This document shows, piece after piece, positions 1 to 64,000 of a DNA stretch of 64,000 nt. The translations under genes and the position numbers were made by a program. How positions within the stretch are numbered: position 1 is the first letter of the stretch; every line of letters begins with the position of its first letter. The DNA lies in NCBI GenBank assembly GCA_036405895.1, contig DASWWS010000001.1, positions 244,468 through 308,467 on the forward strand, written 5' to 3'. The notes under the pieces were generated by a model. That model worked only from the letters and a program-made list of their open reading frames with translations, was not told the origin of the DNA and made no database searches. The DNA comes from Minisyncoccota bacterium (lineage in GTDB: Bacteria > Patescibacteriota > Minisyncoccia > Phycocordibacterales > UBA9973).

Positions 1-2
1 TG

Positions 3-1862
3 GGGGCAGACAGCGAAAGCCATAATACTGCAACCGGACTTATCAATATCTTCAAGGAACGCACTCGTTTTTCTGACCCCTCTCTTGACCCGCGCCACCC
101 AAGAATTGTTGGGGTAGAAGTTCCGGTTGACCATCCCGACCAAGTTCATATCACATACGATATGCCTATTGCGCAAACGGTCGCAGGGTATGAGGTAGAA
201 GGATATACTATTACGGCAATTACTGTGGGTGGAAATGCGTCAACCTGGATTCTGCAGCTTGAAGAAACTGTTCTTTCAACCGACATGGTAACGCTTACGT
301 ACCGGATGCAAGAAGGGGATGCTGCCGCAGCCAGCGATGCAGAAAATCTTTTGTGTTCTTACATTGCCTATGCTGTAGTGAACAATTCTGAGGAAGTTGC
401 TCCTGAAGATCCAGAGCTCCGCATCTCGCTTAAAAACGGCAGTAACCAACAGCTCTACACGTGCGACACAATCACTGAGCTTGTGACGTACATGGGTACG
501 CTCAATATAAACTCCGACCTCTTTATTTATTTCAACGACAACGCTGCGCCACATATTATCGAAAGTCGCTGGAATATTTCCTACAGCAATCCTGAATATA
601 AAATAACAATCCGAAACAAAGCAGGCGTGGTTCATCCGTTGATTGACGGAGATGATGCAATTGCAGATTTGTTGCGCATCAGTCGAAGCAATGTACGCAT
701 CGAAGGGCTGAGCTTCAGAAGCGGAAAATACACCAATGATACGGGCTACTTGGGGGACAACTATTCAGGAAGCATTATTGCCCAAGTATCAAACACTGCT
801 GATACAGAATATGTAAATTTGAAATTCCATGAAGGAATGACAGGGCTTAAAATATCAGGACCAAACAGCACTGCGGATCAAAATATTTCAAACATTCTCG
901 TAGATACGATAGAATTCACCCACTTAACAGGAAACGCTCTTATTGTCGGCACGCAAAACCTTACTGCTGTTGATGAGCGAGGAGAAGAGGAATACACCAT
1001 GAGTGATGTTATTGTAAGAAACATCACGATATACGACGATACAGAGTCCGCTATTCTTGCTTCAGTGGAAGGAACAGACTATTACTTCGGCGGAACCATT
1101 GCCTCAAATGGTGTAAACGGCGTGACGTTTGAAAACATTACTGCTGAAAACCTAGGAACACAAGTGCTTTCCATAGGAGACTGTAAGACGGTACTGGTGA
1201 GAAACTGCACCTTTAAGCGCTTTTCACTTCGACAGTTCGGATACAATGGCGCGATTCGTCCAACATCGTGCGAGGGCATTACTATGTACAATATTTACTC
1301 CTTGGCCAACAGACCTCTCCTTCATGGCGACTACTGTCGAGACATTATATTGCAGCGCGTCTTCACCGCGCCGGTTGATGCGGGGGCAACTGCAGGAATC
1401 GGAATGAGTAACTGTCGAAGGTTTATTTCCCTCAAGGGAAATCTCGCAGTGGCGGGGCCAAATGAATGGGCGTGTGCAATTTCTTTCGATCGATCCAATG
1501 GTTATATTCCAACGCTTGCAGAAGATTTTCTTGAAGAAGAGGCGAACGTATGGATTACTCAGGATTTCAGAACACTCAATGTTGCGGGTATCGGAGAAGT
1601 TGCTGATGGTGACATGTTTGTGTACACCGATTATCACCACCCCTACTCTGACTTCCGCACTAATTATAATCGAGGACTTACTTCTACGGTGGGGTACTAT
1701 AACCAGCTGGTACTTGATTCCGAAGACGAGCGGTATCTTGCAGACGCATCTATCGGAAGAAACTTTGTTGCGTCTCAGGTTGGGTCGATTACCACAGATG
1801 CCGGAGGTGGCACGTTGACCTATCCGGCAGATGCGGGCGCCTACGACGCTGATGCTCTATAG
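3..1862 (+). CDS. Large secreted/surface protein, probable right-handed parallel beta-helix (pectin-lyase-like fold), 5' end outside window
   Basis: Open in frame from window edge to 1862 with no upstream stop; repetitive G/N/T/I-rich segments (NITIYDD, GLKISGPNS, VTFENITAENLG) typical of beta-helix repeats; >12 N-x-S/T sequons. Confidence 0.45.
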   Translation, partial: GADSESHNTATGLINIFKERTRFSDPSLDPRHPRIVGVEVPVDHPDQVHITYDMPIAQTVAGYEVEGYTITAITVGGNASTWILQLEETVLSTDMVTLTYRMQEGDAAAASDAENLLCSYIAYAVVNNSEEVAPEDPELRISLKNGSNQQLYTCDTITELVTYMGTLNINSDLFIYFNDNAAPHIIESRWNISYSNPEYKITIRNKAGVVHPLIDGDDAIADLLRISRSNVRIEGLSFRSGKYTNDTGYLGDNYSGSIIAQVSNTADTEYVNLKFHEGMTGLKISGPNSTADQNISNILVDTIEFTHLTGNALIVGTQNLTAVDERGEEEYTMSDVIVRNITIYDDTESAILASVEGTDYYFGGTIASNGVNGVTFENITAENLGTQVLSIGDCKTVLVRNCTFKRFSLRQFGYNGAIRPTSCEGITMYNIYSLANRPLLHGDYCRDIILQRVFTAPVDAGATAGIGMSNCRRFISLKGNLAVAGPNEWACAISFDRSNGYIPTLAEDFLEEEANVWITQDFRTLNVAGIGEVADGDMFVYTDYHHPYSDFRTNYNRGLTSTVGYYNQLVLDSEDERYLADASIGRNFVASQVGSITTDAGGGTLTYPADAGAYDADAL

Positions 1863-1920
1863 AGTTGTGGATAACAGTCGATATGCTCTGTAGGTATGGT
1901 AAAATAATAAACAAGAAATT

Positions 1921-2103
1921 ATGTTAGACAAAAAACTCACTAGAAAAGAATTTATTTTTTCCATCGGATCATTCATTGGTCTTTTGGCTGTCAGCGGCTT
2001 GCCTCAGGCGATTAGTGAAGACCTTGCAAAAAAAATGACTACTGATAAAAAGCCTGTCGCGAACGGGTATGGAAACCATCACTATGGGGGCAAGCGCGCG
2101 TAA
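1921..2103 (+). CDS. Small hypothetical protein with hydrophobic N-terminal segment
   Basis: 60-aa ORF, signal/TM-like FIFSIGSFIGLLAVSGLP; overlaps next gene start. Confidence 0.2.
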   Translation: MLDKKLTRKEFIFSIGSFIGLLAVSGLPQAISEDLAKKMTTDKKPVANGYGNHHYGGKRA

Positions 2104-2893
2104 CTTCATTTTTACTGTTTGCTTTCTGTTGACCGGCTTTTTTTTGTTTTCAAATACTGTAATTGCGGCACCGTACGGAGAAGGTTCGTACAATGAAGGA
2201 GATTTTGGAGAGGGAGAAGTTGTGGGAGGCGGCACTACTTCATCGGGGCCGGGTGTCTACGCGCCGCCAAGTGGTTGTACAAGCGGTGCGTCATTTAGTG
2301 TTACCACAGGAGAGCGCTGTTCGTACGTACCTCCTGCAACACCCCCTGGCATTCCGCCTGCTCAGTCGGCCGCCCCGCTATTTTTAGCTGACATCGCTCC
2401 GGGTACTACCAGTGAAGATGTCCGCACGCTTCAGCGTTATCTCAACATGCACGGCTTTCCCATTGCTCCAAGCGGACCAGGGTCTTTGAATAATGAAACG
2501 ATGTTTTTTGGCCCTGCAACCAAGGCTGCTGTAATACGCTTTCAAATAGCGAAAGGTCTTCTTCCTGCTACGGGCAATGTTGGACCCCTTACTCGTGCAG
2601 CAATTGCTCAAACGGCAGCGGCTGTACCCGCTGCAACCCCTTCTTTGAGCACTCCGAAGTTTGCGGTTGACTTGTCTCTTGGTGACGTCAGTGAAGATGT
2701 CCGCACGCTTCAGCGTTATCTCAATGCAAACGGCTTTACTATTGCTGCATCAGGACCCGGTTCTTCAGGAAAGGAGACCATTCTCTTCGGTCCCGCAACA
2801 AAAGCAGCCCTCATAAAGTTCCAAGTTGCTCATAACATTCTTCCTGCAACAGGCACCCTTGGTCCAAAAACTCGCGCATTTATTGCAAAATAA
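2069..2893 (+). CDS. Secreted protein with two peptidoglycan-binding (PG_binding_1-like) repeats
   Basis: N-terminal signal peptide; two copies of SEDVRTLQRYLN-x-GF-IA-SGPGS-x-FGPATKAA-FQ-x-LPATG-GP-TRA motif. Confidence 0.65.
   Translation: METITMGASARNFIFTVCFLLTGFFLFSNTVIAAPYGEGSYNEGDFGEGEVVGGGTTSSGPGVYAPPSGCTSGASFSVTTGERCSYVPPATPPGIPPAQSAAPLFLADIAPGTTSEDVRTLQRYLNMHGFPIAPSGPGSLNNETMFFGPATKAAVIRFQIAKGLLPATGNVGPLTRAAIAQTAAAVPAATPSLSTPKFAVDLSLGDVSEDVRTLQRYLNANGFTIAASGPGSSGKETILFGPATKAALIKFQVAHNILPATGTLGPKTRAFIAK
2411..2725 (+). repeat. Intragenic direct repeat (36-nt perfect copies at 2411 and 2691) reflecting domain duplication
   Basis: agtgaagatgtccgcacgcttcagcgttatctcaa occurs twice 280 nt apart. 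Confidence 0.8.
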
Positions 2894-2940
2894 CAAAATC
2901 AATTTACAATCCGTCAAGAGTAGGGTAGGATAGAGGAATT

Positions 2941-3669
2941 ATGGTGCTCAACGTTGTTGCAACCCCTATTGGGAATCTCAAAGACATCACCCTTCGCGCA
3001 AAAGAGGTACTTGAAAGTGCAACACTGATTCTTGCAGAAGACACGCGAAGCATTAAGAAATTGCTCACGCTTTTGGATATCCCACTAGGAGGGAAGGTAT
3101 ATGTCTCTTCGCATGCACAAAGCACGCAGACAGCCCTACAGAAGGCAATAGAGGCATGTGTTGAGCACGAAACAATTGCTCTGGTGACCGATGCCGGCAC
3201 ACCCGCAATATCCGACCCGGGATCATTGTTTATTCATGAATTCCGCACGGCATATCCACAGGCAACCGTGGTGCCGATTCCTGGGGTCTCTGCAGTAGTT
3301 GCAGCGCTTTCAGTATCCGGCTTTCCCGGCAACCACTTTGAATTTATCGGCTTTGTTCCGCATAAAAAAGGGCGGCAAACACTTTTCAATACTATTGCTC
3401 AAACCGAGCACACGGTGTGCATGTACGAGTCTCCCCACCGCATTCTCAAAACTCTTGAGGCGCTTGCAGAAGTTCTGGGCGACCGGCCAATACTCGTAGG
3501 GCGCGAGATGACAAAAAGCTTTGAAGAATATCCAGTGGGTACGGCAAAAGAGCTCTTGGAGTACTACACTGACAATACAGACAAGGTCCGCGGAGAGTTT
3601 GTCGTTGTTGTTGCGCCTCAGTATATGAGCACTGTGCAGGAGCGCGACGCATCTGATACAATAGAGTAA
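2941..3669 (+). CDS. rsmI: 16S rRNA (cytidine1402-2'-O)-methyltransferase RsmI (tetrapyrrole-methylase fold)
   Basis: N-terminus LNVVATPIGNLKDITLRA...LAEDTR, ...VTDAGTPAISDPG; GAGG SD 6 nt upstream. Confidence 0.85.
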   Translation: MVLNVVATPIGNLKDITLRAKEVLESATLILAEDTRSIKKLLTLLDIPLGGKVYVSSHAQSTQTALQKAIEACVEHETIALVTDAGTPAISDPGSLFIHEFRTAYPQATVVPIPGVSAVVAALSVSGFPGNHFEFIGFVPHKKGRQTLFNTIAQTEHTVCMYESPHRILKTLEALAEVLGDRPILVGREMTKSFEEYPVGTAKELLEYYTDNTDKVRGEFVVVVAPQYMSTVQERDASDTIE

Positions 3670-3857
3670 TGTTGAGCAAGTTACGAACACTCTTTTGGTT
3701 GGGCATTGCCATGCTTTGTATTTCTTTTGTAGGCATTCCTGATGCATGGAAAATGGTGATTGCATTTGGTGTCGGGGCCGTACTCATCGCACTCGCTCTT
3801 GGCCTTCGCCGCGACTACCTAAAGCTTCGATTGAAGCTAAAAGAATATGCACAATAA
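3669..3857 (+). CDS. Small two-helix membrane protein, hypothetical
   Basis: 62 aa, two hydrophobic helices; ATG overlaps rsmI stop. Confidence 0.3.
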   Translation: MLSKLRTLFWLGIAMLCISFVGIPDAWKMVIAFGVGAVLIALALGLRRDYLKLRLKLKEYAQ

Positions 3858-5085
3858 AAGGGAAGAAGAAACAATTGAAATAGAGCAGGGAGCGCATGTG
3901 CAAACAGGAATGCGCGTGTTCGGCACCATTATTTTCGGTATCGTTGTATTTTTAGCAGGCGTCTATGTGGGGTTTGAAAACCGCCCATCGGTCCAAAAAG
4001 TAACAGGGCTTTTTAATAAAGAAACTGCCATTGCAGCCGAGACCGACTTCAATCCGTTTTGGAAAGCGTGGCAGGCGGTGGATGAAAAATTCCCGGGAGC
4101 AAGCGACACTTCAAATGCCGACCGCATGTATGGCGCCATCAAGGGCATGCTCGCATCATTTGACGACCCGTACACCACTTTTTTCACTCCAAGCGAAAAC
4201 ACTATTTTTGAAACTGAAATCAACGGAGAATTTTCAGGTGTGGGTATTGAGCTTGGCGAGAAAGACGGCATCTTAACCGTTATCGCGCCTCTGAAGAATA
4301 CACCAGCCGACAAGGCAGGAATATTGCCGGGAGATAAGATTGTGAAGATTGCAGACACTATCACTACAAATATGTCGATTGATGACGCAATCGATTTGAT
4401 TCGCGGCGAAAACGGTACAGCAATTGCGCTCACCATTTTCCGTGAAGGATTCACCGAGCCAAAGGTGTACGAGTTGATTCGAAGCACAATCGTGCTTCCG
4501 ACCGTTGAAACAGAAACAATTGACGGTGTGTTTGTTATCCATCTCTACAATTTCTCCGCGCAATCTGTTGGGCAGTTCAAGACTGCTCTCCAGGAATACG
4601 CCGCATCAGGAAACACAAAGCTTCTTCTTGACCTCCGCGGAAACCCGGGCGGATACCTCGATGCTGCTGTCTCTATTGGAAGCTGGTTTATTCCAAGCGG
4701 GCAGGTTATCGTAAAAGAAATCGGCAAAACCGAAAGCGACACTATTTTGCACACGAGTGCGGGGCCCGTACTCTTTCCTGCAAACAACAAGCTTGTTGTT
4801 CTTGTCGACAAAGGCTCTGCTTCCGCCTCTGAAATATTGGCAGGTGCGCTTTCAGAACACGGTATCGGGCAGCTTGTCGGTACGCAGACATACGGAAAAG
4901 GCTCAGTACAGGAAGTGATCCCTATTACGAGCGACACTTCAATGAAGGTGACCGTTGCCAAGTGGTATACCCCAAAGGGCGTGTCGATTTCAGATCACGG
5001 GCTTACTCCAAGCGTGGTTATCCCATACAATCCTGAAAGCACTGTCGATACGCAGCTTCAGGCAGCAATTGATTTGTTTAAATAA
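3847..5085 (+). CDS. ctpA: C-terminal processing peptidase, S41 family (PDZ + tail-specific protease domain), membrane anchored
   Basis: PDZ-like GVGIELGEKDG...PADKAGILPGDKIVKI; S41 motifs LLLDLRGNPGG and VLVDKGSASASEILAG. Confidence 0.85.
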   Translation: MHNKREEETIEIEQGAHVQTGMRVFGTIIFGIVVFLAGVYVGFENRPSVQKVTGLFNKETAIAAETDFNPFWKAWQAVDEKFPGASDTSNADRMYGAIKGMLASFDDPYTTFFTPSENTIFETEINGEFSGVGIELGEKDGILTVIAPLKNTPADKAGILPGDKIVKIADTITTNMSIDDAIDLIRGENGTAIALTIFREGFTEPKVYELIRSTIVLPTVETETIDGVFVIHLYNFSAQSVGQFKTALQEYAASGNTKLLLDLRGNPGGYLDAAVSIGSWFIPSGQVIVKEIGKTESDTILHTSAGPVLFPANNKLVVLVDKGSASASEILAGALSEHGIGQLVGTQTYGKGSVQEVIPITSDTSMKVTVAKWYTPKGVSISDHGLTPSVVIPYNPESTVDTQLQAAIDLFK

Positions 5086-5092
5086 TTTTATT

Positions 5093-5539
5093 ATGAAAGT
5101 AATCCTTCTTAAAAACGTACCAAAGCTCGGAAAGAAAGATGATGTTGTCGAAGTAAACCAGGGCTATGCGGCAAATGCATTGTTTCCAAGCAAACTCGCA
5201 ATGCCGGCAACTGATGTCGCCATTGCCAACAGCAAGGCGCGCACTCAGCACAAGGTTGCAGAGAAGGAAATCCAGCACAACCTGCTCGACCGTGCCATTG
5301 GCGAACTGGAGGGCAAAGCGCTGGTATACAAGGCAAAGGCGAATGAAAAGGGGAGTCTCTTCTCAAAAGTCGATGTCGCCGATATCAGTGCCGAATTGTT
5401 GAAGCAGTACCGCATTGCGGTGGATGCAAAGCTTATGAAGCTCGAGGGCGCCCCTATCAAGCAAGCGGGAACGTACGTGGTCGAAGTAGTAGACGGAAAA
5501 TACAAGTCTTCATTTTCAGTTGATATAATAGGGGAGTAG
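5093..5539 (+). CDS. rplI: 50S ribosomal protein L9
   Basis: MKVILLKNVPKLGKKDDVVEV... classic L9 N-terminus; ORF-track start trimmed to internal ATG 5093. Confidence 0.85.
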   Translation: MKVILLKNVPKLGKKDDVVEVNQGYAANALFPSKLAMPATDVAIANSKARTQHKVAEKEIQHNLLDRAIGELEGKALVYKAKANEKGSLFSKVDVADISAELLKQYRIAVDAKLMKLEGAPIKQAGTYVVEVVDGKYKSSFSVDIIGE

Positions 5540-5540
5540 T

Positions 5541-6050
5541 ATGAAAAACCGCGGATTTACATTGATTGAACTTCTGGTTGTCATTGCAGTCATTGGCATT
5601 CTTGCTTCTGTGGTATTGGCAAGTTTGAATAGCGCTCGCGCAAAAGGACGCAACGCTCGCCGGGCAAGCGATGTAAAACAAATAATGCTTGCATTTCAAA
5701 TGGCAATCAATGATACAGGGACGGTTCCTTCTGTGGCCGCCGAGCACTGCATCAGCGCAACGTGCTATGAATCGTGGGCGAACTATGTCCGAAACAGCAC
5801 TGTTGATGCATGGCTCGCCCCGTATTTGCCAACATGGCCAAGCGACCCTGTTGGAGGGCGGGCTCGAGGAGGCTATCTGTATTTTCTTAATTTCCCCGGA
5901 GGCACTACGCCGTATGACGGCTCTCCCGCACCGGCCGGGCACATAATAAACTGGGCAACAGAGCCGCCATTATCAGCAACTTCATGCAGTGGGGGAAAAG
6001 TGTGGGCTGTGGAATCTAATTACGTAGAGTGTGTTTTATATATTAATTAA
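5541..6050 (+). CDS. Prepilin-type N-terminal cleavage/methylation domain protein (type IV pilin-like) 1
   Basis: MKNRGFTLIELLVVIAVIGILASVVLASLNSARAKGR: G|FTLIE class III signal; Cys pairs in C-terminal domain. Confidence 0.8.
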   Translation: MKNRGFTLIELLVVIAVIGILASVVLASLNSARAKGRNARRASDVKQIMLAFQMAINDTGTVPSVAAEHCISATCYESWANYVRNSTVDAWLAPYLPTWPSDPVGGRARGGYLYFLNFPGGTTPYDGSPAPAGHIINWATEPPLSATSCSGGKVWAVESNYVECVLYIN

Positions 6051-6518
6051 ATGAATTATAAGAGAGGCTTTACTTTAATAGAACTCCTTGTCGTCATTGC
6101 TGTCATTGGCATTCTTGCTTCTGTCGTTCTTGCGTCCCTCAACAGCGCACGAGCAAAAGCGCGCGATGCGCGCCGATTGGCGGACATCAACCAAGTAGCG
6201 ACAGCTCTTGAATTTTATTACGACAAGTACGGATACTATCCCGCATACGCAACAGTAGGGGGGCGCGATTGTTCGGGCTGGAACGGAATTCTTCCAAGCA
6301 GTGACACTTTCATGAAGCCTCTTGTTGATGAAGGATTTCTTGGTAAACCTTTGATGGACCCAAAGCCGGTAGATTGCGTCATGCAGTATCGCGACGAGAC
6401 AGCAGGGCAAGGGTACCGCCTTATTTTCCGCTACGAAACAAGGACCAACAATGACCTGACCTGTTATGCATTGGGCGGATGGAGCTGTATCAAGAAAAAT
6501 ACTACCGCTACCAACTAG
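6051..6518 (+). CDS. Type IV pilin-like protein 2 (paralog)
   Basis: MNYKRGFTLIELLVVIAVIGILASVVLASLNSARAKARD; C-terminal domain shared with pilin 3 (FMKPLVDEGFL, GQGYRLIF-YET, GGWSCI). Confidence 0.8.
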   Translation: MNYKRGFTLIELLVVIAVIGILASVVLASLNSARAKARDARRLADINQVATALEFYYDKYGYYPAYATVGGRDCSGWNGILPSSDTFMKPLVDEGFLGKPLMDPKPVDCVMQYRDETAGQGYRLIFRYETRTNNDLTCYALGGWSCIKKNTTATN

Positions 6519-6519
6519 T

Positions 6520-6993
6520 ATGAATAAGCAGCAGAAAGGATTCACTCTCATAGAGCTCCTGGTGGTGATTGCCGTTATCGGAATCCTTGCTTCTGTTGTT
6601 CTTGCTTCATTAAACAGTGCGCGTGCAAAAGCTCGCGATGCAAAGAAAATGGCAGACATGAAGTCAGTTTCTACCGCGCTTGAATTGTATTACGACAAAT
6701 ACGGCACATACCCCTTGTGGCAGCAAACTGCATGGGGAATAGACTGCGCCGGTTTTCGAGGGTCTTCAGCTGCGAGCAACACTTTCATGAAGCCGCTTGT
6801 TGATGAAGGATTCCTTTCTGTATACCCTAATGACACGAGAGGAAACTGTTTTATGCAGTATCGAGAAGAAAAGGCTGGGCAAGGGTACCGTTTGATCTTT
6901 CTTTATGAGACAAAGCCCAATAATGACCTTAAGTGCTATACGGACGGCGGATGGAGCTGTATTCGCGTAAACTTTGATGATGCAGTGGATTAA
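6520..6993 (+). CDS. Type IV pilin-like protein 3 (paralog)
   Basis: MNKQQKGFTLIELLVVIAVIGILASVVLASLNSARAKARD; start trimmed from ORF-track 6466 to the ATG preceding pilin N-terminus. Confidence 0.8.
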   Translation: MNKQQKGFTLIELLVVIAVIGILASVVLASLNSARAKARDAKKMADMKSVSTALELYYDKYGTYPLWQQTAWGIDCAGFRGSSAASNTFMKPLVDEGFLSVYPNDTRGNCFMQYREEKAGQGYRLIFLYETKPNNDLKCYTDGGWSCIRVNFDDAVD

Positions 6994-7001
6994 ATAAAAA
7001 A

Positions 7002-7025
7002 CCTCTCATGTAGAGAGGTTTTTTA
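7002..7025. terminator. Bidirectional intrinsic terminator (pilin cluster / rpmA)
   Basis: CCTCTC-atgta-GAGAGG hairpin flanked by A-run and T-run. Confidence 0.6.
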
Positions 7026-7310
7026 TTATGCGCGTTCTGCGAGAATGTTTGCCATCTTGCGAACGGTAGTCGTACCGTCGAAGTTGTCCTTGCGCTTGTT
7101 AGTGAATTTTACAAATCCAGGCTTCAGGGCGTAGAGAGTGTGGTCTTTTCCAAGGCCAACATCCTTTCCGGCCATGATTTTGGTGCCGCGCTGGCGTACA
7201 ATAACAGAACCAGCCTTTGCTACCTGGCCGTCATACAATTTAGTACCCAGGTATTGTGGGTTGGAATCATTTAGGTTTTTTGCCGCTCCTTGGGCTTTCT
7301 TATGTGCCAT
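7026..7310 (-). CDS. rpmA: 50S ribosomal protein L27
   Basis: [12 protein letters not shown]...[27 protein letters not shown] matches L27 signature. Confidence 0.85.
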
Positions 7311-7378
7311 AGTGGGTACATGATAGCCTGAGGGGGAAGAAATGTCAATCCTTCTTCTATAGGATATACTATGAAATA

Positions 7379-7756
7379 GTGAGCAATTTCCTGATTCGGC
7401 ACTATCGCACCCTTTTTACCATACTTCTCATTGCCATGCTTCTTTTGGCCTTTTTAATGGGCTTTTTGACGGGGAAACAGCAACAATCTCCGGCGGTAGT
7501 GCTTTCGTGCAGTCCAGACGTGCTCTCCGAGCTCACCATACCGGTTGCGCGACTCTCTCAGAATGCTATAACAGGGGATAGTAACGAAATTGTAAACAAG
7601 CCGACAAGCGGCGCATTTGTCGGATCGAAAAACGGCACTAAGTACTATCCTCCGAATTGCTCCGGGGTCAGCCGCATCAAGCCCGAAAACTATATTTGGT
7701 TTAAGGACGCGGCAGACGCAGAACTGCAAGGGTATACGCGAATATCATCATGTTAA
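7379..7756 (+). CDS. Membrane-anchored protein with C-terminal Ada-type metal-binding-like domain
   Basis: N-terminal TM; C-terminal KYYPPNC-x8-ENYIWF-x5[12 protein letters not shown] resembles Ada_Zn_binding pattern YH-x3-C...N...F...A...GYR-C. Confidence 0.35.
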
Positions 7757-8700
7757 GATCCATCCTTTCAGTATGCATTATGGGACTCACGGGCTTGCTC
7801 ATGCTTGCCATTCTTTTGCCGACACAAACCAGAGAAATGGCGGAGAATATTCTCTCAGGCGCCAACACCTTCTCATCGTATCTTCCTGTTCTTGATTCCG
7901 ACACTAAAAAAGAGGAGGAGATAAATGACCCCATTACAGAGAAAAAGCCGCTCGACACGATAGAGAGCGCAGTAAAGACCGTTATTGATGCTGTCTCTCC
8001 ATCAAAAGAGAGCGCTCCAAAAAGCGACAACACTCTGACAAACGCAAATATTGTCGACGCAACAAATGCCGAGCGCATTAAGCTTGGCCTCACCCCGCTT
8101 TCAACAAATGCAAAGCTTACCGCTTCGGCAAAAATAAAAACCGAGGACATGATAAAGAACGGATACTTCGAGCACGTTTCTCCGGACGGCGTGGCAGTTT
8201 CCGACCTCGGCACGCAGGTAGGGTATGACTACGTCATCATGGGCGAGAACCTTGCTTTAGGGAACTTCTCCGGAGCCGACGACCTTTTGCAGGCATGGAT
8301 GAACTCTCCCGGACATCGAGCGAATATTGTCAGCGAGAGCTATATGGAAATCGGCATCTATGCGGCACAAGGGCAGTATCAGGGCCGAAAGGTATGGTTT
8401 GCAGTGCAGCACTTTGGCACAGCCCGCGGCGCATGCCCGGTAGTGGACCAACAGCTTAAAGACGATATCGATGACTTCAATACGGCACTTCGTGCAAAGG
8501 AAAAGAAAATCACGGTCCTTCGTGCAGAGCTCGAAGGTATGGAGCAAAACGACAATGAGTATCAAGAGAAGGTTGCTATATTCAACGCCCTTGTTGCCGA
8601 GTACAATTCACAGCTCGCCATGTCCCAAGCCGCCATTGCACGGTACAACAAGCAAGTTGTCGCATTCAATAAATGTCTCGCACAGTATCAGGGGGAATAA
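7750..8700 (+). CDS. Membrane-anchored CAP/SCP (PR-1-like, YkwD-type) domain protein with C-terminal coiled coil
   Basis: N-terminal TM; CAP motifs GYFEHVSPDG, GENLALGNFSGADDLLQAWMNSPGHRANI, YMEIGI; heptad-rich tail. Confidence 0.65.
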   Translation: MLRSILSVCIMGLTGLLMLAILLPTQTREMAENILSGANTFSSYLPVLDSDTKKEEEINDPITEKKPLDTIESAVKTVIDAVSPSKESAPKSDNTLTNANIVDATNAERIKLGLTPLSTNAKLTASAKIKTEDMIKNGYFEHVSPDGVAVSDLGTQVGYDYVIMGENLALGNFSGADDLLQAWMNSPGHRANIVSESYMEIGIYAAQGQYQGRKVWFAVQHFGTARGACPVVDQQLKDDIDDFNTALRAKEKKITVLRAELEGMEQNDNEYQEKVAIFNALVAEYNSQLAMSQAAIARYNKQVVAFNKCLAQYQGE

Positions 8701-8725
8701 TTTAAAAATAGTAGGGAAGTAGGAA

Positions 8726-8757
8726 AGGGGTATTGGGCAGATACCTCTTTTCTTTTA
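8726..8757 (+). terminator. Probable intrinsic terminator after CAP-domain gene
   Basis: AGGGGTAT-loop-ATACCTCT imperfect hairpin followed by T-rich run. Confidence 0.4.
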
Positions 8758-9289
8758 TCCAATTCAACTTTCAACTAAACCACTCTCTCGATTTGTTCTA
8801 CGGGACTCGAATTAATTATCTAATTGTTGTGCTAATTATTTGGGTAATTCAAACCCTTTGTTGTTCGAGATATTCTATCCCGGGGGAATAGGGCTTTATT
8901 ATAAAGGTTAAAAATATGTAACGTCGTACAATATATCTTTTACGACATATACAGAGGGCAAATAGTCTTTATCCATAAAGCCTGTGCTTCTTGAGCTTAG
9001 GTCTGGCTCTTATGTATCTCCTCTTAATTACATCAACAAATGAGACTTGGGTCAGATTCATAATTTAGTTCACGTTTTTGATTTTTTTACAATAAAAATA
9101 ATTATCTCAATTAAGAAATGGATTACACCTTCCTAAGGAAGGTGCTGAGGTGAAGATGTTGGATATATCAGTCATTAAAAGTGTAAGACTCACTTCCCTG
9201 TTTTTATCAAAATTTCGAGGCCCTAGAATCGATTTTAAGGTGCCTTGGATTTTGAACATGAGTAAAGTCTTCGGCTATTTTATTAACTT

Positions 9290-9328
9290 AATAAAATAAA
9301 AAGAGTCTCTTTAAAAAAGAGACTCTCA
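9290..9328 (-). terminator. Intrinsic terminator downstream of 9335..9682
   Basis: AGAGTCTC-ttaaaaaa-GAGACTCT hairpin with flanking A/T runs. Confidence 0.55.
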
Positions 9329-9334
9329 TGATAA

Positions 9335-9682
9335 TCAGTTTGTGAATTTTTCAAGTGTTTGAAGAAATTGTTCAGTAATTTGATACTGTCCAGAATCATT
9401 CTTAGTAAGGTATCCAGACTTTAGTACTACAGTAGTACGCGGGACTGGTTTGCCTCCGTTTACAAGCGCTTCTAATACTCCGAGTTCGCTCTCGGTGACT
9501 AAGTGCCGGCAGAGAGATTTATAATCTTCCCATGTAAACGGAGTCCAAGCATCTTCATTGAGCTTCTGTTGAATAAAAATAATATTTTCAGAAATAGTCT
9601 CTGCTTCACTGCTGCGTAAAGCGCTTCCAACAAAGTCTCTTTTTCGAAAGCTTGCCGGGGTTATCTTTGTTATAAGGTTCAT
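9335..9682 (-). CDS. Hypothetical protein (low-GC patch)
   Basis: 115-aa ORF followed by terminator; no motif recognised. Confidence 0.35.
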   Translation of the reverse strand: MNLITKITPASFRKRDFVGSALRSSEAETISENIIFIQQKLNEDAWTPFTWEDYKSLCRHLVTESELGVLEALVNGGKPVPRTTVVLKSGYLTKNDSGQYQITEQFLQTLEKFTN

Positions 9683-9765
9683 TTTTTATATTTATTTTCC
9701 TTTACTCTACCCTATTTCTTGACAAAGTCAAGGATAATGGTAATGTAAAATAAAAAATAAGCGCT

Positions 9766-10152
9766 ATGGAGTATAGAAAAGGGTCTATGTGCAAGACTGA
9801 TCGGATTGAACACTTTATTGCTGTTCTCAATGAAGAAAAGCATTCCTGCAGCAATATGTATCAAGCATATGAGCACCTGGTTGAAAGGTTTCAGGAGATT
9901 GAACAGAAGTATTGCCCTGCAATGGAGGGCCGCATGCACTTTGGTGACTTTGAGAACTTTCTTTTTGTGAAGGAGTATTCGGTATATATGTGGGTTGCAG
10001 TGAGCCATGTCGTATTCATTCATGTGCATGGAGCGTATGGGGTGTATGAGAGAAACGACATATCCATTTTTCACAATAGAAATGTTCACACCTACAAAAA
10101 AGAAACTCCCCTTGTGTGTGTTGAAAACAGCTTAGGATACCCCTTGTGGTAA
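9766..10152 (+). CDS. Hypothetical Cys/His-rich protein (low-GC patch)
   Basis: 128-aa ORF with TTGACA-like -35 upstream; preferred over overlapping antisense 9712..10089 which is hydrophobic junk-like. Confidence 0.3.
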   Translation: MEYRKGSMCKTDRIEHFIAVLNEEKHSCSNMYQAYEHLVERFQEIEQKYCPAMEGRMHFGDFENFLFVKEYSVYMWVAVSHVVFIHVHGAYGVYERNDISIFHNRNVHTYKKETPLVCVENSLGYPLW

Positions 10153-10201
10153 TGCAACAGCCTTCAGGAAACTGGGGGTTTTTATTTGGTATACTATACG
10201 T

Positions 10202-10453
10202 ATGATCCCTCCTGAAAACAGAGTATTACTGATCAAAAACCTCAAAGCCGGGTGGAATATCCGCCATGCGTGCGACCGTTCGCATATCAGCCGCTCGAGC
10301 TTGTATCAATACTATAAAAAAGACCCGGAGTTTAAGGCATTGGTACAAAAAACAATGCATACGTTTCTTGAGCGCAAAGAGAAAAAGGAAAAGCTCTCCG
10401 CCCGCCACGCCCTGATGAAAGACAAGCAAGCCGTGCGCAACCGCTTTAAATAA
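10202..10453 (+). CDS. Small helix-turn-helix protein (transposase-OrfA / terminase-small-subunit-like HTH)
   Basis: 83 aa; GWNIRHACDRSHISRSSLYQYYKK resembles HTH_ of IS-type OrfA/resolvase. Confidence 0.35.
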   Translation: MIPPENRVLLIKNLKAGWNIRHACDRSHISRSSLYQYYKKDPEFKALVQKTMHTFLERKEKKEKLSARHALMKDKQAVRNRFK

Positions 10454-10742
10454 TTGACACTTTCCTCTAGCGAGCTACTATAATAGATGAAGCAATAACA
10501 TACGAAAGGATGGATAGTTCAATCAAGCAAGGCACCCCTATCGACATAGGCGCCAAAGCACTTGTTAGTTCCTTGGAATAGGCCAAGGGGAAACCAAAAG
10601 ATGTTCCATAGATAGTATGTACAATTATAATGGCCATGCCCACGCAATGAGTAAAGGTGCCTATCCTATAGTGTTCGCTGTATACCGCTCCTGCATCTGC
10701 GAAATACGCCATTGCGGTCATTACCCTCTCAACATTTAAAAG

Positions 10743-10766
10743 CCTCCATTAGTGGAGGCTTTTTTG
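10743..10766 (+). terminator. Orphan plus-strand intrinsic terminator ~290 nt after nearest plus-strand ORF
   Basis: GCCTCCA-ttag-TGGAGGC hairpin + TTTTTT. Confidence 0.5.
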
Positions 10767-10832
10767 AATCCCTAACGCATTGACATTGCAGGGCTTTCAG
10801 ATAAAGTAGAGAAAACTTAAACTCTTAGCACC

Positions 10833-11327
10833 ATGCCAATAAAAGGAATAGTGAGCGCCATTGCTCCGGAACAACGAATTGAGAATCTGTCCTTAGGGGA
10901 AGAAGCCTATCTCGATGCATTCAGCCTTACTGTTACAGAAAGAGCGATATTTATCGATAGAGCCGCATTTGTAATACTGAAGAAGCATCTTGATGAGAAT
11001 GAAGAAAATCTTTTTGATGACCACATTTTAGTAAAACGAATCGGAAAAGGGCTGACCGAGCACGACTTCGAGCTCGACATGACCGTTATTCCGGAGTATG
11101 ACTTTACTCTCGATGACAGCGCTACATATGTTGACCTTATGAGGCACAAAGACAATCATATTATCTTCTATGACTTTGAGCTTGAGAAATTGACTAACTT
11201 TCGCAGTAAAGAAACGGAACCTGCCGAAGAAAACCTTGAAGAACAATTAAGGGAAGCGGTAGAAAAGCAAGATTTCGAAAAGGCCACTATTCTTCGGGAG
11301 AAAATAAAAAACAACAGTAAAAAATAA
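10833..11327 (+). CDS. Hypothetical protein with C-terminal UVR (UvrB/UvrC-type) motif
   Basis: C-terminus LEEQLREAVEKQDFEKATILREKI matches UVR domain consensus. Confidence 0.45.
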   Translation: MPIKGIVSAIAPEQRIENLSLGEEAYLDAFSLTVTERAIFIDRAAFVILKKHLDENEENLFDDHILVKRIGKGLTEHDFELDMTVIPEYDFTLDDSATYVDLMRHKDNHIIFYDFELEKLTNFRSKETEPAEENLEEQLREAVEKQDFEKATILREKIKNNSKK

Positions 11328-11334
11328 CTAAAAA

Positions 11335-11358
11335 CCTGGCATACGTCCAGGTTTTTTA
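11335..11358 (+). terminator. Intrinsic terminator
   Basis: CCTGG-catacgt-CCAGG + TTTTTT. Confidence 0.55.
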
Positions 11359-11370
11359 TATACTGGGCGT

Positions 11371-11883
11371 ATGAAGAAGCTACCCCTCTCATTTTTTGCC
11401 CGCCCCGCCCTTATTGTCGCAAAAGAGCTGATTGGCACGTATATCACCCTTCGTTCAGGTGGAAAAATTGAGCGCTATAAAATCACAGAAACCGAAGCGT
11501 ATGTTGGACCGCACGATCTTGCCTCACACTCTTCTAAGGGGCGCACCAAGCGCACAGAGGTCATGTATGCGGCTCCCAGCACTATATACATCTATCTTAT
11601 CTACGGCATGTACTACATGCTCAATATCGTCACTGACGAAAAGGACTATCCCGCTGCCGTGCTTATCCGAGGAATCGAAGAAATAAATGGACCTGGAAAA
11701 CTGACAAAACAATTAGGGATTGATAAGCGGCTTAATGGAATAATGCTTGGCGCAAAAAGCGGCATATGGATTGAAAAGGACGAGTCTGCTCCCCTTCCTA
11801 AAATAATAAAAACTCCTCGCATTGGAGTGAATTATGCTGGACCCATTTGGGCCGAGAAAAAATACCGCTTCTTAGCGAAATAG
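11371..11883 (+). CDS. mpg: DNA-3-methyladenine glycosylase (MPG/AAG family)
   Basis: FF-RPALIVAKELIG-x-L...ITETEAYVGPHDLASHSSKGRT-RTEVMY...YIYLIYGMYYMLN family signature. Confidence 0.8.
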   Translation: MKKLPLSFFARPALIVAKELIGTYITLRSGGKIERYKITETEAYVGPHDLASHSSKGRTKRTEVMYAAPSTIYIYLIYGMYYMLNIVTDEKDYPAAVLIRGIEEINGPGKLTKQLGIDKRLNGIMLGAKSGIWIEKDESAPLPKIIKTPRIGVNYAGPIWAEKKYRFLAK

Positions 11884-11884
11884 A

Positions 11885-12331
11885 TTACCGAGGTTTTTTA
11901 ATCGATCCGAGTATTCGCGCAATAATGCGTTCGATTGCGCTGAGCGTGAGGAATAGCGCGATCACAAATGTTGGCGTTGGCCACAGTGCATACGAATATA
12001 TAAGGACAGCGGAAAGCCATACCCCTGTACAGCTTGGGCAATAGATAAGAAGCCCCATTGCACCCTTAAAACCACTCTTCTTCGGTTCCTCTGTTGGTAC
12101 GCCGTCTTTGACGACCTCCTTCACAAACGGCGCGCGAATGGGCTTGGTGATAGCTTCATTGGAAAGAATATTTGCTGCTCTATATGCTGCAAACCCAAGG
12201 ATAATAAGATGAAAAGCAGTGATATCTTTTAAACTTTCTAATGCATCATTGAAGAAATACAATAAGACTGCGTTGATAAGAATAAACACCGCCATATCAA
12301 TGGTGAGCCACTTGTATAGTTTTTGCTTCAT
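11885..12331 (-). CDS. Integral membrane protein, hypothetical
   Basis: 148 aa, 3-4 predicted TM helices; start/stop adjacency with cyclophilin gene. Confidence 0.4.
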   Translation of the reverse strand: MKQKLYKWLTIDMAVFILINAVLLYFFNDALESLKDITAFHLIILGFAAYRAANILSNEAITKPIRAPFVKEVVKDGVPTEEPKKSGFKGAMGLLIYCPSCTGVWLSAVLIYSYALWPTPTFVIALFLTLSAIERIIARILGSIKKPR

Positions 12332-12807
12332 TATGCTATTTCTATTCGCTCTATTGTAATCGCTTCAACGGGCCGGTCGGCTGCATTGGTGGGCGCCATC
12401 TCAATTGCGGTGACGACATCCATCCCTTCGGTTACTTTTCCAAATACCGTGTGCTTTTCATTGAGGAAAATATTGTCGTTGCAGTTGATGAAAAACTGGC
12501 TGCCATTGGTGTTGGGTCCTGAGTTTGCCATAGAGATTGTTCCTTCGAGGTTGTTGTTCGCACCAGTAATTTCGTCGGCAAACTTGTAGCCCGGGTCCCC
12601 GGTCCCCCATAGTGGCATCTTGGTATCGTCTTTGGTCAACGGGTCGCCTCCCTGAATCATAAATCCGCTGATGACGCGATGGAACTTGGTGCTGTTGTAA
12701 AATCCTTCTCCCGCGAGCTTAGTAAAGTTTGCGACTGTGTTTGGTGTTTGGGTGTCGAACAATTCAATTACAATGGTTCCTTTTGATGTATATACTGTTG
12801 CTTTCAT
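12331..12807 (-). CDS. ppiB: Peptidyl-prolyl cis-trans isomerase, cyclophilin type
   Basis: FHRVISGFMIQGGDP, GTGDPGYKFADE, FFINCNDN cyclophilin motifs. Confidence 0.85.
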   Translation of the reverse strand: MKATVYTSKGTIVIELFDTQTPNTVANFTKLAGEGFYNSTKFHRVISGFMIQGGDPLTKDDTKMPLWGTGDPGYKFADEITGANNNLEGTISMANSGPNTNGSQFFINCNDNIFLNEKHTVFGKVTEGMDVVTAIEMAPTNAADRPVEAITIERIEIA

Positions 12808-12821
12808 ATACAGAGTATACC

Positions 12822-13091
12822 CTATACGATTATCGCATCAATCCGTGCTATTAGTTGGTGATCTTTTTCTGTAATCGTATTGCCCTTGTCATGGGTTGTA
12901 GTAGAGGTAGTAACAGTATTGTAGTTTTGGATTGAGATGTCGGGGTGGTGCTGCAGCTCTTGTGCAATTGCACCTACGTGGTTCACAAATGCCAGGGCTT
13001 CGGCAAAGTCGGCAAAAGTGAATGTTTTTACCAAGGTGTTGTTTTCTTCATTCCAGTTAGTATTCATGATTTCAGTATACTCTTTTATCAA
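12822..13091 (-). CDS. Pterin-4a-carbinolamine dehydratase (PCD/DCoH-like)
   Basis: F-FADFAEALAFVNHVGAIAQELQHHPD...TH...G-T--D--LA--ID pattern. Confidence 0.7.
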   Translation of the reverse strand: MIKEYTEIMNTNWNEENNTLVKTFTFADFAEALAFVNHVGAIAQELQHHPDISIQNYNTVTTSTTTHDKGNTITEKDHQLIARIDAIIV

Positions 13092-13105
13092 TATTTACTC
13101 CCCTT

Positions 13106-13798
13106 TTGTGGAATGCTATAGTCGAGGAAAGAAATCTATTGCCGCGGCGGATAATAGATACTGTTGTTTACCACCTAACCCTGATCCTCATGAATACTTG
13201 TACTGATGCAGAACTTATTGAGAAATACCGATACTACAATGACGGCGCAGCCTTCCTTGAATTGATGGATCGCTATAAAAACGGTTTGATGAACGCTCTT
13301 ATAATGAGAGTTGGTAGTGATATCGATAGCGCAAAAGACTTGCTGCAGGATGTGTACGTTAAACTCTTGCAAGAGCTATCGATAGAAGGAAGGTATACGG
13401 AGCGCGGAAATTTTGGAGGATATGCGTACCGCATTACTCTTAATCACTTCAACACCTATTGGAGAAGAAGCGGGCGCCATACGGCTGATTCTCTTGATGA
13501 AATGCAGGAGATGGGTAATTTTTTTGAATGCTCGCTTCCGCACTCAATGGTGGGACCAGAAGCTATGCTCATAATCAAAGAGACATACCGGATTGTGCAA
13601 ATCTTTATTGAAAAACTGCCAGAGCATTTTCGGACCATAGTGATGATGCGATACTATGAAGGATTACAGTATAACGAAATCGCAACAGAGTTAAAAATTC
13701 CATTAGGTACTGTTAAAACAAGAATTTTTTTATTCCGTCAACGGCTAGAGAATGCAATGAATGAACTACACGCAGAATCCTCGCTGCTGAGCGCATAG
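13106..13798 (+). CDS. RNA polymerase sigma factor, ECF/sigma-70 family (regions 2 and 4)
   Basis: DLLQDVYVKLLQ (region 2), YYEGLQYNEIATELKIPLGTVKTRIFLFRQRL (region 4 HTH); true start may be downstream ATG. Confidence 0.75.
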   Translation: MWNAIVEERNLLPRRIIDTVVYHLTLILMNTCTDAELIEKYRYYNDGAAFLELMDRYKNGLMNALIMRVGSDIDSAKDLLQDVYVKLLQELSIEGRYTERGNFGGYAYRITLNHFNTYWRRSGRHTADSLDEMQEMGNFFECSLPHSMVGPEAMLIIKETYRIVQIFIEKLPEHFRTIVMMRYYEGLQYNEIATELKIPLGTVKTRIFLFRQRLENAMNELHAESSLLSA

Positions 13799-13803
13799 GC
13801 AAA

Positions 13804-13838
13804 AGCCCCTCCAAAAATGGAAGGGCTTTTTTATTTTT
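13804..13838 (+). terminator. Intrinsic terminator after sigma-factor gene
   Basis: AGCCCCTCC-aaaaat-GGAAGGGCT + T-run. Confidence 0.55.
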
Positions 13839-13926
13839 GAGATTACAACTTCCTAACCCTTGCCGCTTACAACTTCTTGAGCTCCTCTTGTTTCATTGTA
13901 TGCAACGTTTCCGTGAGAGAAGTAAG

Positions 13927-13961
13927 CGTTGACAAAAATTAAAAACAGTTTTATTGTACAG
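13927..13961 (+). promoter_or_regulatory. Sigma-70-like promoter candidate (TTGACA-N17-TATTGT)
   Basis: ttgacaaaaattaaaaacagttttattgt ~15 nt upstream of 13976 ORF. Confidence 0.35.
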
Positions 13962-13975
13962 AAAAAAGAAATGTA

Positions 13976-14278
13976 ATGGGAGAAGAAAAAAAAGAGCCAA
14001 TACCCTTGGATTTTCCAGAGGAGCTCTATATCCTTGAAAATTCTGGAAGAATAGCATTGCGCAAAATCATAGAAAAAGGGCGCATGGACACAGATCAGTA
14101 TTACAAGATAATACCGAAAGAAATGCATACTATACCTCAAAGGTTTTTGTACATAGTAGGGATTATTGCAGTATATCTTAATAGATATGGAGTTATTGTA
14201 GAGCGCCCTATTGTATCTCAGCTTGCATTAGGGTCAATTTCAAGTTCTGCAAAAAACGGATTTCGAGATCGTGACTAA
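13976..14278 (+). CDS. Hypothetical protein
   Basis: 100-aa ORF with promoter upstream and terminator downstream; preferred over antisense 13853..14140. Confidence 0.3.
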   Translation: MGEEKKEPIPLDFPEELYILENSGRIALRKIIEKGRMDTDQYYKIIPKEMHTIPQRFLYIVGIIAVYLNRYGVIVERPIVSQLALGSISSSAKNGFRDRD

Positions 14279-14294
14279 TCTTTGGTTAAAAAGG

Positions 14295-14329
14295 CATCCA
14301 TTCACTTAAAAAGTGGATGGATTTTTTTA
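14295..14329. terminator. Bidirectional intrinsic terminator
   Basis: CCATTCAC-ttaaaaa-GTGGATGG (one G-U) + TTTTTTT. Confidence 0.5.
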
Positions 14330-15574
14330 TGCATTGCTTCCCGCGATATATCCGCTGGTCCAACACAGCTGAAGAGAGAACCCGCCGGAGGGGCGCGTGA
14401 TATGAAGCAGGTCGCCAGTAACAAACATATTATCTACCACTTTCGACTTGAATGTTTTCATGTCGATTTCGGTCAGAGGTACTCCGCCGTCTGCAACCAC
14501 TGCGCGGTCATAACCCATTAGTCCGGTGATTGTTATCGGAAGCGCTTTGAGAAGGTTCAGAAGTTGTTTGCGGTCCTCTTTTGTCACGCTGTGCACTTTT
14601 GTGTCTGGAGCAAGCGTTGGCAGAAGCGAGAAGAAGGTAGGAATCATTCCATGAGGCACAATATCATCAAAAATATTCTTCACGTTCTTGTTTTTGTTCG
14701 CATCAAACGTTGCAATAATTTTTTGCTCGAGTGCTGCATGGTCGGTGTCCGGGTAGCAGTCAATAGTGGCTGTCACCAAGCCGTCGTGGAGCAAATCCCC
14801 CACTTTGCCGGCTGAGTTTAAGATAAGTGGCCCCGAAAGCCCGAAGTGTGTGAACAAGAGCTTTCCTGTTTTTGAAAATGATTTCTTGCCATCCGTAAAA
14901 AATGTAATCTTCATAAATGAAAGCGATACTCCAGCGAGCGCATGGACCCAACGCTCTTTTATAGCAAGTGGAACGATTGTTGGTGTTGGTTCTGCAACAG
15001 TGTGCCCCAAGTTTTTCAGCCATGCAAAACCGTCTCCAGTAGAACCGGTTTCTGGGTGTGACATTCCGCCGGTTGCAATGATGTATGCGCTAGCCGTGTA
15101 CGTTCCGGTGGTAGTCACAATGCCCTGTATATGCCCCTCCATACCCTCTTTTCGGGCGTCTATACGAGTGACTGGAGAATTGGTGAGGATTGTTACATTT
15201 CCGGCTTTTATGTAGCGCTCAAGCGCTTTAAATACATCGAGCGCCTTCTCTGTTGCCGGGAATGCACGCTTACGGGCTTGGACCACAATTGGCAGTCCCA
15301 ATTCTTCAAAAAACGCCACTGTTTCCGGTACGCCAAAGGTGGCAAATGGTGAATATAAAAACTGCTCGGCTTTTCCATAGTTTGCCATAAATGCGCGAAT
15401 GTCCTCTTCGGCATTCGTGATATTGCAGCGTCCGCCGCCGGTGATTTTGAGCTTTTCGCCAAGCGCACGATTTTTTTCGATGATGAGCACTTTCTTACCA
15501 AGGCTTGCAGCCCGCCCTGCCGCCATCATTCCGCTTGCTCCCCCGCCGACAACTATAACGTCGTAGTGATTCAT
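14327..15574 (-). CDS. FAD-dependent flavoprotein, HI0933/BaiN-like
   Basis: MNHYDVIVVGGGASGMMAAGRAASLGKKVLIIEKN dinucleotide-binding motif; family-typical length 415 aa. Confidence 0.8.
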   Translation of the reverse strand: MNHYDVIVVGGGASGMMAAGRAASLGKKVLIIEKNRALGEKLKITGGGRCNITNAEEDIRAFMANYGKAEQFLYSPFATFGVPETVAFFEELGLPIVVQARKRAFPATEKALDVFKALERYIKAGNVTILTNSPVTRIDARKEGMEGHIQGIVTTTGTYTASAYIIATGGMSHPETGSTGDGFAWLKNLGHTVAEPTPTIVPLAIKERWVHALAGVSLSFMKITFFTDGKKSFSKTGKLLFTHFGLSGPLILNSAGKVGDLLHDGLVTATIDCYPDTDHAALEQKIIATFDANKNKNVKNIFDDIVPHGMIPTFFSLLPTLAPDTKVHSVTKEDRKQLLNLLKALPITITGLMGYDRAVVADGGVPLTEIDMKTFKSKVVDNMFVTGDLLHITRPSGGFSLQLCWTSGYIAGSNA

Positions 15575-15661
15575 TGTTTATCAGTATACGGATTTTATTG
15601 ACAAAATCAAGTTAGAGTGGTAATTTGATGGAAATACACTGTTGCAAATAAAACACTTAGT

Positions 15662-15892
15662 ATGGAAGAAACTGAAATAAGTATTCCTCCCTCTAAGGAA
15701 TACGTATGCGATAAAATTGCTTATTATTGTAAAAAAGTTGCGAACGAAGCGTTGAAAACAATACGGGAAATGGAGCAAGATCATAAAAAGCCTGTCAGGT
15801 CATATGAGTGTGAAAAATGCAGTCAGTGGCATCTGACATCCATACCCTACGAAACATGGAAAGAGATGAAGCGAAAAGCAGTCAAAGTTTGA
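15662..15892 (+). CDS. Small zinc-ribbon-like protein, hypothetical
   Basis: 76 aa with C-x6-C ... CEKC. Confidence 0.3.
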   Translation: MEETEISIPPSKEYVCDKIAYYCKKVANEALKTIREMEQDHKKPVRSYECEKCSQWHLTSIPYETWKEMKRKAVKV

Positions 15893-15899
15893 CTGCTTT

Positions 15900-17372
15900 T
15901 TATTTATCCAAGTCCAATACTTCGTCGATGCGAATTTGTGAGACAAACTCTGGCACGTGAGAGACAAGGATCATCGCGCCTGCATACATGCTCAAAGCTT
16001 TTGCAATAATTGGCAGGTGGCGGAAGTTGATGTGGTTCGTCGGCTCGTCGAGAATAAGGAGGCCTGGTTCAAGCAACACAAGGGTTCCAAATGCCACCAT
16101 CCCCTTCTGCCCTTCTGAAAGGCTTCCGATTTTTGTATTGATGATGTCACTGGTGATAAGGAAGTTTGCCGCAACACTTCGGATGCGCTCTTCGTTGGGG
16201 CGATTGCCGGATGCTGCCATGGCTTTTTTAAATGCCTCATACGCCGTGTCATTGAAGTCGAGCGTTGAGAAGTCCTGGCGGTAGTAGCCAACGCGCACGC
16301 CTGCTCCTATCTTTGCACCCTTTGCCGTTCCGGTTGCGAGCGACTCAAGCAGTGTGCTTTTGCCAATACCGTTTGGCCCGCGAAGTTGAAGGTGCTGATT
16401 TTTGCGCAATGTAAGGTTTGCGGTGCGCTCAGTCACCTTGTGGTTCTTCATCACGGTGAACGAATCAATCGACATTATCACGCCCACAGTGTCGCTTTGC
16501 ACCGGAATAGCGAACTGACGGATGGTTTTGTCCTCTTTTCGTACATCCACAATATCTTCTTCAAGCTCTTCTGCCTTTTCGCGCATTTTTTTTGCAACCA
16601 AACGCATCTGCCCTCCTTTATACGCAAACTGGTTAGCTTTTGCTTTCTTTGCCTGAATCTCTTTTGCGAGCTGGGCGTTTTTCATATTTTCCTTTTCAAT
16701 ACGAATAGAAATTTCTTTGACTACGTCATTGTAGTTGCCGACATACTGCTCGATTTTTTTGGAATAGATGTCGAGGTATAGCACACCTTCTGTAAACGCA
16801 TTCAAAAACTCCGCGTCATGGGAAATAACGATAACTGTTTTCTTGTACTCCACCAAAAACTTGGTGAGGTGGTCGATCCCTGCATGGTCGAGGTTGTTGG
16901 TTGGCTCGTCGAGCAAGAGAATGTCTGGGTCTTGAATGAGTGCTGCTGCAAGAAGGAGACGTGCTTGTTGGCCGCCTGAGAATGAATCGATGGTGCGAGT
17001 ATAAATATCCTTGTGCCCGGTGAGGTTCACCACGTCGAGCACCGCATCAATGCGCGGGTCGATATCGTACACTTTCTCTTTGAAGCAGTTTTCAAAATAT
17101 TCGCGCACCGTGAATTTCATTTGCTCGCGCGGCATTACCTGGAGTCCTGTTGCAATAGTAGTTCCCTTTTCGATAACCACCTTTCCGTCTTCAGGCTTGT
17201 ATGCACCCGTGATGAGATTGAAGATAGTACTCTTGCCGGCTCCGTTTTGCCCCATGAGCGTGATCTTGCTCCCTCGGCGCACAGAAAGGCTGACCTCCTG
17301 CAAAATAGGCTTTGTTGCGCTGTATTCGAACGACACATTGTCGAAACGGATGATAGTGTCGGCTTTTGACAT
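15900..17372 (-). CDS. ABC-F family ATPase (two tandem ABC domains, no TMD)
   Basis: Two Walker A (GQNGAGKST, GPNGIGKST) and two signature motifs (LSGGQQ, LSEGQK); start trimmed to MSKADTIIRF ATG at 17372. Confidence 0.8.
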   Translation of the reverse strand: MSKADTIIRFDNVSFEYSATKPILQEVSLSVRRGSKITLMGQNGAGKSTIFNLITGAYKPEDGKVVIEKGTTIATGLQVMPREQMKFTVREYFENCFKEKVYDIDPRIDAVLDVVNLTGHKDIYTRTIDSFSGGQQARLLLAAALIQDPDILLLDEPTNNLDHAGIDHLTKFLVEYKKTVIVISHDAEFLNAFTEGVLYLDIYSKKIEQYVGNYNDVVKEISIRIEKENMKNAQLAKEIQAKKAKANQFAYKGGQMRLVAKKMREKAEELEEDIVDVRKEDKTIRQFAIPVQSDTVGVIMSIDSFTVMKNHKVTERTANLTLRKNQHLQLRGPNGIGKSTLLESLATGTAKGAKIGAGVRVGYYRQDFSTLDFNDTAYEAFKKAMAASGNRPNEERIRSVAANFLITSDIINTKIGSLSEGQKGMVAFGTLVLLEPGLLILDEPTNHINFRHLPIIAKALSMYAGAMILVSHVPEFVSQIRIDEVLDLDK

Positions 17373-17442
17373 CGGTACACTATAACACAAGTTATCCACA
17401 TAGTACCTTGCATTGCATAGTACTGTGTGAAATACTGTAACT

Positions 17443-17793
17443 ATGGTTATCAGAATGAAAGAAGATATTGATACGGCACGCGCGCAAATGCGCAAAGGAA
17501 TGCTCGAGTTCTGCACGCTTTTAATTATTGAAAAAGATACAGCGTACGTCTCGGACATTCTCAAAGAATTAAAAATAGCGGACTTGATAGTGGTTGAAGG
17601 CACGCTCTATCCCCTCCTCAGTAGGCTCAAGAGCGAAGGACTACTGGAATACTCCTGGCAAGAGTCAAAGTCAGGCCCTCCTCGCAAATACTACTCGCTC
17701 ACTGATGCTGGGAAGAAGACCCTCGCTCAATTAAAAACCGTTTGGAAAACACTCACCACCTCTATTAATTCCCTTATTACCGATATAGACTAA
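17443..17793 (+). CDS. PadR family transcriptional regulator
   Basis: GTLYPLLSRLKSEGLLEYSWQESKSGPPRKYYSLTDAG PadR winged-helix signature. Confidence 0.8.
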   Translation: MVIRMKEDIDTARAQMRKGMLEFCTLLIIEKDTAYVSDILKELKIADLIVVEGTLYPLLSRLKSEGLLEYSWQESKSGPPRKYYSLTDAGKKTLAQLKTVWKTLTTSINSLITDID

Positions 17794-17797
17794 TACT

Positions 17798-19390
17798 ATG
17801 AAAAAGACAACAACAATTTCGCTCGCAAAAACACTCTTCCATATTGAAGAAGATGCTTATGCTATTTTGGACGCATACTTGAACTCTGTTCGCACGCACT
17901 TTGCCCCACACCCTGACCGCGAAGAAATTCTCGCCGACATTGAAAGCCGCATTGCAGAGCGCTTTTCTGAAAATGGCACTGATATTATCACCACTACACA
18001 AGTAGAGTTTGTTATTGATGCAATGGGCTCGATTTCACAGTTTGATACTGAAGAGGGTGTTGAAGGTGCGGGTATGCAGAAAGCGACCAAGCGCCTGTAC
18101 CGAGACCCTGATACTCGAGTGCTTGCAGGTGTTGCCTCAGGACTTGGGTACTATCTCGGTGTAGACCGCACGATTATCCGCGTACTCTTTGTTGTTTCTA
18201 TCTTTTTCGGAGGGTTTGGAGTAATTGCGTACTTGGTGCTCTGGATCGCAACTCCGCTTGCCAAAAGCGCTGCGCAGAAACTTGAAATGCACGGGCTTCC
18301 AGTCACCCTTAAGGCAATGAGCGAAGTAGTGCGCGAGCGCTTTGAAGAAATTGACGAGAAGCGTATTACCGACGGTGCAAAAAATCTTGGCACTGCAATT
18401 GAGCGCGGAGCAAATGAAGTAGTTGCCCTATTAGGCCCAATTTTCCGAGTAATTGCCGGAACGGTGCTCACTGTAACCGGGCTTATCGGCGCTGCCGCAA
18501 TGACTATTTTTGCCGCTCTTGCCCTCTTTGACATGCCGGAGAAATTCTTTGGACCAAGTGCGGCGGCTCTCCTTACTGGTCCGTACTACTATCTTGCAGT
18601 GCTTGCAACCTATGTCGCACTCGTCCTTCCTATAGTAATTGTCCTTCTGTGGGGCATTGGCATTCTTCGCAAGAAAAGCCTCTTCACTAGTATCAACACC
18701 ATGGTAATTGCTGCTGTAGTTTGGTTCTTTGCAATTGTTCTTGCCGGAGTTACTGTATCGCGCCTTGCATATCGTATAAATGAGGCCATGCAAAACGACC
18801 CGAGCGTTATTGCACAGACGGTAGTGCTTCCTGTTGAAGCTTTTGGATCATTGAGTGTGTCTGATGCAAAACGTGTGAACATTGTCATTGGCGACGAATA
18901 CAAAGTTGAAATGAATGGCTCTCATGCGGGTATTGATCGGACTTCAGCTGCTGTAATAGACGGTGTACTGACAATATCCGGCAATGATGTAGCCCCTGTG
19001 TGCATGTTCTGTCCTCACGCACCGCTTTCTATCACTGTTACAGTGCCGACTCTCGCTGCGATTACTCTTCATGATGCAGCGCGTGTAGAGGGATCGCTCA
19101 ATGCAAGCAATCTTATTGTTGTCATGACGGACGCAAGCCGTTTGACTCTTTCAGGGAGCGCAACAACAGTAGAAGTTACCGCAAGCGATGCTTCGCGATT
19201 TGACGGAGCAACCTTCCCTGTCAAAAGCGCCCGCATTATTTCCCGCGACGCTGCACGTGTGATGATTAGCGCAGACACTATTTTGGTGGTGGACGCGTAC
19301 GGTGCCAGCCGTGTGACCTATGCGCACTCTCCTGAATTGAGTGTCAAAAAGTCCGACGATGCAAAAGTAGTGCCAGCCGGAGAAGAGTAG
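17798..19390 (+). CDS. Membrane protein with PspC domain and C-terminal DUF4097-like beta-rich domain
   Basis: RLYRDPDTRVLAGVASGLGYYLGVDRTIIRVLFVVSIFFGGFGVIAYLVLWI PspC motif; several TM helices; repeated ASR/TL beta segments. Confidence 0.6.
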   Translation: MKKTTTISLAKTLFHIEEDAYAILDAYLNSVRTHFAPHPDREEILADIESRIAERFSENGTDIITTTQVEFVIDAMGSISQFDTEEGVEGAGMQKATKRLYRDPDTRVLAGVASGLGYYLGVDRTIIRVLFVVSIFFGGFGVIAYLVLWIATPLAKSAAQKLEMHGLPVTLKAMSEVVRERFEEIDEKRITDGAKNLGTAIERGANEVVALLGPIFRVIAGTVLTVTGLIGAAAMTIFAALALFDMPEKFFGPSAAALLTGPYYYLAVLATYVALVLPIVIVLLWGIGILRKKSLFTSINTMVIAAVVWFFAIVLAGVTVSRLAYRINEAMQNDPSVIAQTVVLPVEAFGSLSVSDAKRVNIVIGDEYKVEMNGSHAGIDRTSAAVIDGVLTISGNDVAPVCMFCPHAPLSITVTVPTLAAITLHDAARVEGSLNASNLIVVMTDASRLTLSGSATTVEVTASDASRFDGATFPVKSARIISRDAARVMISADTILVVDAYGASRVTYAHSPELSVKKSDDAKVVPAGEE

Positions 19391-19447
19391 TCTATACTTA
19401 TTATAGGCTCTCGGGCCTCCTTACTAGATTATTTCCCCAAAACGCAT

Positions 19448-19654
19448 ATGCTACGATGGAGTGTTATTTTCCTTATCATTGCCCTCATTGCCGCTCTCTT
19501 CGGATTCGGTAACGTGGCAGGTGTTGCGATTGAAATCGCTAAAATCATTTTCTTTGTGTTCTTGGTATTGTTCGTTATCACGCTTGTTGCTGGAGGTCTC
19601 TTCGTCAAGAAGGTGAAGAACACCATCGACGACACATTCTCTGCGAACAAATAA
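19448..19654 (+). CDS. UPF0391/DUF1328 small membrane protein
   Basis: MLRWSVIFLIIALIAALFGFGNVAGVAIEIAKIIFFVFLVLF near-canonical DUF1328. Confidence 0.6.
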   Translation: MLRWSVIFLIIALIAALFGFGNVAGVAIEIAKIIFFVFLVLFVITLVAGGLFVKKVKNTIDDTFSANK

Positions 19655-19674
19655 GTTCTCTCTATCTGAAAAAC

Positions 19675-19700
19675 AAAAAACTGCCCATGGGCAGTTTTTT
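19675..19700. terminator. Bidirectional intrinsic terminator
   Basis: aaaaCTGCCcatgGGCAGtttttt. Confidence 0.6.
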
Positions 19701-19715
19701 GTTTCATCAGGTCTA

Positions 19716-20279
19716 TTAGTATTTTCGCATCACTCCGCGGACGATTGCCACAATCTCAAGGCTCTCTGTCGGATAGATGTTTTTAAATGCCTTGTTGGCT
19801 GGTTCGAGCCATACTTTCTCGCCTTTCTGTTTAAAATATTTCATAGTGAACTCGCCATCGACATTTGCAATCACAATGTCGCCGTCTTTTGCGCGGTTCG
19901 TACGCTCGGCTATTACCATGTCTCCGTCTGCAATGTGCGCCTCAATCATAGAGTCTCCGTCCACTTCCAACAAATAGGTGCTCTCGCGCTTGCGCACCAT
20001 GTAGTCTTCGATATTGAGCGTGTCGGTGAGCATCTCGCCGGGTGCCGGCAAGCCCGCTTTCACTAAGCCCGCCATCGGAAGTTCGTCAAAGCTTGCACTT
20101 GGAATAAGGTGCCCGAGCTTGTCTTTCATTACTATCCCCGCTGCGATCATTTTTGTTACAACGCGCGATACTGCATTTTTGGATTTAAAGCCAAAGAGCG
20201 CCATCATTTCCGTATAAGACGGCATGCGGCGTTTATTTTGATAGAACTGTATTACTTTGGCTTGGTAGTCTCCTTCCAT
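19716..20279 (-). CDS. lexA: LexA repressor (S24 peptidase)
   Basis: N-terminal wHTH aligned to LexA; VDGDSMIEAHIADGDMV (Ser) and ...FTMKYF (Lys) catalytic dyad context; start placed at MEGDYQ (alt. ORF-track start 20306). Confidence 0.85.
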   Translation of the reverse strand: MEGDYQAKVIQFYQNKRRMPSYTEMMALFGFKSKNAVSRVVTKMIAAGIVMKDKLGHLIPSASFDELPMAGLVKAGLPAPGEMLTDTLNIEDYMVRKRESTYLLEVDGDSMIEAHIADGDMVIAERTNRAKDGDIVIANVDGEFTMKYFKQKGEKVWLEPANKAFKNIYPTESLEIVAIVRGVMRKY

Positions 20280-20280
20280 A

Positions 20281-20481
20281 CTAGTAGTTTCCGAAAACGC
20301 GAGCAAGGATTCCTTTGCGTGCTCGTGCTCTCATCGCTATACGTCTCATTGTATAACTATTGGATAGCGTAGGAAAGCCAGCAAGTACTGTGTGGGGTGC
20401 AACACGCGGTGCGCTGACTACGCTTCGCAGGCGCTCTATCTCTGAACTCACGAGCTGTTTGAATGGAGTGATTGTTCTCAT
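20281..20481 (-). CDS. Small basic hypothetical protein immediately upstream of lexA
   Basis: 66-aa ORF abutting lexA start; Arg-rich; coding status uncertain. Confidence 0.2.
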   Translation of the reverse strand: MRTITPFKQLVSSEIERLRSVVSAPRVAPHTVLAGFPTLSNSYTMRRIAMRARARKGILARVFGNY

Positions 20482-20493
20482 GGCAATAATTAA

Positions 20494-20682
20494 TTAGTTG
20501 AATGCGAGTAATAGTCGACTAAAAATTGAAGCACTGCTCTGGCGGCGGATTTGTGAAAGGAGCTGTTTGTGCTTTCGGGATTCTTCGGCGTATTTTTGTC
20601 CGCGAAGAATCTTTGCGTCGATTCGCTCGTTGAGACGAGCAAGTTCAAGTTCGATTGCTTTGGTGTATTGTGTGCGAGTCAT
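20494..20682 (-). CDS. Small coiled-coil protein, first gene of putative lexA operon
   Basis: 62 aa, helical heptads; preceded by SOS-box-like palindrome. Confidence 0.35.
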   Translation of the reverse strand: MTRTQYTKAIELELARLNERIDAKILRGQKYAEESRKHKQLLSQIRRQSSASIFSRLLLAFN

Positions 20683-20734
20683 ATACTTCTTTTATCAGTC
20701 GTTATTACTAATGGCGACCTCAAAATAAGTATAG

Positions 20735-20750
20735 GTGAACGAACGTTCAC
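20735..20750. promoter_or_regulatory. Candidate LexA (Cheo-box-like) operator tGAACgaacGTTCa
   Basis: GAAC-N4-GTTC matching CGAACRNRYGTTYC core, ~55 nt upstream of the 62-aa ORF start that heads the lexA operon. Confidence 0.35.
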
Positions 20751-20809
20751 ATGCAAGTGGATTACTCTACTATTTTATAACAGAACATGTTTAAAAGTTC
20801 GTGTCGAGA

Positions 20810-21088
20810 TTAGTAGTTGTAATACGTTGTCGTTGTTGTATTTTGCGGAGTGCTTGTAGTCGTGTAGCTAGAAGAGCTGTCAGAAGAATAGTAGCTCTGG
20901 CTTCGAGAGCTTGATACAGGAGAGATACCGCGCACTACAGTGCCTGCGCTTGCAGGAGCTGTAGTGGTGTACCAGCGGTTAGTAACAACGCCGCGGGTCG
21001 CAACGCGCGGTGAAAAATACACAATAACTGCAAGGATTGCGATGATAAGAAAGAGTGCGAGTAGTGTTCGGTCGGTAGATTCAGTCAT
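20810..21088 (-). CDS. Membrane-anchored Ser/Thr/Tyr-rich small protein
   Basis: N-terminal TM then low-complexity S/T/Y tail. Confidence 0.3.
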   Translation of the reverse strand: MTESTDRTLLALFLIIAILAVIVYFSPRVATRGVVTNRWYTTTAPASAGTVVRGISPVSSSRSQSYYSSDSSSSYTTTSTPQNTTTTTYYNY

Positions 21089-21405
21089 AAGAATATATGT
21101 GAATTAAGTTCTTATAATATGGAGCCCTTTAATAACCTGACGAGTCAGAATGCATAAGGGTTACACTGGTTCATATTATGCCATATTTTCATATAAAAAG
21201 CAATTAATAGCGAGTTAAATTAATTATGAAGGCGTTTTATTCTCGTCAGCTCACCTATTTTGAATATGACTCTTTATAGTTAGTTTTGGAACCGTCCATT
21301 TAAAGAATTACATAGTTGGAAAAACTCTAGCTTTAATTAATTCAATTACTGAGCAATAAATTGTTTCACATTTTTTATTTAAGAATAGTTTTAAAAGATG
21401 GATAA

Positions 21406-22263
21406 TTATTTTCTATATCGATTTAACAAGTATAAAATTTTATTTAATTCAAGCCAAAGATATACATATTCCTTTTCGGTGAAAATTTTAGGTTGCCCCT
21501 CTTGTTCGTGATGAATATTTTTAATTACATAATCAACAAGATTTTCAAATTCTGTATTGTTTCCATCAAATAATATATTCGATAATTCTCTTTTATTGTG
21601 CAGTCTCGGAAAAGTACCATCTCCTTTTTTATAATTATTTTGTAAAGTATTTTCAACTACTTTTTTGAGGTTACCTAGAGATTCATTGTAAAATAGTTTA
21701 TTATTTTTAGTTTTCTCTTTCTTATATAATAGAAAATCTGATACACATTTTTCATATCGTATTTTGTTATCTCCTCCTAGATCATCTCTATTAGAATTAA
21801 CAAGCTCAATACTTGCTTTATCAAGTTTTCTTTTAAACACGTGAGCTTTTTTGTCATAATAAAAATCAATATTGAAGACACTTGAATTTTCAGATTCTAT
21901 TACTAAATCAGTTAATTTAATAACCATAGTCTTCAAGTTGCTTCGTAAATCAAAAGGTACTTGATCGAAATTCCAAACTTCTTTTTTAAGATAAAGTATT
22001 ATATTAGGTAGTAGTTCATTAAAAAATGATAAAAAAATATCTTGTTCTCCACTTAGATACCCTTTCTTTAAATAATCCATTATGGTATGACCACTTCTTC
22101 TTTCGGGGCTATATCTATACTGTGAATTAATATCATCTGTAAGAAGATATGGTAATACTTCAGTTCTTTCGGCACTATCAAGCAGTTCACACGTAACCTC
22201 AAAAAAATTTTGATAGCCGTGTGCAAATTGCTCTAAATTGAGTTTTGGAAATTTATCATCCAT
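21406..22263 (-). CDS. Hypothetical protein, AT-rich island gene B (285 aa)
   Basis: Long clean ORF in ~30% GC DNA; K/N/Y/F-rich; no family motif recognised. Confidence 0.5.
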   Translation of the reverse strand: MDDKFPKLNLEQFAHGYQNFFEVTCELLDSAERTEVLPYLLTDDINSQYRYSPERRSGHTIMDYLKKGYLSGEQDIFLSFFNELLPNIILYLKKEVWNFDQVPFDLRSNLKTMVIKLTDLVIESENSSVFNIDFYYDKKAHVFKRKLDKASIELVNSNRDDLGGDNKIRYEKCVSDFLLYKKEKTKNNKLFYNESLGNLKKVVENTLQNNYKKGDGTFPRLHNKRELSNILFDGNNTEFENLVDYVIKNIHHEQEGQPKIFTEKEYVYLWLELNKILYLLNRYRK

Positions 22264-22297
22264 ACAGATATTTTAGCAAAAGTGATAAATTACACCT

Positions 22298-22771
22298 CTA
22301 TTGATCTTGTTGGTAAACCCACTCATTTAGAATATTTGCGATATTTTCTATTTCTTTTTGAACCCACAATATACAAGCTTCTTTAATATTTGAACAATTC
22401 AATGTCCTCATGGAGTTTGATATTTCTTTTTCGGTTTCATCTGTGAGATACCATAGAGGATTATAGATATTCACCTCGATGATTTTCTCAACAATCTTTT
22501 CTTGGATAAACTTTTTATCTGCTTCATACCCATAATATTCATATAAATTAAACACTAATTGAGCTGCGTGTGCCCATAAATCCTTACTTTGCTCACCACG
22601 AAGCCCAAGAATCATCTCGAGTTCATTTCCAGGAGTAGTCTCTATTTTGTGTGTTTTGAAAAGTTTTATAAGACTTCCCGATGGATTTTTAAATAAGGTA
22701 TAACCTTCTTTACTATTCTGATATGCATCTCTGAATTGGTTAATCCTATTTGTTTTATCTAGTGTAGACAT
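22298..22771 (-). CDS. Hypothetical protein, AT-rich island gene A (157 aa)
   Basis: Clean ORF 34 nt upstream of gene B, same strand; TGtTATAAT-like -10 about 8 nt before ATG. Confidence 0.5.
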   Translation of the reverse strand: MSTLDKTNRINQFRDAYQNSKEGYTLFKNPSGSLIKLFKTHKIETTPGNELEMILGLRGEQSKDLWAHAAQLVFNLYEYYGYEADKKFIQEKIVEKIIEVNIYNPLWYLTDETEKEISNSMRTLNCSNIKEACILWVQKEIENIANILNEWVYQQDQ

Positions 22772-22907
22772 GATTCATATTATAACACAAACTTGATATT
22801 AAAATAGATGAAATATCTATCTCTTTTAAAAACAAAAAGAGGGTTTTACAGGAAAAAGCATTGAAAGAGCGTGCGCACATGTATCAATTTTTGTCAGCAT
22901 ATTAGGA

Positions 22908-23783
22908 ATGCGCTATGATAGAGCTATTCCTATGAAATCGTTCCTTCGTCTCATCAAGCGTGCCTCCCGCCACTACGGCAAACACAATGCGTCACGCATG
23001 GGGGCGGCACTGTCGTATTACGCTATTTTTTCAATTGCACCGTTAACTATCCTTATCATTGCATTGGTAGGCTCTATTTTCGGAACTACGCTTGCCGAGA
23101 GCAGTGTTGTAACGCAACTTGACCGAGTGATTGGAAGCGGGGCCGGAGATTTTATCGGCGCAATCATTAAAAGCACAACACGGCACTCTTTAGGGACTAT
23201 CGGCACAATCGTAAGCATTGCCACCATTTTATTCGGCTCAATCAGCGTGCTCTCTGTTCTCGATACATCGCTTGATGAACTCTGGGAGACAAAAACTGAA
23301 AAAGAAGTCGAACCCCGTCCCTTCTTTGCCAAAATATGGAGCGCTGTCCAGCGAAAGTTTCCCGCATTTTCCCTGATTCCCATTATGGCTCTCCTCTTTT
23401 TGTTCTTTATTGCAATCAGCGTTTTCCTCTCTTTGTACCAAGAAAATTTTGGTGGTGTTCCGGGCTTTGCCATCATGGCAAATTTGATTGAACCAGTTGC
23501 ACTCTTTTTATTTGGTACTGCATTTTTTGCCTTCATCTACCGCATCTTGCCCGACAGTACGCTTCCTACACGAGCTATTCTTCTGGGCGCCATTGTTACT
23601 TCAGCACTCTTTTTGCTTGGTCGTATAATCATCGGTCTTTATATTGCGCATTTTGCTAACACTACCCTCTACGGAGCCGCAGCATCGCTTGTAGCGCTGT
23701 TGATTTGGATATACTACTCAGCCCAAGTATTTTTTTACGGCGCGTCTCTGACATACGTTTATGCGAAGAATCTCCAGAAATAA
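22908..23783 (+). CDS. yihY: YihY/BrkB family membrane protein
   Basis: MGAALSYYAIFSIAPLTILIIALVG signature, 6 TM. Confidence 0.8.
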   Translation: MRYDRAIPMKSFLRLIKRASRHYGKHNASRMGAALSYYAIFSIAPLTILIIALVGSIFGTTLAESSVVTQLDRVIGSGAGDFIGAIIKSTTRHSLGTIGTIVSIATILFGSISVLSVLDTSLDELWETKTEKEVEPRPFFAKIWSAVQRKFPAFSLIPIMALLFLFFIAISVFLSLYQENFGGVPGFAIMANLIEPVALFLFGTAFFAFIYRILPDSTLPTRAILLGAIVTSALFLLGRIIIGLYIAHFANTTLYGAAASLVALLIWIYYSAQVFFYGASLTYVYAKNLQK

Positions 23784-23796
23784 GAAAATATAAAAA

Positions 23797-23822
23797 CTCC
23801 CGCAGAGCGCGGGAGTTTTTAT
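23797..23822. terminator. Bidirectional intrinsic terminator
   Basis: CTCCCGC-aga-GCGGGAG + TTTTT. Confidence 0.65.
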
Positions 23823-23831
23823 ATTGAAGTA

Positions 23832-24158
23832 TTAGTTACCAGGGCAGGCAGCGAATTCGCAGCGAGGTCCTTGGCGTCCGACATAGGTTCCGTCAGGACA
23901 CTGTTTTGCTTCCATCGTGCAGGCAGTGAATCCGCCTTTTCCGTCCACTGATACGTCAGGCGCTGGCTGTGGGCGGGGTTCGGGAGTTGGATTCATGTCG
24001 TTGCTCCAATCATTACTGTCATCGTTAAAATCTCGGTCCATTTGGCTTGGTGTATTGTCTTCCACAACAGGCTTTTTCATTTGCATAGAGCCATACGCAA
24101 TAAGCCCGAATAAAATAACAATGCTGGCAACGGTAAGGATAATCGTGTTTTTATTCAT
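23832..24158 (-). CDS. Small secreted/anchored protein with C-terminal 4-Cys module
   Basis: N-terminal TM; tail GGFTACTMEAKQCPDGTYVGRQGPRCEFAACPGN. Confidence 0.4.
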   Translation of the reverse strand: MNKNTIILTVASIVILFGLIAYGSMQMKKPVVEDNTPSQMDRDFNDDSNDWSNDMNPTPEPRPQPAPDVSVDGKGGFTACTMEAKQCPDGTYVGRQGPRCEFAACPGN

Positions 24159-24174
24159 AAGTTTCAGTATATCA

Positions 24175-25920
24175 CTAACTCGTGCGCTTGTTGCCCATAA
24201 TCATCGTTACTGCATGGTCAAGAGACCCGGCTGGAGTAATAGTGCCGCCATTGACGAAGAATATCTCGTCGGCGCGCTCAATGGTGTTGAGTCGGTGCGC
24301 GATGATGACAAGCGTCGTTTCTTTTGGCAGTTTCTTGAGGATATCTTCGAGGAGCTGCTCGGTGACCGTGTCGATGTTTGCGGTGGCTTCGTCGAGAATG
24401 AGAAGTTTAGGGTGGCGCACCACTGCGCGCATAAAGGCGATTACTTGACGCTGCCCTAAGCTAATTGTCTCCCCTCCTCCGCCGACAACCGTATCAAGGC
24501 CGTTTTCAAATTTGCTGACAAGTTCGGTAAGTCCGAATTCTTTTACCAGTGCTTCAGCTTTCTCCTTTTCATACGTATCGCTTTGTCCGTAGAGAATATT
24601 TTCACCCACAGTGCCCGCAAACAAAAACGGTTCTTGCAGCAACATGCCAATATGCTGCGTGCGCTCGTGCGGTGTGTAGCTTCTAATATCTTTTCCTTCA
24701 AGCAGTATTGTCCCGGTTGTTGGATCAAAAAGGCGCGACATCAAAGACGCCGTAGTGGTTTTTCCGCCGCCTGTCGGACCAACCAGCGCATAAATTTTTC
24801 CAGGTTGAAGGGCAAATGAAATATCGTGGAGTACTTGCTTGCCTTCAGGATAACTAAAAGAAACATTGTTAAATTCCAGGAGTGAACCCGCAGCATTTGC
24901 AGACTCGTCCGGCACCATTACCAAGTCGCTTTCAAGCATAAGAATTGCATTGACGCGATCCCATCCTGCGAGCGCAATTTGAAATGACGCCCAAATTGCC
25001 GCAAGCTGTCTCAGTGGATTGTAAAACTGTATGACGTACGCAAGAAAGCTCACCAGTACACCGATAGTGATCGCGCCGGTGGTGATGAGATAGATCCCAT
25101 AGCCCAACACGGCAAGCTGCGCTATGTGGGCAAACAGCCCGTAGAGCGGGGTAAAGAGGTTGTTGGCGATCCCGGAATCCACCGCCGTAGCGAAATTTGT
25201 TTCGTTTGCCGCGGCAAAGTTGCTGCGCAAATAATCGCGCCGATTGAATGCAACCGTTACCTTAAAGTTATCGAGCCCTTGCTGCACTTCGGCGCTGAGG
25301 CTTCCGGACTGCTTCAGCGTTGCAACATTTTTTCGCTTGATCCATGGCGATACGGCGCGCGTAATGATAAAAAGAATCACCGCCGGAAGAATTGCCGCGA
25401 GAGCCAAGCGCCAATTCATAATGAAAATAAAAACAATCGTACCAAGCATCAATACTACGCTGCTGACAAGCTGTATCAGGGATTGAGAGAAAAAGTTGTT
25501 GAGCTTTGTCGTATCGTTGTTGATTCGGGAAATCAGGTCGCCTGACTTGTTTTGATTAAAGAATGCAACCGGCAGTTCTTGAAGCTTTGTAAAAATCGCA
25601 TTTCGAAGCGTATAGAGCATGCGCTGCGCAACACCGCCCATGATGGATGTTTGAAAATAGCCAGTAATGAATGTTCCCACGAATAATACCAAGAGTATGC
25701 CGGCGATGCCGATAAGCCCCGAATATTCTTTGGGAACAATATAGCGGTCGATCGCAATACCCATTACAAACGGCACAAGAAGGATAAGCGCCGAATTAAG
25801 GATGATTGCAGTAGTCGAAAGCACGAGCTGCTTTTTTTCATGCGCAACAAGACGGTAGAGCGTTTTGAGCGCTTTAGCGGTGGTAGTTTTTTGCGTATCG
25901 GTATTAAGTGTGTAATTCAT
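24175..25920 (-). CDS. ABC exporter, fused permease/ATPase (type I exporter, MsbA-like) subunit B
   Basis: 6 TM N-domain; Walker A GPTGGGKTT, LSGGQRQ, Walker B LILDEATA. Confidence 0.85.
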   Translation of the reverse strand: MNYTLNTDTQKTTTAKALKTLYRLVAHEKKQLVLSTTAIILNSALILLVPFVMGIAIDRYIVPKEYSGLIGIAGILLVLFVGTFITGYFQTSIMGGVAQRMLYTLRNAIFTKLQELPVAFFNQNKSGDLISRINNDTTKLNNFFSQSLIQLVSSVVLMLGTIVFIFIMNWRLALAAILPAVILFIITRAVSPWIKRKNVATLKQSGSLSAEVQQGLDNFKVTVAFNRRDYLRSNFAAANETNFATAVDSGIANNLFTPLYGLFAHIAQLAVLGYGIYLITTGAITIGVLVSFLAYVIQFYNPLRQLAAIWASFQIALAGWDRVNAILMLESDLVMVPDESANAAGSLLEFNNVSFSYPEGKQVLHDISFALQPGKIYALVGPTGGGKTTTASLMSRLFDPTTGTILLEGKDIRSYTPHERTQHIGMLLQEPFLFAGTVGENILYGQSDTYEKEKAEALVKEFGLTELVSKFENGLDTVVGGGGETISLGQRQVIAFMRAVVRHPKLLILDEATANIDTVTEQLLEDILKKLPKETTLVIIAHRLNTIERADEIFFVNGGTITPAGSLDHAVTMIMGNKRTS

Positions 25921-27634
25921 ATTCGTTTGTGCTGCGCTGTGAGTTGTATATTTGCACGTATTCAGGAGAGGTCGCCATCAATTGCGAATGGGTGCCTGTA
26001 GCCAGAAGCTCACCTTCCATCAAAAGGATAATTTTGTCGTAGTGCTCAATCGAGCCGATTTTTTGCGTCACAGAAATAAGGGTAAGGTCAGGATAGTTCT
26101 TCGCAACGTTGAGAAGTATGCGTGCTTCTGTTTGTGTGTCCACTCGAGCAGTAAAGTCGTCCAGAAGAAGCACGCTTGGGTTGATTGCAAGCGCGCGTGC
26201 AAGCATGATGCGCTGCTTCTGCCCGCCGGAGAGCGTGGTCCCGCGCTCTGAAACAATTGTGTCGAGCCCTTTTGCAAGGCTTTCGATAAAGTCCGCGAGT
26301 TCGGCAGTCTGTACTGCGCGCTCAAATGCAACATCTCCTTTTTCAGTACGCTCGGCATTAAATGCAATGTTTTCTTTTAATGTTGTATTAAAAAGAACGC
26401 TGTCTTGAAACACAAAGCCAATATGATTATGAAGCGTTGGCAGATCTATTTGTGAAATGTCTTTTCCGTCATAACGAATAGTTCCGCCCGTTTGGGTTGT
26501 GAGCGCGGTCAACAAATACAATAGCTGTGTCTTCCCTGCCGCCGTGGGCCCGATGATCGCCACCTTCTCCCCAGGGCGAATGTTGAAGGAAATGTTTTTC
26601 AACACCTCTTGCTCGCCATAGACCATTGAAACACCCGCGACCTCAAGCGCGCCGGTAAGGGGTGTTGTATCGGTTCCAGTGTGAGGAACAAGGGGCGTGT
26701 CCGTCACTTCAACAATGCGGGCAAAGGATGCGCTTGATTGCGCAATCATGGTGCCCACAAAACCAATCATGATGATAGGAAAAATAAGAATGCCGATATA
26801 GGTGTTGAATGCAGTAAATTCTCCGATTGTCATACTGTCGAGTATGACGTAGTGCCCGCCGAGCAATATCACCGCAAGTGTCGCCAGACTTGCAACAAGC
26901 GTAATGAGTGGAATTAATACGGAAAAGTGCGCAAGGATTTTAAGCCCCGTGTCGCGCGCATCGCTATTGGCGGAGAAAAACTTTTTCTCTTCAACGGTGC
27001 CTGCATTCAATACACGAATAAGCGCCGCACCTATGATGTTTTCATTGATAACCTTGTTAAGCTTGTCGATGACGGCTTGGCTTTTTGTGAAAAGGGGCTT
27101 TATTTTATTAAAGACTGCGGCAAACGCTATTCCAATGATCGGAATAATAGCTAATACAACAAGAGCAAGCTTCCAATTGATTGTAAAAAGCAAAATACTT
27201 GCCCCGAGAATAAGCACTACCGACGAGAGAAGTGTGGGGATGGCCTGAGAGATGAATACTTTTACGGCATCCGTGTCGCTTGTAATAGTGGTGAGAAGGC
27301 GGCTTGGAGTAAGCGCTTGAATAATAGAGAATGTTTGCTTCGAAAGCGTTGAAACAATATTCTCGCGCATGTCTTTTGCTACAAGCTCGCTGGCGCGCAC
27401 CTGCACTACTCCTTGGAAATAGGTAAAGACTGCTACAGCAATCGCTATAAGCGTAAACTGCACGAGTATTGGGGTCAATACCAGCGTCCCGGCTCCAAAC
27501 CGGTCGATGATTTTGGATATCAGCTGCGGAATGACAAGCGTAAGCGCATTACTAATAAGCGCGAAGAGTACCAACAGGAAGACGACTTTTTTATACTGCC
27601 CCAAGAGGCTAAAAATACTTTTTTGCGGATTCAT
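25904..27634 (-). CDS. ABC exporter, fused permease/ATPase subunit A (heterodimer partner)
   Basis: GPTAAGKTQ Walker A, LSGGQKQR; overlaps partner by 17 nt. Confidence 0.85.
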   Translation of the reverse strand: MNPQKSIFSLLGQYKKVVFLLVLFALISNALTLVIPQLISKIIDRFGAGTLVLTPILVQFTLIAIAVAVFTYFQGVVQVRASELVAKDMRENIVSTLSKQTFSIIQALTPSRLLTTITSDTDAVKVFISQAIPTLLSSVVLILGASILLFTINWKLALVVLAIIPIIGIAFAAVFNKIKPLFTKSQAVIDKLNKVINENIIGAALIRVLNAGTVEEKKFFSANSDARDTGLKILAHFSVLIPLITLVASLATLAVILLGGHYVILDSMTIGEFTAFNTYIGILIFPIIMIGFVGTMIAQSSASFARIVEVTDTPLVPHTGTDTTPLTGALEVAGVSMVYGEQEVLKNISFNIRPGEKVAIIGPTAAGKTQLLYLLTALTTQTGGTIRYDGKDISQIDLPTLHNHIGFVFQDSVLFNTTLKENIAFNAERTEKGDVAFERAVQTAELADFIESLAKGLDTIVSERGTTLSGGQKQRIMLARALAINPSVLLLDDFTARVDTQTEARILLNVAKNYPDLTLISVTQKIGSIEHYDKIILLMEGELLATGTHSQLMATSPEYVQIYNSQRSTNEYELHT

Positions 27635-27639
27635 AATTA

Positions 27640-28773
27640 CTATCGAACGTGTTCTAGTGCGATTTCAATCGCTTCTGCTGCAATCATTCGAGCAGCGTCT
27701 GGCTTGTGGAGGCTCTTTGCATGCTTTGCCATGACTTCATAGCGGTCTTTATGCTCGAGTATAAGGCGTATTTCGTTGACAAGAACGCTTCCGGTGAGGT
27801 TTGCCTGCTCAATCACTACGCATGCTCCGGTGCGCGCCATATGGTATGCATTTTTGCGCTGGTGGTCGCCGTGCGAATTGCTTGCAGGAATAGGGATGAT
27901 AATAGAAGGTTTGCCCCATGCTGCAATCTCAAAGAGGCTTGAGCCTGCGCGGGAAATAATAATGTCGGACGCTCCACCGAACATTTTGCTCTGTAAGTCG
28001 TTGAGGTATGGAAATACTTTGTAGCGCGTGCGCTTGACGCTGTCGCCCATGATGACGCTTGCATCGGTTTTCGTTTCTTCAAATGTCTTTGTTCCTGTCT
28101 GGTGAATGACCTGATAGTGCTCCAAGAGCTGTGGCAATACTGCAGTAATAGTGTCATTGATTACTTTTGCTCCGCTTGAGCCTCCGATAATGCCGATAGT
28201 CGGTACAGTAGAGTCCAGATCAAAGAACTCTTTCGAGCCTTCGGTTGCCGCGTACGAAACCGTCTTTCGAATCGGCTGCCCGGTGACGGAGACCTTTGCT
28301 TCATTAAAGTAGCTTGCCGCTTCTGGGTATGACAGAGCAATCTTGTGCGCGAATTTCCCTGACCACTTGTTTACGCGCCCTGGCACTGTATCGCTTTCGT
28401 GGATGATAACGGGGATGCGCAAAAGCTTTGCTGCAACCAAAACAGGAAATGCAGCATATCCGCCTTTGGAAATGACAACATCGGGATACAGGTTGAATAC
28501 TTTCATCAGTGCGTCAATAACGCCAAATCCTGTTTTAAAGATATCGATAAAGTTCTGGAATGAAAAATACACGCGCAATTTGCCCGCAGTGATAGGAATG
28601 TACTTGATGAACTGCTGTTCGAGCTCCCGCGCATTATACGGCGTGTCGGCCATATAGTAGAGCTTCATGTTAACGAGGCGTTCCTGGTCTGAAAGACGGT
28701 TGAGTTCTTCGGCAATGGCGATGAGTGGGTAAAAGTGCCCTCCAGTTCCCCCTCCTACTAATAGAATTTTCAT
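27640..28773 (-). CDS. murG: Undecaprenyldiphospho-muramoylpentapeptide beta-N-acetylglucosaminyltransferase
   Basis: MKILLVGGGTGGHFYPLIAIAEEL and C-terminal GGASD..ISRAG motifs. Confidence 0.85.
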   Translation of the reverse strand: MKILLVGGGTGGHFYPLIAIAEELNRLSDQERLVNMKLYYMADTPYNARELEQQFIKYIPITAGKLRVYFSFQNFIDIFKTGFGVIDALMKVFNLYPDVVISKGGYAAFPVLVAAKLLRIPVIIHESDTVPGRVNKWSGKFAHKIALSYPEAASYFNEAKVSVTGQPIRKTVSYAATEGSKEFFDLDSTVPTIGIIGGSSGAKVINDTITAVLPQLLEHYQVIHQTGTKTFEETKTDASVIMGDSVKRTRYKVFPYLNDLQSKMFGGASDIIISRAGSSLFEIAAWGKPSIIIPIPASNSHGDHQRKNAYHMARTGACVVIEQANLTGSVLVNEIRLILEHKDRYEVMAKHAKSLHKPDAARMIAAEAIEIALEHVR

Positions 28774-28784
28774 AATGCCCTATT

Positions 28785-29918
28785 TTACACCTTTTTGGGA
28801 TATCTTGAAACGTTGAGAATAATGCCGGCAGCCGCCAATGCAATAAACAAGGATGTTCCTCCATGGGAGACAAAAACAAGCGGTACGCCGGTCAATGGGA
28901 AGAGTCCCACAAGGGAGAGGATGTTCAAGAATGACTGGGCAGTAAGCAGTGTCACAAGCCCTACGACAATATATTGCCCAAAACTGTCTGATGCATTCTG
29001 TGCAATCTTAAATCCCCTGATTGCGAGGAAAACATAGAGAATCACGAGAATAGTGCTTCCCAAGAATCCGAATTCTTCGCCAATGACAGCAAAGATCGAG
29101 TCGCCTTGCGGCTCCGGCAAATAATTGAACTTCTGCACGCTCTGCCCTAGCCCACGACCAAATGCTCCCCCGCTTCCAATAGCGATAAGTCCTTGCTGGA
29201 GCTGATACGATGAACCCCGCGGGTCGGTGCTCGGGTTGAGGTATGTTTTGATGCGGTCCATCACATACGGGCGGACAAATGCCAAGACCGTAATGCAGAG
29301 GACTCCGGCGAGGATAATCCCCACCACTTTTTTCCACGACACCCCGGAAACAAAGAGCATTCCGCACGCAGCGGCAGTGATAAGAATAAGGCTTTTGGTG
29401 TCCGGCTGGCGCAAAAGGGTGACCGCAACAATGCCAAGCATAATCATCAAGGGTGCAACCTTGTATTTAAATTCTTCCTGCTTCTTGCGAGTCCACGCAA
29501 GCCATGCGGCAAAGTAAATAACAAAGCCGATTTTCAAAAGCTCGGCCGGCTGAAATGATACGGGGCCAAGCGAAATCCAGCGGCGTGCTCCGCCGTGCGA
29601 AAAGCCAAGGCCTGGGACAAATACTGCCACTGTTAATAATAAGGTGCCGATAAATATAAAAAAAGCATTTCTGCGCCAAAAGTGGTACGGAATGTGCGCT
29701 GTCAGCCACAGTGCACCAAGCCCTCCTATGAAGCCAAGTACGATTTGATTGAACAATACGCCGTAGAACTTGTCTTGATTGCGCGCCAATACGCCTAAGC
29801 TTGCGGAAACAAATGCAAAAAGGCCGATGACCGTAATCAACAGGACGATAAAAAAGAAATAGCGGTCGAAGGCCCCAGGTTTAACGATCTTTGCCATACT
29901 ATTTGCTGATAAGCGCAA
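28785..29918 (-). CDS. ftsW: SEDS family peptidoglycan glycosyltransferase FtsW/RodA
   Basis: 10-TM SEDS pattern, ...NYLPEPQGDSIFAVIGEEFGF; located between mraY and murG. Confidence 0.75.
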   Translation of the reverse strand: MRLSANSMAKIVKPGAFDRYFFFIVLLITVIGLFAFVSASLGVLARNQDKFYGVLFNQIVLGFIGGLGALWLTAHIPYHFWRRNAFFIFIGTLLLTVAVFVPGLGFSHGGARRWISLGPVSFQPAELLKIGFVIYFAAWLAWTRKKQEEFKYKVAPLMIMLGIVAVTLLRQPDTKSLILITAAACGMLFVSGVSWKKVVGIILAGVLCITVLAFVRPYVMDRIKTYLNPSTDPRGSSYQLQQGLIAIGSGGAFGRGLGQSVQKFNYLPEPQGDSIFAVIGEEFGFLGSTILVILYVFLAIRGFKIAQNASDSFGQYIVVGLVTLLTAQSFLNILSLVGLFPLTGVPLVFVSHGGTSLFIALAAAGIILNVSRYPKKV

Positions 29919-30984
29919 TAACTACGCCGACAAGCGCGCAAATAATAGAGACGACCCAATAGCGCATGACCACCTTCTCTCGAGACCAGCCGAGAGCCCG
30001 GAAGTGGTGGTGCAACGGTGCAATTTTAAATACCCGGCGTTTGCCGAAATATTTATAGCTCACAATTTGAATCAATGATGATGCGCTCGATACTGCAAGC
30101 GGAAAGGCAATAAGAGGGAGCAAAAGCACTGTGTCGGTCAAAAATGCGATAACGGTCAATACAACAAGTAACCCCATCATCCCCGTTTCCCCCATGTAGA
30201 AGCGCGCAGGCGGAACATTGAACCACAGAAATGCGAGAATGCCTCCGGAAATTACTCCGCACAATGCAGCAATATCAATCTGGTTTTGCCCGTAGGCAAT
30301 GATTGCATAGGACGCGAAAATAATCGCAAGAACTCCGCCTGCAAGGCCATCGAGCCCGTCAATCACGCCTCCGGAGAATACTGCGATCATAATGAATATG
30401 AAAAACGGAATAAAGAACATGCCGAGATACAAAGGTACCGCACTAAAGGGCACCGCAATACTCGTGACGCCGAGCTTTGTATAAAACCACGCGCCAATGG
30501 CTGCACCGGCCAGAACAATCAGCCCGATTTTAAAATAGCGAAACCAAATATCCTTGTCACTCTTCCCCACTGCATCGTTTGCGCCATTGATTTGCAGAAT
30601 GTCATCAATGAGTCCAAGCAAGCTTCCCAAGAGCAAGCTTGCAAGCGGTACCCATGTCTGGCTTTTGCTGAAAAAGTCGAGCTTTGCCGAAAGGTCAGAG
30701 GGCCAAATGCGCGAAATCGCCCACATAAGCCCCACGCATACGAGCACTGAAAGCCAAATGATAATTCCTCCCACGCGTGGCGTAGAAAGCTCTTCAGAGC
30801 TGTTATGTACTTTGGCAAACTCAGTGTTCGTAATAGAAGCATGCTCGGCGCGCGCGCTTTTCTTCCAGAGCTTGCGCGCGTACATAATAGCGGTGAGGCG
30901 CGGGGTAAGCGCGATGCCGATAATGAAGGCAAGTGCTGTGGGGAGGAAAATTTTGATGACGTTGATATCCATAATTATTCTCAA
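29899..30984 (-). CDS. mraY: Phospho-N-acetylmuramoyl-pentapeptide transferase
   Basis: Multi-TM; GLIDDILQI, FYMGETG motifs typical of MraY. Confidence 0.8.
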   Translation of the reverse strand: MRIIMDINVIKIFLPTALAFIIGIALTPRLTAIMYARKLWKKSARAEHASITNTEFAKVHNSSEELSTPRVGGIIIWLSVLVCVGLMWAISRIWPSDLSAKLDFFSKSQTWVPLASLLLGSLLGLIDDILQINGANDAVGKSDKDIWFRYFKIGLIVLAGAAIGAWFYTKLGVTSIAVPFSAVPLYLGMFFIPFFIFIMIAVFSGGVIDGLDGLAGGVLAIIFASYAIIAYGQNQIDIAALCGVISGGILAFLWFNVPPARFYMGETGMMGLLVVLTVIAFLTDTVLLLPLIAFPLAVSSASSLIQIVSYKYFGKRRVFKIAPLHHHFRALGWSREKVVMRYWVVSIICALVGVVIALISK

Positions 30985-30987
30985 AAA

Positions 30988-31518
30988 TTATTCTACAGCG
31001 TTGGTTGCGAGCAATGTTTCTATCTTTGCTTTCACTTCATCAAATTGCGGAAGTTCTGCCGTATTTTGGGCGCCGAAGTGTTCAAGAAGGGCAAGTGTAG
31101 GATAGTATGCAACTCCGCGCCCCATACTCTTTGTTTCTATCAGTCCTCGCATTGAAAGTGCGCGAATAGAATACGACGCATTTACTCCACGAATCAGTTC
31201 AATCTCTGCTTTTGTCGCACCCGGGCGGTAGACAACAATAGCCAATGTTTCTGCGCTTGCCTTAGACAGCTCTTTTGAAAGCTCTTCTTTGCGAATTGAT
31301 TCGAGGAGTGCGCCATGCTCCGGGCGAGTCGCCAAGATAACGTGGTTTCCCTCTCGCACGAGCATGATTCCCTGCCCTTCTAATCCAACAGACAGATTCT
31401 GCAGTGCTGCTTCAACCTCCTCAATACTTACCGAAAGAAGCGCTGAAAGACTTGCAACTGTATAGCTGTCAGCTGTTGCAAAAAGGAGTGCATGGAGTGT
31501 TTGAGCTGTTGGTGTCAT
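30988..31518 (-). CDS. scpB: Segregation and condensation protein B
   Basis: LHALLFATADSYTVASLSALLSVSIEEVEAAL... two wHTH. Confidence 0.8.
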   Translation of the reverse strand: MTPTAQTLHALLFATADSYTVASLSALLSVSIEEVEAALQNLSVGLEGQGIMLVREGNHVILATRPEHGALLESIRKEELSKELSKASAETLAIVVYRPGATKAEIELIRGVNASYSIRALSMRGLIETKSMGRGVAYYPTLALLEHFGAQNTAELPQFDEVKAKIETLLATNAVE

Positions 31519-32303
31519 TATAGTGTTTCGTCTAGAGATTCATCGGTAAGAGTTTTTTCCTCCGCTTTCGCGAGGGTGATGTCGTGAAAAAGTTCGTTTT
31601 GTTCAGCGGCCAAAAGTCCTCGTCGTACGAGCTCAAGCATACCAAGAAATGATACAATCGTATACACTTTTTGACTTTTATCGTCTTCGTCGGGCGAATG
31701 TACTCGCACACTGTTGAAGGAAACGGTGCCATTGATGTTCTCAAGGGCACGCTCAATGCGTTCAGTAAGCGTATTGAGGACTTCGCTGATAGAGATTGTT
31801 TTAAATACGCGAGCCTCAGGCTTCTTTGGCGCTTCAACTGGTGCACGCTTCACGGCTCCCAGAATTAGTTCTGCCAAGTCGCCGAGTGCAAGCTTTGTGT
31901 CTGGTGCAAATACAGGAGTATTGCCCGTGCGGCGCACGCCTTCAAATGACACTTTCTTTCCGTACGCACGCGTCAATTCTCCTGAAACTTGGGAGATAAT
32001 CTGGTAGAGCGCTACGCGGCGTTCAAGGTCGCTGATGGACTCTGTTTCCTCTGTAGTGAGTTCGAGATTTGGCAAGAGCGACCGCGCTTTGATAAGAATA
32101 AGCGTTGCGGCAACAGCGAGGAAGTTTGCCGTTTCGTCCGGATGCATGCCGCGATTTTGCATGTAGCTGATGAACTCTTCGGTGACAGAGCCAAGGGACA
32201 CATCGTTTACAAAAAGCTTTCGTTTTTCAATCAGATCCAAAAGCACTTCGATAGGTCCTTCAAAGTGTTCATGCTTAACGGTAAATGTTGTTTCTGTTTC
32301 CAT
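31518..32303 (-). CDS. scpA: Segregation and condensation protein A (kleisin)
   Basis: FEGPIEVLLDLIEKRKLFVNDVSLGSVTEEF N-terminus. Confidence 0.8.
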   Translation of the reverse strand: METETTFTVKHEHFEGPIEVLLDLIEKRKLFVNDVSLGSVTEEFISYMQNRGMHPDETANFLAVAATLILIKARSLLPNLELTTEETESISDLERRVALYQIISQVSGELTRAYGKKVSFEGVRRTGNTPVFAPDTKLALGDLAELILGAVKRAPVEAPKKPEARVFKTISISEVLNTLTERIERALENINGTVSFNSVRVHSPDEDDKSQKVYTIVSFLGMLELVRRGLLAAEQNELFHDITLAKAEEKTLTDESLDETL

Positions 32304-32304
32304 A

Positions 32305-33414
32305 TTATTTTTCTTGTATCGCGGACTTTATTTTTTCCGCCATGATTTGGCTATAGCTTTTGCTTACTCCATTTACATATTCGTCTTTACCAACGCTCGT
32401 GTCTTCAATATTCTCTCCAAAAATTTTTGCCGCCACTTCAAGCGCAAGCGCTGCATCCTTTTCTGAATACCCGTGCATCACGATTTGGTCGTTGAGCTTG
32501 CTTCCTTGCTCGGTAAGGTCTTGAAATATTTTTACCCCTCCATTATACCCTTCTGCCTGCAATGCCACCATAAACGCTTTTAACTGCTCCGGGCGAAATG
32601 CATTTAAGTCTTTTAAAGAAAGATAAGACTTGTAGGTTTCAGGGGTTTTGTCATCGGTGCCTTCATTGATTGAGAAAAAGAGCCAGCTGTTTGAATCCTT
32701 TGTTCCAGAGAGGACTCTTACCCGCTCAGAAATATAGCGCTCTTGCTGGGGCTTCTCGGCGAGCTGCATCATCTCGTGGGAGAAACGGGCAAATGCACGC
32801 TCAGTTTCTTCTGAGATGCTGCCTCTTCGCTCTCTCATGCCCGCAAGGACTTCATCCACTGACTGCGCTGTGCGTTGCCACGGCTGTACACGCAGCTGAG
32901 TGTCATCAATTGCCAGATACTGCTCAATTGCAAAGTCTGCGTACTCTTCGCGGGAAAGCGTTGAGAGGTCAATGCCCTTTTGCACCGCAATGCGAGCAAG
33001 CTCATAGCTCGCAACCCAACCCCCAAGCGTTTTTCTTCGCAGAATTTCTTCCGGCGTAAGCGGTGCTTCAATAGTTTCTCTGACGGATTCCGCTCTCATT
33101 TCTTGTACAGGTTCACTCTCTATTGTTTCTACTTGAGGAATTTCTATACCCAATTCTTTTTTCAGTGCATCAATTTTTTCTTGATCTTCTCGTTTCCGCT
33201 GTTCTATTTCCGGAGAGTCTGGTGCGGCGATTGTTTCTTGCGGCAGTGTTTCTTCTACAAAAGGAGTTGGTTGTTCAAACTGCGCGAGACGTTCTTCTAC
33301 AGGAGTGCGGAATGCAGGCCCGAGACCCTGTAATACAAATTCTTTATCTTCTCCATTTTGAATACGTTCCACGTATTCATTGATTTTTTGTTCTGCTCCC
33401 GGGAGATGCTCCAT
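32305..33414 (-). CDS. Hypothetical acidic protein co-transcribed upstream of scpA
   Basis: 369-aa ORF abutting scpA; no motif recognised. Confidence 0.4.
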   Translation of the reverse strand: MEHLPGAEQKINEYVERIQNGEDKEFVLQGLGPAFRTPVEERLAQFEQPTPFVEETLPQETIAAPDSPEIEQRKREDQEKIDALKKELGIEIPQVETIESEPVQEMRAESVRETIEAPLTPEEILRRKTLGGWVASYELARIAVQKGIDLSTLSREEYADFAIEQYLAIDDTQLRVQPWQRTAQSVDEVLAGMRERRGSISEETERAFARFSHEMMQLAEKPQQERYISERVRVLSGTKDSNSWLFFSINEGTDDKTPETYKSYLSLKDLNAFRPEQLKAFMVALQAEGYNGGVKIFQDLTEQGSKLNDQIVMHGYSEKDAALALEVAAKIFGENIEDTSVGKDEYVNGVSKSYSQIMAEKIKSAIQEK

Positions 33415-33481
33415 ATACAGCTCCCAGTATATCGTTTTAAACCCTTAAAACCAAAAGAACCCGGCGAAGGTTCTTTATTGA

Positions 33482-34903
33482 TTATGCTTTTGGTTTCTTA
33501 AGGACAATGTTCAGTTCGTCGAGCTGTTTGTCGGAAACAGCGGCTGGAGACTCCATCATCGGATCACGGCCTTCGCCAGTCTTTGGAAATGGAATCACTT
33601 CGCGGATGTTCGGCTCGTTTTGCATCAGCATCATAAAGCGGTCGAGCCCCCATGCAATACCACCGTGCGGAGGAGTACCGAGCTTGAATGCAGCCAGCAT
33701 GTGCCCGAACTGTTCATTAATAGTCTCTTCATCGTGGCCCAATACTTCGAACACTTTTGCAAGCGCTTCATAGTTGTGGTTTCTGATAGATCCGCCGCCT
33801 ATTTCAAAGCCGTTGAGAATAATATCGTACTGGGTGGTGAGAATGTCGCCAATATCCTTTTTCTCCATAAGGTTAGACATGTGGGACTCTATCGGGCGAG
33901 AAAACGGATTGTGGCTGTAGGTCCATGTACCTTTTGCGTTAGGATCATCGCTTGTTTCGGTTGACTCGAAAAATGGAAAATCAATTACCCATGCAAATGC
34001 CAAAAGGTTAGGGTCTTCTTTGTCTTCACGGATGTCCGGGCGGTCATTGCCGTACTTGGACATTGCTTCCTTGTATGTAATGCGAGGAAATGGAATTTGC
34101 TGAATACGCTTCTCGGGATACAGCTCCGTTACCATTTTTATAAGCAATGCTTCATTAACCGCCATGACGTCATCGCGCTCCACGAAGCTCATCTCCATAT
34201 CAAGCTGTGTAAACTCCGGCTGGCGGTCTCCGCGCGAGTCTTCGTCGCGCATGCATCGCGCAATTTGGAAGTAGCGCTCAACACCTGCGGTCATCAAGAG
34301 CTGCTTGTACTGCTGAGGAGACTGCGGGAGTGCGTAGAATGTTCCCGGGTACAGGCGCGCTGGCACGATGTAGTCGCGTGAGCCTTCAGGAGTACTCTTG
34401 GTGAGCATTGGTGTTTCCACTTCAATAAATTTCTCTTCGTGGAGGAAGTTTCGGATATAGCTGATGACTTTATCGCGCGCGCGAATGTTTGTTTGCATGC
34501 GAGCAGAACGCAAGTCGAGATATCGGTGGCGCAAGCGAACTTCTTCATTTACTTCTTTGGTATCCACGTTTATTTCAAACGGCAATGGTTCCGCATGGTT
34601 CAAAATAGTAATAGCAGTGATCTCAAGTTCGATGTCGCCGTTTACTTTGCCTTCAACAACGTTTCGGTCTGGGCGCTTGTTTACGATTCCTTCTACCATC
34701 ACCACGCTTTCAGGGCGGGTGGTTTTTGCAACTTCGATTACTTCGGGGCGGTTTGGCAGCACGACACCTTGGATCATGCCGGTCATGTCGCGGAAATCAA
34801 AAAAGACCATTTTTCCCTGGTCTCGACGCACGTCCACCCATCCTTTAATTAAAATAGTCTCTCCCGCCTTGCCGCTCGCCTCTCCAATGTATGTTCGTTC
34901 CAT
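33482..34903 (-). CDS. aspS: Aspartyl-tRNA synthetase, short archaeal/eukaryal-type (likely non-discriminating)
   Basis: Class II motifs; GGGSIRNHNYEALAKVFEVLG..PPHGGIAWGLDRFMMLM; 473 aa lacks bacterial insertion domain. Confidence 0.85.
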   Translation of the reverse strand: MERTYIGEASGKAGETILIKGWVDVRRDQGKMVFFDFRDMTGMIQGVVLPNRPEVIEVAKTTRPESVVMVEGIVNKRPDRNVVEGKVNGDIELEITAITILNHAEPLPFEINVDTKEVNEEVRLRHRYLDLRSARMQTNIRARDKVISYIRNFLHEEKFIEVETPMLTKSTPEGSRDYIVPARLYPGTFYALPQSPQQYKQLLMTAGVERYFQIARCMRDEDSRGDRQPEFTQLDMEMSFVERDDVMAVNEALLIKMVTELYPEKRIQQIPFPRITYKEAMSKYGNDRPDIREDKEDPNLLAFAWVIDFPFFESTETSDDPNAKGTWTYSHNPFSRPIESHMSNLMEKKDIGDILTTQYDIILNGFEIGGGSIRNHNYEALAKVFEVLGHDEETINEQFGHMLAAFKLGTPPHGGIAWGLDRFMMLMQNEPNIREVIPFPKTGEGRDPMMESPAAVSDKQLDELNIVLKKPKA

Positions 34904-34965
34904 AATTCCCCCATTCTACTAGAAAAACGTCAATAAAAAAAGCCCCGTGGAGAGGGGCTTGTGTA

Positions 34966-35250
34966 TCATTCGCCGGTTGTAATAAATCGCGCTTCTTCCT
35001 CGCCAAAGCGAGTCGCAAGCAATTCTTGTACGCGGGAAACCTTTTCCCAGTCATAGGCATGGCGCTCTTGGGGAAATTGCTCTGTAGTAAAATAAATAGT
35101 CTCACCATTTCCGTTCTCTCCCGAAAACAGTTCTTTGACGGTAGCTTTTCCGCCGCTGCGCGGTTCCTCCCTCGATAGTACGGGAGGAACATAGATCGAG
35201 TCGCCTACCCGGAGGCGCTTCAATTCGAGTCCGTGGTTGCTCATAATCAA
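34966..35250 (-). CDS. Hypothetical protein
   Basis: 94-aa ORF; alternative overlapping frame 34845..35192 exists. Confidence 0.25.
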   Translation of the reverse strand: MIMSNHGLELKRLRVGDSIYVPPVLSREEPRSGGKATVKELFSGENGNGETIYFTTEQFPQERHAYDWEKVSRVQELLATRFGEEEARFITTGE

Positions 35251-35291
35251 GGGGTTTTATTTTAAGAATAGAGCATTTTGGGAAAATAAAA

Positions 35292-35312
35292 AAGCCCGGA
35301 ATTGTTCCGGGC
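35292..35312 (-). terminator. Intrinsic terminator
   Basis: AGCCCGGAA-ttg-TTCCGGGCT with A-run (T-run on minus strand). Confidence 0.6.
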
Positions 35313-35317
35313 TTGCT

Positions 35318-37117
35318 TTAATTAGGGCTAGTAGCAAATTGCGCTGCAGTGTAAAGCTTTTTAAATATACCGTCTTCGATAATAAGTAATTCGCTTTTCT
35401 TTCCGCATTCAACCACCTTGCCTTTTTGCAAAACAATGATTCTGTCGACTATCTTTAGGGAAAGATACCGGTGGGAAATAATGATCCCGGTTTTGTTTTG
35501 CAGTATTTTTTGGTACTGTTCAACAATTTCCTTTTCAGCCTCAGGATCAAGTGCCGAAGTAAATTCGTCGAGCAATACCAGTTTGGGATTGCGATGAATG
35601 ATCCCCGCCAGTCCCAATTTTTGATTTTGGCCACCTGAAAGCTTGACGGAATCTTTGAAAATTCGATCAACTTTTTGATTGAGCTTATGAGGCAGCTTCT
35701 CGGCATACTCTTTTAACCCCACTTGCTCCAAGAAATTCCAGATCTGAAAATCAGAGCAGGGCTCACCCGGTTTTGTTGCAAGGATTGCGGACTTTATGGT
35801 GGTTTTGAGTGTCACAAAATCTTGGAAAAGCGCTCCGGTAATCGCAAGAAGGCTTCCTCTTCTAATCAACCGCAGATCAACTCCGTTAATTCTAATAGAA
35901 CCCTTCTCCGGGTCATAAAACCGCAACAAGAGCAATCCGATAGTAGTTTTCCCTTCACCATTTTTTGCTATAAGACCCACGGTCTCCCCGCTTTCAATGG
36001 TAAAACTGACTCCTTCAAGGATATAGTTTTCCGATTCGGGATACCTGAAATAGACATCTTCGAATTCAATCCTAGGCGCAATCGTGTCATCCACTTCTTC
36101 GCACTTCACCGCATCAGTTATGGCCGGGACAGAGTCCACAATGAGAAAAAAATCTTCGGCTTTTTTAGCGGCTATGTCCAGGTCCACAAGGATTGTCGTT
36201 GCCTGGTCAAGTTCGGTATACATGTTTCGTATGGAACCGAACAATAAAAAGAGTGTGCCGATTGTGGCTGTCCCTGCAGCGATAGAAAGCGTGAGAGAAT
36301 ACAGAATGACCGCCAAAAGAAGATAGAACCAAATGTCCCCCCAATACCCGATCGCCGTAAAATGCTTTTGGCCATTGTAGGTGAAAAAAGTTATTTTTCT
36401 TCTGATGCTGTCGAACAATCCTAAATAATGCCCGCGGGAATTATTGAGGCTCGATTCTTTGCTCCCGATGTAGCCGGCAAGCATGTCTCTGTATCGATTG
36501 ATTTCATTGAGCTGTTTTTCTTGGGTGTACGTTCTTACTTTTCTTTTTCGGGTAAAATAAACTCGAGGAAGAACCATGAGAATGATCACGAAGAAATACC
36601 ACCATGCAATCGAAGAAAGGACGAATGCGCAGACGATAACCGTCAATACTGAAATGCCGAGTGTCCACTGCATAAAGAACACTTCCTGCACGACGCCCTG
36701 ATTGCGGCTCGCATTGTTCAACGCGTTTTGAATGATGGAATTTTCCTTGTCCTGGAGGTCAAACTTTACATAAGACTTCCAGTAAAGGTTCTGCGTTTCG
36801 TCCGTGGTAATTCTTCGAAATTTTAATTCCAAAGATTTAACCCAGTATCGAAGCGATCGCGGAACAATATCCATCGCAAAACCGATCGCTACGGCAACCA
36901 GCAACGAAACCGATGCAAATACCGAGGGTTGATTGGTCAATTTATTGGTAAGTTGGCCAAAGAGCCATGCGTCCAGCGCCCAGGCTTGGGTCACCAAGCA
37001 TGAGAGCAAAAATGCCGTGAAGAAGAGTTTTCTCGTGCCCTTTTTCTGTAGCAATAAATCATTCGTTCGGCGAATGATTCGAAGGCTTGAGAGGGCCTTT
37101 TGATGAAGTTCTTTCAT
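35318..37117 (-). CDS. ABC exporter fused permease/ATPase (pair 2, subunit B)
   Basis: TMD + GKTTIGLLLLRFY Walker A, LSGGQNQ. Confidence 0.8.
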   Translation of the reverse strand: MKELHQKALSSLRIIRRTNDLLLQKKGTRKLFFTAFLLSCLVTQAWALDAWLFGQLTNKLTNQPSVFASVSLLVAVAIGFAMDIVPRSLRYWVKSLELKFRRITTDETQNLYWKSYVKFDLQDKENSIIQNALNNASRNQGVVQEVFFMQWTLGISVLTVIVCAFVLSSIAWWYFFVIILMVLPRVYFTRKRKVRTYTQEKQLNEINRYRDMLAGYIGSKESSLNNSRGHYLGLFDSIRRKITFFTYNGQKHFTAIGYWGDIWFYLLLAVILYSLTLSIAAGTATIGTLFLLFGSIRNMYTELDQATTILVDLDIAAKKAEDFFLIVDSVPAITDAVKCEEVDDTIAPRIEFEDVYFRYPESENYILEGVSFTIESGETVGLIAKNGEGKTTIGLLLLRFYDPEKGSIRINGVDLRLIRRGSLLAITGALFQDFVTLKTTIKSAILATKPGEPCSDFQIWNFLEQVGLKEYAEKLPHKLNQKVDRIFKDSVKLSGGQNQKLGLAGIIHRNPKLVLLDEFTSALDPEAEKEIVEQYQKILQNKTGIIISHRYLSLKIVDRIIVLQKGKVVECGKKSELLIIEDGIFKKLYTAAQFATSPN

Positions 37118-37194
37118 ATTCTTTTTTTAAGGTTTATTTTCTGTATTACAGCACACTTTTGCTTATAAATCAAGTACAATAGCGCGCAATAAAA

Positions 37195-37224
37195 AGCCGA
37201 GATAGTCCCGGCTTTTTATTTTTT
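37195..37224. terminator. Intrinsic terminator
   Basis: AGCCGag-atagtc-cCGGCT + T-run. Confidence 0.5.
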
Positions 37225-37226
37225 CC

Positions 37227-39023
37227 TTACGCCATCAATACCTGGTTTTTTATCAATCGCTGGTATTCTGCAGAATTCTTTTCAAGCTCTTTATGAGTTC
37301 CTTGGTCTACTATCTTCCCTTCTTTCACTACAAAAATAATATCAGCATCAACAACAGTAGAGAGGCGGTGTGCGATGATTATCGTAGTGCGGCCTTCCGC
37401 GCTTTTGTTGATTGCGTCATGAATCAGCTTTTCGTTAATAGAGTCGAGCGCACTGGTTGCTTCGTCAAAAATAAGAATTTTAGGGTCTTTGATAAGAGCG
37501 CGGGCGATACCGATACGTTGGCGCTCTCCGCCTGAAACTTTCACTCCCCCTTCGCCAATCACTGTATCAAGCCCGTGATCTTTTAGTTTTGCTATGAATT
37601 CGTCGAGTGAAGCATCAGAGATTGCTTTGTTGAGACGCTCATCATCAATATCAGAATTAGTAGGCAAGCCGAACAATATGTTGTCGCGGATGCTTCTATC
37701 AAAGAGCTCGATTTTTTGCTCCACATTTCCAATCTGAGAACGAAGCCAACGGAGGTCAAGCTCCTTCAACGGTACTCCATCAATCAATATCTCTCCTCCT
37801 GTCGCTTCATAATACCTGCGCATCAAGTTTACGATAGTGCTTTTTCCGGAACCCGATACTCCTACAAAGCCAACCTTTGCGCCGGCCGGAATAGTGAAGT
37901 TGATGTCTGTAATAGTGTGCTCCTGTTCTTTTTCTTCCGTGCTTTCGTCTTCAATTTCTTTTGCACTTTTTCGATACGGATATGCAAAGCTCACATTCTT
38001 AAATTGTATTTCGCCCCGCAGTTCAAGAATTGTTTTTCCACCAATATTCGGGTCAATATCCGGCGCGATATCCAACAGCTCAAAGTATTTTTTGATTTCT
38101 ACAACCTGGAACAATACCTGCCGCTGAGAATTCATGATGCTCATCAAATTACCAAACACGGCACTGGTCCATGAGTACAGTGCAACAAACGTACCAACAG
38201 AATGAGCACCGTTGAGAATGTAATAGGTCCCTAATCCGAGAGTTGAATATTGACCGACCGTAATAATGATTCTATGTAAATAAAATGTATTGATGTATTT
38301 ACTCCAAGTACTCATACTGAAATCAGTAACCTTGTCATAGTCATTTTTAAACGAGTCTGCTGTACGCTTTTCTTGCGCTTCTGCAATCACCAGTGTTGAA
38401 TTTCTGAAAAGCTCAGACTGCAGCTTTGATTGCTGTTGGTTATTTTTTCGCACCTGTTCTACTTTTGGAAAAAATTGTATGTTGCGTCGATACGAAAGAA
38501 CAATATAGAGGGTGGCAAAAAAAGTAGACGTAAGCGCTACGCGCCAATCAAAATATAGTAGGAAAATTGTCATTGCAAATATCTGCAATACACTTGGCAA
38601 GATATTGTTTAATGTAAGGAACATCATTCCAGAAAGTGAATTCTGGCCCTTATTTACAACGGTTTGTTTTACGCCAGAGTGCTCATTTATATGTTGCCCA
38701 ATAGAGAAGTCAAACATTCGCTTCATTGAAAGCACAGAGAATGCTTTCTCTATCGCAAAATCTAGCTTCTTTATTTCAACTTGCTCGCGAATATATGCAA
38801 TAATTTGATCTCTAAAAAACGCGGCACCAAAAGCGGCTAGTAAAAAGTAAGCTGTATAACGAGCATTGCCACTAATTACCGCATCCACGCCCTTACTAAA
38901 AAGCAATGGAGAGAAAGCATTCAGGAGCTGTCCTACAAGCATCAATGCCGCAACAACAGCAAATGAGCCCCAAAAGGGCTTAAAGAAAAACAATACGCGC
39001 TTTAAGAAAGAGGTTTTACTCAT
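37227..39023 (-). CDS. ABC exporter fused permease/ATPase (pair 2, subunit A)
   Basis: GVSGSGKSTIVNLM Walker A, VSGGERQR, ILIFDEATSALD. Confidence 0.85.
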   Translation of the reverse strand: MSKTSFLKRVLFFFKPFWGSFAVVAALMLVGQLLNAFSPLLFSKGVDAVISGNARYTAYFLLAAFGAAFFRDQIIAYIREQVEIKKLDFAIEKAFSVLSMKRMFDFSIGQHINEHSGVKQTVVNKGQNSLSGMMFLTLNNILPSVLQIFAMTIFLLYFDWRVALTSTFFATLYIVLSYRRNIQFFPKVEQVRKNNQQQSKLQSELFRNSTLVIAEAQEKRTADSFKNDYDKVTDFSMSTWSKYINTFYLHRIIITVGQYSTLGLGTYYILNGAHSVGTFVALYSWTSAVFGNLMSIMNSQRQVLFQVVEIKKYFELLDIAPDIDPNIGGKTILELRGEIQFKNVSFAYPYRKSAKEIEDESTEEKEQEHTITDINFTIPAGAKVGFVGVSGSGKSTIVNLMRRYYEATGGEILIDGVPLKELDLRWLRSQIGNVEQKIELFDRSIRDNILFGLPTNSDIDDERLNKAISDASLDEFIAKLKDHGLDTVIGEGGVKVSGGERQRIGIARALIKDPKILIFDEATSALDSINEKLIHDAINKSAEGRTTIIIAHRLSTVVDADIIFVVKEGKIVDQGTHKELEKNSAEYQRLIKNQVLMA

Positions 39024-39024
39024 A

Positions 39025-40008
39025 CTAGCTCGTTAATCCCACCGCTTCGTACACATCAAAAAGCTTCTTCATCGCAATGTCGTTCGCGCGCATTGCGCCG
39101 TTTATCATTATGTCGCGCACAAGCTCCGGATTGTTCTCGTATTCGGCACGGCGCTCGCGCATAGGAGCTACAAAAGAAATAATGTCACTGGCGAGCATTT
39201 TCTTTGCATCTCCATAGCCAAGGCCTTTTACATACTGAGATTTTAATTCAGGAGAATCATTAAAATACTTGTGGATCTGATAGAGCACCAATTCGTCCGG
39301 ATTCTTTTCCTCGTCGCGCCCGCGTGAGTCGGTTGCAATGCTCATGACTGCTTTTGTGATTTCTTCATCGCTTGCAAATAAAGGAATAGTGTTGCCGTAG
39401 CTTTTGGACATCTTGCGTCCGTCAGTTCCGGGAATGATGCCAGTTGTTTCCAAAATCATTTCGTTGGGCAAGATAAAATGCTCGCCATAGATGTGGTTGA
39501 ACTTCCCCGCTATGTCGCGCGCGTACTCAACATGCTGTTTTTGGTCTTGCCCTACCGGCACAACGAGTGGGTCATAGAGTAAAATGTCGGCAGCCATCAA
39601 TACCGGATAGTTAAAGAGACCCATGCTTGGCTCCAGCTCTTTTGCAACAGCATCTTTGTACGCATGCGCACGCATCATAAATGGCACCGTAACAATCGTA
39701 TCGAATATCCATGAGAGGTTTGCGTGTGCCGGCACTGAAGACTGCTTGAAGAGCGTTACCTTTTTAGGGTCGAGCCCAATTGCCAAATAGTCAAGCACCA
39801 AATCATACGAAAGTGTGCGCATTGTTTCGGCATCTTGAATGAAGTTCAGTGCATGAAGGTCTGCAATAAAGATGAAAGCTTCGTGGGTATCCTGAAGGTC
39901 CACAAATTGCTTCATCGCCCCAAAATAGTTGCCGATATGAGGGCGCCCTGTCGGCTTTACCCCGGAAACCAATCGCTTTTTTCCGCCTGTAGTAGCTGGG
40001 GAAGACAT
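39025..40008 (-). CDS. trpS: Tryptophanyl-tRNA synthetase
   Basis: Class I HIGN (TGRPHIGNYFG) and KMSKS; start trimmed to MSSPATTGG ATG at 40008. Confidence 0.85.
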   Translation of the reverse strand: MSSPATTGGKKRLVSGVKPTGRPHIGNYFGAMKQFVDLQDTHEAFIFIADLHALNFIQDAETMRTLSYDLVLDYLAIGLDPKKVTLFKQSSVPAHANLSWIFDTIVTVPFMMRAHAYKDAVAKELEPSMGLFNYPVLMAADILLYDPLVVPVGQDQKQHVEYARDIAGKFNHIYGEHFILPNEMILETTGIIPGTDGRKMSKSYGNTIPLFASDEEITKAVMSIATDSRGRDEEKNPDELVLYQIHKYFNDSPELKSQYVKGLGYGDAKKMLASDIISFVAPMRERRAEYENNPELVRDIMINGAMRANDIAMKKLFDVYEAVGLTS

Positions 40009-40104
40009 GGGGATATCATACCAAAAATAAGACTCGTTTGGAAATAAACTGGGTATTATGGCGCCATTGCCTAAAGAGGGCTTTAGGGTGTTACAATAAA
40101 GCCT

Positions 40105-41508
40105 ATGAACAAGCCTACTGTTGCGCCCAATAAGATTTCGGATGCCATTGCGAACCTTCGCATCCCTCCCCACGACCTCGATGCTGAGCAGGCAGTACTG
40201 GGTGCGCTCATGCTTCGCCCGGCTGCAATACACGACATTATCGACCTGCTTATCCCGGAGATGTTCTATGCAAAAAAGCACACGCTCGTATTTCGCACTA
40301 TTTTAGACCTCTCAAACAAAAACGAGCCAATCGATGTCCTCTCTGTTGCAAACCGCCTCAAAGAAAAAAAATGCCTCAATGAAATCGGAGGCAATGCATA
40401 CCTCAACGAATTGATGTCAAACGTGCCTTCCACGGTGAACATCCGCCACTACGCAGATATTGTGTACAAGAAATTCATCCTGCGCGCGCTTATCGACTCC
40501 GGTGAAGCAATTGCTAGCATGGCGTACGAACAAAACGACATGGATGTCGCAGACGTCATCGACATGGCGGAGAAAAGCATCTTCCGCGTTACTTCAAGCA
40601 TCAACACCAAGAATGCATTTACTTCTATCAAACAGTCATTGATTGAGACATGGGAGCAGATTGAGCACTTGCGCGAGCACAAGGACGAAGTGCGCGGCGT
40701 ACCTACCGGCTTTAGTGATCTGGACAACATGCTTGCGGGTCTGCAGAAGTCCGACCTTATTATTCTCGCTGCGCGCCCGGGTATGGGTAAAACAACGTTT
40801 GCGCTCGACATTGCCCGCAATGCCGCTCTTGGGGGGACACCTGTGGGCATCTTCTCGCTTGAAATGAGCGCAAACCAGCTCGTACAGCGCATGCTCTCCG
40901 CTGAGAGCCGCGTGGATGCATGGAGTATCCGCACCGGTCACGGCCTTTCAACGCAGCACTTCACTACTCTTCAAGAAGCCGCAAGCCGTTTGCAAAAGGC
41001 GCCGATTTATATCGACGACCAGGCCGGCAACTCGATCGTTAAAATGCGCTCTGTTGCGCGCCGCCTCAAGAGCGAACACGGGCTTGGCCTTATTGTTGTC
41101 GACTACCTCCAGCTTATGACCACGAGCAAAAACTATGACTCCATGGTAAACCAGGTAACAGAAATTTCCCGCTCCCTCAAAGGGCTTGCGCGCGAACTCG
41201 ACGTGCCGGTGCTTGCTCTCTCACAGCTCTCTCGTGCGGTTGAATCCCGCGGAGGCAAGCCTCGCCTCTCCGACCTTCGAGACTCAGGTTCCATCGAGCA
41301 GGATGCGGACTTGGTGATTTTCATCCACAATGAAGACCGGTTCAAAGACCATGCAGAGCGAAGCAATGTCACGGAAATTTTGATTGAAAAGCACCGAAAC
41401 GGTGCAGTCGGCAAAATCGACCTCATGTTCGATCCAAAGACCACTACCTTCCTTTCAATGGACAAGAACTTTGTTCCTGTAAAAGCAAAGTCGCTTGATG
41501 ACTTTTAA
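40105..41508 (+). CDS. dnaB: Replicative DNA helicase
   Basis: DAEQAVLGALM, Walker A ARPGMGKTTFAL, ...SQLSRAVESRGG. Confidence 0.9.
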   Translation: MNKPTVAPNKISDAIANLRIPPHDLDAEQAVLGALMLRPAAIHDIIDLLIPEMFYAKKHTLVFRTILDLSNKNEPIDVLSVANRLKEKKCLNEIGGNAYLNELMSNVPSTVNIRHYADIVYKKFILRALIDSGEAIASMAYEQNDMDVADVIDMAEKSIFRVTSSINTKNAFTSIKQSLIETWEQIEHLREHKDEVRGVPTGFSDLDNMLAGLQKSDLIILAARPGMGKTTFALDIARNAALGGTPVGIFSLEMSANQLVQRMLSAESRVDAWSIRTGHGLSTQHFTTLQEAASRLQKAPIYIDDQAGNSIVKMRSVARRLKSEHGLGLIVVDYLQLMTTSKNYDSMVNQVTEISRSLKGLARELDVPVLALSQLSRAVESRGGKPRLSDLRDSGSIEQDADLVIFIHNEDRFKDHAERSNVTEILIEKHRNGAVGKIDLMFDPKTTTFLSMDKNFVPVKAKSLDDF

Positions 41509-41511
41509 TAT

Positions 41512-42153
41512 ATGTCCAACGAATTCCACAGCGGGTATAACAGCGACTCAATCGAACGCCTTGCAAAGCTCTTTACGCGTTTCCCTGGCATTGGAGAGCG
41601 CCAGGCCAAGCGCTTTGCGTATTTTATCCTCGCCCAGCAAACAGGCTATGTGCAAAGCCTCGCTTCAGCACTGACGGCAGCGCGCGCAAATGCGCACACC
41701 TGCACCAAATGCCTGCGCATTTTTGAGGTAGGAATAAATGGAGAGTCCGGCCTATGCAACATTTGCAGCGACCCGAAACGCGACCAGGGCACCATTGTCG
41801 TAGTGGAAAAAGGACAGGACATTGAGGCCTTTGCCCGCACCGACTACAAAGGGCTCTTTTTTGTTCTTGGAGGCCTTATTCCTATCATTCAGAAAAACAT
41901 TGTGGAGGGCACGCACATTGCATACTTGCAGACCCGCATCACTGCTGAGAAGGAGGTATTGAAAGAATTGATCCTCGCCTTCCCTCTTACGCCAAACGGC
42001 GACCACACCGACCAAGCGGTGCGAGAAATATTGGCACCCATGCTTCCAGAGAATATTTCCATAACGAGCCTTGGTCGAGGGCTCTCCACCGGAGCTGAAC
42101 TTGAATACGCCGACCCCGCATCCTTGGCTGCATCCCTGAAGAAAAGAGAATAA
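41512..42153 (+). CDS. recR: Recombination protein RecR
   Basis: FPGIGERQAKRFAYFIL HhH, C4 zinc finger CTKC...CNIC, Toprim. Confidence 0.9.
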   Translation: MSNEFHSGYNSDSIERLAKLFTRFPGIGERQAKRFAYFILAQQTGYVQSLASALTAARANAHTCTKCLRIFEVGINGESGLCNICSDPKRDQGTIVVVEKGQDIEAFARTDYKGLFFVLGGLIPIIQKNIVEGTHIAYLQTRITAEKEVLKELILAFPLTPNGDHTDQAVREILAPMLPENISITSLGRGLSTGAELEYADPASLAASLKKRE

Positions 42154-42157
42154 AAAA

Positions 42158-42185
42158 ATCCGGACAGACTGTCCGGATTTTTTAT
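42158..42185. terminator. Bidirectional intrinsic terminator (recR / rplU)
   Basis: ATCCGGACAG-a-CTGTCCGGAT + TTTTTT. Confidence 0.7.
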
Positions 42186-42192
42186 TGAGAGA

Positions 42193-42549
42193 TTACGCGA
42201 TTGCAGTGATAGTCACTTTTACGTATGGCTGGCGGTGGCCGTTTTTCTTGAAGTAGCGGCTCTTTTGTTTGTACTTGATAACCACTTCTTTCTTTGCGCG
42301 GCCTACTGATGCAACTTCACCGGTTACTGTTGCGCCTGCAATAGCTGGTGTGCCGATAGTGGTGTCAGTACCATTGTCTACAAGGAGAACTTTGTCGAAA
42401 ACAACAACGTCACCCTTTTTGTGCTCGTCCTTCATTTTCTCGATAGTCACAGTTTCGCCCACTTTTACGGCGTACTGCTTTCCGCCTGTTGCAATAACAG
42501 CGAATTCGTCCTTATTTTCTTTAGTTGTAGCCTTTTTTGCGGTTGCCAT
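42193..42549 (-). CDS. rplU: 50S ribosomal protein L21 (with N-terminal extension)
   Basis: FAVIATGGKQYAVKVGETVTIEK...GHRQPYVKVTITAI. Confidence 0.85.
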   Translation of the reverse strand: MATAKKATTKENKDEFAVIATGGKQYAVKVGETVTIEKMKDEHKKGDVVVFDKVLLVDNGTDTTIGTPAIAGATVTGEVASVGRAKKEVVIKYKQKSRYFKKNGHRQPYVKVTITAIA

Positions 42550-42777
42550 AGATGAGCCCCTATTATACAGAAAGCCTTAAAAAATGCAACTTTAGCCCCT
42601 CCTCTCCCGCTTGAGTGACGGAATATGTGCTCCTTGAGCCGTCTTACGCAGGCTGACTGAGCCGAGTAGGAGCGAATTTTCAGCAGAAAATTACGCGACG
42701 GCGAAAGGAATACATATTTCGGCATGAGAAGCTGTTTCTACTGCATTGCAAAAGATATTTATGATACACTTGATGCA

Positions 42778-43683
42778 ATGATTTCCCGCTACAGCTACCA
42801 TGGACTGACATGGATCGACCTCGAAAATCCGAGCCGAGAAGAGATAGTTCACATCAGCGAAGAATTTAAGATCCCCACCCTTATCGGCGACGAAATGTTC
42901 ACCAATTCGCTCCGCTCGAAAGTGGACCTCTACGACAGCTTCATCTATCTTATCCTCCATTTTCCCGATATTAATCAAAACGGCGTTATCGAAGACGACC
43001 TTGAAATAGACTTCATTATCGGAAAAAACTTTCTTATTACGGTGCGCTACGAAACAGTGCTCCCTATCACCGAATTCAAAACGCTGTTTGAAACAATCGG
43101 CGTTCAGGACACTGTAAAAGCGCACGGCGGCATCTTGTTTGCCGCAATGATGAAGCAAATCTACAAGCAGTGCCTTGGCGAACTTGAGGACACGCATGTA
43201 AAGATCCGCGACATTGAGCATCGCATTTTCGAAGGACAAGAAGAAAAAATGGTGAAGATTCTCTCCTATACTCGCCGCCAGCTTCTCGACTTTAAGCAGG
43301 CAACCCGCTTTCACGCGGACATCTTAAAATCATACGAATCCGCAAGCAAGCAGTTCTTTGGCGAGGAATATGCCTACTACGCAACTGCTATCACTTCGGA
43401 ATTCAATAAGGTTGACGGCATGCTGCAAAGCCACCGCGAAGTATTGAGCGAGCTTCAACAGACAAACGACTCCCTCTTGGCAACCAAGAGTAATGACATC
43501 ATGAAGACCTTCACTATTTTGACCTTTGTGATGCTTCCGCTTTCAGTGATTACTGGCGTGTTTGGCATGAACATGCGCTTTGTCTTTATCAACGACCTCT
43601 CCGACTTCTTCTTTGTGGTGGGAGCGATGACCCTGACCGGCTTGGTTATGTTTATTTTCTTCAAATACCGCAAATGGCTCTAA
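42778..43683 (+). CDS. corA: CorA family Mg2+/Co2+ transporter
   Basis: C-terminal two TM with GMN motif (VFGMNMRF); start trimmed from 42724. Confidence 0.8.
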   Translation: MISRYSYHGLTWIDLENPSREEIVHISEEFKIPTLIGDEMFTNSLRSKVDLYDSFIYLILHFPDINQNGVIEDDLEIDFIIGKNFLITVRYETVLPITEFKTLFETIGVQDTVKAHGGILFAAMMKQIYKQCLGELEDTHVKIRDIEHRIFEGQEEKMVKILSYTRRQLLDFKQATRFHADILKSYESASKQFFGEEYAYYATAITSEFNKVDGMLQSHREVLSELQQTNDSLLATKSNDIMKTFTILTFVMLPLSVITGVFGMNMRFVFINDLSDFFFVVGAMTLTGLVMFIFFKYRKWL

Positions 43684-43687
43684 TCGT

Positions 43688-45073
43688 ATGAACCTTTCTC
43701 TCTACAACACCAAAACAAAATCTGTTGAAGCCTTCACGCCCTTAAACGAAGGCGTGGTTACCATGTATGCCTGCGGCCCGACAGTATACGATTACACCCA
43801 TATTGGCCACATGCGCAAATACATTGGAGACGACATCCTCCGCCGTACGCTCACCCTTTTAGGCTACAGCATCACGCATGTGATGAATATCACCGATGTT
43901 GGACACCTTACCAATGACAGCGACCATGGCGACGACAAGTTTGAAGCCAAGGCTATAAGCGAGGGCAAAAGCGTGTGGGACATTGCTGACTTGTACACGG
44001 ACTATTTTCATAAAACAATGGAGTCCGTACACGTGCTTCCTCCTACATACGAGACTAAGGCAACTGAGCATATTGCCGAGATGGTTGCCCTTGTTGAAGT
44101 GCTCATGCAAAAAGGCTTTGCATACGAAACCGCCGAAGCGATTTATTTTGATGTGGAAAAAGATGCAGAATACGGCAAGCTCTCCGGCCAAAAGGTGTCT
44201 GACAAGTTCGAAGGAGTGCGCGACGACGTTGTTGTCGACAAGGACAAAAAACATCCGGCTGACTTTGCGCTGTGGTTTAAACGCGTCGGAAAATTTGCCG
44301 ACCATGCAATGCACTGGCCGAACCCGAGCGGCATAGCGGGCGAAGGGTTCCCTGGCTGGCATATTGAATGCTCTGCCATGGCAATGAAGTATTTAGGAGA
44401 GACCATCGACATCCACACGGGCGGCATCGACCATATCCCTGTTCACCACGAAAACGAAATTGCTCAGAGCGAATGCGCAACTGGGCACGAATTTGTGCGC
44501 TTTTGGGTGCACCACGAATTTTTAAACGTTGACGGCGAAAAAATGTCCAAGAGCAAGCACAACTTTTATACCATTGCGGACATTGAAGGGCACAATATTG
44601 ACCCTCTCGCTGTGCGACTGCTTACAATGCAAACAAGTTACCGAAAGCCCTTGAACTTTACGTGGGACTCACTAGCTGCTGCAGACGCACAGCTCAAAAA
44701 GCTGCAGAAGTTTGCTTCCATGCAGCCTTCTCTCGGCCTTATCCATGACGAGTCCCTTATACGCTTTACAGAGGCGCTTGCGGATGACCTTAATACAGCA
44801 AAAGCGCTTGCTGTTGTCTGGGAAATGATGAGCGATACTGCTATACAAGACGCGGACAAATGGGCAACGCTCCTTTCATTTGATACAGTTCTTGGACTAA
44901 ACCTTGCGGACGTCGAAAAGTTTTCAATAACCGAGGATGCCCGCGCGCTTGCCACAAAGCGCGATGAAGCTCGTGCACAGAAAGACTATATGCTTTCAGA
45001 CAGTCTCAGAGCCGAGCTTGAAGCCCTTGGCTATACCGTCCTCGACACCACTGAAGGAACAGTACTCGAATAA
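43688..45073 (+). CDS. cysS: Cysteinyl-tRNA synthetase
   Basis: YACGPTVYDYTHIGHMRKY (HIGH), KMSKSKHN. Confidence 0.9.
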   Translation: MNLSLYNTKTKSVEAFTPLNEGVVTMYACGPTVYDYTHIGHMRKYIGDDILRRTLTLLGYSITHVMNITDVGHLTNDSDHGDDKFEAKAISEGKSVWDIADLYTDYFHKTMESVHVLPPTYETKATEHIAEMVALVEVLMQKGFAYETAEAIYFDVEKDAEYGKLSGQKVSDKFEGVRDDVVVDKDKKHPADFALWFKRVGKFADHAMHWPNPSGIAGEGFPGWHIECSAMAMKYLGETIDIHTGGIDHIPVHHENEIAQSECATGHEFVRFWVHHEFLNVDGEKMSKSKHNFYTIADIEGHNIDPLAVRLLTMQTSYRKPLNFTWDSLAAADAQLKKLQKFASMQPSLGLIHDESLIRFTEALADDLNTAKALAVVWEMMSDTAIQDADKWATLLSFDTVLGLNLADVEKFSITEDARALATKRDEARAQKDYMLSDSLRAELEALGYTVLDTTEGTVLE

Positions 45074-45077
45074 AAAA

Positions 45078-45110
45078 ACCACCAGTTCTGATACTGGCGG
45101 TTTTTTTATG
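45078..45110 (+). terminator. Intrinsic terminator after cysS
   Basis: ACCACCAGT-tctgat-ACTGGCGGT + TTTTTTT. Confidence 0.55.
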
Positions 45111-45118
45111 TATCTGTA

Positions 45119-46801
45119 TTAGCTTGCAACAACATTCGGCGCAACTTGCGCGCCTGCAGCAGGAAGCTCTACAACAAATATTGTTCCCTTGCCCGCACCT
45201 TCGCTTTCAATGATTATTTGCCCTTTATGCGCTTTGGTAATTTCTTGCGCAAGATAGAGCCCAAGGCCCGAGCCTCCGGTATTGAGCTTCCCGCCTTCGC
45301 CTCGGCTGAATTTTTCAAAGAGCTTTGCCTTTGTTTCGGCAGTTACGCCCACGCCCGTGTCGGCAACAGCAAAGAGTATCTTGTTGTCCTTGCGTGAAAG
45401 AGAGAGCTTCACAAAGCCACTCGGCGTGTATTTAATACTGTTGTCGGTGAGGTTGAGAAATACCTGCTTGATTTTCAATGGGTCGACAATTGCCATGAAG
45501 GAGTCGTGGTTTGGAATATCGAGCGTGAACGCAAGTCCTTTGTTTTCCGCCGGAATTTTCATTTCGTTGTAGAGCGCGTCTACCAAGGGAGCAAGCTCAG
45601 TTGGCATCATTTCATACTTCATACCGCCCTGTTCTATTTTTGAAACGTTAAGCAAGTCCTCCACAATATTTGCCAAGCCCTGAGCTGAAGAGTAAATGCG
45701 CTTAACGCTTTCACTTTGTTTTACATCCATCGCCCCAAATGCACCTTCAACCAGCATAGAGGCATATCCCTTGATAGCGGTCAGTGGGCTGCGCAACTGG
45801 TGGGATGCAAGCGAAAGGAATTCGGTCTTGAGTTTGTCGAGCCCCTTGAGCTTTTCGTTCGCGTTTTCCAAATCAGTATTGGATACTTCCAACATATCGC
45901 TAAGCTTCACTTCTTTTTCCACGCTTTTCACCAGCAAAAAGCCGAACCCTATCGCAAGCGCAAACGTAATCCCGTTAAGCGTTCTGTTGATATCGCTTTG
46001 TATAAAGAAAAATTGAGCGCCGATTAGTATGACTAATGAGGCAACAAGGGCCTGGGCTGCGAGCAGCTTGATATTAAATGCACGGTAAATGACTATCACA
46101 TAGGCAAGCACTCCGATAAAGAACACCATGCCCAAAAGACCGATTATTTCATACAAGTATTCGCCTCCCAACCAGTCCACGAGAAAGCCCGAGAAGAAGA
46201 ATGAGAAAAGGAAAAGGCTTACCCCTGCTCCCACCAAAAGCCGCTGCTGCCGCAAAAGGACTTCGCCCTTTTTGTACCAATACAGCGTAAGCGCCATAAT
46301 AGAAGTAAAAATGATTATCTCAAGCGGGAAAATATAATTGCTCCAGAACAATCCTTCAACCGGAATACAGGTAACAACATCAAAATACGGCAAGGAGAAA
46401 ACGCTGCTGGAAACAAAGAGCACCGGCGCAATCAATAAGAGCACAAAAAACTTCATTCGATTGGGAACATCCCTGTTTGCAACGTAGGTGTAAAAGAAGT
46501 AAAGACTGAGCACAAAGAGAAACACTTCCAGCATATACGCAAACGACCAGAAAAACATGTACGCTCGAGCGTCGATGCTGGTCCAGAGCAAAACATCAAC
46601 GATGCACCATGTTGAAAAAACAACGGTGAGCATGAAAAGGATTTTTGCCGATAGTGTTCGGTTGTTGTACAAAACAAAAAAACCAAGCAAGAGCGCAACA
46701 ATTGCTGCGGGAAAGTGCGAGTAATAGATCAAGCTCAGCGGCACGGATTCCTGCACCAGCGTGGCACATTGTTCAATAGCTGAGATGAGGGTGAATTCCA
46801 T
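45119..46801 (-). CDS. Membrane sensor histidine kinase (multi-TM sensor, HisKA + HATPase_c)
   Basis: H-box LSLASHQLRSPLTAIKGYASML; N/G boxes DNSIKYT, DTGVGV, GGSGLGL. Confidence 0.8.
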   Translation of the reverse strand: MEFTLISAIEQCATLVQESVPLSLIYYSHFPAAIVALLLGFFVLYNNRTLSAKILFMLTVVFSTWCIVDVLLWTSIDARAYMFFWSFAYMLEVFLFVLSLYFFYTYVANRDVPNRMKFFVLLLIAPVLFVSSSVFSLPYFDVVTCIPVEGLFWSNYIFPLEIIIFTSIMALTLYWYKKGEVLLRQQRLLVGAGVSLFLFSFFFSGFLVDWLGGEYLYEIIGLLGMVFFIGVLAYVIVIYRAFNIKLLAAQALVASLVILIGAQFFFIQSDINRTLNGITFALAIGFGFLLVKSVEKEVKLSDMLEVSNTDLENANEKLKGLDKLKTEFLSLASHQLRSPLTAIKGYASMLVEGAFGAMDVKQSESVKRIYSSAQGLANIVEDLLNVSKIEQGGMKYEMMPTELAPLVDALYNEMKIPAENKGLAFTLDIPNHDSFMAIVDPLKIKQVFLNLTDNSIKYTPSGFVKLSLSRKDNKILFAVADTGVGVTAETKAKLFEKFSRGEGGKLNTGGSGLGLYLAQEITKAHKGQIIIESEGAGKGTIFVVELPAAGAQVAPNVVAS

Positions 46802-46835
46802 ATTTGAAAAGTATACTATTATAATCTCCTGAGCA

Positions 46836-47597
46836 CTATCGCCCCGAGCTGAGCATTTCTTCTACCATAGCCTCAGTGCGCTCCGGATACGTCCACCACA
46901 AAAAGTCGTCCTCTGAATCAACAGGGGTCACCGGCACGATCAACGGGCGTATGCCGAACATGCTTTCAAGCTTTTCGAAACTTGGCACTACTTTTGTAAG
47001 AGTAAATTCACGCTCTTCTTCGCTCATAAGCATGTTTTCAAACAGCACGCCGTGGCAGAGAAACAGCCCCAAATAATACAAATAGTAATACTCGGACTGG
47101 AATCGCGTAGAGAAAAAATAATCCGAGAAATCAAATACTTCAACAGTGCCACCCGCGCTTTTTTGCAGCAAATCGTGATGAAAAGAAACAAGGCTGCTGC
47201 CATTGATTGTTGTTATGTCTTTGAACTTCTTCCCTTCTTGCGTATTAAAATTAATCAAACTGATTTTCTTCGCCTCTTCAAAGCGCTCCATGCCTTCTTT
47301 ATAAAAATGCAGCTTGCACAGTGCGTATTTATCAGAATTTCTCGCAACAAACTTATCCTCCGGATATTCTATAAGCAACGGATCAAGTCCGGCTTTCGCA
47401 GCCAAATCGTGAAAATGAAAAAATTCATTGTCGGGGCTTGCAATGCATCTGACGAGTACGGCCTTATTGCCTTGTATAAGAGGCTCTGGAAGCTTTGGTC
47501 CGAGGAATTCCTCCACCTTCTTCAAGAGCGCTGTATCATTTCTTCGGGCAGCCAAGATTGCCTTTACTTCTTCAAGCGGAGTATAGAGGTTTTTCAT
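46836..47597 (-). CDS. Hypothetical protein
   Basis: 253-aa ORF, no motif recognised. Confidence 0.4.
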   Translation of the reverse strand: MKNLYTPLEEVKAILAARRNDTALLKKVEEFLGPKLPEPLIQGNKAVLVRCIASPDNEFFHFHDLAAKAGLDPLLIEYPEDKFVARNSDKYALCKLHFYKEGMERFEEAKKISLINFNTQEGKKFKDITTINGSSLVSFHHDLLQKSAGGTVEVFDFSDYFFSTRFQSEYYYLYYLGLFLCHGVLFENMLMSEEEREFTLTKVVPSFEKLESMFGIRPLIVPVTPVDSEDDFLWWTYPERTEAMVEEMLSSGR

Positions 47598-48742
47598 TAT
47601 CGATTAACTCCAAAAATAAAGGCGTTTTTTTCTCCAAAGCTCGGTATCAAAATATCCTCGCGCTCAACTCCTGAGAAATGCTCTGTTGTAAGGCGCTCTA
47701 CTATTGCGGCAGTGTTCAAATATTTTTCCATTGCCACTGCGGTGCCTCCTTGAATGGCAATCCATCCGTCGGGTGCAAGATGTTTTTTTGAAAGCATGAG
47801 CACTTGTTCAAAGAAATGAGTATAGTCGCGCTCATAGCTGTCTTCCAAATGAACCATAGGATTGTCTGTCAGGTCCGAAATAATGCCGTCAAAATGCTCG
47901 CCCTTGTTCGTTTTTAAATACTGCAATGCGTCTCCTATGAAAAGCGTTACATTAGGATGATCAAATACTTTCTGTCCGAGGTGCTTTTTTGCGCTCATGA
48001 CAACTTCCACATCCAAGTCAATGATAGTGATTGCAAGATTTGGATTTTTTTCAAGAGCAGCTTCGGCTACATATCCGTCCCCGCCGCCAAGAATCAATAA
48101 GCGTGCATCGTTTTTCGTGAGTTTTTTCAAAACAGCTTCGTCGTAGAGCTGGTGGTCCTTCTCTGAAGTTTGCATGACGCCGTCAATAAGCATGCATCTT
48201 CCAAATTCGTCAGTATCGACTATTTCAATTTTCTGAAACCCGGAAGTAATATTAGCAACTCTCTCAGTAACATGAATGAGCTGCTCTGACCCGTCGCTAT
48301 AGACAGGCATGCGCAGCGTGTCCGGGCTCCCCGCGGATTCAGGCAGGAGATTATACGTACGGTCAATGCTTTTTATCACCATGCGCCGGTGCAAAATTTT
48401 CTCCAGTATGTAGTCAACCACTTTTCGCGTCATGGCATCGCTTGAACAGGTATAGACATCAATTGAGAGATATCCGTGCTCCGGCCATGAATGAACAGAC
48501 ATGTGCGAAGTGGAGAGCAAGAGAAAGCCTGTCACCCCCTGAGGCTCGAAAGGGAAAAAGGCTTCGTCTAAAAGCACAATATTGGTGCCATCAATAGACT
48601 CGGTCATGACTTTTTTCAGAAATTCAACCGAATTGATCTGCTGTCGATTACAGCCGAACAAATCCAAAATATAGTGGGCTCCTACTACCCTATTTTCATC
48701 CAGTGCCTTATTCTCCATACTCTTCTTCATTTTCACTTTCAT
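47597..48742 (-). CDS. Fusion protein: S-adenosylmethionine decarboxylase (SpeH-type, pyruvoyl) + spermidine synthase / aminopropyltransferase
   Basis: N-half GAHYILDLFGC...GVTGFLLLSTSHMSVHSWPEHGYLSIDVYTC aligns to SpeH (ESHxxxHTWPE); C-half LILGGGDGYVAEAAL...IIDLD...DGIISDLTD aligns to SpeE. Confidence 0.7.
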   Translation of the reverse strand: MKVKMKKSMENKALDENRVVGAHYILDLFGCNRQQINSVEFLKKVMTESIDGTNIVLLDEAFFPFEPQGVTGFLLLSTSHMSVHSWPEHGYLSIDVYTCSSDAMTRKVVDYILEKILHRRMVIKSIDRTYNLLPESAGSPDTLRMPVYSDGSEQLIHVTERVANITSGFQKIEIVDTDEFGRCMLIDGVMQTSEKDHQLYDEAVLKKLTKNDARLLILGGGDGYVAEAALEKNPNLAITIIDLDVEVVMSAKKHLGQKVFDHPNVTLFIGDALQYLKTNKGEHFDGIISDLTDNPMVHLEDSYERDYTHFFEQVLMLSKKHLAPDGWIAIQGGTAVAMEKYLNTAAIVERLTTEHFSGVEREDILIPSFGEKNAFIFGVNR

Positions 48743-49118
48743 TCATTTCAATACTCTCTTCCTCTTCTGCTGCATAGTCTTCGGGGGTGGTGCACGATTC
48801 CCACTCTTCTGCATATTCTTCGCACGCAAGGGCTGTGGCAACCCCCTCTTCAACAAGCGCGTGCATGCACGCATCACTGTCTTCTGCATTTGCGCACGCA
48901 TGAGAAAGCGCTCGCGCTCCCACCATTGCTTTGGCGTAATAGTATTCTTCATCAGTGGTACACACTTCCTGCGCAGGGTCACAAGAAAGCTCAACCGCTA
49001 TATCAAAATTGAGCGCTCTGTAGTACAGATAAAAATTTATCGCGAGTGCGCTGGCAAGAAGCAATACCGTGAGTAGTATAAAAAAACGGCTTCCCTTTTT
49101 TGCAGTAGGAATATCCAT
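48708..49118 (-). CDS. Membrane-anchored acidic Cys-containing small protein
   Basis: N-terminal TM, highly acidic C-tail; 35-nt overlap with preceding gene. Confidence 0.35.
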   Translation of the reverse strand: MDIPTAKKGSRFFILLTVLLLASALAINFYLYYRALNFDIAVELSCDPAQEVCTTDEEYYYAKAMVGARALSHACANAEDSDACMHALVEEGVATALACEEYAEEWESCTTPEDYAAEEEESIEMNESENEEEYGE

Positions 49119-49170
49119 AGAATGAAAACATTATACCATGCATTAAAAAAGACGCCTTATTATAGGCGTC

Positions 49171-49671
49171 TTACAATAGAGAGCTAACGATGCTGTACCA
49201 GAACGCGGACCAGATAATACACGAAAGTATTGTACTGATAATTAAAATCAGATGGTCTCTTTTTTTAAATCCTTGAAATGCCGGACCTTTTCTTGTATAG
49301 AGCACTACCAAGAAAGGGTCATACCATGTGAGGAAAAGAAGTACAGGCACTTCACCGCCGTAGCGATAAAGGAAAAAAAGTATTTTTTCCACCCGGTTTT
49401 TTTTCTCATTGCTAATAAGCAGCTCTTTCAAACTTTTGAATTTCTCAAAACCGAAAATATCCTTTTTAAGGAAATCGTAAAGAAAAACAAGGCAATAGTT
49501 GAGAGTGAGCGCGCTGGCCATTAAGATAATAAAGCTCATCAAAAGATGTTCCTTAAAATAATACGTTATAAACGGGTAGATTCCCCAATCGAATATCCAT
49601 CCAATGGTTTCGATTGTCGCAACTCCTCCCAGTAAAAGAAAGAGTTTGCCAAGTAGTTCTTTCTTTTTCAA
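49171..49671 (-). CDS. Integral membrane protein, hypothetical
   Basis: 166 aa, 4 hydrophobic helices. Confidence 0.4.
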   Translation of the reverse strand: MKKKELLGKLFLLLGGVATIETIGWIFDWGIYPFITYYFKEHLLMSFIILMASALTLNYCLVFLYDFLKKDIFGFEKFKSLKELLISNEKKNRVEKILFFLYRYGGEVPVLLFLTWYDPFLVVLYTRKGPAFQGFKKRDHLILIISTILSCIIWSAFWYSIVSSLL

Positions 49672-49728
49672 TTGTCAGTGTATTTGTTTACATTATATCA
49701 TTTTTTTATATAAAGTCAATAGAATAGT

Positions 49729-49760
49729 AAACGGCCCCGTGGTGGGGCCGTGTTCATTTT
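49729..49760 (-). terminator. Intrinsic terminator
   Basis: ACGGCCCC-gtggt-GGGGCCGT hairpin with flanking A/T runs. Confidence 0.5.
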
Positions 49761-49933
49761 TGTCCGCTTATTGCCTGTTGCATTATGGACTTGAGGGATC
49801 CTACTGCTTGGGCGGCAACATCGGGCTGCTCTGGTTTCTTTTTTGGAAGAGAAACATCTTCCACTTCTGTGTGAGGGGTTGGATTTTCTTCCTCGTCTTC
49901 AACACCGTCTGCTGCTCCTGTGTACTCTGTCAT
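49754..49933 (-). CDS. Possible 59-aa acidic small protein (below ORF-track cutoff)
   Basis: ATG..TGA ORF MTEYTGAADGVEDEEENPTP... immediately followed by GGCCCCGTGGTGGGGCC terminator hairpin. Confidence 0.2.
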   Translation of the reverse strand: MTEYTGAADGVEDEEENPTPHTEVEDVSLPKKKPEQPDVAAQAVGSLKSIMQQAISGQK

Positions 49934-49984
49934 GGCTGTATGGATTTGATTTATTCAAATCCTAGCACAGCACGCTTTCGGTGA

Positions 49985-51451
49985 CTAGTCCTGGCGAGGT
50001 TTCAACAGTGGGAAGATTTGCGCTTCGCGCACGGGCTTGTCCATCAAAAACGAGAAGAGGCGCTCGGAGAGGCCAAAGCCAAATGCAGGCGGCATGCCAT
50101 GCTCAAGTGCTTCGACAAATTCCATGTCGGCCATTTGCGCCTCATCGTCCCCTGCATCGCGCAAAGCCTGCTGGTGTTCGAACCGTCCGCGCTGGTCAAC
50201 AGGGTCATTGAGCTCGCTGAAACCCTTACCCATTTCACTTCCGGCCAATATCACCTGAAAGCGCTCCACTGTTTGTGGGTTATTGCGGCTGCGCTTTGCA
50301 AGCGGCTCAAGGTACACCGGCACATTGATCAAAAATCCTGGCCCCGCAAGTCCTTTGCGCACCTTCTTCCAGAGCAAGTCTATTCCCCGCTCGATATTAA
50401 GCGTTGGCTTGTCGTATGCAATATCGTTTTTCTTGAGCTCTGCCTCTACTGCCTCAAGGGTGGTATCGAGCGCATTGATGCCGTAATTATCCTCTAGTAC
50501 TTGCACAAAGTCGTATACCTCCCATTCTTTATTGAAGTCCACCTCGTATCCGCGAATGGTGAATACTGTTTTTCCAAATGTTTTTTCTGCAATGAGCGTA
50601 TAGAGCTCTTTTGTCAGCTCCATGCCCTGGATGTAGTCGGCGTACGCCATGTAATATTCAAGCTGCGTGTAGTCCTGAAGGTGCTCGTTTGAGATTCCTT
50701 CGTTGCGGAAAATACGCCCTATTTCGAATGTGCGAGGAATGCCCGCAACAAGGAGTTTCTTCTGCCACAGCTCGCCCGCTGAGATGCGAAGGAATACGTC
50801 GATGTCGAGCGCATTGTGATGTGTGACAAAGGGGCGCGCATCGGCGCCGCCGGTGGTGTTTTCCAAAACCGGTGTTTCTACTTCAACAAATGATTTCTCC
50901 AAAAGAAATTGGCGAATAGTATTCCAAAAGATTGAGCGCTTGTACACGATATCACGCACGTCTTCGTTCATCAAAATATCGAGGTACCGCTTTCGGAATC
51001 GCTCGTCTTCGTCTTTGATGCCGTACCATTCGTCAGGAATAGGAAGCAGACTCTTTGAAAGCATGTTCCAGCCGGTCACAAACAAGCTCTGCGCACCGCG
51101 CTGTGTCGTATATGCCGTACCGGTCACCGTTACAAAGTCGCCAATGTCTACCGTGTCATTAAAAAGAGTGAACACGCTTTCATCCATTTCGTCTTTCTTA
51201 AAGAATGCTTGAATGCGCCCTGTACCATCGTACAGGTCACAGAAAGTAATACCACCTTGCCCGCGCTTGCTCATGATGCGACCTGCGAGCGTAATTACAT
51301 CCTTTCCGCCTTCATAGAGGCCGAAGCGGTCGATAAAGAGGTCAATTGCGTGCGAGCGATTGGTTTCAGCTGGGTACGGATTTATGCCTTGGGCTTCCAA
51401 TAATGCTTTCTTTTTCAGTCGGTCTGCCCGGAGTTCTTCAATGGATGCCAT
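49985..51451 (-). CDS. lysS: Lysyl-tRNA synthetase (class II)
   Basis: N-terminal OB; class II motifs; ...ELSNGFSELNDP...GLGIDRL equivalents (GMPPAFGFGLSERL). Confidence 0.9.
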   Translation of the reverse strand: MASIEELRADRLKKKALLEAQGINPYPAETNRSHAIDLFIDRFGLYEGGKDVITLAGRIMSKRGQGGITFCDLYDGTGRIQAFFKKDEMDESVFTLFNDTVDIGDFVTVTGTAYTTQRGAQSLFVTGWNMLSKSLLPIPDEWYGIKDEDERFRKRYLDILMNEDVRDIVYKRSIFWNTIRQFLLEKSFVEVETPVLENTTGGADARPFVTHHNALDIDVFLRISAGELWQKKLLVAGIPRTFEIGRIFRNEGISNEHLQDYTQLEYYMAYADYIQGMELTKELYTLIAEKTFGKTVFTIRGYEVDFNKEWEVYDFVQVLEDNYGINALDTTLEAVEAELKKNDIAYDKPTLNIERGIDLLWKKVRKGLAGPGFLINVPVYLEPLAKRSRNNPQTVERFQVILAGSEMGKGFSELNDPVDQRGRFEHQQALRDAGDDEAQMADMEFVEALEHGMPPAFGFGLSERLFSFLMDKPVREAQIFPLLKPRQD

Positions 51452-51503
51452 ATGTACCTCAAATTATACAAGAAACAAGGCAAAAAGCACCTTTTCCTCA
51501 TTT

Positions 51504-51550
51504 CAGAAGGACGGTCCTTCTGAGCCTAGCAAGGACCATCCTTGCTAGGC
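51504..51550 (-). promoter_or_regulatory. Tandem perfect stem-loops between dnaJ stop and lysS promoter
   Basis: CAGAAGGAC-g-GTCCTTCTG and GCCTAGCAAGGA-cca-TCCTTGCTAGGC; no U-tract; TATAAT + GAGG of lysS follow. Confidence 0.5.
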
Positions 51551-52614
51551 TAGATTCCCTCCTTTTTCAGGTCTTCGATAATCTCTTTCGCTTTCTTTGA
51601 GAGCTTTTCCGGAAGAGTGATGTTGAGCTTGATGACAAAGTTTCCGCGCTTGCTTCCGCCAGTCGGCACGCCGTGATTTTTCAGTACGACAGTGTCACCC
51701 ACTTTTGTTCCGCTCGGAATTACGAAATCGATTTTCCCGTCGAGGGTTTCAATGCTGTGTTCAGCTCCCAAAAGTGCATCAGTCAATTTGATTGAGTGGT
51801 TTGAGACAAGGTCGTGTCCTTGGCGCGCAATTGTTTTGTGCGGTGCGACAGATACGTGAACATAAAGGTCTCCCGACTGCCCGCCGGAAATCGCTTCGCC
51901 CATGCCGCTGAGTCGAAGTGTTTCGCCATTTTGAATACCGCTTGGAACATTGATTTTGATAGTGCGCGCTTCAGTTACCACACCATCGCCCTTACAGGTC
52001 TTGCAAGGTTCTTTGGGGATTTTTCCTTTACCAAAACACTTGTTGCACGTTTGGTTGGTGGCAATAGAACCGAGTATGGTGCGCTGTACGGTACGGATAG
52101 ATCCTTTACCATCGCACTTCGAACACGTCTCAAGCTTGCTCCCTGGTTGTGCACCGTCGCCCTTACAGGTGGTACAAGTAGAAGGCTTGGTCACGCGGAT
52201 TTCTTTTTCTACACCAAAGATAGCGTCTTTGAAATCAATTGATATGTTTGTCTGCAGATCATTTCCGCGACGCTGGCGACTTGACCTTCCTCCACCGAAC
52301 ATCTCGCCAAAAATATCTCCCATATCAAAGCCGAAGCCTTGCCCACCTTGCGAGAAGTCAAAACCGTTCGGGTCAAATCCACCGAAGCCTCCGCCTCCCA
52401 TGTTGGGCCCTGCACTACCAAACTGATCGTATTGCGCGCGCTTAGTATCATCAGAGAGCGTTTGATACGCCTCATTTACTTCCTTAAACTTCTTGTCGTC
52501 TCCTTTATTCTTATCGGGATGATACTGGTGCGCGAGCTTATGAAATGCCTTTTTGATTTCATCTTTTGAAGCGCCTTTCGACACTCCTAATGTTTCGTAA
52601 TAGTCTTTTGCCAT
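51550..52614 (-). CDS. dnaJ: Chaperone DnaJ
   Basis: J-domain HPD (YHPDKN), G/F region, four CxxCxGxG zinc motifs. Confidence 0.9.
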
Positions 52615-52787
52615 GTGTATTTACTATATCATTATTCTTTGATAAGAAAATGCCCTTCTATAAGGGCATTTTCAGTGAAATTAGCGGTGTCGGAGAGACA
52701 CTGTTTTGCCCTCTGCCTTTCGCTTTTTCTTTGCTGCGATTTTGCGTTTCTTGTTCATAAGTGGGGATACTATAGCACAGGAGCCGA

Positions 52788-54674
52788 TTATTGGCTATCT
52801 GTTTTTTCTTCCCCGGTAGTGTCGGTCGCCTCAGCATCTTTTGCTTCGCCTTCAGGGGCTGACTCTTGCGGCTGGGCCTTGGATACCGCTTCGCCGATCT
52901 TGGACATCTCGGTTGAAAGGGTGTGAACAGCAGCTTCGATAGAAGCTTTATCACTTCCCTCCTTGGCTTTCTTCACGGCATCAATCGCACCCTGTACAGA
53001 AGTTTTAATCTCTTCAGTCACATGCTCTGCATGGTCGGTGAGCGCTTTTTCTGCTGCGAATACTGTCATGTCAGCGGTGTTCTTTGTGTCCACTAGCGCT
53101 TTCTTTTCTTCATCTTCCTTTGCGTGAAGCTCGGCGTCATTTTTCATGCGCTCGATATCTTCTGGAGTAAGACCAGAAGAGGCTTCAATCCGGATAGACT
53201 GCTCTTTGCCGGATGCCTTGTCTTTTGCTTTCACATTGAGGATGCCGTTTGCATCAACATCGAATGTCACCTCCACCTGCGGCATGCCGCGCGGTGCCGG
53301 TGGAATGCCGTCGAGGATAAACCGTCCGAGCGATTTGTTGTCGCTTGCCATTGGTCGCTCGCCTTGAGTGATATGGATTTCAACAGAAGTCTGGTTGTCG
53401 GCCGCAGTTGAGAACACCTGACTTTTTGATGAAGGAATGGTCGTGTTACGCTCTACGAGCTTTGTTGCCACTCCGCCAAGGGTTTCAATACCGAGAGAAA
53501 GCGGAATCACGTCGAGCAAGAGAACATCGCGCACGTCGCCCTGCAATACTCCTCCCTGGACTGCAGCACCGAGTGCCACCACTTCGTCCGGGTTGATAGT
53601 GCGGTTAGGTTCTTTGCCGAAGAGCTTCTTTACCTCTTCAACAATTTTCGGCATACGGGTCTGTCCTCCCACCAAAATGATTTCATCAATATCTGCAATC
53701 TTAAACGGTGATGCATCGATTGCGCGCTTCGTGATTTCGATAGAACGCATAACAAATTCGTCTGCAAGGTTTTCAAGCTGAGCGCGAGACATCTTCAAAA
53801 GAAGGTGCTGCGGCCCCGCATCAGTTGAAGTGATAAAGGGAATGTTGATTTCAGTTTCAGGAGTAGTAGAAAGCTCGATTTTTGCTTTTTCTGCGGCTTC
53901 ATCGAGTCGCTGAAGCGCAAGCGGGTCTTTTGTTACATCCACACCGGACTCTTTTTTGAATTCGGCTGCGATCCATTCAACAATGGTGCGGTCAATATCG
54001 CGCCCCCCCATCATGGAGTCTCCGTCGGTGGACTTCACCTCAATAACATCATTGCCGATTTCAAGAACAGACACATCAAAGGTACCTCCTCCAAAGTCGT
54101 ATACCACCACCTGCTCATCCTTTTTTGTATCAAAGCCATAAGCAAGCGCGGCTGCAGTCGGTTCATTAATAATGCGCTTTACATCAAGGCCTGCAATTGC
54201 ACCCGCATCTTTTGTCGCCTTACGCTGCGCATCGTTAAAGTACGCAGGCACGGTGATGATCGCTTCAGTGATCTTTTCACCGAGCTTTGCTTCAACATCT
54301 GTTTTTATTTTCTGCAAAATCATTGCTGAGATTTCTTCTGGGCGGTATTGTTTTCCGTCAAGGGTTACTTCCGCTCCACCATCAGCTCCTGCAGCTACAG
54401 GAAACGGCATGTGAGAAATCACTTTATCAATGCCGGCATCAGAGAATTTGTGACCCATCAATCGCTTGATACCGTACACAGTATTTTGCGGATTGGTCAC
54501 GGCCTGGCGCTTTGCCAAAAGGCCGACAAGACGGTCACCGTTTTTTGCTTGTGCGACAATAGAGGGGGTTGTGCGAGACCCTTCAATGTTTTCGATGATT
54601 TTTGGCTGTCCGCCTTCAATGATTGCGACAGCGCTGTTTGTGGTTCCGAGGTCAATTCCGATGATTTTAGCCAT
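52788..54674 (-). CDS. dnaK: Chaperone DnaK (Hsp70)
   Basis: [25 protein letters not shown], full-length 628 aa. Confidence 0.95.
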
Positions 54675-54796
54675 AATATGTGTGTGAAAAAATTATTTTA
54701 TAAGGTAAAAGTAAATCCAAGTGTATTTCAAGCAATTCTTCCGTTTCTACCGTTTTTTCGTGGTCGCGAAATACTTGTTGATAGTATAAATGATTT

Positions 54797-55354
54797 GTGA
54801 TATTGTGCAAGTACATGAGTAAACCAAGGGATACAAGAGAGAAGAAGTCGTTCTCAAAGCAAATCCTTGCCCTCCTCTCGGCAAAACCGGCTGTTTCTGT
54901 GGCTGAGCTCACAGAGAGCATTGAGGCGCTGGGAAGCGAGAAATATGCCCTCACACGCTCATTAAAGGGCCTTACAGAGTCGGGACTAGTGGAAACACAC
55001 CATTCAGGCCAGCAGGCCTATACGCGCCTCACGCGCGAAGGAAAGAAGAAGGCGCACAGCCTCAAGCTTGAGAGCGACACCGTTCTTTTTGATCCAACCT
55101 GGGACGGCAAATGGCGTATTATTCTTCTCGACCTACCAGAAGAGCGCAAAGCTGAGCGCGAAGGCCTGCGGTACCTCTTGAAAAAGGCCGGGTTTATATT
55201 ATTGAAAAATTCGGTCTGGATCTCCCCTCACCCGTTTGAGCACTTGTTTATGAATATTAAAAAAGACCTCACCCTCACCACAGAATTGATGATATTTGTT
55301 ACTGACACTATTGATGCGGAAACAGAAAAAGAATTTATAACATTGGCAAAATAA
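54797..55354 (+). CDS. PaaX-like winged-helix transcriptional regulator, encoded antisense between grpE and dnaK
   Basis: N-terminal wHTH; C-terminal WDGKWRIILLDLPE-x-R-x-REGLRYLLKKAGFILLKNSVWISP resembles PaaX C-domain. Confidence 0.45.
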   Translation: MILCKYMSKPRDTREKKSFSKQILALLSAKPAVSVAELTESIEALGSEKYALTRSLKGLTESGLVETHHSGQQAYTRLTREGKKKAHSLKLESDTVLFDPTWDGKWRIILLDLPEERKAEREGLRYLLKKAGFILLKNSVWISPHPFEHLFMNIKKDLTLTTELMIFVTDTIDAETEKEFITLAK

Positions 55355-55389
55355 AAGACCCCTCAACGAGGGGTCAGTAAGTGTACAAT

Positions 55390-55584
55390 TTATTGTGTTT
55401 GGTGTTTTCTTTCTATATAGAGAAGTCGAATTCCTATAAGTCCGGTGATGCAACCGCCGCCAAGTGTTGTAAGGAGTTGTTCGGGGGTCATATTCGGATT
55501 TCCTAAAGACGGAATCATCATAGTGGAAAGAACCACTGCCATAACAATAAGACATGCAAATGCAATTTGTTGTAAAGGAGTCAT
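55390..55584 (-). CDS. Small membrane protein
   Basis: 64 aa, two TM. Confidence 0.3.
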   Translation of the reverse strand: MTPLQQIAFACLIVMAVVLSTMMIPSLGNPNMTPEQLLTTLGGGCITGLIGIRLLYIERKHQTQ

Positions 55585-55645
55585 AATTTTTATTTAATTT
55601 TGTTTACAACATTATATCCTTTTTTAGGATAATGTCAAATGTGCC

Positions 55646-56200
55646 TTATTTTGCCTTGTACACTGAGACACGAGCCGGACGGAGGATGGATTCCCCGAGC
55701 TTGTAGCCTGGCTGGAGTACGCCGGATATCGTGTGAGCGAGGCCACTGTCCTCAGTCTCAGTTTCTGACACCGCTTCGTGAAGACTTGGATCAAAACTAT
55801 CCCCCACTGCGCCAAATACGCTGAAGCCTTTATCCTTAAGAGTGTTCATCAATTGCGCATAAATGTACTCTACACCGGTGCGCCAGCTTGCATCCACCTT
55901 CTCCCAGGCTTCTTTGTTGTTCATTGCAAGCGAAAAGCTGTCGACTACCGGAAGCAGTTCTTCGATAAAGGACTCTTCAACAATGCTTCGCATGCGCTTT
56001 TTGTCTTCGTCTGCACTCTTTACGACATTTGCGTAGTCGGCTCGTGCGCGCTGCCAGCCGTCGAGATATTCAGTCTTTTCCTTTTGGAGCACCTTTATTT
56101 TCTCTTTGAGTTTTTTGAGCTGGTCAGACCCCGAGAGCTCGGTGCCGTCTTCATTGCTTTCCACTATTTCTTCATCAAATACGATTTCGTCTTCTTCCAT
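55646..56200 (-). CDS. grpE: Nucleotide exchange factor GrpE
   Basis: Coiled-coil N-half, ...YLDGWQRARADYANVVKS GrpE signature. Confidence 0.85.
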   Translation of the reverse strand: MEEDEIVFDEEIVESNEDGTELSGSDQLKKLKEKIKVLQKEKTEYLDGWQRARADYANVVKSADEDKKRMRSIVEESFIEELLPVVDSFSLAMNNKEAWEKVDASWRTGVEYIYAQLMNTLKDKGFSVFGAVGDSFDPSLHEAVSETETEDSGLAHTISGVLQPGYKLGESILRPARVSVYKAK

Positions 56201-56271
56201 ATAGCCCTGATTATACCGATTTTTGGCAATAAAAAAAGCCCAGGTTCACTGGGACTTTCTGTTGATTGTTG

Positions 56272-56637
56272 TTACCATTTAATTTTTGGTGGTGCCTGTA
56301 CGAGTTTGGAGTTCTCTAATCGTTCTATTCGTTGACGATAATTCGCATATACTTCTTTAGTCAAAGTAATTTTAGAATTATACTTTCTAAACAGAAGCGT
56401 TGCATGAGTTTCGGTTTCGATAACTTCGTCAGGTTTCTCCAAGGAAAAGATCGCCATTCCAGTCCTTGTTTTCTGCTCAAAAGAAATTGTATCCTTTATA
56501 GCAATAATTTCAGGGACTGAACGATAATCTTTGTTACCCGTCTGGGCAAATAGTCTGATGCTTGCGGTGAAGCAAAAGAGCAATACCATAGTGAATTTCA
56601 TATAGATTTGTTTTAAGAACAGTGATACGTAGTCCAT
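56272..56637 (-). CDS. Secreted hypothetical protein
   Basis: Signal peptide MKFTMVLLFCFTASIRLFAQ. Confidence 0.35.
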   Translation of the reverse strand: MDYVSLFLKQIYMKFTMVLLFCFTASIRLFAQTGNKDYRSVPEIIAIKDTISFEQKTRTGMAIFSLEKPDEVIETETHATLLFRKYNSKITLTKEVYANYRQRIERLENSKLVQAPPKIKW

Positions 56638-56707
56638 AGCGTGCTTATTTAACTTTATTTATTATATCATTTATATAATAAAAGTCAATATATCATCATA
56701 TAAACAA

Positions 56708-56736
56708 AAACACCCCCGCTTGGGGGTGTTTTTGAG
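56708..56736. terminator. Intrinsic terminator after rpsI
   Basis: CACCCCC-gctt-GGGGGTG + TTTTTG. Confidence 0.65.
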
Positions 56737-56739
56737 AGA

Positions 56740-57144
56740 TTAACGCTTTGACCACTGTCCGGCTTTTCGAGCCTTCTTGAGACCGAATTTGCGGCGTTCT
56801 TTTGCGCGGGGATCGCGCTTGAGGAAGCCGTCGGTTTTGAGCTTGGTCTTGTCTTCTTCGTTCTCTTTAACGAGAGCACGAGAGATGCCGTGGCGCACTG
56901 CTTCTGCTTGAGAGTGAATACCACTTCCCTTCACGTGTACTGAAACGCCATATGACACTCCTACAGTCTTGAAAGGGTCAGTAACAATCTTCTGCAATTC
57001 TTCTGTTGGGAAGTAGGTTGCAAGGTCTTTGTCGTTGATTGTGTAAGACTCTTTTGTACCGAGCATCAAGCGAACGCGAGCGGTTGCAGTCTTGCGGCGG
57101 CCGATAGCTTCAGTGTATTTCTTTTTTGTAGTAGTTTTTTCCAT
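56740..57144 (-). CDS. rpsI: 30S ribosomal protein S9
   Basis: GRRKTATARVRL..., C-terminal ...GLKKARKAGQWSKR. Confidence 0.9.
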   Translation of the reverse strand: MEKTTTKKKYTEAIGRRKTATARVRLMLGTKESYTINDKDLATYFPTEELQKIVTDPFKTVGVSYGVSVHVKGSGIHSQAEAVRHGISRALVKENEEDKTKLKTDGFLKRDPRAKERRKFGLKKARKAGQWSKR

Positions 57145-57163
57145 AGTATATAAATTCTCGAGA

Positions 57164-57508
57164 TTAATCAGTTACAGTGAGAGACTTCATCATTTCATTG
57201 CGAAGCTTGTTGTTAGGGAGCATGCCTTTTACAGCGAGCGTTACCACCTCACGGTAGCCTTTCTTCTCCACAACATGGGCCATGCTGGACTTCTTCAATC
57301 CGCCTGGATATCCACTGAAAGAGAGGTAGGTCTTTTCGATCATTTTCTGTCCTGGCACTTTGAGCTTGCCTGCATTGGTTACTTCAACAGTATTTCCTGA
57401 AAGATTGTTCTTTGTGAAGTTCACAGAGTTCTTGCCCATCAAAAGCACAGCTACTTCTGTAGCGAGGCGTCCGAGTGATTTTCCTGTTGCGTCGATAGTG
57501 TAATTCAT
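57164..57508 (-). CDS. rplM: 50S ribosomal protein L13
   Basis: IDATGKSLGRLATEVAVLLMGKN L13 N-terminus. Confidence 0.85.
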   Translation of the reverse strand: MNYTIDATGKSLGRLATEVAVLLMGKNSVNFTKNNLSGNTVEVTNAGKLKVPGQKMIEKTYLSFSGYPGGLKKSSMAHVVEKKGYREVVTLAVKGMLPNNKLRNEMMKSLTVTD

Positions 57509-57518
57509 AGTGATAAGA

Positions 57519-57875
57519 TTATTGAACGAATTCGATTACTGCCATAGGACTTGCGTCGCTCTTGCGGAGTGCAAGCTTGATGATGCGGGTGTACCCTCCA
57601 TCACGCGTTGCATAGCGAGGCGCAATGTCTGAGATAAGCTTTGTTGCAACAGCTTCGTTGTTGTAAAAGCCTCCGAGGAGCAAGCGGCGGTTTGCAAGAG
57701 TTGGGTTCTTTGCCTTGGTAACCATTTTCTCAACAGCTGGGCGAAGTTCTTTTGCCTTTGCTTCAGTCGTCATAATGCGACCGTGAGTAATCAAAGATGC
57801 AGCAAGCCCCTTCAAAAGAGCTGAACGCTGGTTCTTTGGTCGGCCGAATTTTCTGTTTGCATTATGGTGTCGCAT
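57519..57875 (-). CDS. rplQ: 50S ribosomal protein L17
   Basis: MRHHNANRKFGRPKNQRSALLKGLAASLITHGRIMTTEAKAKELRP. Confidence 0.9.
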   Translation of the reverse strand: MRHHNANRKFGRPKNQRSALLKGLAASLITHGRIMTTEAKAKELRPAVEKMVTKAKNPTLANRRLLLGGFYNNEAVATKLISDIAPRYATRDGGYTRIIKLALRKSDASPMAVIEFVQ

Positions 57876-57903
57876 GATAAAATTGAGTCTGTACTATAGC
57901 GTA

Positions 57904-58911
57904 TTAATCCTTCAAAGACAAGTTAAAGACTGCGAGGGCTTCGCGGATTTCTGTAATCCCCTTGTCTCCAATGCCGTCAATCTCCAAAAGGTCTGTTACG
58001 TGCTTGCGTGCAATACCCCCTACAGTGCGGATATTTGCCGCTGAGAGCGCGTTGAGCGTGCGAGTTGAGAGTCCGATAGAGTCGATGCGGTTCTTGAGCA
58101 CATCGGTCACATCAACACCGTCTTCTTCGCTACCAGCTGGTGCTGAATCTTCTTCGCTTTCAAGCGCTGCAACTGGTGCCTTTGCAGCTACTGTTGCCTG
58201 AACTGCGGCAATCACTTCTCCTGAGTCAACTGACACAATAGCAGCGAGCTGGTCGATCATAGTGCGCACTGAAGACTCCAATGCTTCTCGGGGAGAAAGA
58301 GTACCATCAGTTTCGATAGTCATTCGAAGGCGGTTAAAGTTTGTCTTGTCGCCAACGCGCATTTCTTCTACGTCGTAGCTTACGCGGCGAATTGGAGAGA
58401 AAATAGCATCGAGAAAGATTGTACCGATGTCAGCTTTTTGCTTGTGGTGTGCATCGCGAGAAACAAATCCAAGACCGCGCTCGATAGTGAGCTCGATGTT
58501 GAGACCAACTTTCCCAGTGATTTCGCAAATGTACTGCTCTGGGTTTGCAACAGATACAGCACCGTTTGCAGTGATGTCAGCTGCTGTTACCATTTTCGGG
58601 CCCTTTGCTGAAAGGACAACAGTTGCAGGCTCGTCAGTTGCAAGACCAAAGCGAATGTTCTTGAGGTTCAAAAGAATAGTAATGACATCTTCTTTAACGC
58701 CATCCATTGTGGAAAATTCGTGAGAAACACCATCAATCTTTACCGCAGTCACTGCAGCACCTTCAAGAGATGAAAGAATAATGCGGCGGAGAGAGTTTCC
58801 AAGGGTGTAGCCGTAACCTGGTACGAGACCGTCGATTTCGAATACGCCTTTGTTTGCTTCTTCAAGTACTGCTTTTGGTTTTGATGGGAGGAGGATAGTT
58901 TGTTCGCTCAT
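57904..58911 (-). CDS. rpoA: DNA-directed RNA polymerase subunit alpha
   Basis: GYGYTLGNSLRRILLSSLEG N-domain; C-terminal alphaCTD; start trimmed to MSEQTIL ATG at 58911. Confidence 0.9.
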   Translation of the reverse strand: MSEQTILLPSKPKAVLEEANKGVFEIDGLVPGYGYTLGNSLRRIILSSLEGAAVTAVKIDGVSHEFSTMDGVKEDVITILLNLKNIRFGLATDEPATVVLSAKGPKMVTAADITANGAVSVANPEQYICEITGKVGLNIELTIERGLGFVSRDAHHKQKADIGTIFLDAIFSPIRRVSYDVEEMRVGDKTNFNRLRMTIETDGTLSPREALESSVRTMIDQLAAIVSVDSGEVIAAVQATVAAKAPVAALESEEDSAPAGSEEDGVDVTDVLKNRIDSIGLSTRTLNALSAANIRTVGGIARKHVTDLLEIDGIGDKGITEIREALAVFNLSLKD

Positions 58912-58960
58912 GGTGTTATATAATACAATTATTTTGTAATTATTGCAATGGTGTGTTCTA

Positions 58961-59572
58961 TTATCGGCTATAGAACTCAAGAACGGTGTCGAGCTGCAAG
59001 AACTGTTCGTCGTTTTTTGGTTTCGCTACCACCTCTGCTGTCAGAGACTCAGGCGTGAGCTTGAGCCAAGTAGGCCAGGTGTAGTCTTTTACTTTTGTAC
59101 TAAAATCGGTGAAAATCGGGCTTTTACGTGAACCTTCACGCACCGCAATAACATCGCCTACGTGAATCTGCTGACTCGGGATCGTAGACTTCTTGCCGTT
59201 GACGGTAAAGTGGCCGTGGCTTGCGAGCTGGCGCGCGAAACGGCGGGTTCCAGCAAAACCAAGGCGGTAAATAACGTTGTCGAGACGGTTTTCAAGCTGC
59301 TCGTAGAGTTTGTCGGTTACCGGCATCCCCTTCACGTGGGTTGCTGTTTCAACATAGTTCCCCAGCTGGCGCTCGCTAATGCCGTATGAGAAGCGCACTT
59401 TCTGCTTCTCAATAAGCTGAGTACCGTAGTCGCTCATAGCCTTTGGGCGCTTGCCCTTTGTTGTTGTGCGAGTTTTCTTGTCTGCACTGGTAACATATTT
59501 TGCGGTCTGGCATTTTTCGAACATTCCTGCTCCCAGACGGCGGCACATTTTGTATTTTGCGATAGTATTCAT
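58961..59572 (-). CDS. rpsD: 30S ribosomal protein S4
   Basis: KMCRRLG...; S4 domain LDNVIYRLGFAGTRRFARQLASHGHFTVNG. Confidence 0.9.
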   Translation of the reverse strand: MNTIAKYKMCRRLGAGMFEKCQTAKYVTSADKKTRTTTKGKRPKAMSDYGTQLIEKQKVRFSYGISERQLGNYVETATHVKGMPVTDKLYEQLENRLDNVIYRLGFAGTRRFARQLASHGHFTVNGKKSTIPSQQIHVGDVIAVREGSRKSPIFTDFSTKVKDYTWPTWLKLTPESLTAEVVAKPKNDEQFLQLDTVLEFYSR

Positions 59573-59578
59573 AAAATT

Positions 59579-60013
59579 TTAAACTCTTCGAGGTTTCTTA
59601 GGCTTTGGACCGTTGTGCGGAACCGGTGTTTCGTCGCGAATACCGAGAAGCTCGATTCCTGTTCCTACGAATCCGCGAATCAATGGCTCACGGCCGCTTC
59701 CGACTCCTTTCACCAGTACGCGGCACTCCTTGATGCCAAGCACAGTAGCTTTTTCAGAGAGGATTTCTCCTACCTTTGATGCAGCAAATGGAGTTCCCTT
59801 TTTTGCACCCTTAAAGCCAAGAGATCCGGCTGAAGACCAGAAAAGGACGTTCCCCTTAAGGTCGCTTACCACGGCTTTAGTGTTGTTAAATGTCGCTTCA
59901 ATAGCAAGGATACAGGTAGTAACCTTCTTTTTTGGTGTACGCGCGCCTTGGCGAGTGCGAGCATTCGCATCTACCAACTGTCCTTCTTGTGTTGCAATTC
60001 TTTTTTTACCCAT
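59579..60013 (-). CDS. rpsK: 30S ribosomal protein S11
   Basis: KKKVTTCILAIEATFNNTKAVVSDLKGNVLFWSSAG. Confidence 0.9.
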   Translation of the reverse strand: MGKKRIATQEGQLVDANARTRQGARTPKKKVTTCILAIEATFNNTKAVVSDLKGNVLFWSSAGSLGFKGAKKGTPFAASKVGEILSEKATVLGIKECRVLVKGVGSGREPLIRGFVGTGIELLGIRDETPVPHNGPKPKKPRRV

Positions 60014-60024
60014 ACTACTATTGA

Positions 60025-60405
60025 TTATGTTTTACTTTCCTTACGACGTCCGCTTCCCATCGTGTTTCGAACGTTTCCACGAACAGTACGAGAGTTGGTC
60101 TTGGTGCGCTGGCCGTTTACCGGAAGGCGCTTGGTGTGGCGAGTGCCGCGGTAGCATTTGATATCTTTGAGGCGCTTTACGTTTCCAGAGATTTCGCGCT
60201 TGAGGTTTCCTTCGATAGTGCGTTCTTCAACGTCCTTACGGATTGCAGCTTCCTGCTCAAGCGTTACGTCAGCACCCTTTGTTTCAGGAGTTACTCCGTT
60301 TGCAAGGAGGATTTTTGTTGCTGTGACACGTCCAATACCATAAAGGGTAGTGAGTCCGATGTCGAGTCTTTTTTCATTAGGGATGTTGATTCCGAGGATA
60401 CGCAT
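60025..60405 (-). CDS. rpsM: 30S ribosomal protein S13
   Basis: MRILGINIPNEKRLDIGLTTLYGIG. Confidence 0.9.
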   Translation of the reverse strand: MRILGINIPNEKRLDIGLTTLYGIGRVTATKILLANGVTPETKGADVTLEQEAAIRKDVEERTIEGNLKREISGNVKRLKDIKCYRGTRHTKRLPVNGQRTKTNSRTVRGNVRNTMGSGRRKESKT

Positions 60406-60408
60406 GGT

Positions 60409-60519
60409 TTATTGTTTTTGCTTATGTTTTGGGTTATCGCAAATCACCACCAAATGCCGATTGCGCTTTACAATCTTACACTTATCGCACATTTTTTTAA
60501 CGGTTGATTTGACTTTCAT
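60409..60519 (-). CDS. rpmJ: 50S ribosomal protein L36 (found by manual translation; below ORF-track cutoff)
   Basis: [37 protein letters not shown]-x2-C...C...H zinc ribbon. Confidence 0.8.
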
Positions 60520-60580
60520 ACAAAATAATAATATTGAAAAATTCGGACACAAAATCGAGTCGCGGCCTAGTATACACTAT

Positions 60581-60790
60581 CTACATTCTCCTGACAATAC
60601 GCCCCTTTCCCCCGTAGGGGTCAATGATCACTTCAACAGTGTCACCGACCAATACTTTGATGCGGTGCAGTCTCATTTTGCCAGCCAAATAGGCGACAAG
60701 AACGGTGCCGTTTTCAAGTTCCACTCGAAACATAGTGTTAGGAAGTGCTTCTTGAATTGTGCCTCGAACTGATTCTGCTTGTGTTTGCAT
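60581..60790 (-). CDS. infA: Translation initiation factor IF-1
   Basis: [51 protein letters not shown]. Confidence 0.85.
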
Positions 60791-60836
60791 GTGTTACAAG
60801 GGACACTATACTAGAATTCCCCGAAGCGGTCAACTG

Positions 60837-62105
60837 TTAGTTGACTACTACCGTTATACGGTCTTGATTGCTTGGGAAAAAGGGTGCCCAAAACGGATAT
60901 AGTGTGTATCGCGCCTCCTCTATTTCAGCCACTTCTTGAAGTGCTGTGGTGAAAGAGCGCCGTGGAACTCCTAAAACAGCCTGTGCCACTTTTTCGGTGT
61001 TCACGTTCGTAATAAGAGTGCCGGTGCCTGAAAGCGAGATAGTAAGCGTGTCGGGAACCTTGCTCGCATCTGTTGGAATGGCAGAAATTGGCTCGACTTC
61101 AATATCGCCAAGTGCAGGAATAGAAACAGCCGGGTAGGTATGGTCGCTCACTACTTTTGCCGCAATAGCGCTTTCAAGCAAGTCGCGTCGAATCAGGTAC
61201 GATACCATTGTTCCGGAAATGCTCGCCGGGAACTTGATGTCGTTTCCTTTGATGGTAAGCGAGTCACGATCAATCGTAATAAATTGCAAGTTGGGGAACG
61301 TAATATATTCGCCAGGGATTGCCGCACGGGTCTCGCGCTTTAATTTTTCTGCCAAGTCGGCCTGGAGAGAGAGAATTGCTTCCTCTTTGTCGCTTTCGGT
61401 CAATACATGAGCCATGCCCGCTTCCCCACCCGTAATGGCGCCGGCGCTTCGCGCATAAATCTGCTTGCTGGTGTAGCCTGCCACCGTAAAGCTTGTGCCG
61501 TCGGTATTGTAGCTCTCTCCAACATCAGCCGCAGTCACTGTCACTTGAGGGCTTGTCCCCGCCTTCTTTACTTTGCTCACTGTGGTATAGCCTGGAATTG
61601 TTACCGCAGACTGAGTGATGTATTTCTTGCCATTTGCCGCCGTCAGCGTTGTTCCGCTTTTAATAGTTACATTTTTTGTACTGTTTTCATTGAAAAGCAC
61701 CACCTTCCCCGATGCTTTTGTATTGCTCTGCTGCAACGCGGACGCATAGATTTGGCGAGTAACATCGGTTGTCACCACCATTGCCTGAAATGACAATCGG
61801 TCTGCATCTGCTGTTTTTTCTTCGGCCATATCAAGCTGCAGTGAATCAAAGGAGAATGGAATGTGCCGCTCGGTCACTGTCACTCGTGCATGCACGAGCT
61901 TCATGCCCACAACATACAAGAGTGCGATAAATATCACGGCCCCAGCAACCACTGCAAGCGAGCGCCACGAAAACTTTTTTCGCGGAATACGGCTTCGACC
62001 GGTGCTCTGCAATTCTTCCGGGTACTCTGGAGTGTTTACTTCTTCGATTACTGTGCCGTTTTTTTCAAGTTCTTCTTTGCGGATAACGTCGTAGAGTTTC
62101 ATCAT
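60837..62105 (-). CDS. Membrane-anchored (cytoplasmic N-tail, single TM) large extracytoplasmic protein, hypothetical
   Basis: TM at ~aa 50-70; T/S/V-rich beta-like ectodomain. Confidence 0.4.
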   Translation of the reverse strand: MMKLYDVIRKEELEKNGTVIEEVNTPEYPEELQSTGRSRIPRKKFSWRSLAVVAGAVIFIALLYVVGMKLVHARVTVTERHIPFSFDSLQLDMAEEKTADADRLSFQAMVVTTDVTRQIYASALQQSNTKASGKVVLFNENSTKNVTIKSGTTLTAANGKKYITQSAVTIPGYTTVSKVKKAGTSPQVTVTAADVGESYNTDGTSFTVAGYTSKQIYARSAGAITGGEAGMAHVLTESDKEEAILSLQADLAEKLKRETRAAIPGEYITFPNLQFITIDRDSLTIKGNDIKFPASISGTMVSYLIRRDLLESAIAAKVVSDHTYPAVSIPALGDIEVEPISAIPTDASKVPDTLTISLSGTGTLITNVNTEKVAQAVLGVPRRSFTTALQEVAEIEEARYTLYPFWAPFFPSNQDRITVVVN

Positions 62106-62122
62106 GCAAGTATTGTATTACA

Positions 62123-63355
62123 TCACTCAACCAATAAAAAGCTTTCAACAAACAAGAGTCCTACACCAAGAGGTATGTCGAGTGCAGTATCAGGCGCACT
62201 CTTCACAGATTTTTCAAGTGTTTCTGTTGTAACGATTGTCGAAGAGATTGGTGTATTCGAACGGTGCGCAAGGTACGGGTCGGTAGTGATAGCGCGCTGC
62301 ACAAGCTGTACAAAATGCGGGTCTACAACGGTGAACCATTGCGGCGGAAGCGTGAAGCCGTAGTGTCCCTCATCAATAACGCTTTGCAAGCCTTTCTGCC
62401 AGGTAGCGGTAAATGCGGCAAGAGACTTTTCGACAGTTTGCTTGGCGCCGTCCGAGAGCTTTTGCAATCCATAACTTTCAAGGACCGAAATTGCCTCAGC
62501 AGCAGTGTGATTCCCTTCGGCGGAAAGTGCGCGATAGAGCTCGTAGGTGCCCACAGGAAATGAGTGCTGGTATAAAAAGAGTTCGTCTTTGATGAAGGCG
62601 ACATCAGTCACCTCTTCTCCAACGTCTACAATCACGCTCTCATGTGTTGCCGCAGCACGGCTTCGCAAGCTCACAAACGTTGCGTACGCACTTGTCGTAA
62701 TACCGATTGGGCGTGTGCCGTACAAACGCTTAAGCAGGTCCGTAAACTGGTCCAATACTTTTTTCGGTGCAATAGTAACCGTCAAATACACCTCTATGGA
62801 TGTTGCGCGCTTGCCGTAGGGTGTGTGCGTCACATAGCCGTTGAGCTTTATCAAAGAGAGCTGCTTTTCAACAATAGAGTACTCGGTCCCCAGTGCACCA
62901 AAGCGGTCCGTTTCGTTTTTCAAAATGTATTCGATTTCCTTATCGACAAGACTGTGCACGAGCTTTTCCGTACAGACAAAAGGAGTGGGCTTATTAAAAA
63001 AAATGGTGCGGGTCTGGGAGGTGTACCACGGAGATGCAAGGACAACCTGAATATATTCCGGATGATGCACATCGCGCTTACGGATATCGGTCGCTACGGT
63101 CTCCAGACCCTTCAGTGCTTCTGCGACAAAGCGCTCAATATTGAGTTCAGTCTGTAGGGGCGCTTGCGTGCGTGATTGCGCAAGCACTGCAGCTTTTTCA
63201 ACAAGAGGGATTTCCCCATGTGCAGCTTTTTTAATCAGCGCATGCGCACCACCGACGCTGCTTGAGCTGATATCAAACACTGCAACAGGAATGCTTCGCA
63301 CTTTCGGAATGGACATGAATACAGTATACGAGAGAAAGTACAAAGTCGAAAGCAA
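62123..63355 (-). CDS. Actin-like ATPase fold protein (FtsA/PilM-like), tentative
   Basis: N-terminal VAVFDISSSSVGGA resembles phosphate-1 motif of FtsA/PilM; ~400 aa. Confidence 0.35.
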   Translation of the reverse strand: MLSTLYFLSYTVFMSIPKVRSIPVAVFDISSSSVGGAHALIKKAAHGEIPLVEKAAVLAQSRTQAPLQTELNIERFVAEALKGLETVATDIRKRDVHHPEYIQVVLASPWYTSQTRTIFFNKPTPFVCTEKLVHSLVDKEIEYILKNETDRFGALGTEYSIVEKQLSLIKLNGYVTHTPYGKRATSIEVYLTVTIAPKKVLDQFTDLLKRLYGTRPIGITTSAYATFVSLRSRAAATHESVIVDVGEEVTDVAFIKDELFLYQHSFPVGTYELYRALSAEGNHTAAEAISVLESYGLQKLSDGAKQTVEKSLAAFTATWQKGLQSVIDEGHYGFTLPPQWFTVVDPHFVQLVQRAITTDPYLAHRSNTPISSTIVTTETLEKSVKSAPDTALDIPLGVGLLFVESFLLVE

Positions 63356-63398
63356 TTTACACTCACCTAACGAGGACGGTCCTCGTTAGGTGAAGATT

Positions 63399-64000
63399 TT
63401 AGGAAAGGGTTGCCTTGATGCGGCGAATGCCGGCAGATGATGCCTCTTCTTTGAGGATGCGGAAAGTGCCGAGAGCGCCCGTGTGTTCAACATGTGGGCC
63501 TCCGCAAAATTCTTTTGATACGGCATTGCCGTTTTTATCTTCAATGGAGTACACGCTGACAATATCCGGATACGTTGTGCCAAATTCCATTTCAGCGCCA
63601 ATACTCTCAGCATCTGCTTTTGGCATTTCTCTTCGAACAACGCTGTAGTCGTTTGCAATGATATCGTTTACCCACGCTTCGATGTCGTGTTTTTCTTCTT
63701 CGGTGAGCTTGCGGTCAAGATTAAAGTCGATGCGAAGGCGCTCATCGGTGATGTTTGACCCTTTTTGATGAATATCAGGACTGATAAGAGTTTGAAGCGC
63801 TGCAAGAAGCAGGTGGTGTGCTGTGTGAAGCTTTGTAGTCATCTCTGTAGCACCGGAAAGCCCGCCTTTGAACTTTTGCTCGGCACCCGCGCGCGATGCT
63901 GCCTGGTGCGCCATCATGCGCTCGTTGAATGCCGCAACATCCACTTCCCATTCCTTTTCTTTCGCAAGTTCGAGCGTGAGCTCTATCGGAAAGCCGTAGG
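63399..64000 (-). CDS. alaS: Alanyl-tRNA synthetase, 3' portion (editing domain); 5' end outside window
   Basis: LHTAHHLLLAALQTLISPDIHQKGS, EFCGGPHVEHTGALGTFRI..AAGIRRI; frame stays open upstream of the GTG the ORF track used as start. Confidence 0.75.
   Translation of the reverse strand, partial: YGFPIELTLELAKEKEWEVDVAAFNERMMAHQAASRAGAEQKFKGGLSGATEMTTKLHTAHHLLLAALQTLISPDIHQKGSNITDERLRIDFNLDRKLTEEEKHDIEAWVNDIIANDYSVVRREMPKADAESIGAEMEFGTTYPDIVSVYSIEDKNGNAVSKEFCGGPHVEHTGALGTFRILKEEASSAGIRRIKATLS

Follow-up and report, generated by a model that had tools for sequence, protein, structure and literature searches.

A horizontally acquired AT-rich segment in a Patescibacteria genome carries two independent orphan genes, one of them a candidate HEPN-like defence effector

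We found that a strongly AT-rich block within a 64,000-nucleotide stretch of DNA (the window, meaning the whole stretch that was analysed) is horizontally acquired and carries two orphan genes, ORF A and ORF B. It is best explained, with a probability that we put at roughly 0.45, as an acquired mosaic of two single-gene modules, in which ORF B would be a stand-alone HEPN-like defence-type effector. The segment differs from the window in composition, has defined breakpoints and is absent from relatives; its two genes are distributed independently of each other and evolve under purifying selection, and homologues of ORF B are linked to tRNA-Glu and neighboured by defence genes. We infer that both genes are independent cargo of defence islands and that ORF B is a non-canonical HEPN-like effector, the argument from neighbours being drawn from about five loci.

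The AT-richness of this region, conspicuous in an initial reading of the DNA without database searches (the sequence-only reading), was confirmed by the GC-window analysis proposed there. Positions 21089-22907 have a G+C content of 28.8%, whereas the window averages 45.9% (z = -4.9; sd 3.4%, 1,819-nt windows), and no other 1,819-nt block in the window is lower, the runner-up being located near 8.7 kb with 37.9%. The deviation extends over both genes (32.1% in ORF A and 27.0% in ORF B) and their non-coding flanks (27.8% and 28.7%), with sharp edges at ~21100 and ~22900 in 100-nt bins. The original placement of the two ORFs, with the 34-nt spacer between them, was correct; the outer limits, drawn at 21089 and 22907, hold for the foreign part, 21236-22848, and not for the margins, which are native intergenic DNA on the left and a native gene remnant on the right (Table 1).

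The host of the window is a Candidatus Paceibacterota (Patescibacteria) MAG. In blastn comparisons with a sister strain, L019, the left flank of the island (window 20479-21235) aligns with L019 1-757 at 99.3% identity and the right flank (window 22849-24318) with L019 5020-6482 at 90.5% identity, the latter flank being a mosaic of 79-100% identity. These matches, together with junction alignments, place the breakpoints of the foreign segment at 21235/21236 and 22848/22849. At the same site the sister strain holds ~4.26 kb comprising a response regulator gene, a 39-aa ORF, a histidine kinase gene and a 637-aa gene. The synteny lexA-64aa-62aa-92aa on one side and RR(-HK-637aa)-brkB on the other is kept in L019, L020 and L021, all devoid of ORF A and ORF B; the presence/absence comparison around lexA-yihY suggested earlier thus finds no cassette in any of the three. 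Residues 620-637 of the 637-aa protein match window 22849-22902 with 94% identity (tblastn, E 1e-4). Since the flanks match the sister strain and the last 18 codons of this gene are left in the window, 21236-22848 is an acquired replacement, and the remnant identifies the arrangement with the island as derived. Clean breakpoints and absence from three syntenic relatives support the view, already put forward from the sequence, that the segment was acquired horizontally, and it took the place of the signalling (response-regulator/kinase) cluster of the sister strains. Recombination in a mosaic, frequently recombining region is the probable route by which the segment, horizontally acquired and variable between strains, replaced this two-component cluster between the lexA operon and brkB. 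Its position beside lexA had been thought meaningful, which was not supported, as the slot holds ordinary two-component genes in the relatives; a LexA/SOS link was rejected because unrelated genes fill the same slot in L019, L020 and L021.

Signatures of mobility are present solely in homologous loci. At the island in the window we found neither a recombinase gene (foreign segment 21236-22848) nor significant repeats at its ends, and no tRNA gene that could serve as a target was detected in the 64-kb window. An Rfam search of the island gave no match, and a promoter/terminator scan produced signals no higher than the shuffled expectation. Part of the inverted repeat near the right-hand breakpoint recurs in a repeat family designated D15.

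Table 1. Features of the AT-rich region and its borders, in window coordinates
Feature	Coordinates	Strand	Basis or remark
Native intergenic DNA, outside the foreign segment	21089..21235		98.6% identical to L019 611-757; 77% to L020
Foreign AT-rich segment (island proper, 1,613 bp)	21236..22848		blastn breakpoints, junction alignments, G+C profile
AT-rich non-coding DNA (170 nt) downstream of ORF B, within the foreign segment	21236..21405		Homology and Rfam searches: no homology to any fetched locus, no Rfam match
ORF B, 285 aa, member of an orphan family	21406..22263	-	Mostly alpha-helical, putative HEPN-like fold (model)
34-nt junction of the two gene modules	22264..22297	-	ORF B homology from ~22275; ORF A homology to 22299
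Putative promoter, -10-like TAAAAT	22275..22270	-	6 nt before ORF B ATG
ORF A, 157 aa, orphan, predicted helical	22298..22771	-	Only three known homologues, 70-78% identity
Extended -10 element TGTTATAAT	22779..22787	-	Ends 7 nt upstream of ORF A ATG
Inverted repeat CTCTTTT-N7-AAAAGAG	22821..22841		Between the right-hand breakpoint (7 nt away) and the ORF A promoter
Remnant of the 637-aa gene, last 18 codons and stop	22849..22907	+	tblastn and alignment against L019, where the gene precedes brkB

The initial description of the two genes as a compact operon, a toxin-antitoxin (TA) pair or another functional cassette fails. At the DNA level ORF B matches L011 (72%) and ORF A with its promoter matches L010 (79%), nothing being common to both. 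HMM searches of all fetched loci detected ORF A solely in the window and in L010; the 10 further loci with ORF B have no ORF A, and L010 has no ORF B, so that the co-conservation as neighbours by which a two-gene system is recognized was not found. Each gene is separately preceded by its own -10-like element, hhalign revealed no relation between the two families, and searches of Pfam, NCBIfam and PADLOC found no antitoxin, regulator or known toxin domain in either protein. Rather than one system, the island would be a composite of two single-gene modules that circulate independently of each other.

As for ORF A, the gene is under purifying selection (dN/dS about 0.25), and its product has no match in Pfam, NCBIfam, PHROGs or PADLOC, where no DNA-binding, MNT or other antitoxin-type domain was detected; sequence and profile searches of the PDB returned 0 matches for the family. 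The extended -10 element noticed earlier shortly before the first ATG is present, and L010, the one further ORF A locus that was examined, keeps it at the same distance from its ORF A homologue. DNA homology to L010 ends at 22791, just past this element, and the sequence points to an ORF A transcript with little or no leader. The homologue in L010, the sole one mapped, adjoins GajA (7e-245) and GajB (4e-212), which constitute Gabija, and a serine recombinase. ORF A may be a small helical protein distinct from ORF B that, like ORF B, moves with mobile defence islands.

ORF B is the better understood of the two genes and represents a rare accessory family found almost only in Patescibacteria. 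It has 35 homologues, whose named records are all patescibacterial; the gene is carried by only 5 of 185,579 species genomes, and an exhaustive search of 1.84 billion proteins yielded 40 representatives. One match of that search, P0064 (1,713 aa), is a eukaryotic insect-allergen repeat protein and was rejected as a false positive because its score was inflated by eight repeats, and a PF09138 tag precomputed for P0005 was dismissed as spurious, since the other ORF B members do not carry it. ORF B has no match in Pfam, NCBIfam, PHROGs or PADLOC, and PADLOC-DB v2 returned 0 families for both ORF A and ORF B. Among 32 ORF B family members, the Pfam scan gave no recurrent family, with one isolated AbiJ_NTD4 match in one member (E 0.0012), and PADLOC-DB v2 gave only single weak matches, to PDC-M41A (5.5e-4) and DruF (5e-3), in one member each. 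The family has 0 matches in the PDB by sequence and profile searches and no relation to an AbiD sequence by hhalign (probability 0.2%), and no relatives of ORF A or ORF B were detected among viral contigs, INPHARED phages and PLSDB plasmids. The sequence-only reading had assigned neither protein to a family, in agreement with the profile databases, and had seen no clear Rx4-6H motif.

The gene is under purifying selection (dN/dS about 0.15), and conservation is highest in the C-terminal third of the protein. Y170, L196, H251 and H252 are invariant in the family, Y268, W270, L271 and N274 nearly so, and the family alignment delimits a conserved [K/x]-N-I-H-H motif; the polar motif is invariant even among members sharing 19-30% identity. 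A structure search had been proposed for both proteins: the AF2 model of ORF B (pLDDT 86.4) has HEPN domains as its best structural matches, and that of ORF A was too poor for a fold search (pLDDT 55.9). Foldseek against the PDB and BFVD gave no significant match. The HEPN motif Rx4-6H, in which the residue after R is usually N, D or H, occurs in neither ORF A nor ORF B, and forms no recurrent column in ORF B alignments A1 (31 sequences) and A3 (32 sequences). The HEPN superfamily fold is a four-helix up-down bundle, and R or H is missing in some recognised HEPN families too (PMC3710099); the absence of Rx4-6H therefore lowers, and does not exclude, fold-level membership of ORF B. HEPN-fold domains are sometimes non-catalytic RNA binders (PMC3710099, PMC11077055), the HEPN domain of AbiA being an example of a catalytically inactive one (PMC11077055).

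We determined that a tRNA-Glu(CUC) gene lies upstream of ORF B in 7 of 11 loci, separated from it by about 10-38 nt in six of them and by one gene in the seventh; the window, L003 and L011 have ORF B without any tRNA. The 3' flank of this tRNA often faces the end of the dcw cluster. The spacers between the tRNA and ORF B form weak hairpins (-3.6 to -7.4 kcal/mol) that do not surpass those of shuffled sequences and are not terminators. The G+C content of ORF B stays at 27-36% in hosts at 32-49%. In L008 ORF B alone lies between two exact copies of a 17-nt att-like repeat, which delimit a single-gene unit of ~0.95 kb; the repeat consists of the tRNA 3' end and half of a 14-bp palindrome (TCGTGCTAGCACGA) located at the tRNA-Glu(CUC) 3' flank, and homology stops at the palindrome centre. 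L008 is the only locus with an att-type repeat of this kind; none was found within +-6 kb in the six other tRNA-linked loci. In L001 this palindromic leader stands before sduA, and the leader of tRNA end and palindrome was not found on viral contigs.

The neighbours of ORF B homologues include known defence genes: in L001 SduA overlaps the homologue by 8 nt (PADLOC 4e-67), in L003 AbiD is encoded 94 nt upstream (6e-79), in L008 a GmrSD_N+HNH gene follows 63 nt downstream, and in L005 an OLD/AriA-like ATPase is encoded downstream. In L006, L007 and L009 the homologue stands solo, without a defence neighbour. The ORF B homologue of L003 and the ORF A homologue of L010 reside in elements that also encode serine recombinases and a Rep protein. 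The defence flavour originally ascribed to the cassette is something we likewise infer, from neighbours of the SduA, AbiD, GmrSD-like, OLD/AriA-like, Gabija and serine recombinase types and from the HEPN matches.

We regard ORF B as a probable member of a rare, hitherto undescribed family of anti-phage genes, RNase-like with a HEPN fold, that are normally located directly behind tRNA-Glu. Its ancestral home would be the site immediately downstream of tRNA-Glu(CUC), which may behave as a variable or defence hotspot, and since there is no room for a separate promoter behind the tRNA gene, ORF B is probably expressed there by read-through. As a stand-alone abortive-infection or defence-type effector, the protein could possess a sensor or regulator in its variable helical N-terminal region and a HEPN-like helical bundle in its conserved C-terminal part. 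The putative catalytic or RNA-binding site, composed of the H251-H252 dyad with Y170, E204, E265, Y268, W270 and N274, would replace Rx4-6H, and on infection ORF B might cleave or sequester RNA. We consider unlikely a more far-reaching proposal, in which ORF B would constitute an undescribed CPR-specific defence locus, i.e., a ~1 kb single-gene cassette inserting at a palindromic site directly 3' of tRNA-Glu(CUC), expressed by tRNA read-through and encoding a HEPN-fold effector with a new catalytic His-His site; the leader or attachment site would then be an acceptor for other nucleases (Shedu, GmrSD-like), and the window would represent a secondary relocation joined to the orphan defence gene ORF A.

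Several other explanations can be weighed against the mosaic of defence-type modules. That ORF A and ORF B form a TA or two-component abortive-infection pair, e.g., a HEPN-like toxin B with an upstream antitoxin A co-transcribed from the ORF A promoter, is very unlikely: the genes are co-directional and compactly arranged, the exact pair recurs on several contigs of the same population, and HEPN toxins, whose fold ORF B may resemble, usually have a partner (PMC3710099), yet the other examined loci of either gene lack its supposed partner, the two DNA homology blocks both end in the spacer, ORF B stands solo in L006, L007 and L009, and ORF A has neither an antitoxin-type domain nor a relation to ORF B in hhalign. 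We find it similarly improbable that a decayed mobile element left both ORFs behind as cargo or remnants, selfish or neutral and of no host-level function. No function can be assigned from their sequences, the island has no mobility genes and includes 170 nt of homology-free AT-rich DNA, and the L003 and L010 homologues lie in recombinase- and Rep-containing elements; purifying selection on both genes (dN/dS 0.15-0.25), the polar motif of ORF B kept at such low identities, and the lack of homologues on viral contigs, phages or plasmids nevertheless speak against decay.

The linkage to tRNA-Glu(CUC) could also mean that ORF B is an accessory RNA/tRNA-metabolism or RNA-binding factor tied to and co-transcribed with this tRNA, the nearby defence genes merely sharing the hotspot. 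ORF B directly follows the tRNA in six loci and lies one gene away in a seventh in differing surroundings, the spacers contain no terminator, HEPN-fold proteins can be non-catalytic RNA binders (PMC3710099, PMC11077055), and three loci (L006, L007 and L009) show no defence neighbour. To this explanation we nonetheless assign little probability in view of the extremely patchy distribution of ORF B among species genomes, its G+C content consistently below that of its hosts, its occurrence without a tRNA in the window, L003 and L011, the att-like repeat in L008 and the strain-specific replacement in the window. It is highly improbable that ORF B is a new factor by which a mini-element, with defence genes as cargo, targets the tRNA-Glu(CUC) 3' end for integration or recombination; its tRNA-proximal position is typical of island integrases, the exact repeat around ORF B alone in L008, the palindromic leader shared with sduA in L001 and the conserved Tyr, His and Arg/Lys residues would fit, and ORF B as an integrase was rejected on fold grounds, no tyrosine or serine recombinase catalytic fold being found. 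It would be an equally long shot for ORF A or ORF B to be a homologue of LdgA or DdgA, hence an already described defence gene: both fit the description of these Patescibacteria-restricted defence proteins, and the ORF B family is very rare and there are many patescibacterial orphan families.

Patescibacteria (CPR) account for a large share of bacterial diversity, and the defence systems recognised in their genomes are very few (PMC12366544). If ORF B works as an effector, it would define a defence family that is confined to one phylum and has a non-canonical active site of HEPN type, the tRNA-Glu(CUC) 3' flank would provide an easily searched landmark for more CPR-specific defence genes, and the window would document a natural strain-level swap of regulatory genes for defence cargo in a streamlined genome. 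Should ORF B not be a defence gene, its tight tRNA-Glu linkage would still mark an uncharacterised RNA-associated function.

Among the closest known systems to ORF B are the HEPN abortive-infection effectors (AbiD/AbiF/Abi2 PF07751, AbiV and AbiJ, and the HEPN domain of AbiA), from which it differs in having no profile match and an invariant I-H-H dyad in place of Rx4-6H, in its almost entire restriction to Patescibacteria and in its linkage to tRNA-Glu(CUC). Compared with HEPN/MNT (HepT) and RnlA/LsoA TA toxins, ORF B has no MNT, RnlB or LsoB-like partner, ORF A not being co-conserved; it is twice the size of a minimal HEPN toxin and lacks the catalytic Arg. In L001 the gene of the Shedu protein SduA overlaps that of the ORF B homologue and has the tRNA-proximal leader that serves ORF B at other loci; Shedu, however, is a single-gene system, and because SduA does not accompany ORF B at any other locus, the window included, ORF B is not a Shedu component. 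Genomic or defence islands beside tRNA genes and hotspots of the cassette type resemble the ORF B loci in the position 3' of a tRNA, in the exchangeable defence genes beside it, in the G+C drop and in one att-like repeat of the tRNA 3' end; unlike such islands, ORF B has no integrase within 6 kb, the L008 unit is a single gene, and the copy in the window lies away from a tRNA, at the site of a two-component cluster. ORF A and ORF B are, by description, like LdgA and DdgA, Patescibacteria-restricted defence proteins obtained by functional metagenomic selection (Cell Host Microbe 2025; PMC12366544) from oral Nanosynbacter and soil, respectively (PMC12366544), in being orphan single proteins found almost only in Patescibacteria and without recognisable homology. 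LdgA and DdgA provide a precedent that CPR orphans can be true phage-defence genes working in E. coli (PMC12366544).

We found that the two minus-strand genes of the AT-rich island, ORF A and ORF B, lie where the sequence-only reading had placed them, separated by 34 nt, within a block (21089-22907) of 28.8% G+C vs the window mean of 45.9%. Among all 1,819-nt windows of the stretch, this value is the lowest, 4.9 sd under their mean, and the G+C edges are abrupt (~21100 and ~22900). ORF A has 32.1% and ORF B 27.0% G+C, the non-coding flanks 27.8% and 28.7%. The extended -10 element noted ahead of ORF A is present (TGTTATAAT, ending 7 nt before the ATG). Searches of Pfam, PADLOC, PHROGs and NCBIfam gave no match for either protein, in line with the lack of an assignable family by eye; exact copies of both are VGE18_01500 and VGE18_01505 of a Candidatus Paceibacterota MAG. 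The island lies between a LexA-like gene (S24 peptidase) with three small ORFs and the gene of a YihY/BrkB membrane protein.

Horizontal acquisition, proposed earlier from composition, operon compactness and position, is now firmly supported by mapped breakpoints and a remnant of the displaced gene. We fetched related loci via close BrkB homologues, namely the sister strain L019 (93% protein identity), L020 (87%) and L021 (61%). In each of them the gene order is lexA-64aa-62aa-92aa, divergent OmpR-type response regulator, brkB, and each is devoid of ORF A and ORF B; at this site L019 also carries a histidine kinase plus a gene of 637 aa. By blastn, L019 1-757 corresponds to window 20479-21235 (99.3% identity) and L019 5020-6482 to window 22849-24318 (90.5%), so that 1,613 bp (21236-22848) stand in place of 4,262 bp. 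Of the 637-aa gene, the final 18 codons are still present just before brkB (94% identity, E 1e-4), and no response regulator occurs in the whole 64-kb window, so the island-bearing state is the derived one. Identity to L019 is evenly 99-100% on the left flank and swings between ~79 and 100% in 150-nt bins on the right, across brkB and the next gene, a pattern indicating a recombination mosaic inside one species-level population. The stretch 21089-21235 is native intergenic DNA. The adjacency to lexA, to which weight had been given, is incidental.

In all relatives, the same trio of small ORFs (~64, ~62 and 92-95 aa) comes after the lexA-like S24 peptidase gene. The small proteins of this conserved four-gene unit have no Pfam assignment; the third combines a transmembrane segment with a Ser/Thr/Tyr-rich tail. 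Elsewhere in the window, a second low-G+C patch (8700-10450, 34-40%), located downstream of the gene for a CAP-domain protein, may likewise have been acquired, and a short one (36%) spans 49000-49700.

Coordinates of the features in the window and in the comparison loci
Feature	Sequence	Coordinates	Strand	Remark
ORF A	window	22298..22771	-	157 aa
ORF B	window	21406..22263	-	285 aa
Orphan ORF	window	9335-9682	-	115 aa; no Pfam match
Orphan ORF	window	9766-10152	+	128 aa; no Pfam match
HTH_23-like protein	window	10202-10453	+	83 aa
Multi-pass membrane ORF	window	49171-49671	-	166 aa; in patch 49000-49700
lexA four-gene unit	window	19716-21088	-	
lexA four-gene unit	L021; L020; L019	3714-5092; 2-1261; 16-610		
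Gabija/ORF A/recombinase stretch	L010	705-7164		low-G+C Patescibacteria contig
tRNA-Glu(CUC)/ORF B junction	L005; L006; L007; L008	5898-6003; 5890-6003; 5889-6003; 1443-1546		
tRNA-Glu(CUC)/ORF B junction	L009; L016; L001	5890-6003; 4919-5003; 4839-6008		
Direct repeat copies	L008	1509-1528; 2457-2476		
dcw (mraZ-mraW-ftsL-PBP-mur) cluster region	L001; L008; L016; L006	7033-11772; 5652-8476; 48-4896; 12525-12855		

The earlier view of a two-gene operon or toxin-antitoxin cassette is not supported. The ORF B block (21405-22275) shows 72% DNA identity to L011 and 66-75% to other ORF B loci, ORF A with its -10 element (22299-22791) shows 79% to L010, and no homology among the other loci spans both blocks. 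Profile searches of every ORF of all fetched loci detected ORF A nowhere but in the window and L010, and did not find ORF B in L010. The TGTTATAAT-7 nt-ATG layout is conserved ahead of the L010 homologue. In the spacer between the two ORFs, a TAAAAT stands 6 nt ahead of the ATG of ORF B. Judged by these homology blocks, the island is made of two independent gene modules and not one cassette; a true toxin-antitoxin pair is contradicted by the lack of co-occurrence. The notion that the ORFs are functionless element remnants is likewise contradicted, as purifying selection acts on both (dN/dS ~0.25 for ORF A vs L010 and ~0.15 for ORF B vs L011).

ORF A has only three homologues (70-78% identity), no PDB or family match and an unreliable AF2 model. 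In L010, the one locus available for a homologue, the gene has a 168-aa unknown protein on one side and a serine recombinase on the other, and it adjoins a complete Gabija pair (GajA 7e-245, GajB 4e-212) with a putAbiC gene further along. This stretch has the look of a defence island carried by a recombinase within a CPR genome, and the company of ORF A is, on gene neighbourhood, mobile and defence-related.

ORF B has 35 homologues (45-65% identity) among 5.8 billion proteins, all the named ones from Patescibacteria, and is encoded in only 5 of 185,579 species genomes, one of the five being a 3-kb contig whose bin is a Woesearchaeota archaeon. When 1.84 billion representatives were searched exhaustively by HMM, 40 members came up, among them P0064, an insect allergen protein discarded as a repeat-inflated false positive. 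In distant members (19-32% identity), similarity is mainly in the C-terminal half. Y170, L196, H251 and H252 are invariant, Y268, W270, L271 and N274 near-invariant, and R/K145, D148, K200, E204, N249, E265 and E272 strongly conserved, giving the motif ..N-I-H-H..(10)..EKEY.YWWLE.NK.IYLL. The nearest DNA relative, L011 (JBAZVA010000127.1, 3,158 bp, binned as Woesearchaeota archaeon), points either to a binning error or to transfer between CPR bacteria and DPANN archaea; upstream of its ORF B lies a protein of 587 aa that weakly matches a TnsA-like/PD-(D/E)xK endonuclease.

In 7 of the 11 loci where the upstream side of ORF B is visible, a same-strand tRNA-Glu(CUC) precedes it, with a gap of only ~10-38 nt in L005-L009 and L016, six genomes with otherwise different surroundings. 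As the gap leaves no space for a promoter, expression of ORF B probably depends on read-through from the tRNA gene; hairpins in the spacers are weak and do not qualify as terminators. ORF B has 27-36% G+C while its loci span 32-49%. A 14-bp palindromic leader, TCGTGCTAGCACGA, is common to L001, L005 and L008. In L001, a Shedu SduA gene (PADLOC 4e-67) intervenes between tRNA and ORF B, overlapping the latter by 8 nt and starting after the leader at exactly the usual ORF B start. In L008, ORF B alone sits between two copies of a direct repeat, which is exact over 17 nt (20-24 nt with 1-2 mismatches; E 4.5e-5) and made of the tRNA-Glu 3' end and the left half of the palindrome. A degenerate T-arm-like stretch precedes the second copy, and the homology stops at the palindrome centre, as expected for site-specific crossover. 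The copies thus resemble an attL/attR pair bounding a single-gene unit of ~0.95 kb; repeats of this kind did not turn up in the other ORF B loci. In L001, L006 and L008, the tRNA gene and ORF B together face the Mur-ligase end of the dcw cluster, and in L016 they follow that end, with variable genes in between, suggesting a recurrent, maybe conserved, variable or defence hotspot in Patescibacteria.

Defence genes also neighbor ORF B in L003 (AbiD, 94 nt upstream, 6e-79), L008 (a GmrSD_N+HNH gene, 63 nt downstream) and L005 (an OLD/AriA/GajA-like ATPase gene downstream), and none does in L006, L007 and L009. The L003 AbiD-ORF B pair (1-4168), in a Patescibacteria genome of ~32% G+C, adjoins a serine recombinase, a REP_ORF2-G2P rolling-circle Rep and unknown genes, which points to an element of plasmid or phage type that has integrated there.

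The comparative data show an acquired replacement, in which foreign DNA displaced a two-component cluster, probably by recombination, bringing two independent cargo genes of the kind populating defence islands. On the best-supported picture, ORF B would work by itself as an effector of HEPN fold, in which a variable N-terminal part acts as sensor and the conserved C-terminal bundle holds an H-H/Y/E/N site acting on RNA during infection; we infer this from one structural method and guilt by association at ~5 loci. A tRNA-linked RNA-metabolism factor would also fit the tRNA linkage, but not the patchiness, composition and tRNA-less copies of the gene. A novel integration function is suggested by position and the L008 repeat, but the fold speaks against it. 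A further, unlikely rival is homology of one of the ORFs to LdgA or DdgA, defence proteins confined to Patescibacteria that a functional selection brought to light (PMC12366544). The defence role foreseen by the sequence-only reading is plausible but unproven.

Foldseek against PDB and BFVD returned nothing significant for ORF B. As no HEPN profile matches it and Rx4-6H is missing, and as some recognised HEPN families lack the R or H and use alternative residues (PMC3710099) and the HEPN domain of AbiA is catalytically inactive, serving in dimerisation (PMC11077055), we call ORF B putatively "HEPN-like by fold, non-canonical in motif". As an object, the island is ordinary, being accessory cargo in a variable slot. 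Its content is unusual: an undescribed CPR-restricted HEPN-like family with a striking tRNA-Glu(CUC) linkage and, in contrast to the Rx4-6H that defines HEPN families, a conserved N-I-H-H.

Follow-up and report, generated by a model that had tools for sequence, protein, structure and literature searches.

An operator-like palindrome between divergent dnaK and regulator promoters suggests a new type of chaperone-gene repressor in Patescibacteria

Described chaperone repressors and the dnaK locus

The HrcA/CIRCE system is the most widespread chaperone repressor of bacteria. HspR, a member of the MerR family, represses the dnaK operon in Actinobacteria, Helicobacter, Deinococcus and others; it has no domain for a small-molecule ligand and uses DnaK as its co-repressor. 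CtsR and RheA are intrinsic thermosensors, in which DNA binding itself is temperature-sensitive. To our knowledge, the dedicated regulators of chaperone operons that have a palindromic operator at the promoter (HrcA, HspR, CtsR and RheA) are all repressors.

Here, we describe the dnaK locus of a 64-kb stretch of patescibacterial DNA (the window, that is, the whole stretch that was analysed), in which dnaK and a regulator gene, called REG, diverge from a control region with a long palindrome. Because that palindrome overlaps the predicted promoters of both genes, REG is most likely a chaperone-gene repressor of an undescribed type. The genes and landmarks of the locus are as follows.

51550-52614, minus strand: dnaJ, second gene of the dnaK-dnaJ unit, downstream of dnaK (Pfam DnaJ, DnaJ_CXXCXGXG and DnaJ_C)
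52788-54674, minus strand: dnaK (Hsp70), the predicted main target (Pfam HSP70, 1.5e-241)
54675-54814, no strand: divergent control region of dnaK and REG, 140 bp, read from the sequence
54815-55354, plus strand: REG, winged helix-turn-helix (wHTH) plus Cas2-like PaaX_M domain, 179 aa (Pfam PaaX_M, 2e-21)
55357-55375, no strand: GC-rich hairpin GACCCCTC-aac-GAGGGGTC, an 8-nt inverted repeat, 100% complementary, with T-runs on both strands
55390-55584, minus strand: hydrophobic ORF of 64 aa, a separate small transcription unit outside the conserved module
55611-55638, minus strand: sigma-70-type promoter of the 64-aa ORF, TTGACA-16-TATAAT, 12 of 12 consensus matches
55646-56200, minus strand: grpE (Pfam GrpE, 8e-39), convergent with REG and with its own upstream region
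56215-56210, minus strand: TATAAT upstream of grpE, read from the sequence

An earlier note on this DNA had given the gene order as grpE, 64-aa ORF, winged-helix gene and dnaK-dnaJ, and both the positions and the Pfam assignments agree with it. Its description of the regulator as 'antisense' is misleading, since REG overlaps no gene, being transcribed away from dnaK and towards grpE. The hairpin just beyond REG was called as a terminator on the minus strand by a terminator scan, and is probably a bidirectional terminator that serves both REG and the 64-aa ORF. The latter matches no family in Pfam, NCBIfam or PADLOC, and a tblastn search found no counterpart in 80 related loci.

Known heat-shock systems were looked for throughout the window. 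Even when up to 3 mismatches were allowed, neither CIRCE (TTAGCACTC-N9-GAGTGCTAA) nor HAIR (CTTGAGT-N7-ACTCAAG) occurs in the 64 kb, and the absence of CIRCE near dnaK and grpE, as first reported, therefore extends to the entire window. The CtsR box (RGTCAAA-NAN-RGTCAAA) gave one match, at 63754 with 2 mismatches, which is at chance level and far from the chaperone genes. REG has no match to the MerR or CtsR families in Pfam and NCBIfam. Neither HrcA domain (the DNA-binding wHTH, HrcA_DNA-bdg, or the C-terminal domain) was found in REG or in the 36 other larger ORFs of the window that were scanned, so the statement that the window holds no hrcA stands for these 37 ORFs. GroEL was likewise not found among the 37; a gene pair at 17443-19390 (116 aa and 530 aa), which by size could be groES-groEL, actually encodes PadR and PspC. 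The genome beyond the window may nonetheless have HrcA and CIRCE acting on groESL. Scanning for Rfam families and tRNAs gave no match in the window, which therefore has no recognisable RNA thermometer or any further known RNA element. Searches of one literature collection on PaaX/Cas2-like proteins, on PaaX with dnaK or grpE, and on HrcA in CPR, Patescibacteria or Paceibacteria found nothing relevant.

How, then, does this locus compare with the described systems? As with HspR and HAIR, the regulator gene is linked to the dnaK operon, the candidate operator is an inverted repeat at the promoter, the predicted regulon is small and centred on dnaK, and autoregulation is presumed. However, HspR has a MerR-type HTH whereas REG combines a wHTH with a Cas2-like domain, hspR is the last gene of its operon whereas REG is divergently transcribed, and HAIR differs from the operator predicted for REG, ACAAGTA-TTTCGYG-RY-CRCGAAA-TACTTGT. 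The likeness to HrcA and CIRCE lies in a winged-helix protein, predicted for REG to be a repressor, in a long palindromic operator at a chaperone promoter, and in an ancestral place beside grpE-dnaK-dnaJ; distant relatives of REG lie directly upstream of grpE, as hrcA does in Firmicutes, but are divergently transcribed. HrcA, in contrast, is co-transcribed with its operon and controls groESL, while REG lacks HrcA domains and no link to groESL was seen. CtsR and RheA are, as predicted for REG, small repressors that act as dimers and have no ligand domain; their folds are unrelated to that of REG, and CtsR binds a direct heptad repeat, which is absent at the REG locus.

The regulator protein and its relation to PaaX

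The search for homologues of REG returned 1647 proteins, with identities of 61-98% among the 120 matches listed. Its median identity (63%) compares with 62% for ribosomal protein S9, 53% for DnaJ and 47% for GrpE. The best-conserved part of the family is the C-terminal domain, with the motif WDGxWR...LRYLLKKAGF...KNSVWISP. Here PF20803 (PaaX_M), a domain that Pfam describes as Cas2-like, reaches 76.3 bits (cut-off 24) and spans residues 100-179 of the 185-aa ORF that was scanned. The N-terminus is matched weakly in Pfam and NCBIfam by MarR_2 (22.3 bits), HTH_20 and ArsR/SmtB (26 bits), and equally weakly by PF07848, the N-terminal wHTH of PaaX (13.9 bits, cut-off 24.8); all of the MarR/ArsR-type matches fall under the curated cut-offs. 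No PaaX_C domain was found in REG with Pfam, and the protein stops directly after PaaX_M.

The AF2 model of REG (pLDDT 80.8) has a wHTH followed by a beta-alpha-beta-beta-alpha-beta fold. Its best fold matches in the PDB are PaaX (8a39 and 3l09), followed by MarR/ArsR repressors, and only the first two domains of the 305-aa PaaX align with REG, in the same order and with the same fold. When the family profile was searched against solved structures, only insignificant wHTH matches (eS10, HxlR, ArsR) came up, so that the link to PaaX is visible only through Pfam and fold comparison. The PaaX-like character that had been noticed in the C-terminal half of REG is thus borne out by the strong PaaX_M match, with the reservation that REG has only two of the three PaaX domains. 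Judged by its sequence, REG is not PaaX but a 'mini-PaaX', composed of a wHTH and a Cas2-like dimerisation domain without the ligand-binding C-terminus. The MarR/ArsR repressors resemble REG as dimeric proteins that bind palindromes over promoters, as predicted for REG, and in the weak N-terminal model matches; MarR, however, dimerises by a helical bundle, whereas REG would use a separate ferredoxin-like (Cas2-like) domain.

Could the Cas2-like domain instead be an active nuclease or toxin-like module, with a main role for REG outside transcription? Some Cas2/VapD relatives have been proposed to be modules of this kind, and the proposal would fit both the Pfam description of PaaX_M and the strong conservation of the C-terminal domain. 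Against this view, several of the dnaK-linked relatives have Asn in place of the Asp that ends beta-1, which we take to be the metal-binding position of Cas2. REG also matches no Cas2 or defence model in PADLOC, where it has only weak matches to Csa3/CARF at the level of the wHTH, neither the window nor the related loci contain cas genes, and no CRISPR, cas or toxin-antitoxin partner gene lies nearby. Finally, the middle domain of PaaX, which corresponds to this one, has been described as a dimerisation motif (PMC9493321). We therefore regard a nuclease or toxin role as very unlikely.

PaaX represses divergent promoters, including its own, through competition with RNA polymerase, and its C-terminus, a five-helix domain, has an effector role in binding phenylacetyl-CoA (PMC9493321). 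REG is predicted to repress divergent promoters likewise, but lacks that domain and differs from PaaX in operator and genomic context. Some sources label REG homologues 'PaaX' or 'phenylacetic acid degradation operon negative regulatory protein', and if these names are taken literally, together with the PaaX_M match and PaaX as the best structural match, REG would be a PaaX orthologue that controls phenylacetate catabolism in response to phenylacetyl-CoA and lies next to dnaK incidentally. We give this reading next to no weight, considering that PaaX_C is missing, that TIGR02277, the PaaX equivalog model, yields 48.4 bits where 264.55 are required, and that PF07848 stays under its own cut-off. 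In addition, no paa genes were found among the 37 larger window ORFs scanned, and the PaaX operator (TGATTC-N27-GAATCA, with N25-29 allowed) has no match in the window.

The palindrome, its promoters and their conservation

The control region between dnaK and REG contains the following elements.

54716-54731, no strand: candidate auxiliary half-site CCAAGTGTATTTCAAG, found by eye, no statistics
54749-54778, no strand: operator-like palindrome of 30 bp, ACCGTTT-TTTCGTGGTCGCGAAA-TACTTGT, PWM score 37.3 bits
54756-54771, no strand: core of the palindrome, 1 mismatch to TTTCGCGRYCGCGAAA
54778-54806, plus strand: REG promoter TTGATA-17-TATTGT with a TG-extended -10, from a consensus scan

The palindrome is centred at 54763/54764 and follows the consensus (TTG)ACAAGTA-TTTCGYG-RY-CRCGAAA-TACTTGT(CAA), which has a dyad symmetry of 63%, compared to 28-35% in shifted registers. 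Its right outer arm is perfect in the window, and the left outer arm, on the dnaK side, is degenerate in the sub-clade to which the window belongs. At its centre stands either AC or the complementary GT (29 versus 24 cases), as expected for a symmetric dimer site that is indifferent to orientation. When the window was scanned with the PWM, the score of 37.3 bits compared with 0.4 for the runner-up in the 64 kb and a maximum of 10.2 for shuffled sequence. The core with up to 3 mismatches has 3 matches in the window (1.6 expected by chance); relaxed matches at 38745 and 42691, upstream of corA, have no full-PWM score and were rejected as regulon members, as were matches to the outer-arm pattern, which occur in the window at chance only. 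By eye, CCAAGTGTATTTCAAG resembles the outer-arm half-site ACAAGTATTTC plus one extra base, and in the sub-clade relatives of the window GTATTTCTAC or AAATACTTT repeats occur towards dnaK.

The head-to-head pair of dnaK and REG recurs in hundreds of ultra-small CPR/Patescibacteria. The two genes are divergently paired in 75 of 80 species-level loci, the remaining five having less than 510 bp of sequence upstream of REG, and the region between them is mostly about 90-200 bp long; the contexts of the 80 loci, which were covered with 12-kb flanks, are all chaperone and ribosomal-protein contexts. The palindrome is present in all 59 of the short intergenic regions and scores above 28 bits exactly once in 76 of the 80 loci, the other four being cut by contig ends with 0-317 bp of sequence upstream of REG. 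Genes that have been inserted between the two share the strand of dnaK, and in such loci the palindrome keeps its place at the head of the operon in dnaK direction. As expected of an autoregulated repressor of a chaperone operon, a dyad-symmetric site thus lies over the promoters of both the target and the regulator, and is co-inherited with both. The earlier note had named a CIRCE or HAIR element, or lack of conservation of the ORF in related genomes, as findings that would speak against its proposal; neither element was found, and REG is very strongly conserved.

Blind scanning of metagenomes with a 23-nt DNA pattern alone gave 73 matches, 70 of which lie at a dnaK/REG junction with REG adjacent (within about 1 kb), 65 of these with dnaK also on the contig. 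The other three (L105, L106 and L113) are chance matches within the aldo-keto-reductase coding sequence of an unrelated organism with 50% GC. These results bear on the proposal that synteny is conserved without regulation, such that another factor binds the palindrome while REG controls other genes. The link between REG and the palindrome does rest on sequence comparison, and in four loci (L034, L043, L068 and L071) the palindrome adjoins the operon in dnaK direction while other genes part it from REG, so that autoregulation is not universal. Moreover, family members at 27-29% identity occur in unrelated contexts, for example beside RNase HII or a methyltransferase, and the family is therefore not intrinsically bound to chaperones. 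Against the proposal stands the reciprocal co-occurrence, with all 70 blind-scan palindromes near REG (leaving out the three chance coding matches) and one palindrome at each of 76 REG loci (those with enough sequence). Repressor genes and their targets are also classically arranged as a divergent promoter pair around a common dyad-symmetric site, and operator type and wHTH sequence change together in a distant dnaK-linked subfamily. Synteny without regulation thus seems unlikely to us, and we favour control of dnaK by REG.

The distant subfamily just mentioned consists of REG relatives at 33-45% identity, which diverge from contiguous grpE-(x)-dnaK-dnaJ operons. Their operators are related palindromes of the type ACAAGT-TTTTCA-N6-TGAAAA, and the helices of their wHTH differ in step with the operator type, whereas recognition helix and operator hardly vary within the clade of the window; a homologue search seeded with one distant relative (P0139) gave 9 matches. 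Since grpE-dnaK-dnaJ is intact beside these relatives, the split arrangement in the clade of the window is derived, and grpE has lost the operator. The 'split' heat-shock operon of the earlier note thus describes the layout correctly, but as a derived rearrangement. No operator was found upstream of grpE in the window or in 62 relatives, where the best PWM scores are -18.5 bits and at most -7.9 bits, respectively, equal to control DNA. The predicted regulon in this clade is therefore dnaK(-dnaJ) and REG, rather than the chaperone genes generally.

The geometry of the site is fixed over 137 unique sites. On both sides, a TTGNNN -35 lies at +4 to +9 from the core and is followed after a 16-18 nt spacer by a -10, which on the dnaK side has the context GTATATAAT in many loci. 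In the window, the palindrome and the REG -35 share one base, the last of the former and the first of the latter. The REG start codon lies about 5-11 nt past its -10 across the 137 sites and 8 nt past it in the window, and REG mRNA is probably leaderless. The dnaK transcript is predicted to begin about 39 nt from the core. The ORF of 185 aa that had originally been assigned to the regulator (54797-55354) starts at GTG 54797, which precedes the transcription start expected from the consensus scan. Considering that this GTG is directly upstream of the predicted -10 and that the homologues begin at ATG 54815, the true start is almost certainly this ATG, which gives a protein of 179 aa.

Perhaps REG bound here would activate dnaK and itself, or act as a dual regulator of both. 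The centre of the palindrome falls about 46 bp ahead of either predicted start, so that no more than the first 3-4 bases of a -35 are covered, and in the sub-clade of the window the dnaK side has no convincing -35/-10 pair by consensus (the pair is clear in the larger sister group), so that a bound factor could be needed there. On the other hand, both -35 and -10 have at least 4 of 6 matches on the dnaK side in 87 of the 137 sites, and with near-consensus hexamers at both promoters in most loci an activator should be unnecessary. The structurally closest proteins (PaaX, MarR and ArsR) are repressors, as are the dedicated chaperone-operon regulators named at the outset. Activation is accordingly quite improbable, and repression remains the preferred reading.

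Predicted function and significance

We think it probable that REG is an autoregulated repressor of dnaK(-dnaJ) in Patescibacteria of the Paceibacteria type, acting through the palindrome between the two promoters. In the proposed mechanism, a winged-helix REG dimer would sit on the 30-bp palindrome, which lies back-to-back between the dnaK and REG promoters. Because its outer arms hold the first bases of both -35 elements, bound REG would stop RNA polymerase at both promoters, and we infer that binding represses rather than activates. The proposal that the embedded regulator controls the chaperone genes thus has strong support from comparison for dnaK-dnaJ, given the pairing, the palindrome and the blind scan, but not for grpE, which has no operator and, having moved 3' of REG in this clade, is predicted to have left the regulon.

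What could relieve this repression? Proteotoxic or heat stress would be the expected trigger. Lacking a ligand domain, REG would most likely receive its signal through either an intrinsic lability of its dimer, for which CtsR and RheA offer a plausible model for a two-domain protein, or titration of DnaK, which on the model of HspR would serve as co-repressor or folding helper of REG. Beside the palindrome, dnaK-dnaJ apart, neither chaperone nor protease genes were found, so the regulon may consist of one operon, and the feedback could be homeostatic rather than a heat-shock response. A further-reaching reading, which we advance tentatively and consider possible rather than probable, is that REG founds a fifth family of chaperone repressors, specific to Patescibacteria, in which the PaaX-derived Cas2-like domain is both dimeriser and stress sensor; the domain would be thermolabile or itself a DnaK client, and its most conserved helix, LRYLLKKAGF, with a hydrophobic core and basic flanks, may have the character of a DnaK-binding motif.

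Patescibacteria (CPR) make up a large part of bacterial diversity, and their gene regulation is barely known since few of them can be grown. The REG locus provides a precisely defined candidate pair of protein and operator, 179 aa and 30 bp, which is strongly conserved over hundreds of species and can be tested in vitro without culturing the organism. If the pair is confirmed, a new protein family would join the short list of bacterial chaperone regulators, a PaaX-type scaffold would be shown to work without its ligand domain, and the widespread mis-annotation as phenylacetic acid degradation regulator would be corrected. In CPR metagenomes and metatranscriptomes, the palindrome could also serve to locate dnaK promoters and the leaderless REG transcripts that are expected. 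Should REG indeed found a fifth family, its one-operon feedback loop may be the sole control of proteostasis that these minimal genomes have kept.

Layout of the chaperone locus

The dnaJ, dnaK and grpE genes of this region lie on the minus strand, and a winged-helix protein, here called REG, is encoded between dnaK and grpE on the plus strand. This gene layout, claimed in the earlier note, is borne out by an ORF map combined with Pfam and NCBIfam scans. As a whole, the window resembles part of a Patescibacteria (CPR) genome.

Features of the locus (window coordinates)
51550-52614, minus strand: dnaJ, DnaJ domains in Pfam/NCBIfam scans
52788-54674, minus strand: dnaK, HSP70 match at 1.5e-241
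54797 or 54815 to 55354, plus strand: REG, winged-helix/PaaX_M protein, PaaX_M (PF20803) match at 2e-21 over residues 100-179
55357-55375: GC-rich hairpin, from inverted-repeat and terminator scans
55390-55584, minus strand: 64-aa hydrophobic ORF, no family
55646-56200, minus strand: grpE, GrpE match at 8e-39

Beyond grpE lies a ribosomal-protein/rpoA block (rpsI, rplM, rplQ, rpoA, rpsD, rpsK), recognized by position, size and tblastn to relatives. Between rpsI and grpE is a 121-aa ORF (56272-56637, minus strand) without a family match, whose N-terminal segment is hydrophobic and signal-like; its hairpin terminator (56239-56253) sits just upstream of the grpE promoter.

Some details of the initial description have to be revised. 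The start of REG is almost certainly the ATG at 54815 (179 aa) rather than the GTG at 54797: homologues begin at the ATG, and the GTG, directly 5' of the predicted -10 hexamer, is an unlikely start because it lies upstream of the expected transcription start. REG had also been called antisense; it overlaps no gene, and is divergent from dnaK and convergent with grpE. Finally, the 64-aa ORF is a separate unit with its own perfect promoter (TTGACA-16-TATAAT, 55638..55611) and the hairpin at 55357-55375 as a shared terminator. No counterpart was found in 80 related loci, and the ORF looks like a lineage-specific insertion into the chaperone locus that encodes a small, probably highly expressed membrane protein.

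The reported absence of CIRCE and hrcA holds in the window: CIRCE had no match across the 64 kb with up to 3 mismatches allowed, and Pfam scans found neither HrcA nor GroEL among the 37 larger ORFs. HAIR and the PaaX operator likewise had no match in the window, the CtsR box had one chance-level match 8 kb away, and Rfam and tRNA scans of the window found nothing. A pair of genes at 17443-19390 (plus strand) is of a size like groES-groEL, but its domains identify the first product (116 aa) as a PadR-family regulator and the second (530 aa), encoded directly after it, as a PspC-domain/LiaF-like membrane protein that also has a DUF2807 adhesin-head domain; the pair is a candidate envelope-stress module. 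At 47597-48742 (minus strand), one 381-aa ORF fuses AdoMet_dc (S-adenosylmethionine decarboxylase) to a spermidine/spermine synthase domain, a two-step polyamine pathway within one protein.

A short relative of PaaX

The AlphaFold model of REG (pLDDT 80.8) contains a winged helix-turn-helix (wHTH) followed by a beta-alpha-beta-beta-alpha-beta domain. Among solved structures it is most similar to PaaX of E. coli (8a39, E 5e-7) and to the PaaX-like 3l09, and many MarR/ArsR repressors come next; the N-terminal sequence matches MarR_2, HTH_20 and ArsR only weakly. In PaaX, the wHTH is followed by a dimerisation motif and then by a C-terminal domain of five helices to which the inducer phenylacetyl-CoA binds; PaaX represses by competing with RNA polymerase (PMC9493321). 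Because the REG chain ends directly after the second PaaX-type domain, REG is a 'mini-PaaX' without the effector domain. It also fails the PaaX equivalog model (48 bits, cut-off 265). Given both the missing domain and the failed cut-off, the names 'PaaX' and 'phenylacetic acid degradation operon negative regulatory protein' carried by many homologues in JGI are over-annotations. Many MAGs bear the title 'uncultured Candidatus Saccharibacteria', although the closest relatives with a name belong to Nomurabacteria or Paceibacterota; these titles, like the PaaX names, look like automated mis-annotations.

By the sequence searches, proteins of this short architecture form a large family of their own. 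In a set of 5.8 billion proteins, 1647 REG homologues were detected, from Paceibacterota, Nomurabacteria and Parcubacteria MAGs; the 120 listed share 61-98% identity, are 156-203 aa long and all contain PaaX_M. When 1.8 billion cluster representatives were searched exhaustively with HMMER, 2966 clusters passed E <= 1e-3 and 444 passed E <= 1e-10, with lengths mostly of 180-200 aa. A 25-sequence alignment has 54 invariant columns, and across related loci the median identity of REG (63%) is close to that of ribosomal protein S9 (62%), lying below DnaK (77%) and above DnaJ (53%) and GrpE (47%). Transcription factors are not usually so conserved.

Relatives of REG do not consistently retain the Cas2-type Asp at the end of beta-1, which argues against a nuclease role for the Cas2-like domain. 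PADLOC gave no Cas2 match, and Csa3/CARF proteins are weakly similar at the wHTH level.

A palindrome shared by dnaK and REG

With each GTDB species represented by one genome, a scan found a REG relative in at least 471 species, and the best 80 loci were kept. In 75 of these, dnaK lies directly upstream of REG on the opposite strand (the other five have less than 510 bp of upstream sequence), and in 65 grpE lies downstream and convergent. The dnaK-REG intergenic distance is mostly about 90-200 bp, and all 59 intergenic regions compared side by side contain a dyad-symmetric element with the consensus (TTG)ACAAGTA-TTTCGYG-RY-CRCGAAA-TACTTGT(CAA). In the window, at 54749-54778, the element reads ACCGTTT-TTTCGTGGTCGCGAAA-TACTTGT. 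Positions C-5, G22, C10, T2 and T21 are conserved in 59/59, with G7 in 58, G5 in 57 and C12 in 56. Mirror-image complementarity is 63%, versus 28-35% with the register shifted by 1-3 bases. At the centre, 29 sequences have the dinucleotide AC and 24 have its complement GT, as would be expected of a symmetric dimer site indifferent to its orientation relative to the flanking genes.

The specificity of this association was apparent from both directions. A symmetrised 30-column position weight matrix scored the window site at 37.3 bits, against 0.4 for the runner-up in 64 kb and a shuffle maximum of 10.2; across the 80 loci (about 0.8 Mb) it found exactly one site in 76, and the other four have little or no sequence (0-317 bp) upstream of REG. 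As an independent, blind test, a metagenome collection scanned with the 23-nt DNA pattern TTTCGYGRYCRCGAAATACTTGT alone yielded 73 contigs, with dnaK and REG both flanking the site in 65 and REG only in five (contig ends). The remaining three are chance matches in the same aldo-keto-reductase coding sequence (…RNKYFVATKL…) of an unrelated organism of 50% GC. Co-occurrence of palindrome and REG is thus complete both ways, in 76/76 loci with enough sequence and 70/70 metagenome matches. No match among the 73 contigs lay beside groES/EL, clpB, lon or other genes, and under this strict pattern the predicted regulon consists of the dnaK operon and REG.

Which of the two genes does the palindrome primarily serve? 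Extra genes separate dnaK from REG in 13 loci; in most, these genes are on the dnaK strand behind the palindrome, which heads the extended operon and lies 0.6-3.7 kb from REG in four cases (L034, L043, L068, L071). That the palindrome stays with the dnaK-strand operon suggests a control site of this operon first and of REG second. The junction has repeatedly gained small unannotated genes: L024, L034, L043, L057, L068 and L075 contain, among others, proteins of 110-155 aa that recur in several loci, an AAA-kinase-like ORF and an ABC transporter. Such gains may be stress genes under shared control, or mobile genes that hitch-hike.

When 137 unique sites from the window, GTDB loci and metagenome loci were oriented and stacked, a TTG-initiated hexamer was found on both sides, after three bases (TAC) flanking the core. 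The outer arms therefore include the first bases of both -35 hexamers (TTGTCA, TTGCTA or TTGCAA on the dnaK side; TTGTAT, TTGTCA or TTGTAC on the REG side). A -10-like hexamer follows after a 16-18 nt spacer (dnaK-side stacked consensus GTATATAAT). The two promoters lie back to back, and relative to each of them the palindrome covers about -32 to -61. The window REG promoter is TTGATA-17-TATTGT (54778-54806), with the ATG at 54815. Since the REG start codon (consensus ATGTCAA) lies about 5-11 nt past the -10 in the window and the stacked sites, the mRNA should be leaderless or nearly so; grpE in the window has a TATAAT 9 nt upstream of its ATG (start region 56198-56215), and mRNAs without a leader may be widespread in this lineage. 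A weak point of the model is the window's own sub-clade (window and L001-L013), in which the dnaK-side outer arm is replaced and a promoter scan could place no consensus dnaK promoter. Half-site repeats resembling GTATTTCTAC, AAATACTTT and CCAAGTGTATTTC occur there 10-35 bp further towards dnaK (window 54716-54749); they could be auxiliary half-sites for REG or belong to a dnaK promoter that has been remodelled.

The earlier suggestion that the regulator locally controls the chaperone genes is strongly supported for dnaK-dnaJ by synteny and the shared palindrome. This support does not extend to grpE: neither the window (-18.5 bits) nor any of 62 relatives (best -7.9 bits) has an operator in the 250 bp upstream of that gene, the scores being equal to those of control DNA. 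Distant relatives hint at how this came about. In P0126 (42% identity to REG), in P0139 (33%) and in P0273 and P0276, relatives of P0139, a contiguous grpE-(small gene)-dnaK-dnaJ operon is transcribed divergently from the regulator, and rpsI lies on the regulator's other side. Related palindromes occupy the equivalent intergenic place (TTGACAAGTTTTTCACTTAAATGAAA; TTTACAAGTTTTTCATACCTATGAAAA; TTGACAAATTATTCATGACCGCGTAAATAAT); the wHTH helices differ from those of REG, while the C-terminal domain stays similar. The original state was likely a regulator and operator facing an intact grpE-dnaK-dnaJ, with grpE in the window's clade coming to lie on the 3' side of REG and losing the operator. The small gene is an unusual passenger for such an operon: in L155 and L162 its product belongs to the PBP/PEBP family, and in L160 it is a protein of 124 aa without annotation. 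Relatives at 27-29% identity occur in unrelated contexts (RNase HII, methyltransferase), so the chaperone link belongs to a subfamily and not to every mini-PaaX protein.

Proposed control of the dnaK operon

The comparisons establish a conserved protein, a conserved dyad site overlapping two divergent promoters, and exclusive co-inheritance of that site with dnaK and REG. On this basis, direct control of the dnaK operon by REG, acting through the palindrome, seems reasonably likely to us. REG would dimerise via its Cas2-like domain, as described for PaaX, and bind the palindrome, thereby occluding both -35 regions and repressing dnaK(-dnaJ) and itself until proteotoxic stress lifts the repression. 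Could REG instead be an activator? Repression is favoured, because near-consensus promoters are present in most loci, the nearest structural relatives are repressors and, to our knowledge, every dedicated chaperone regulator of such a layout is a repressor. Since REG has no effector domain, stress would most plausibly be signalled by a dimer that is itself temperature-sensitive, as in CtsR and RheA, or by a dependence on DnaK, as in HspR. Speculatively, the most conserved helix of the dnaK-linked subfamily, LRYLLKKAGF, has the character of a DnaK-binding peptide, with a hydrophobic core and a basic flank.

In function the arrangement looks similar to HspR/HAIR and HrcA/CIRCE: REG would be a dedicated repressor, probably one that also regulates itself, and an inverted repeat overlapping the promoter would link it to the dnaK operon. 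However, REG is outside both families, and neither their protein domains nor their operators were matched. Structurally it is in the PaaX lineage, but without the effector domain, operator and catabolic context of PaaX. We found no papers linking PaaX-like proteins to chaperone genes or treating heat-shock regulators in CPR bacteria; the literature coverage was incomplete, and an earlier description may exist. The regulation would follow a familiar logic, but with a new protein family and a new operator, and gene control in this lineage is essentially unexplored. Rather than a new principle, the locus offers a clean, widely conserved regulator-operator pair, testable in vitro, from a major uncultivated radiation.
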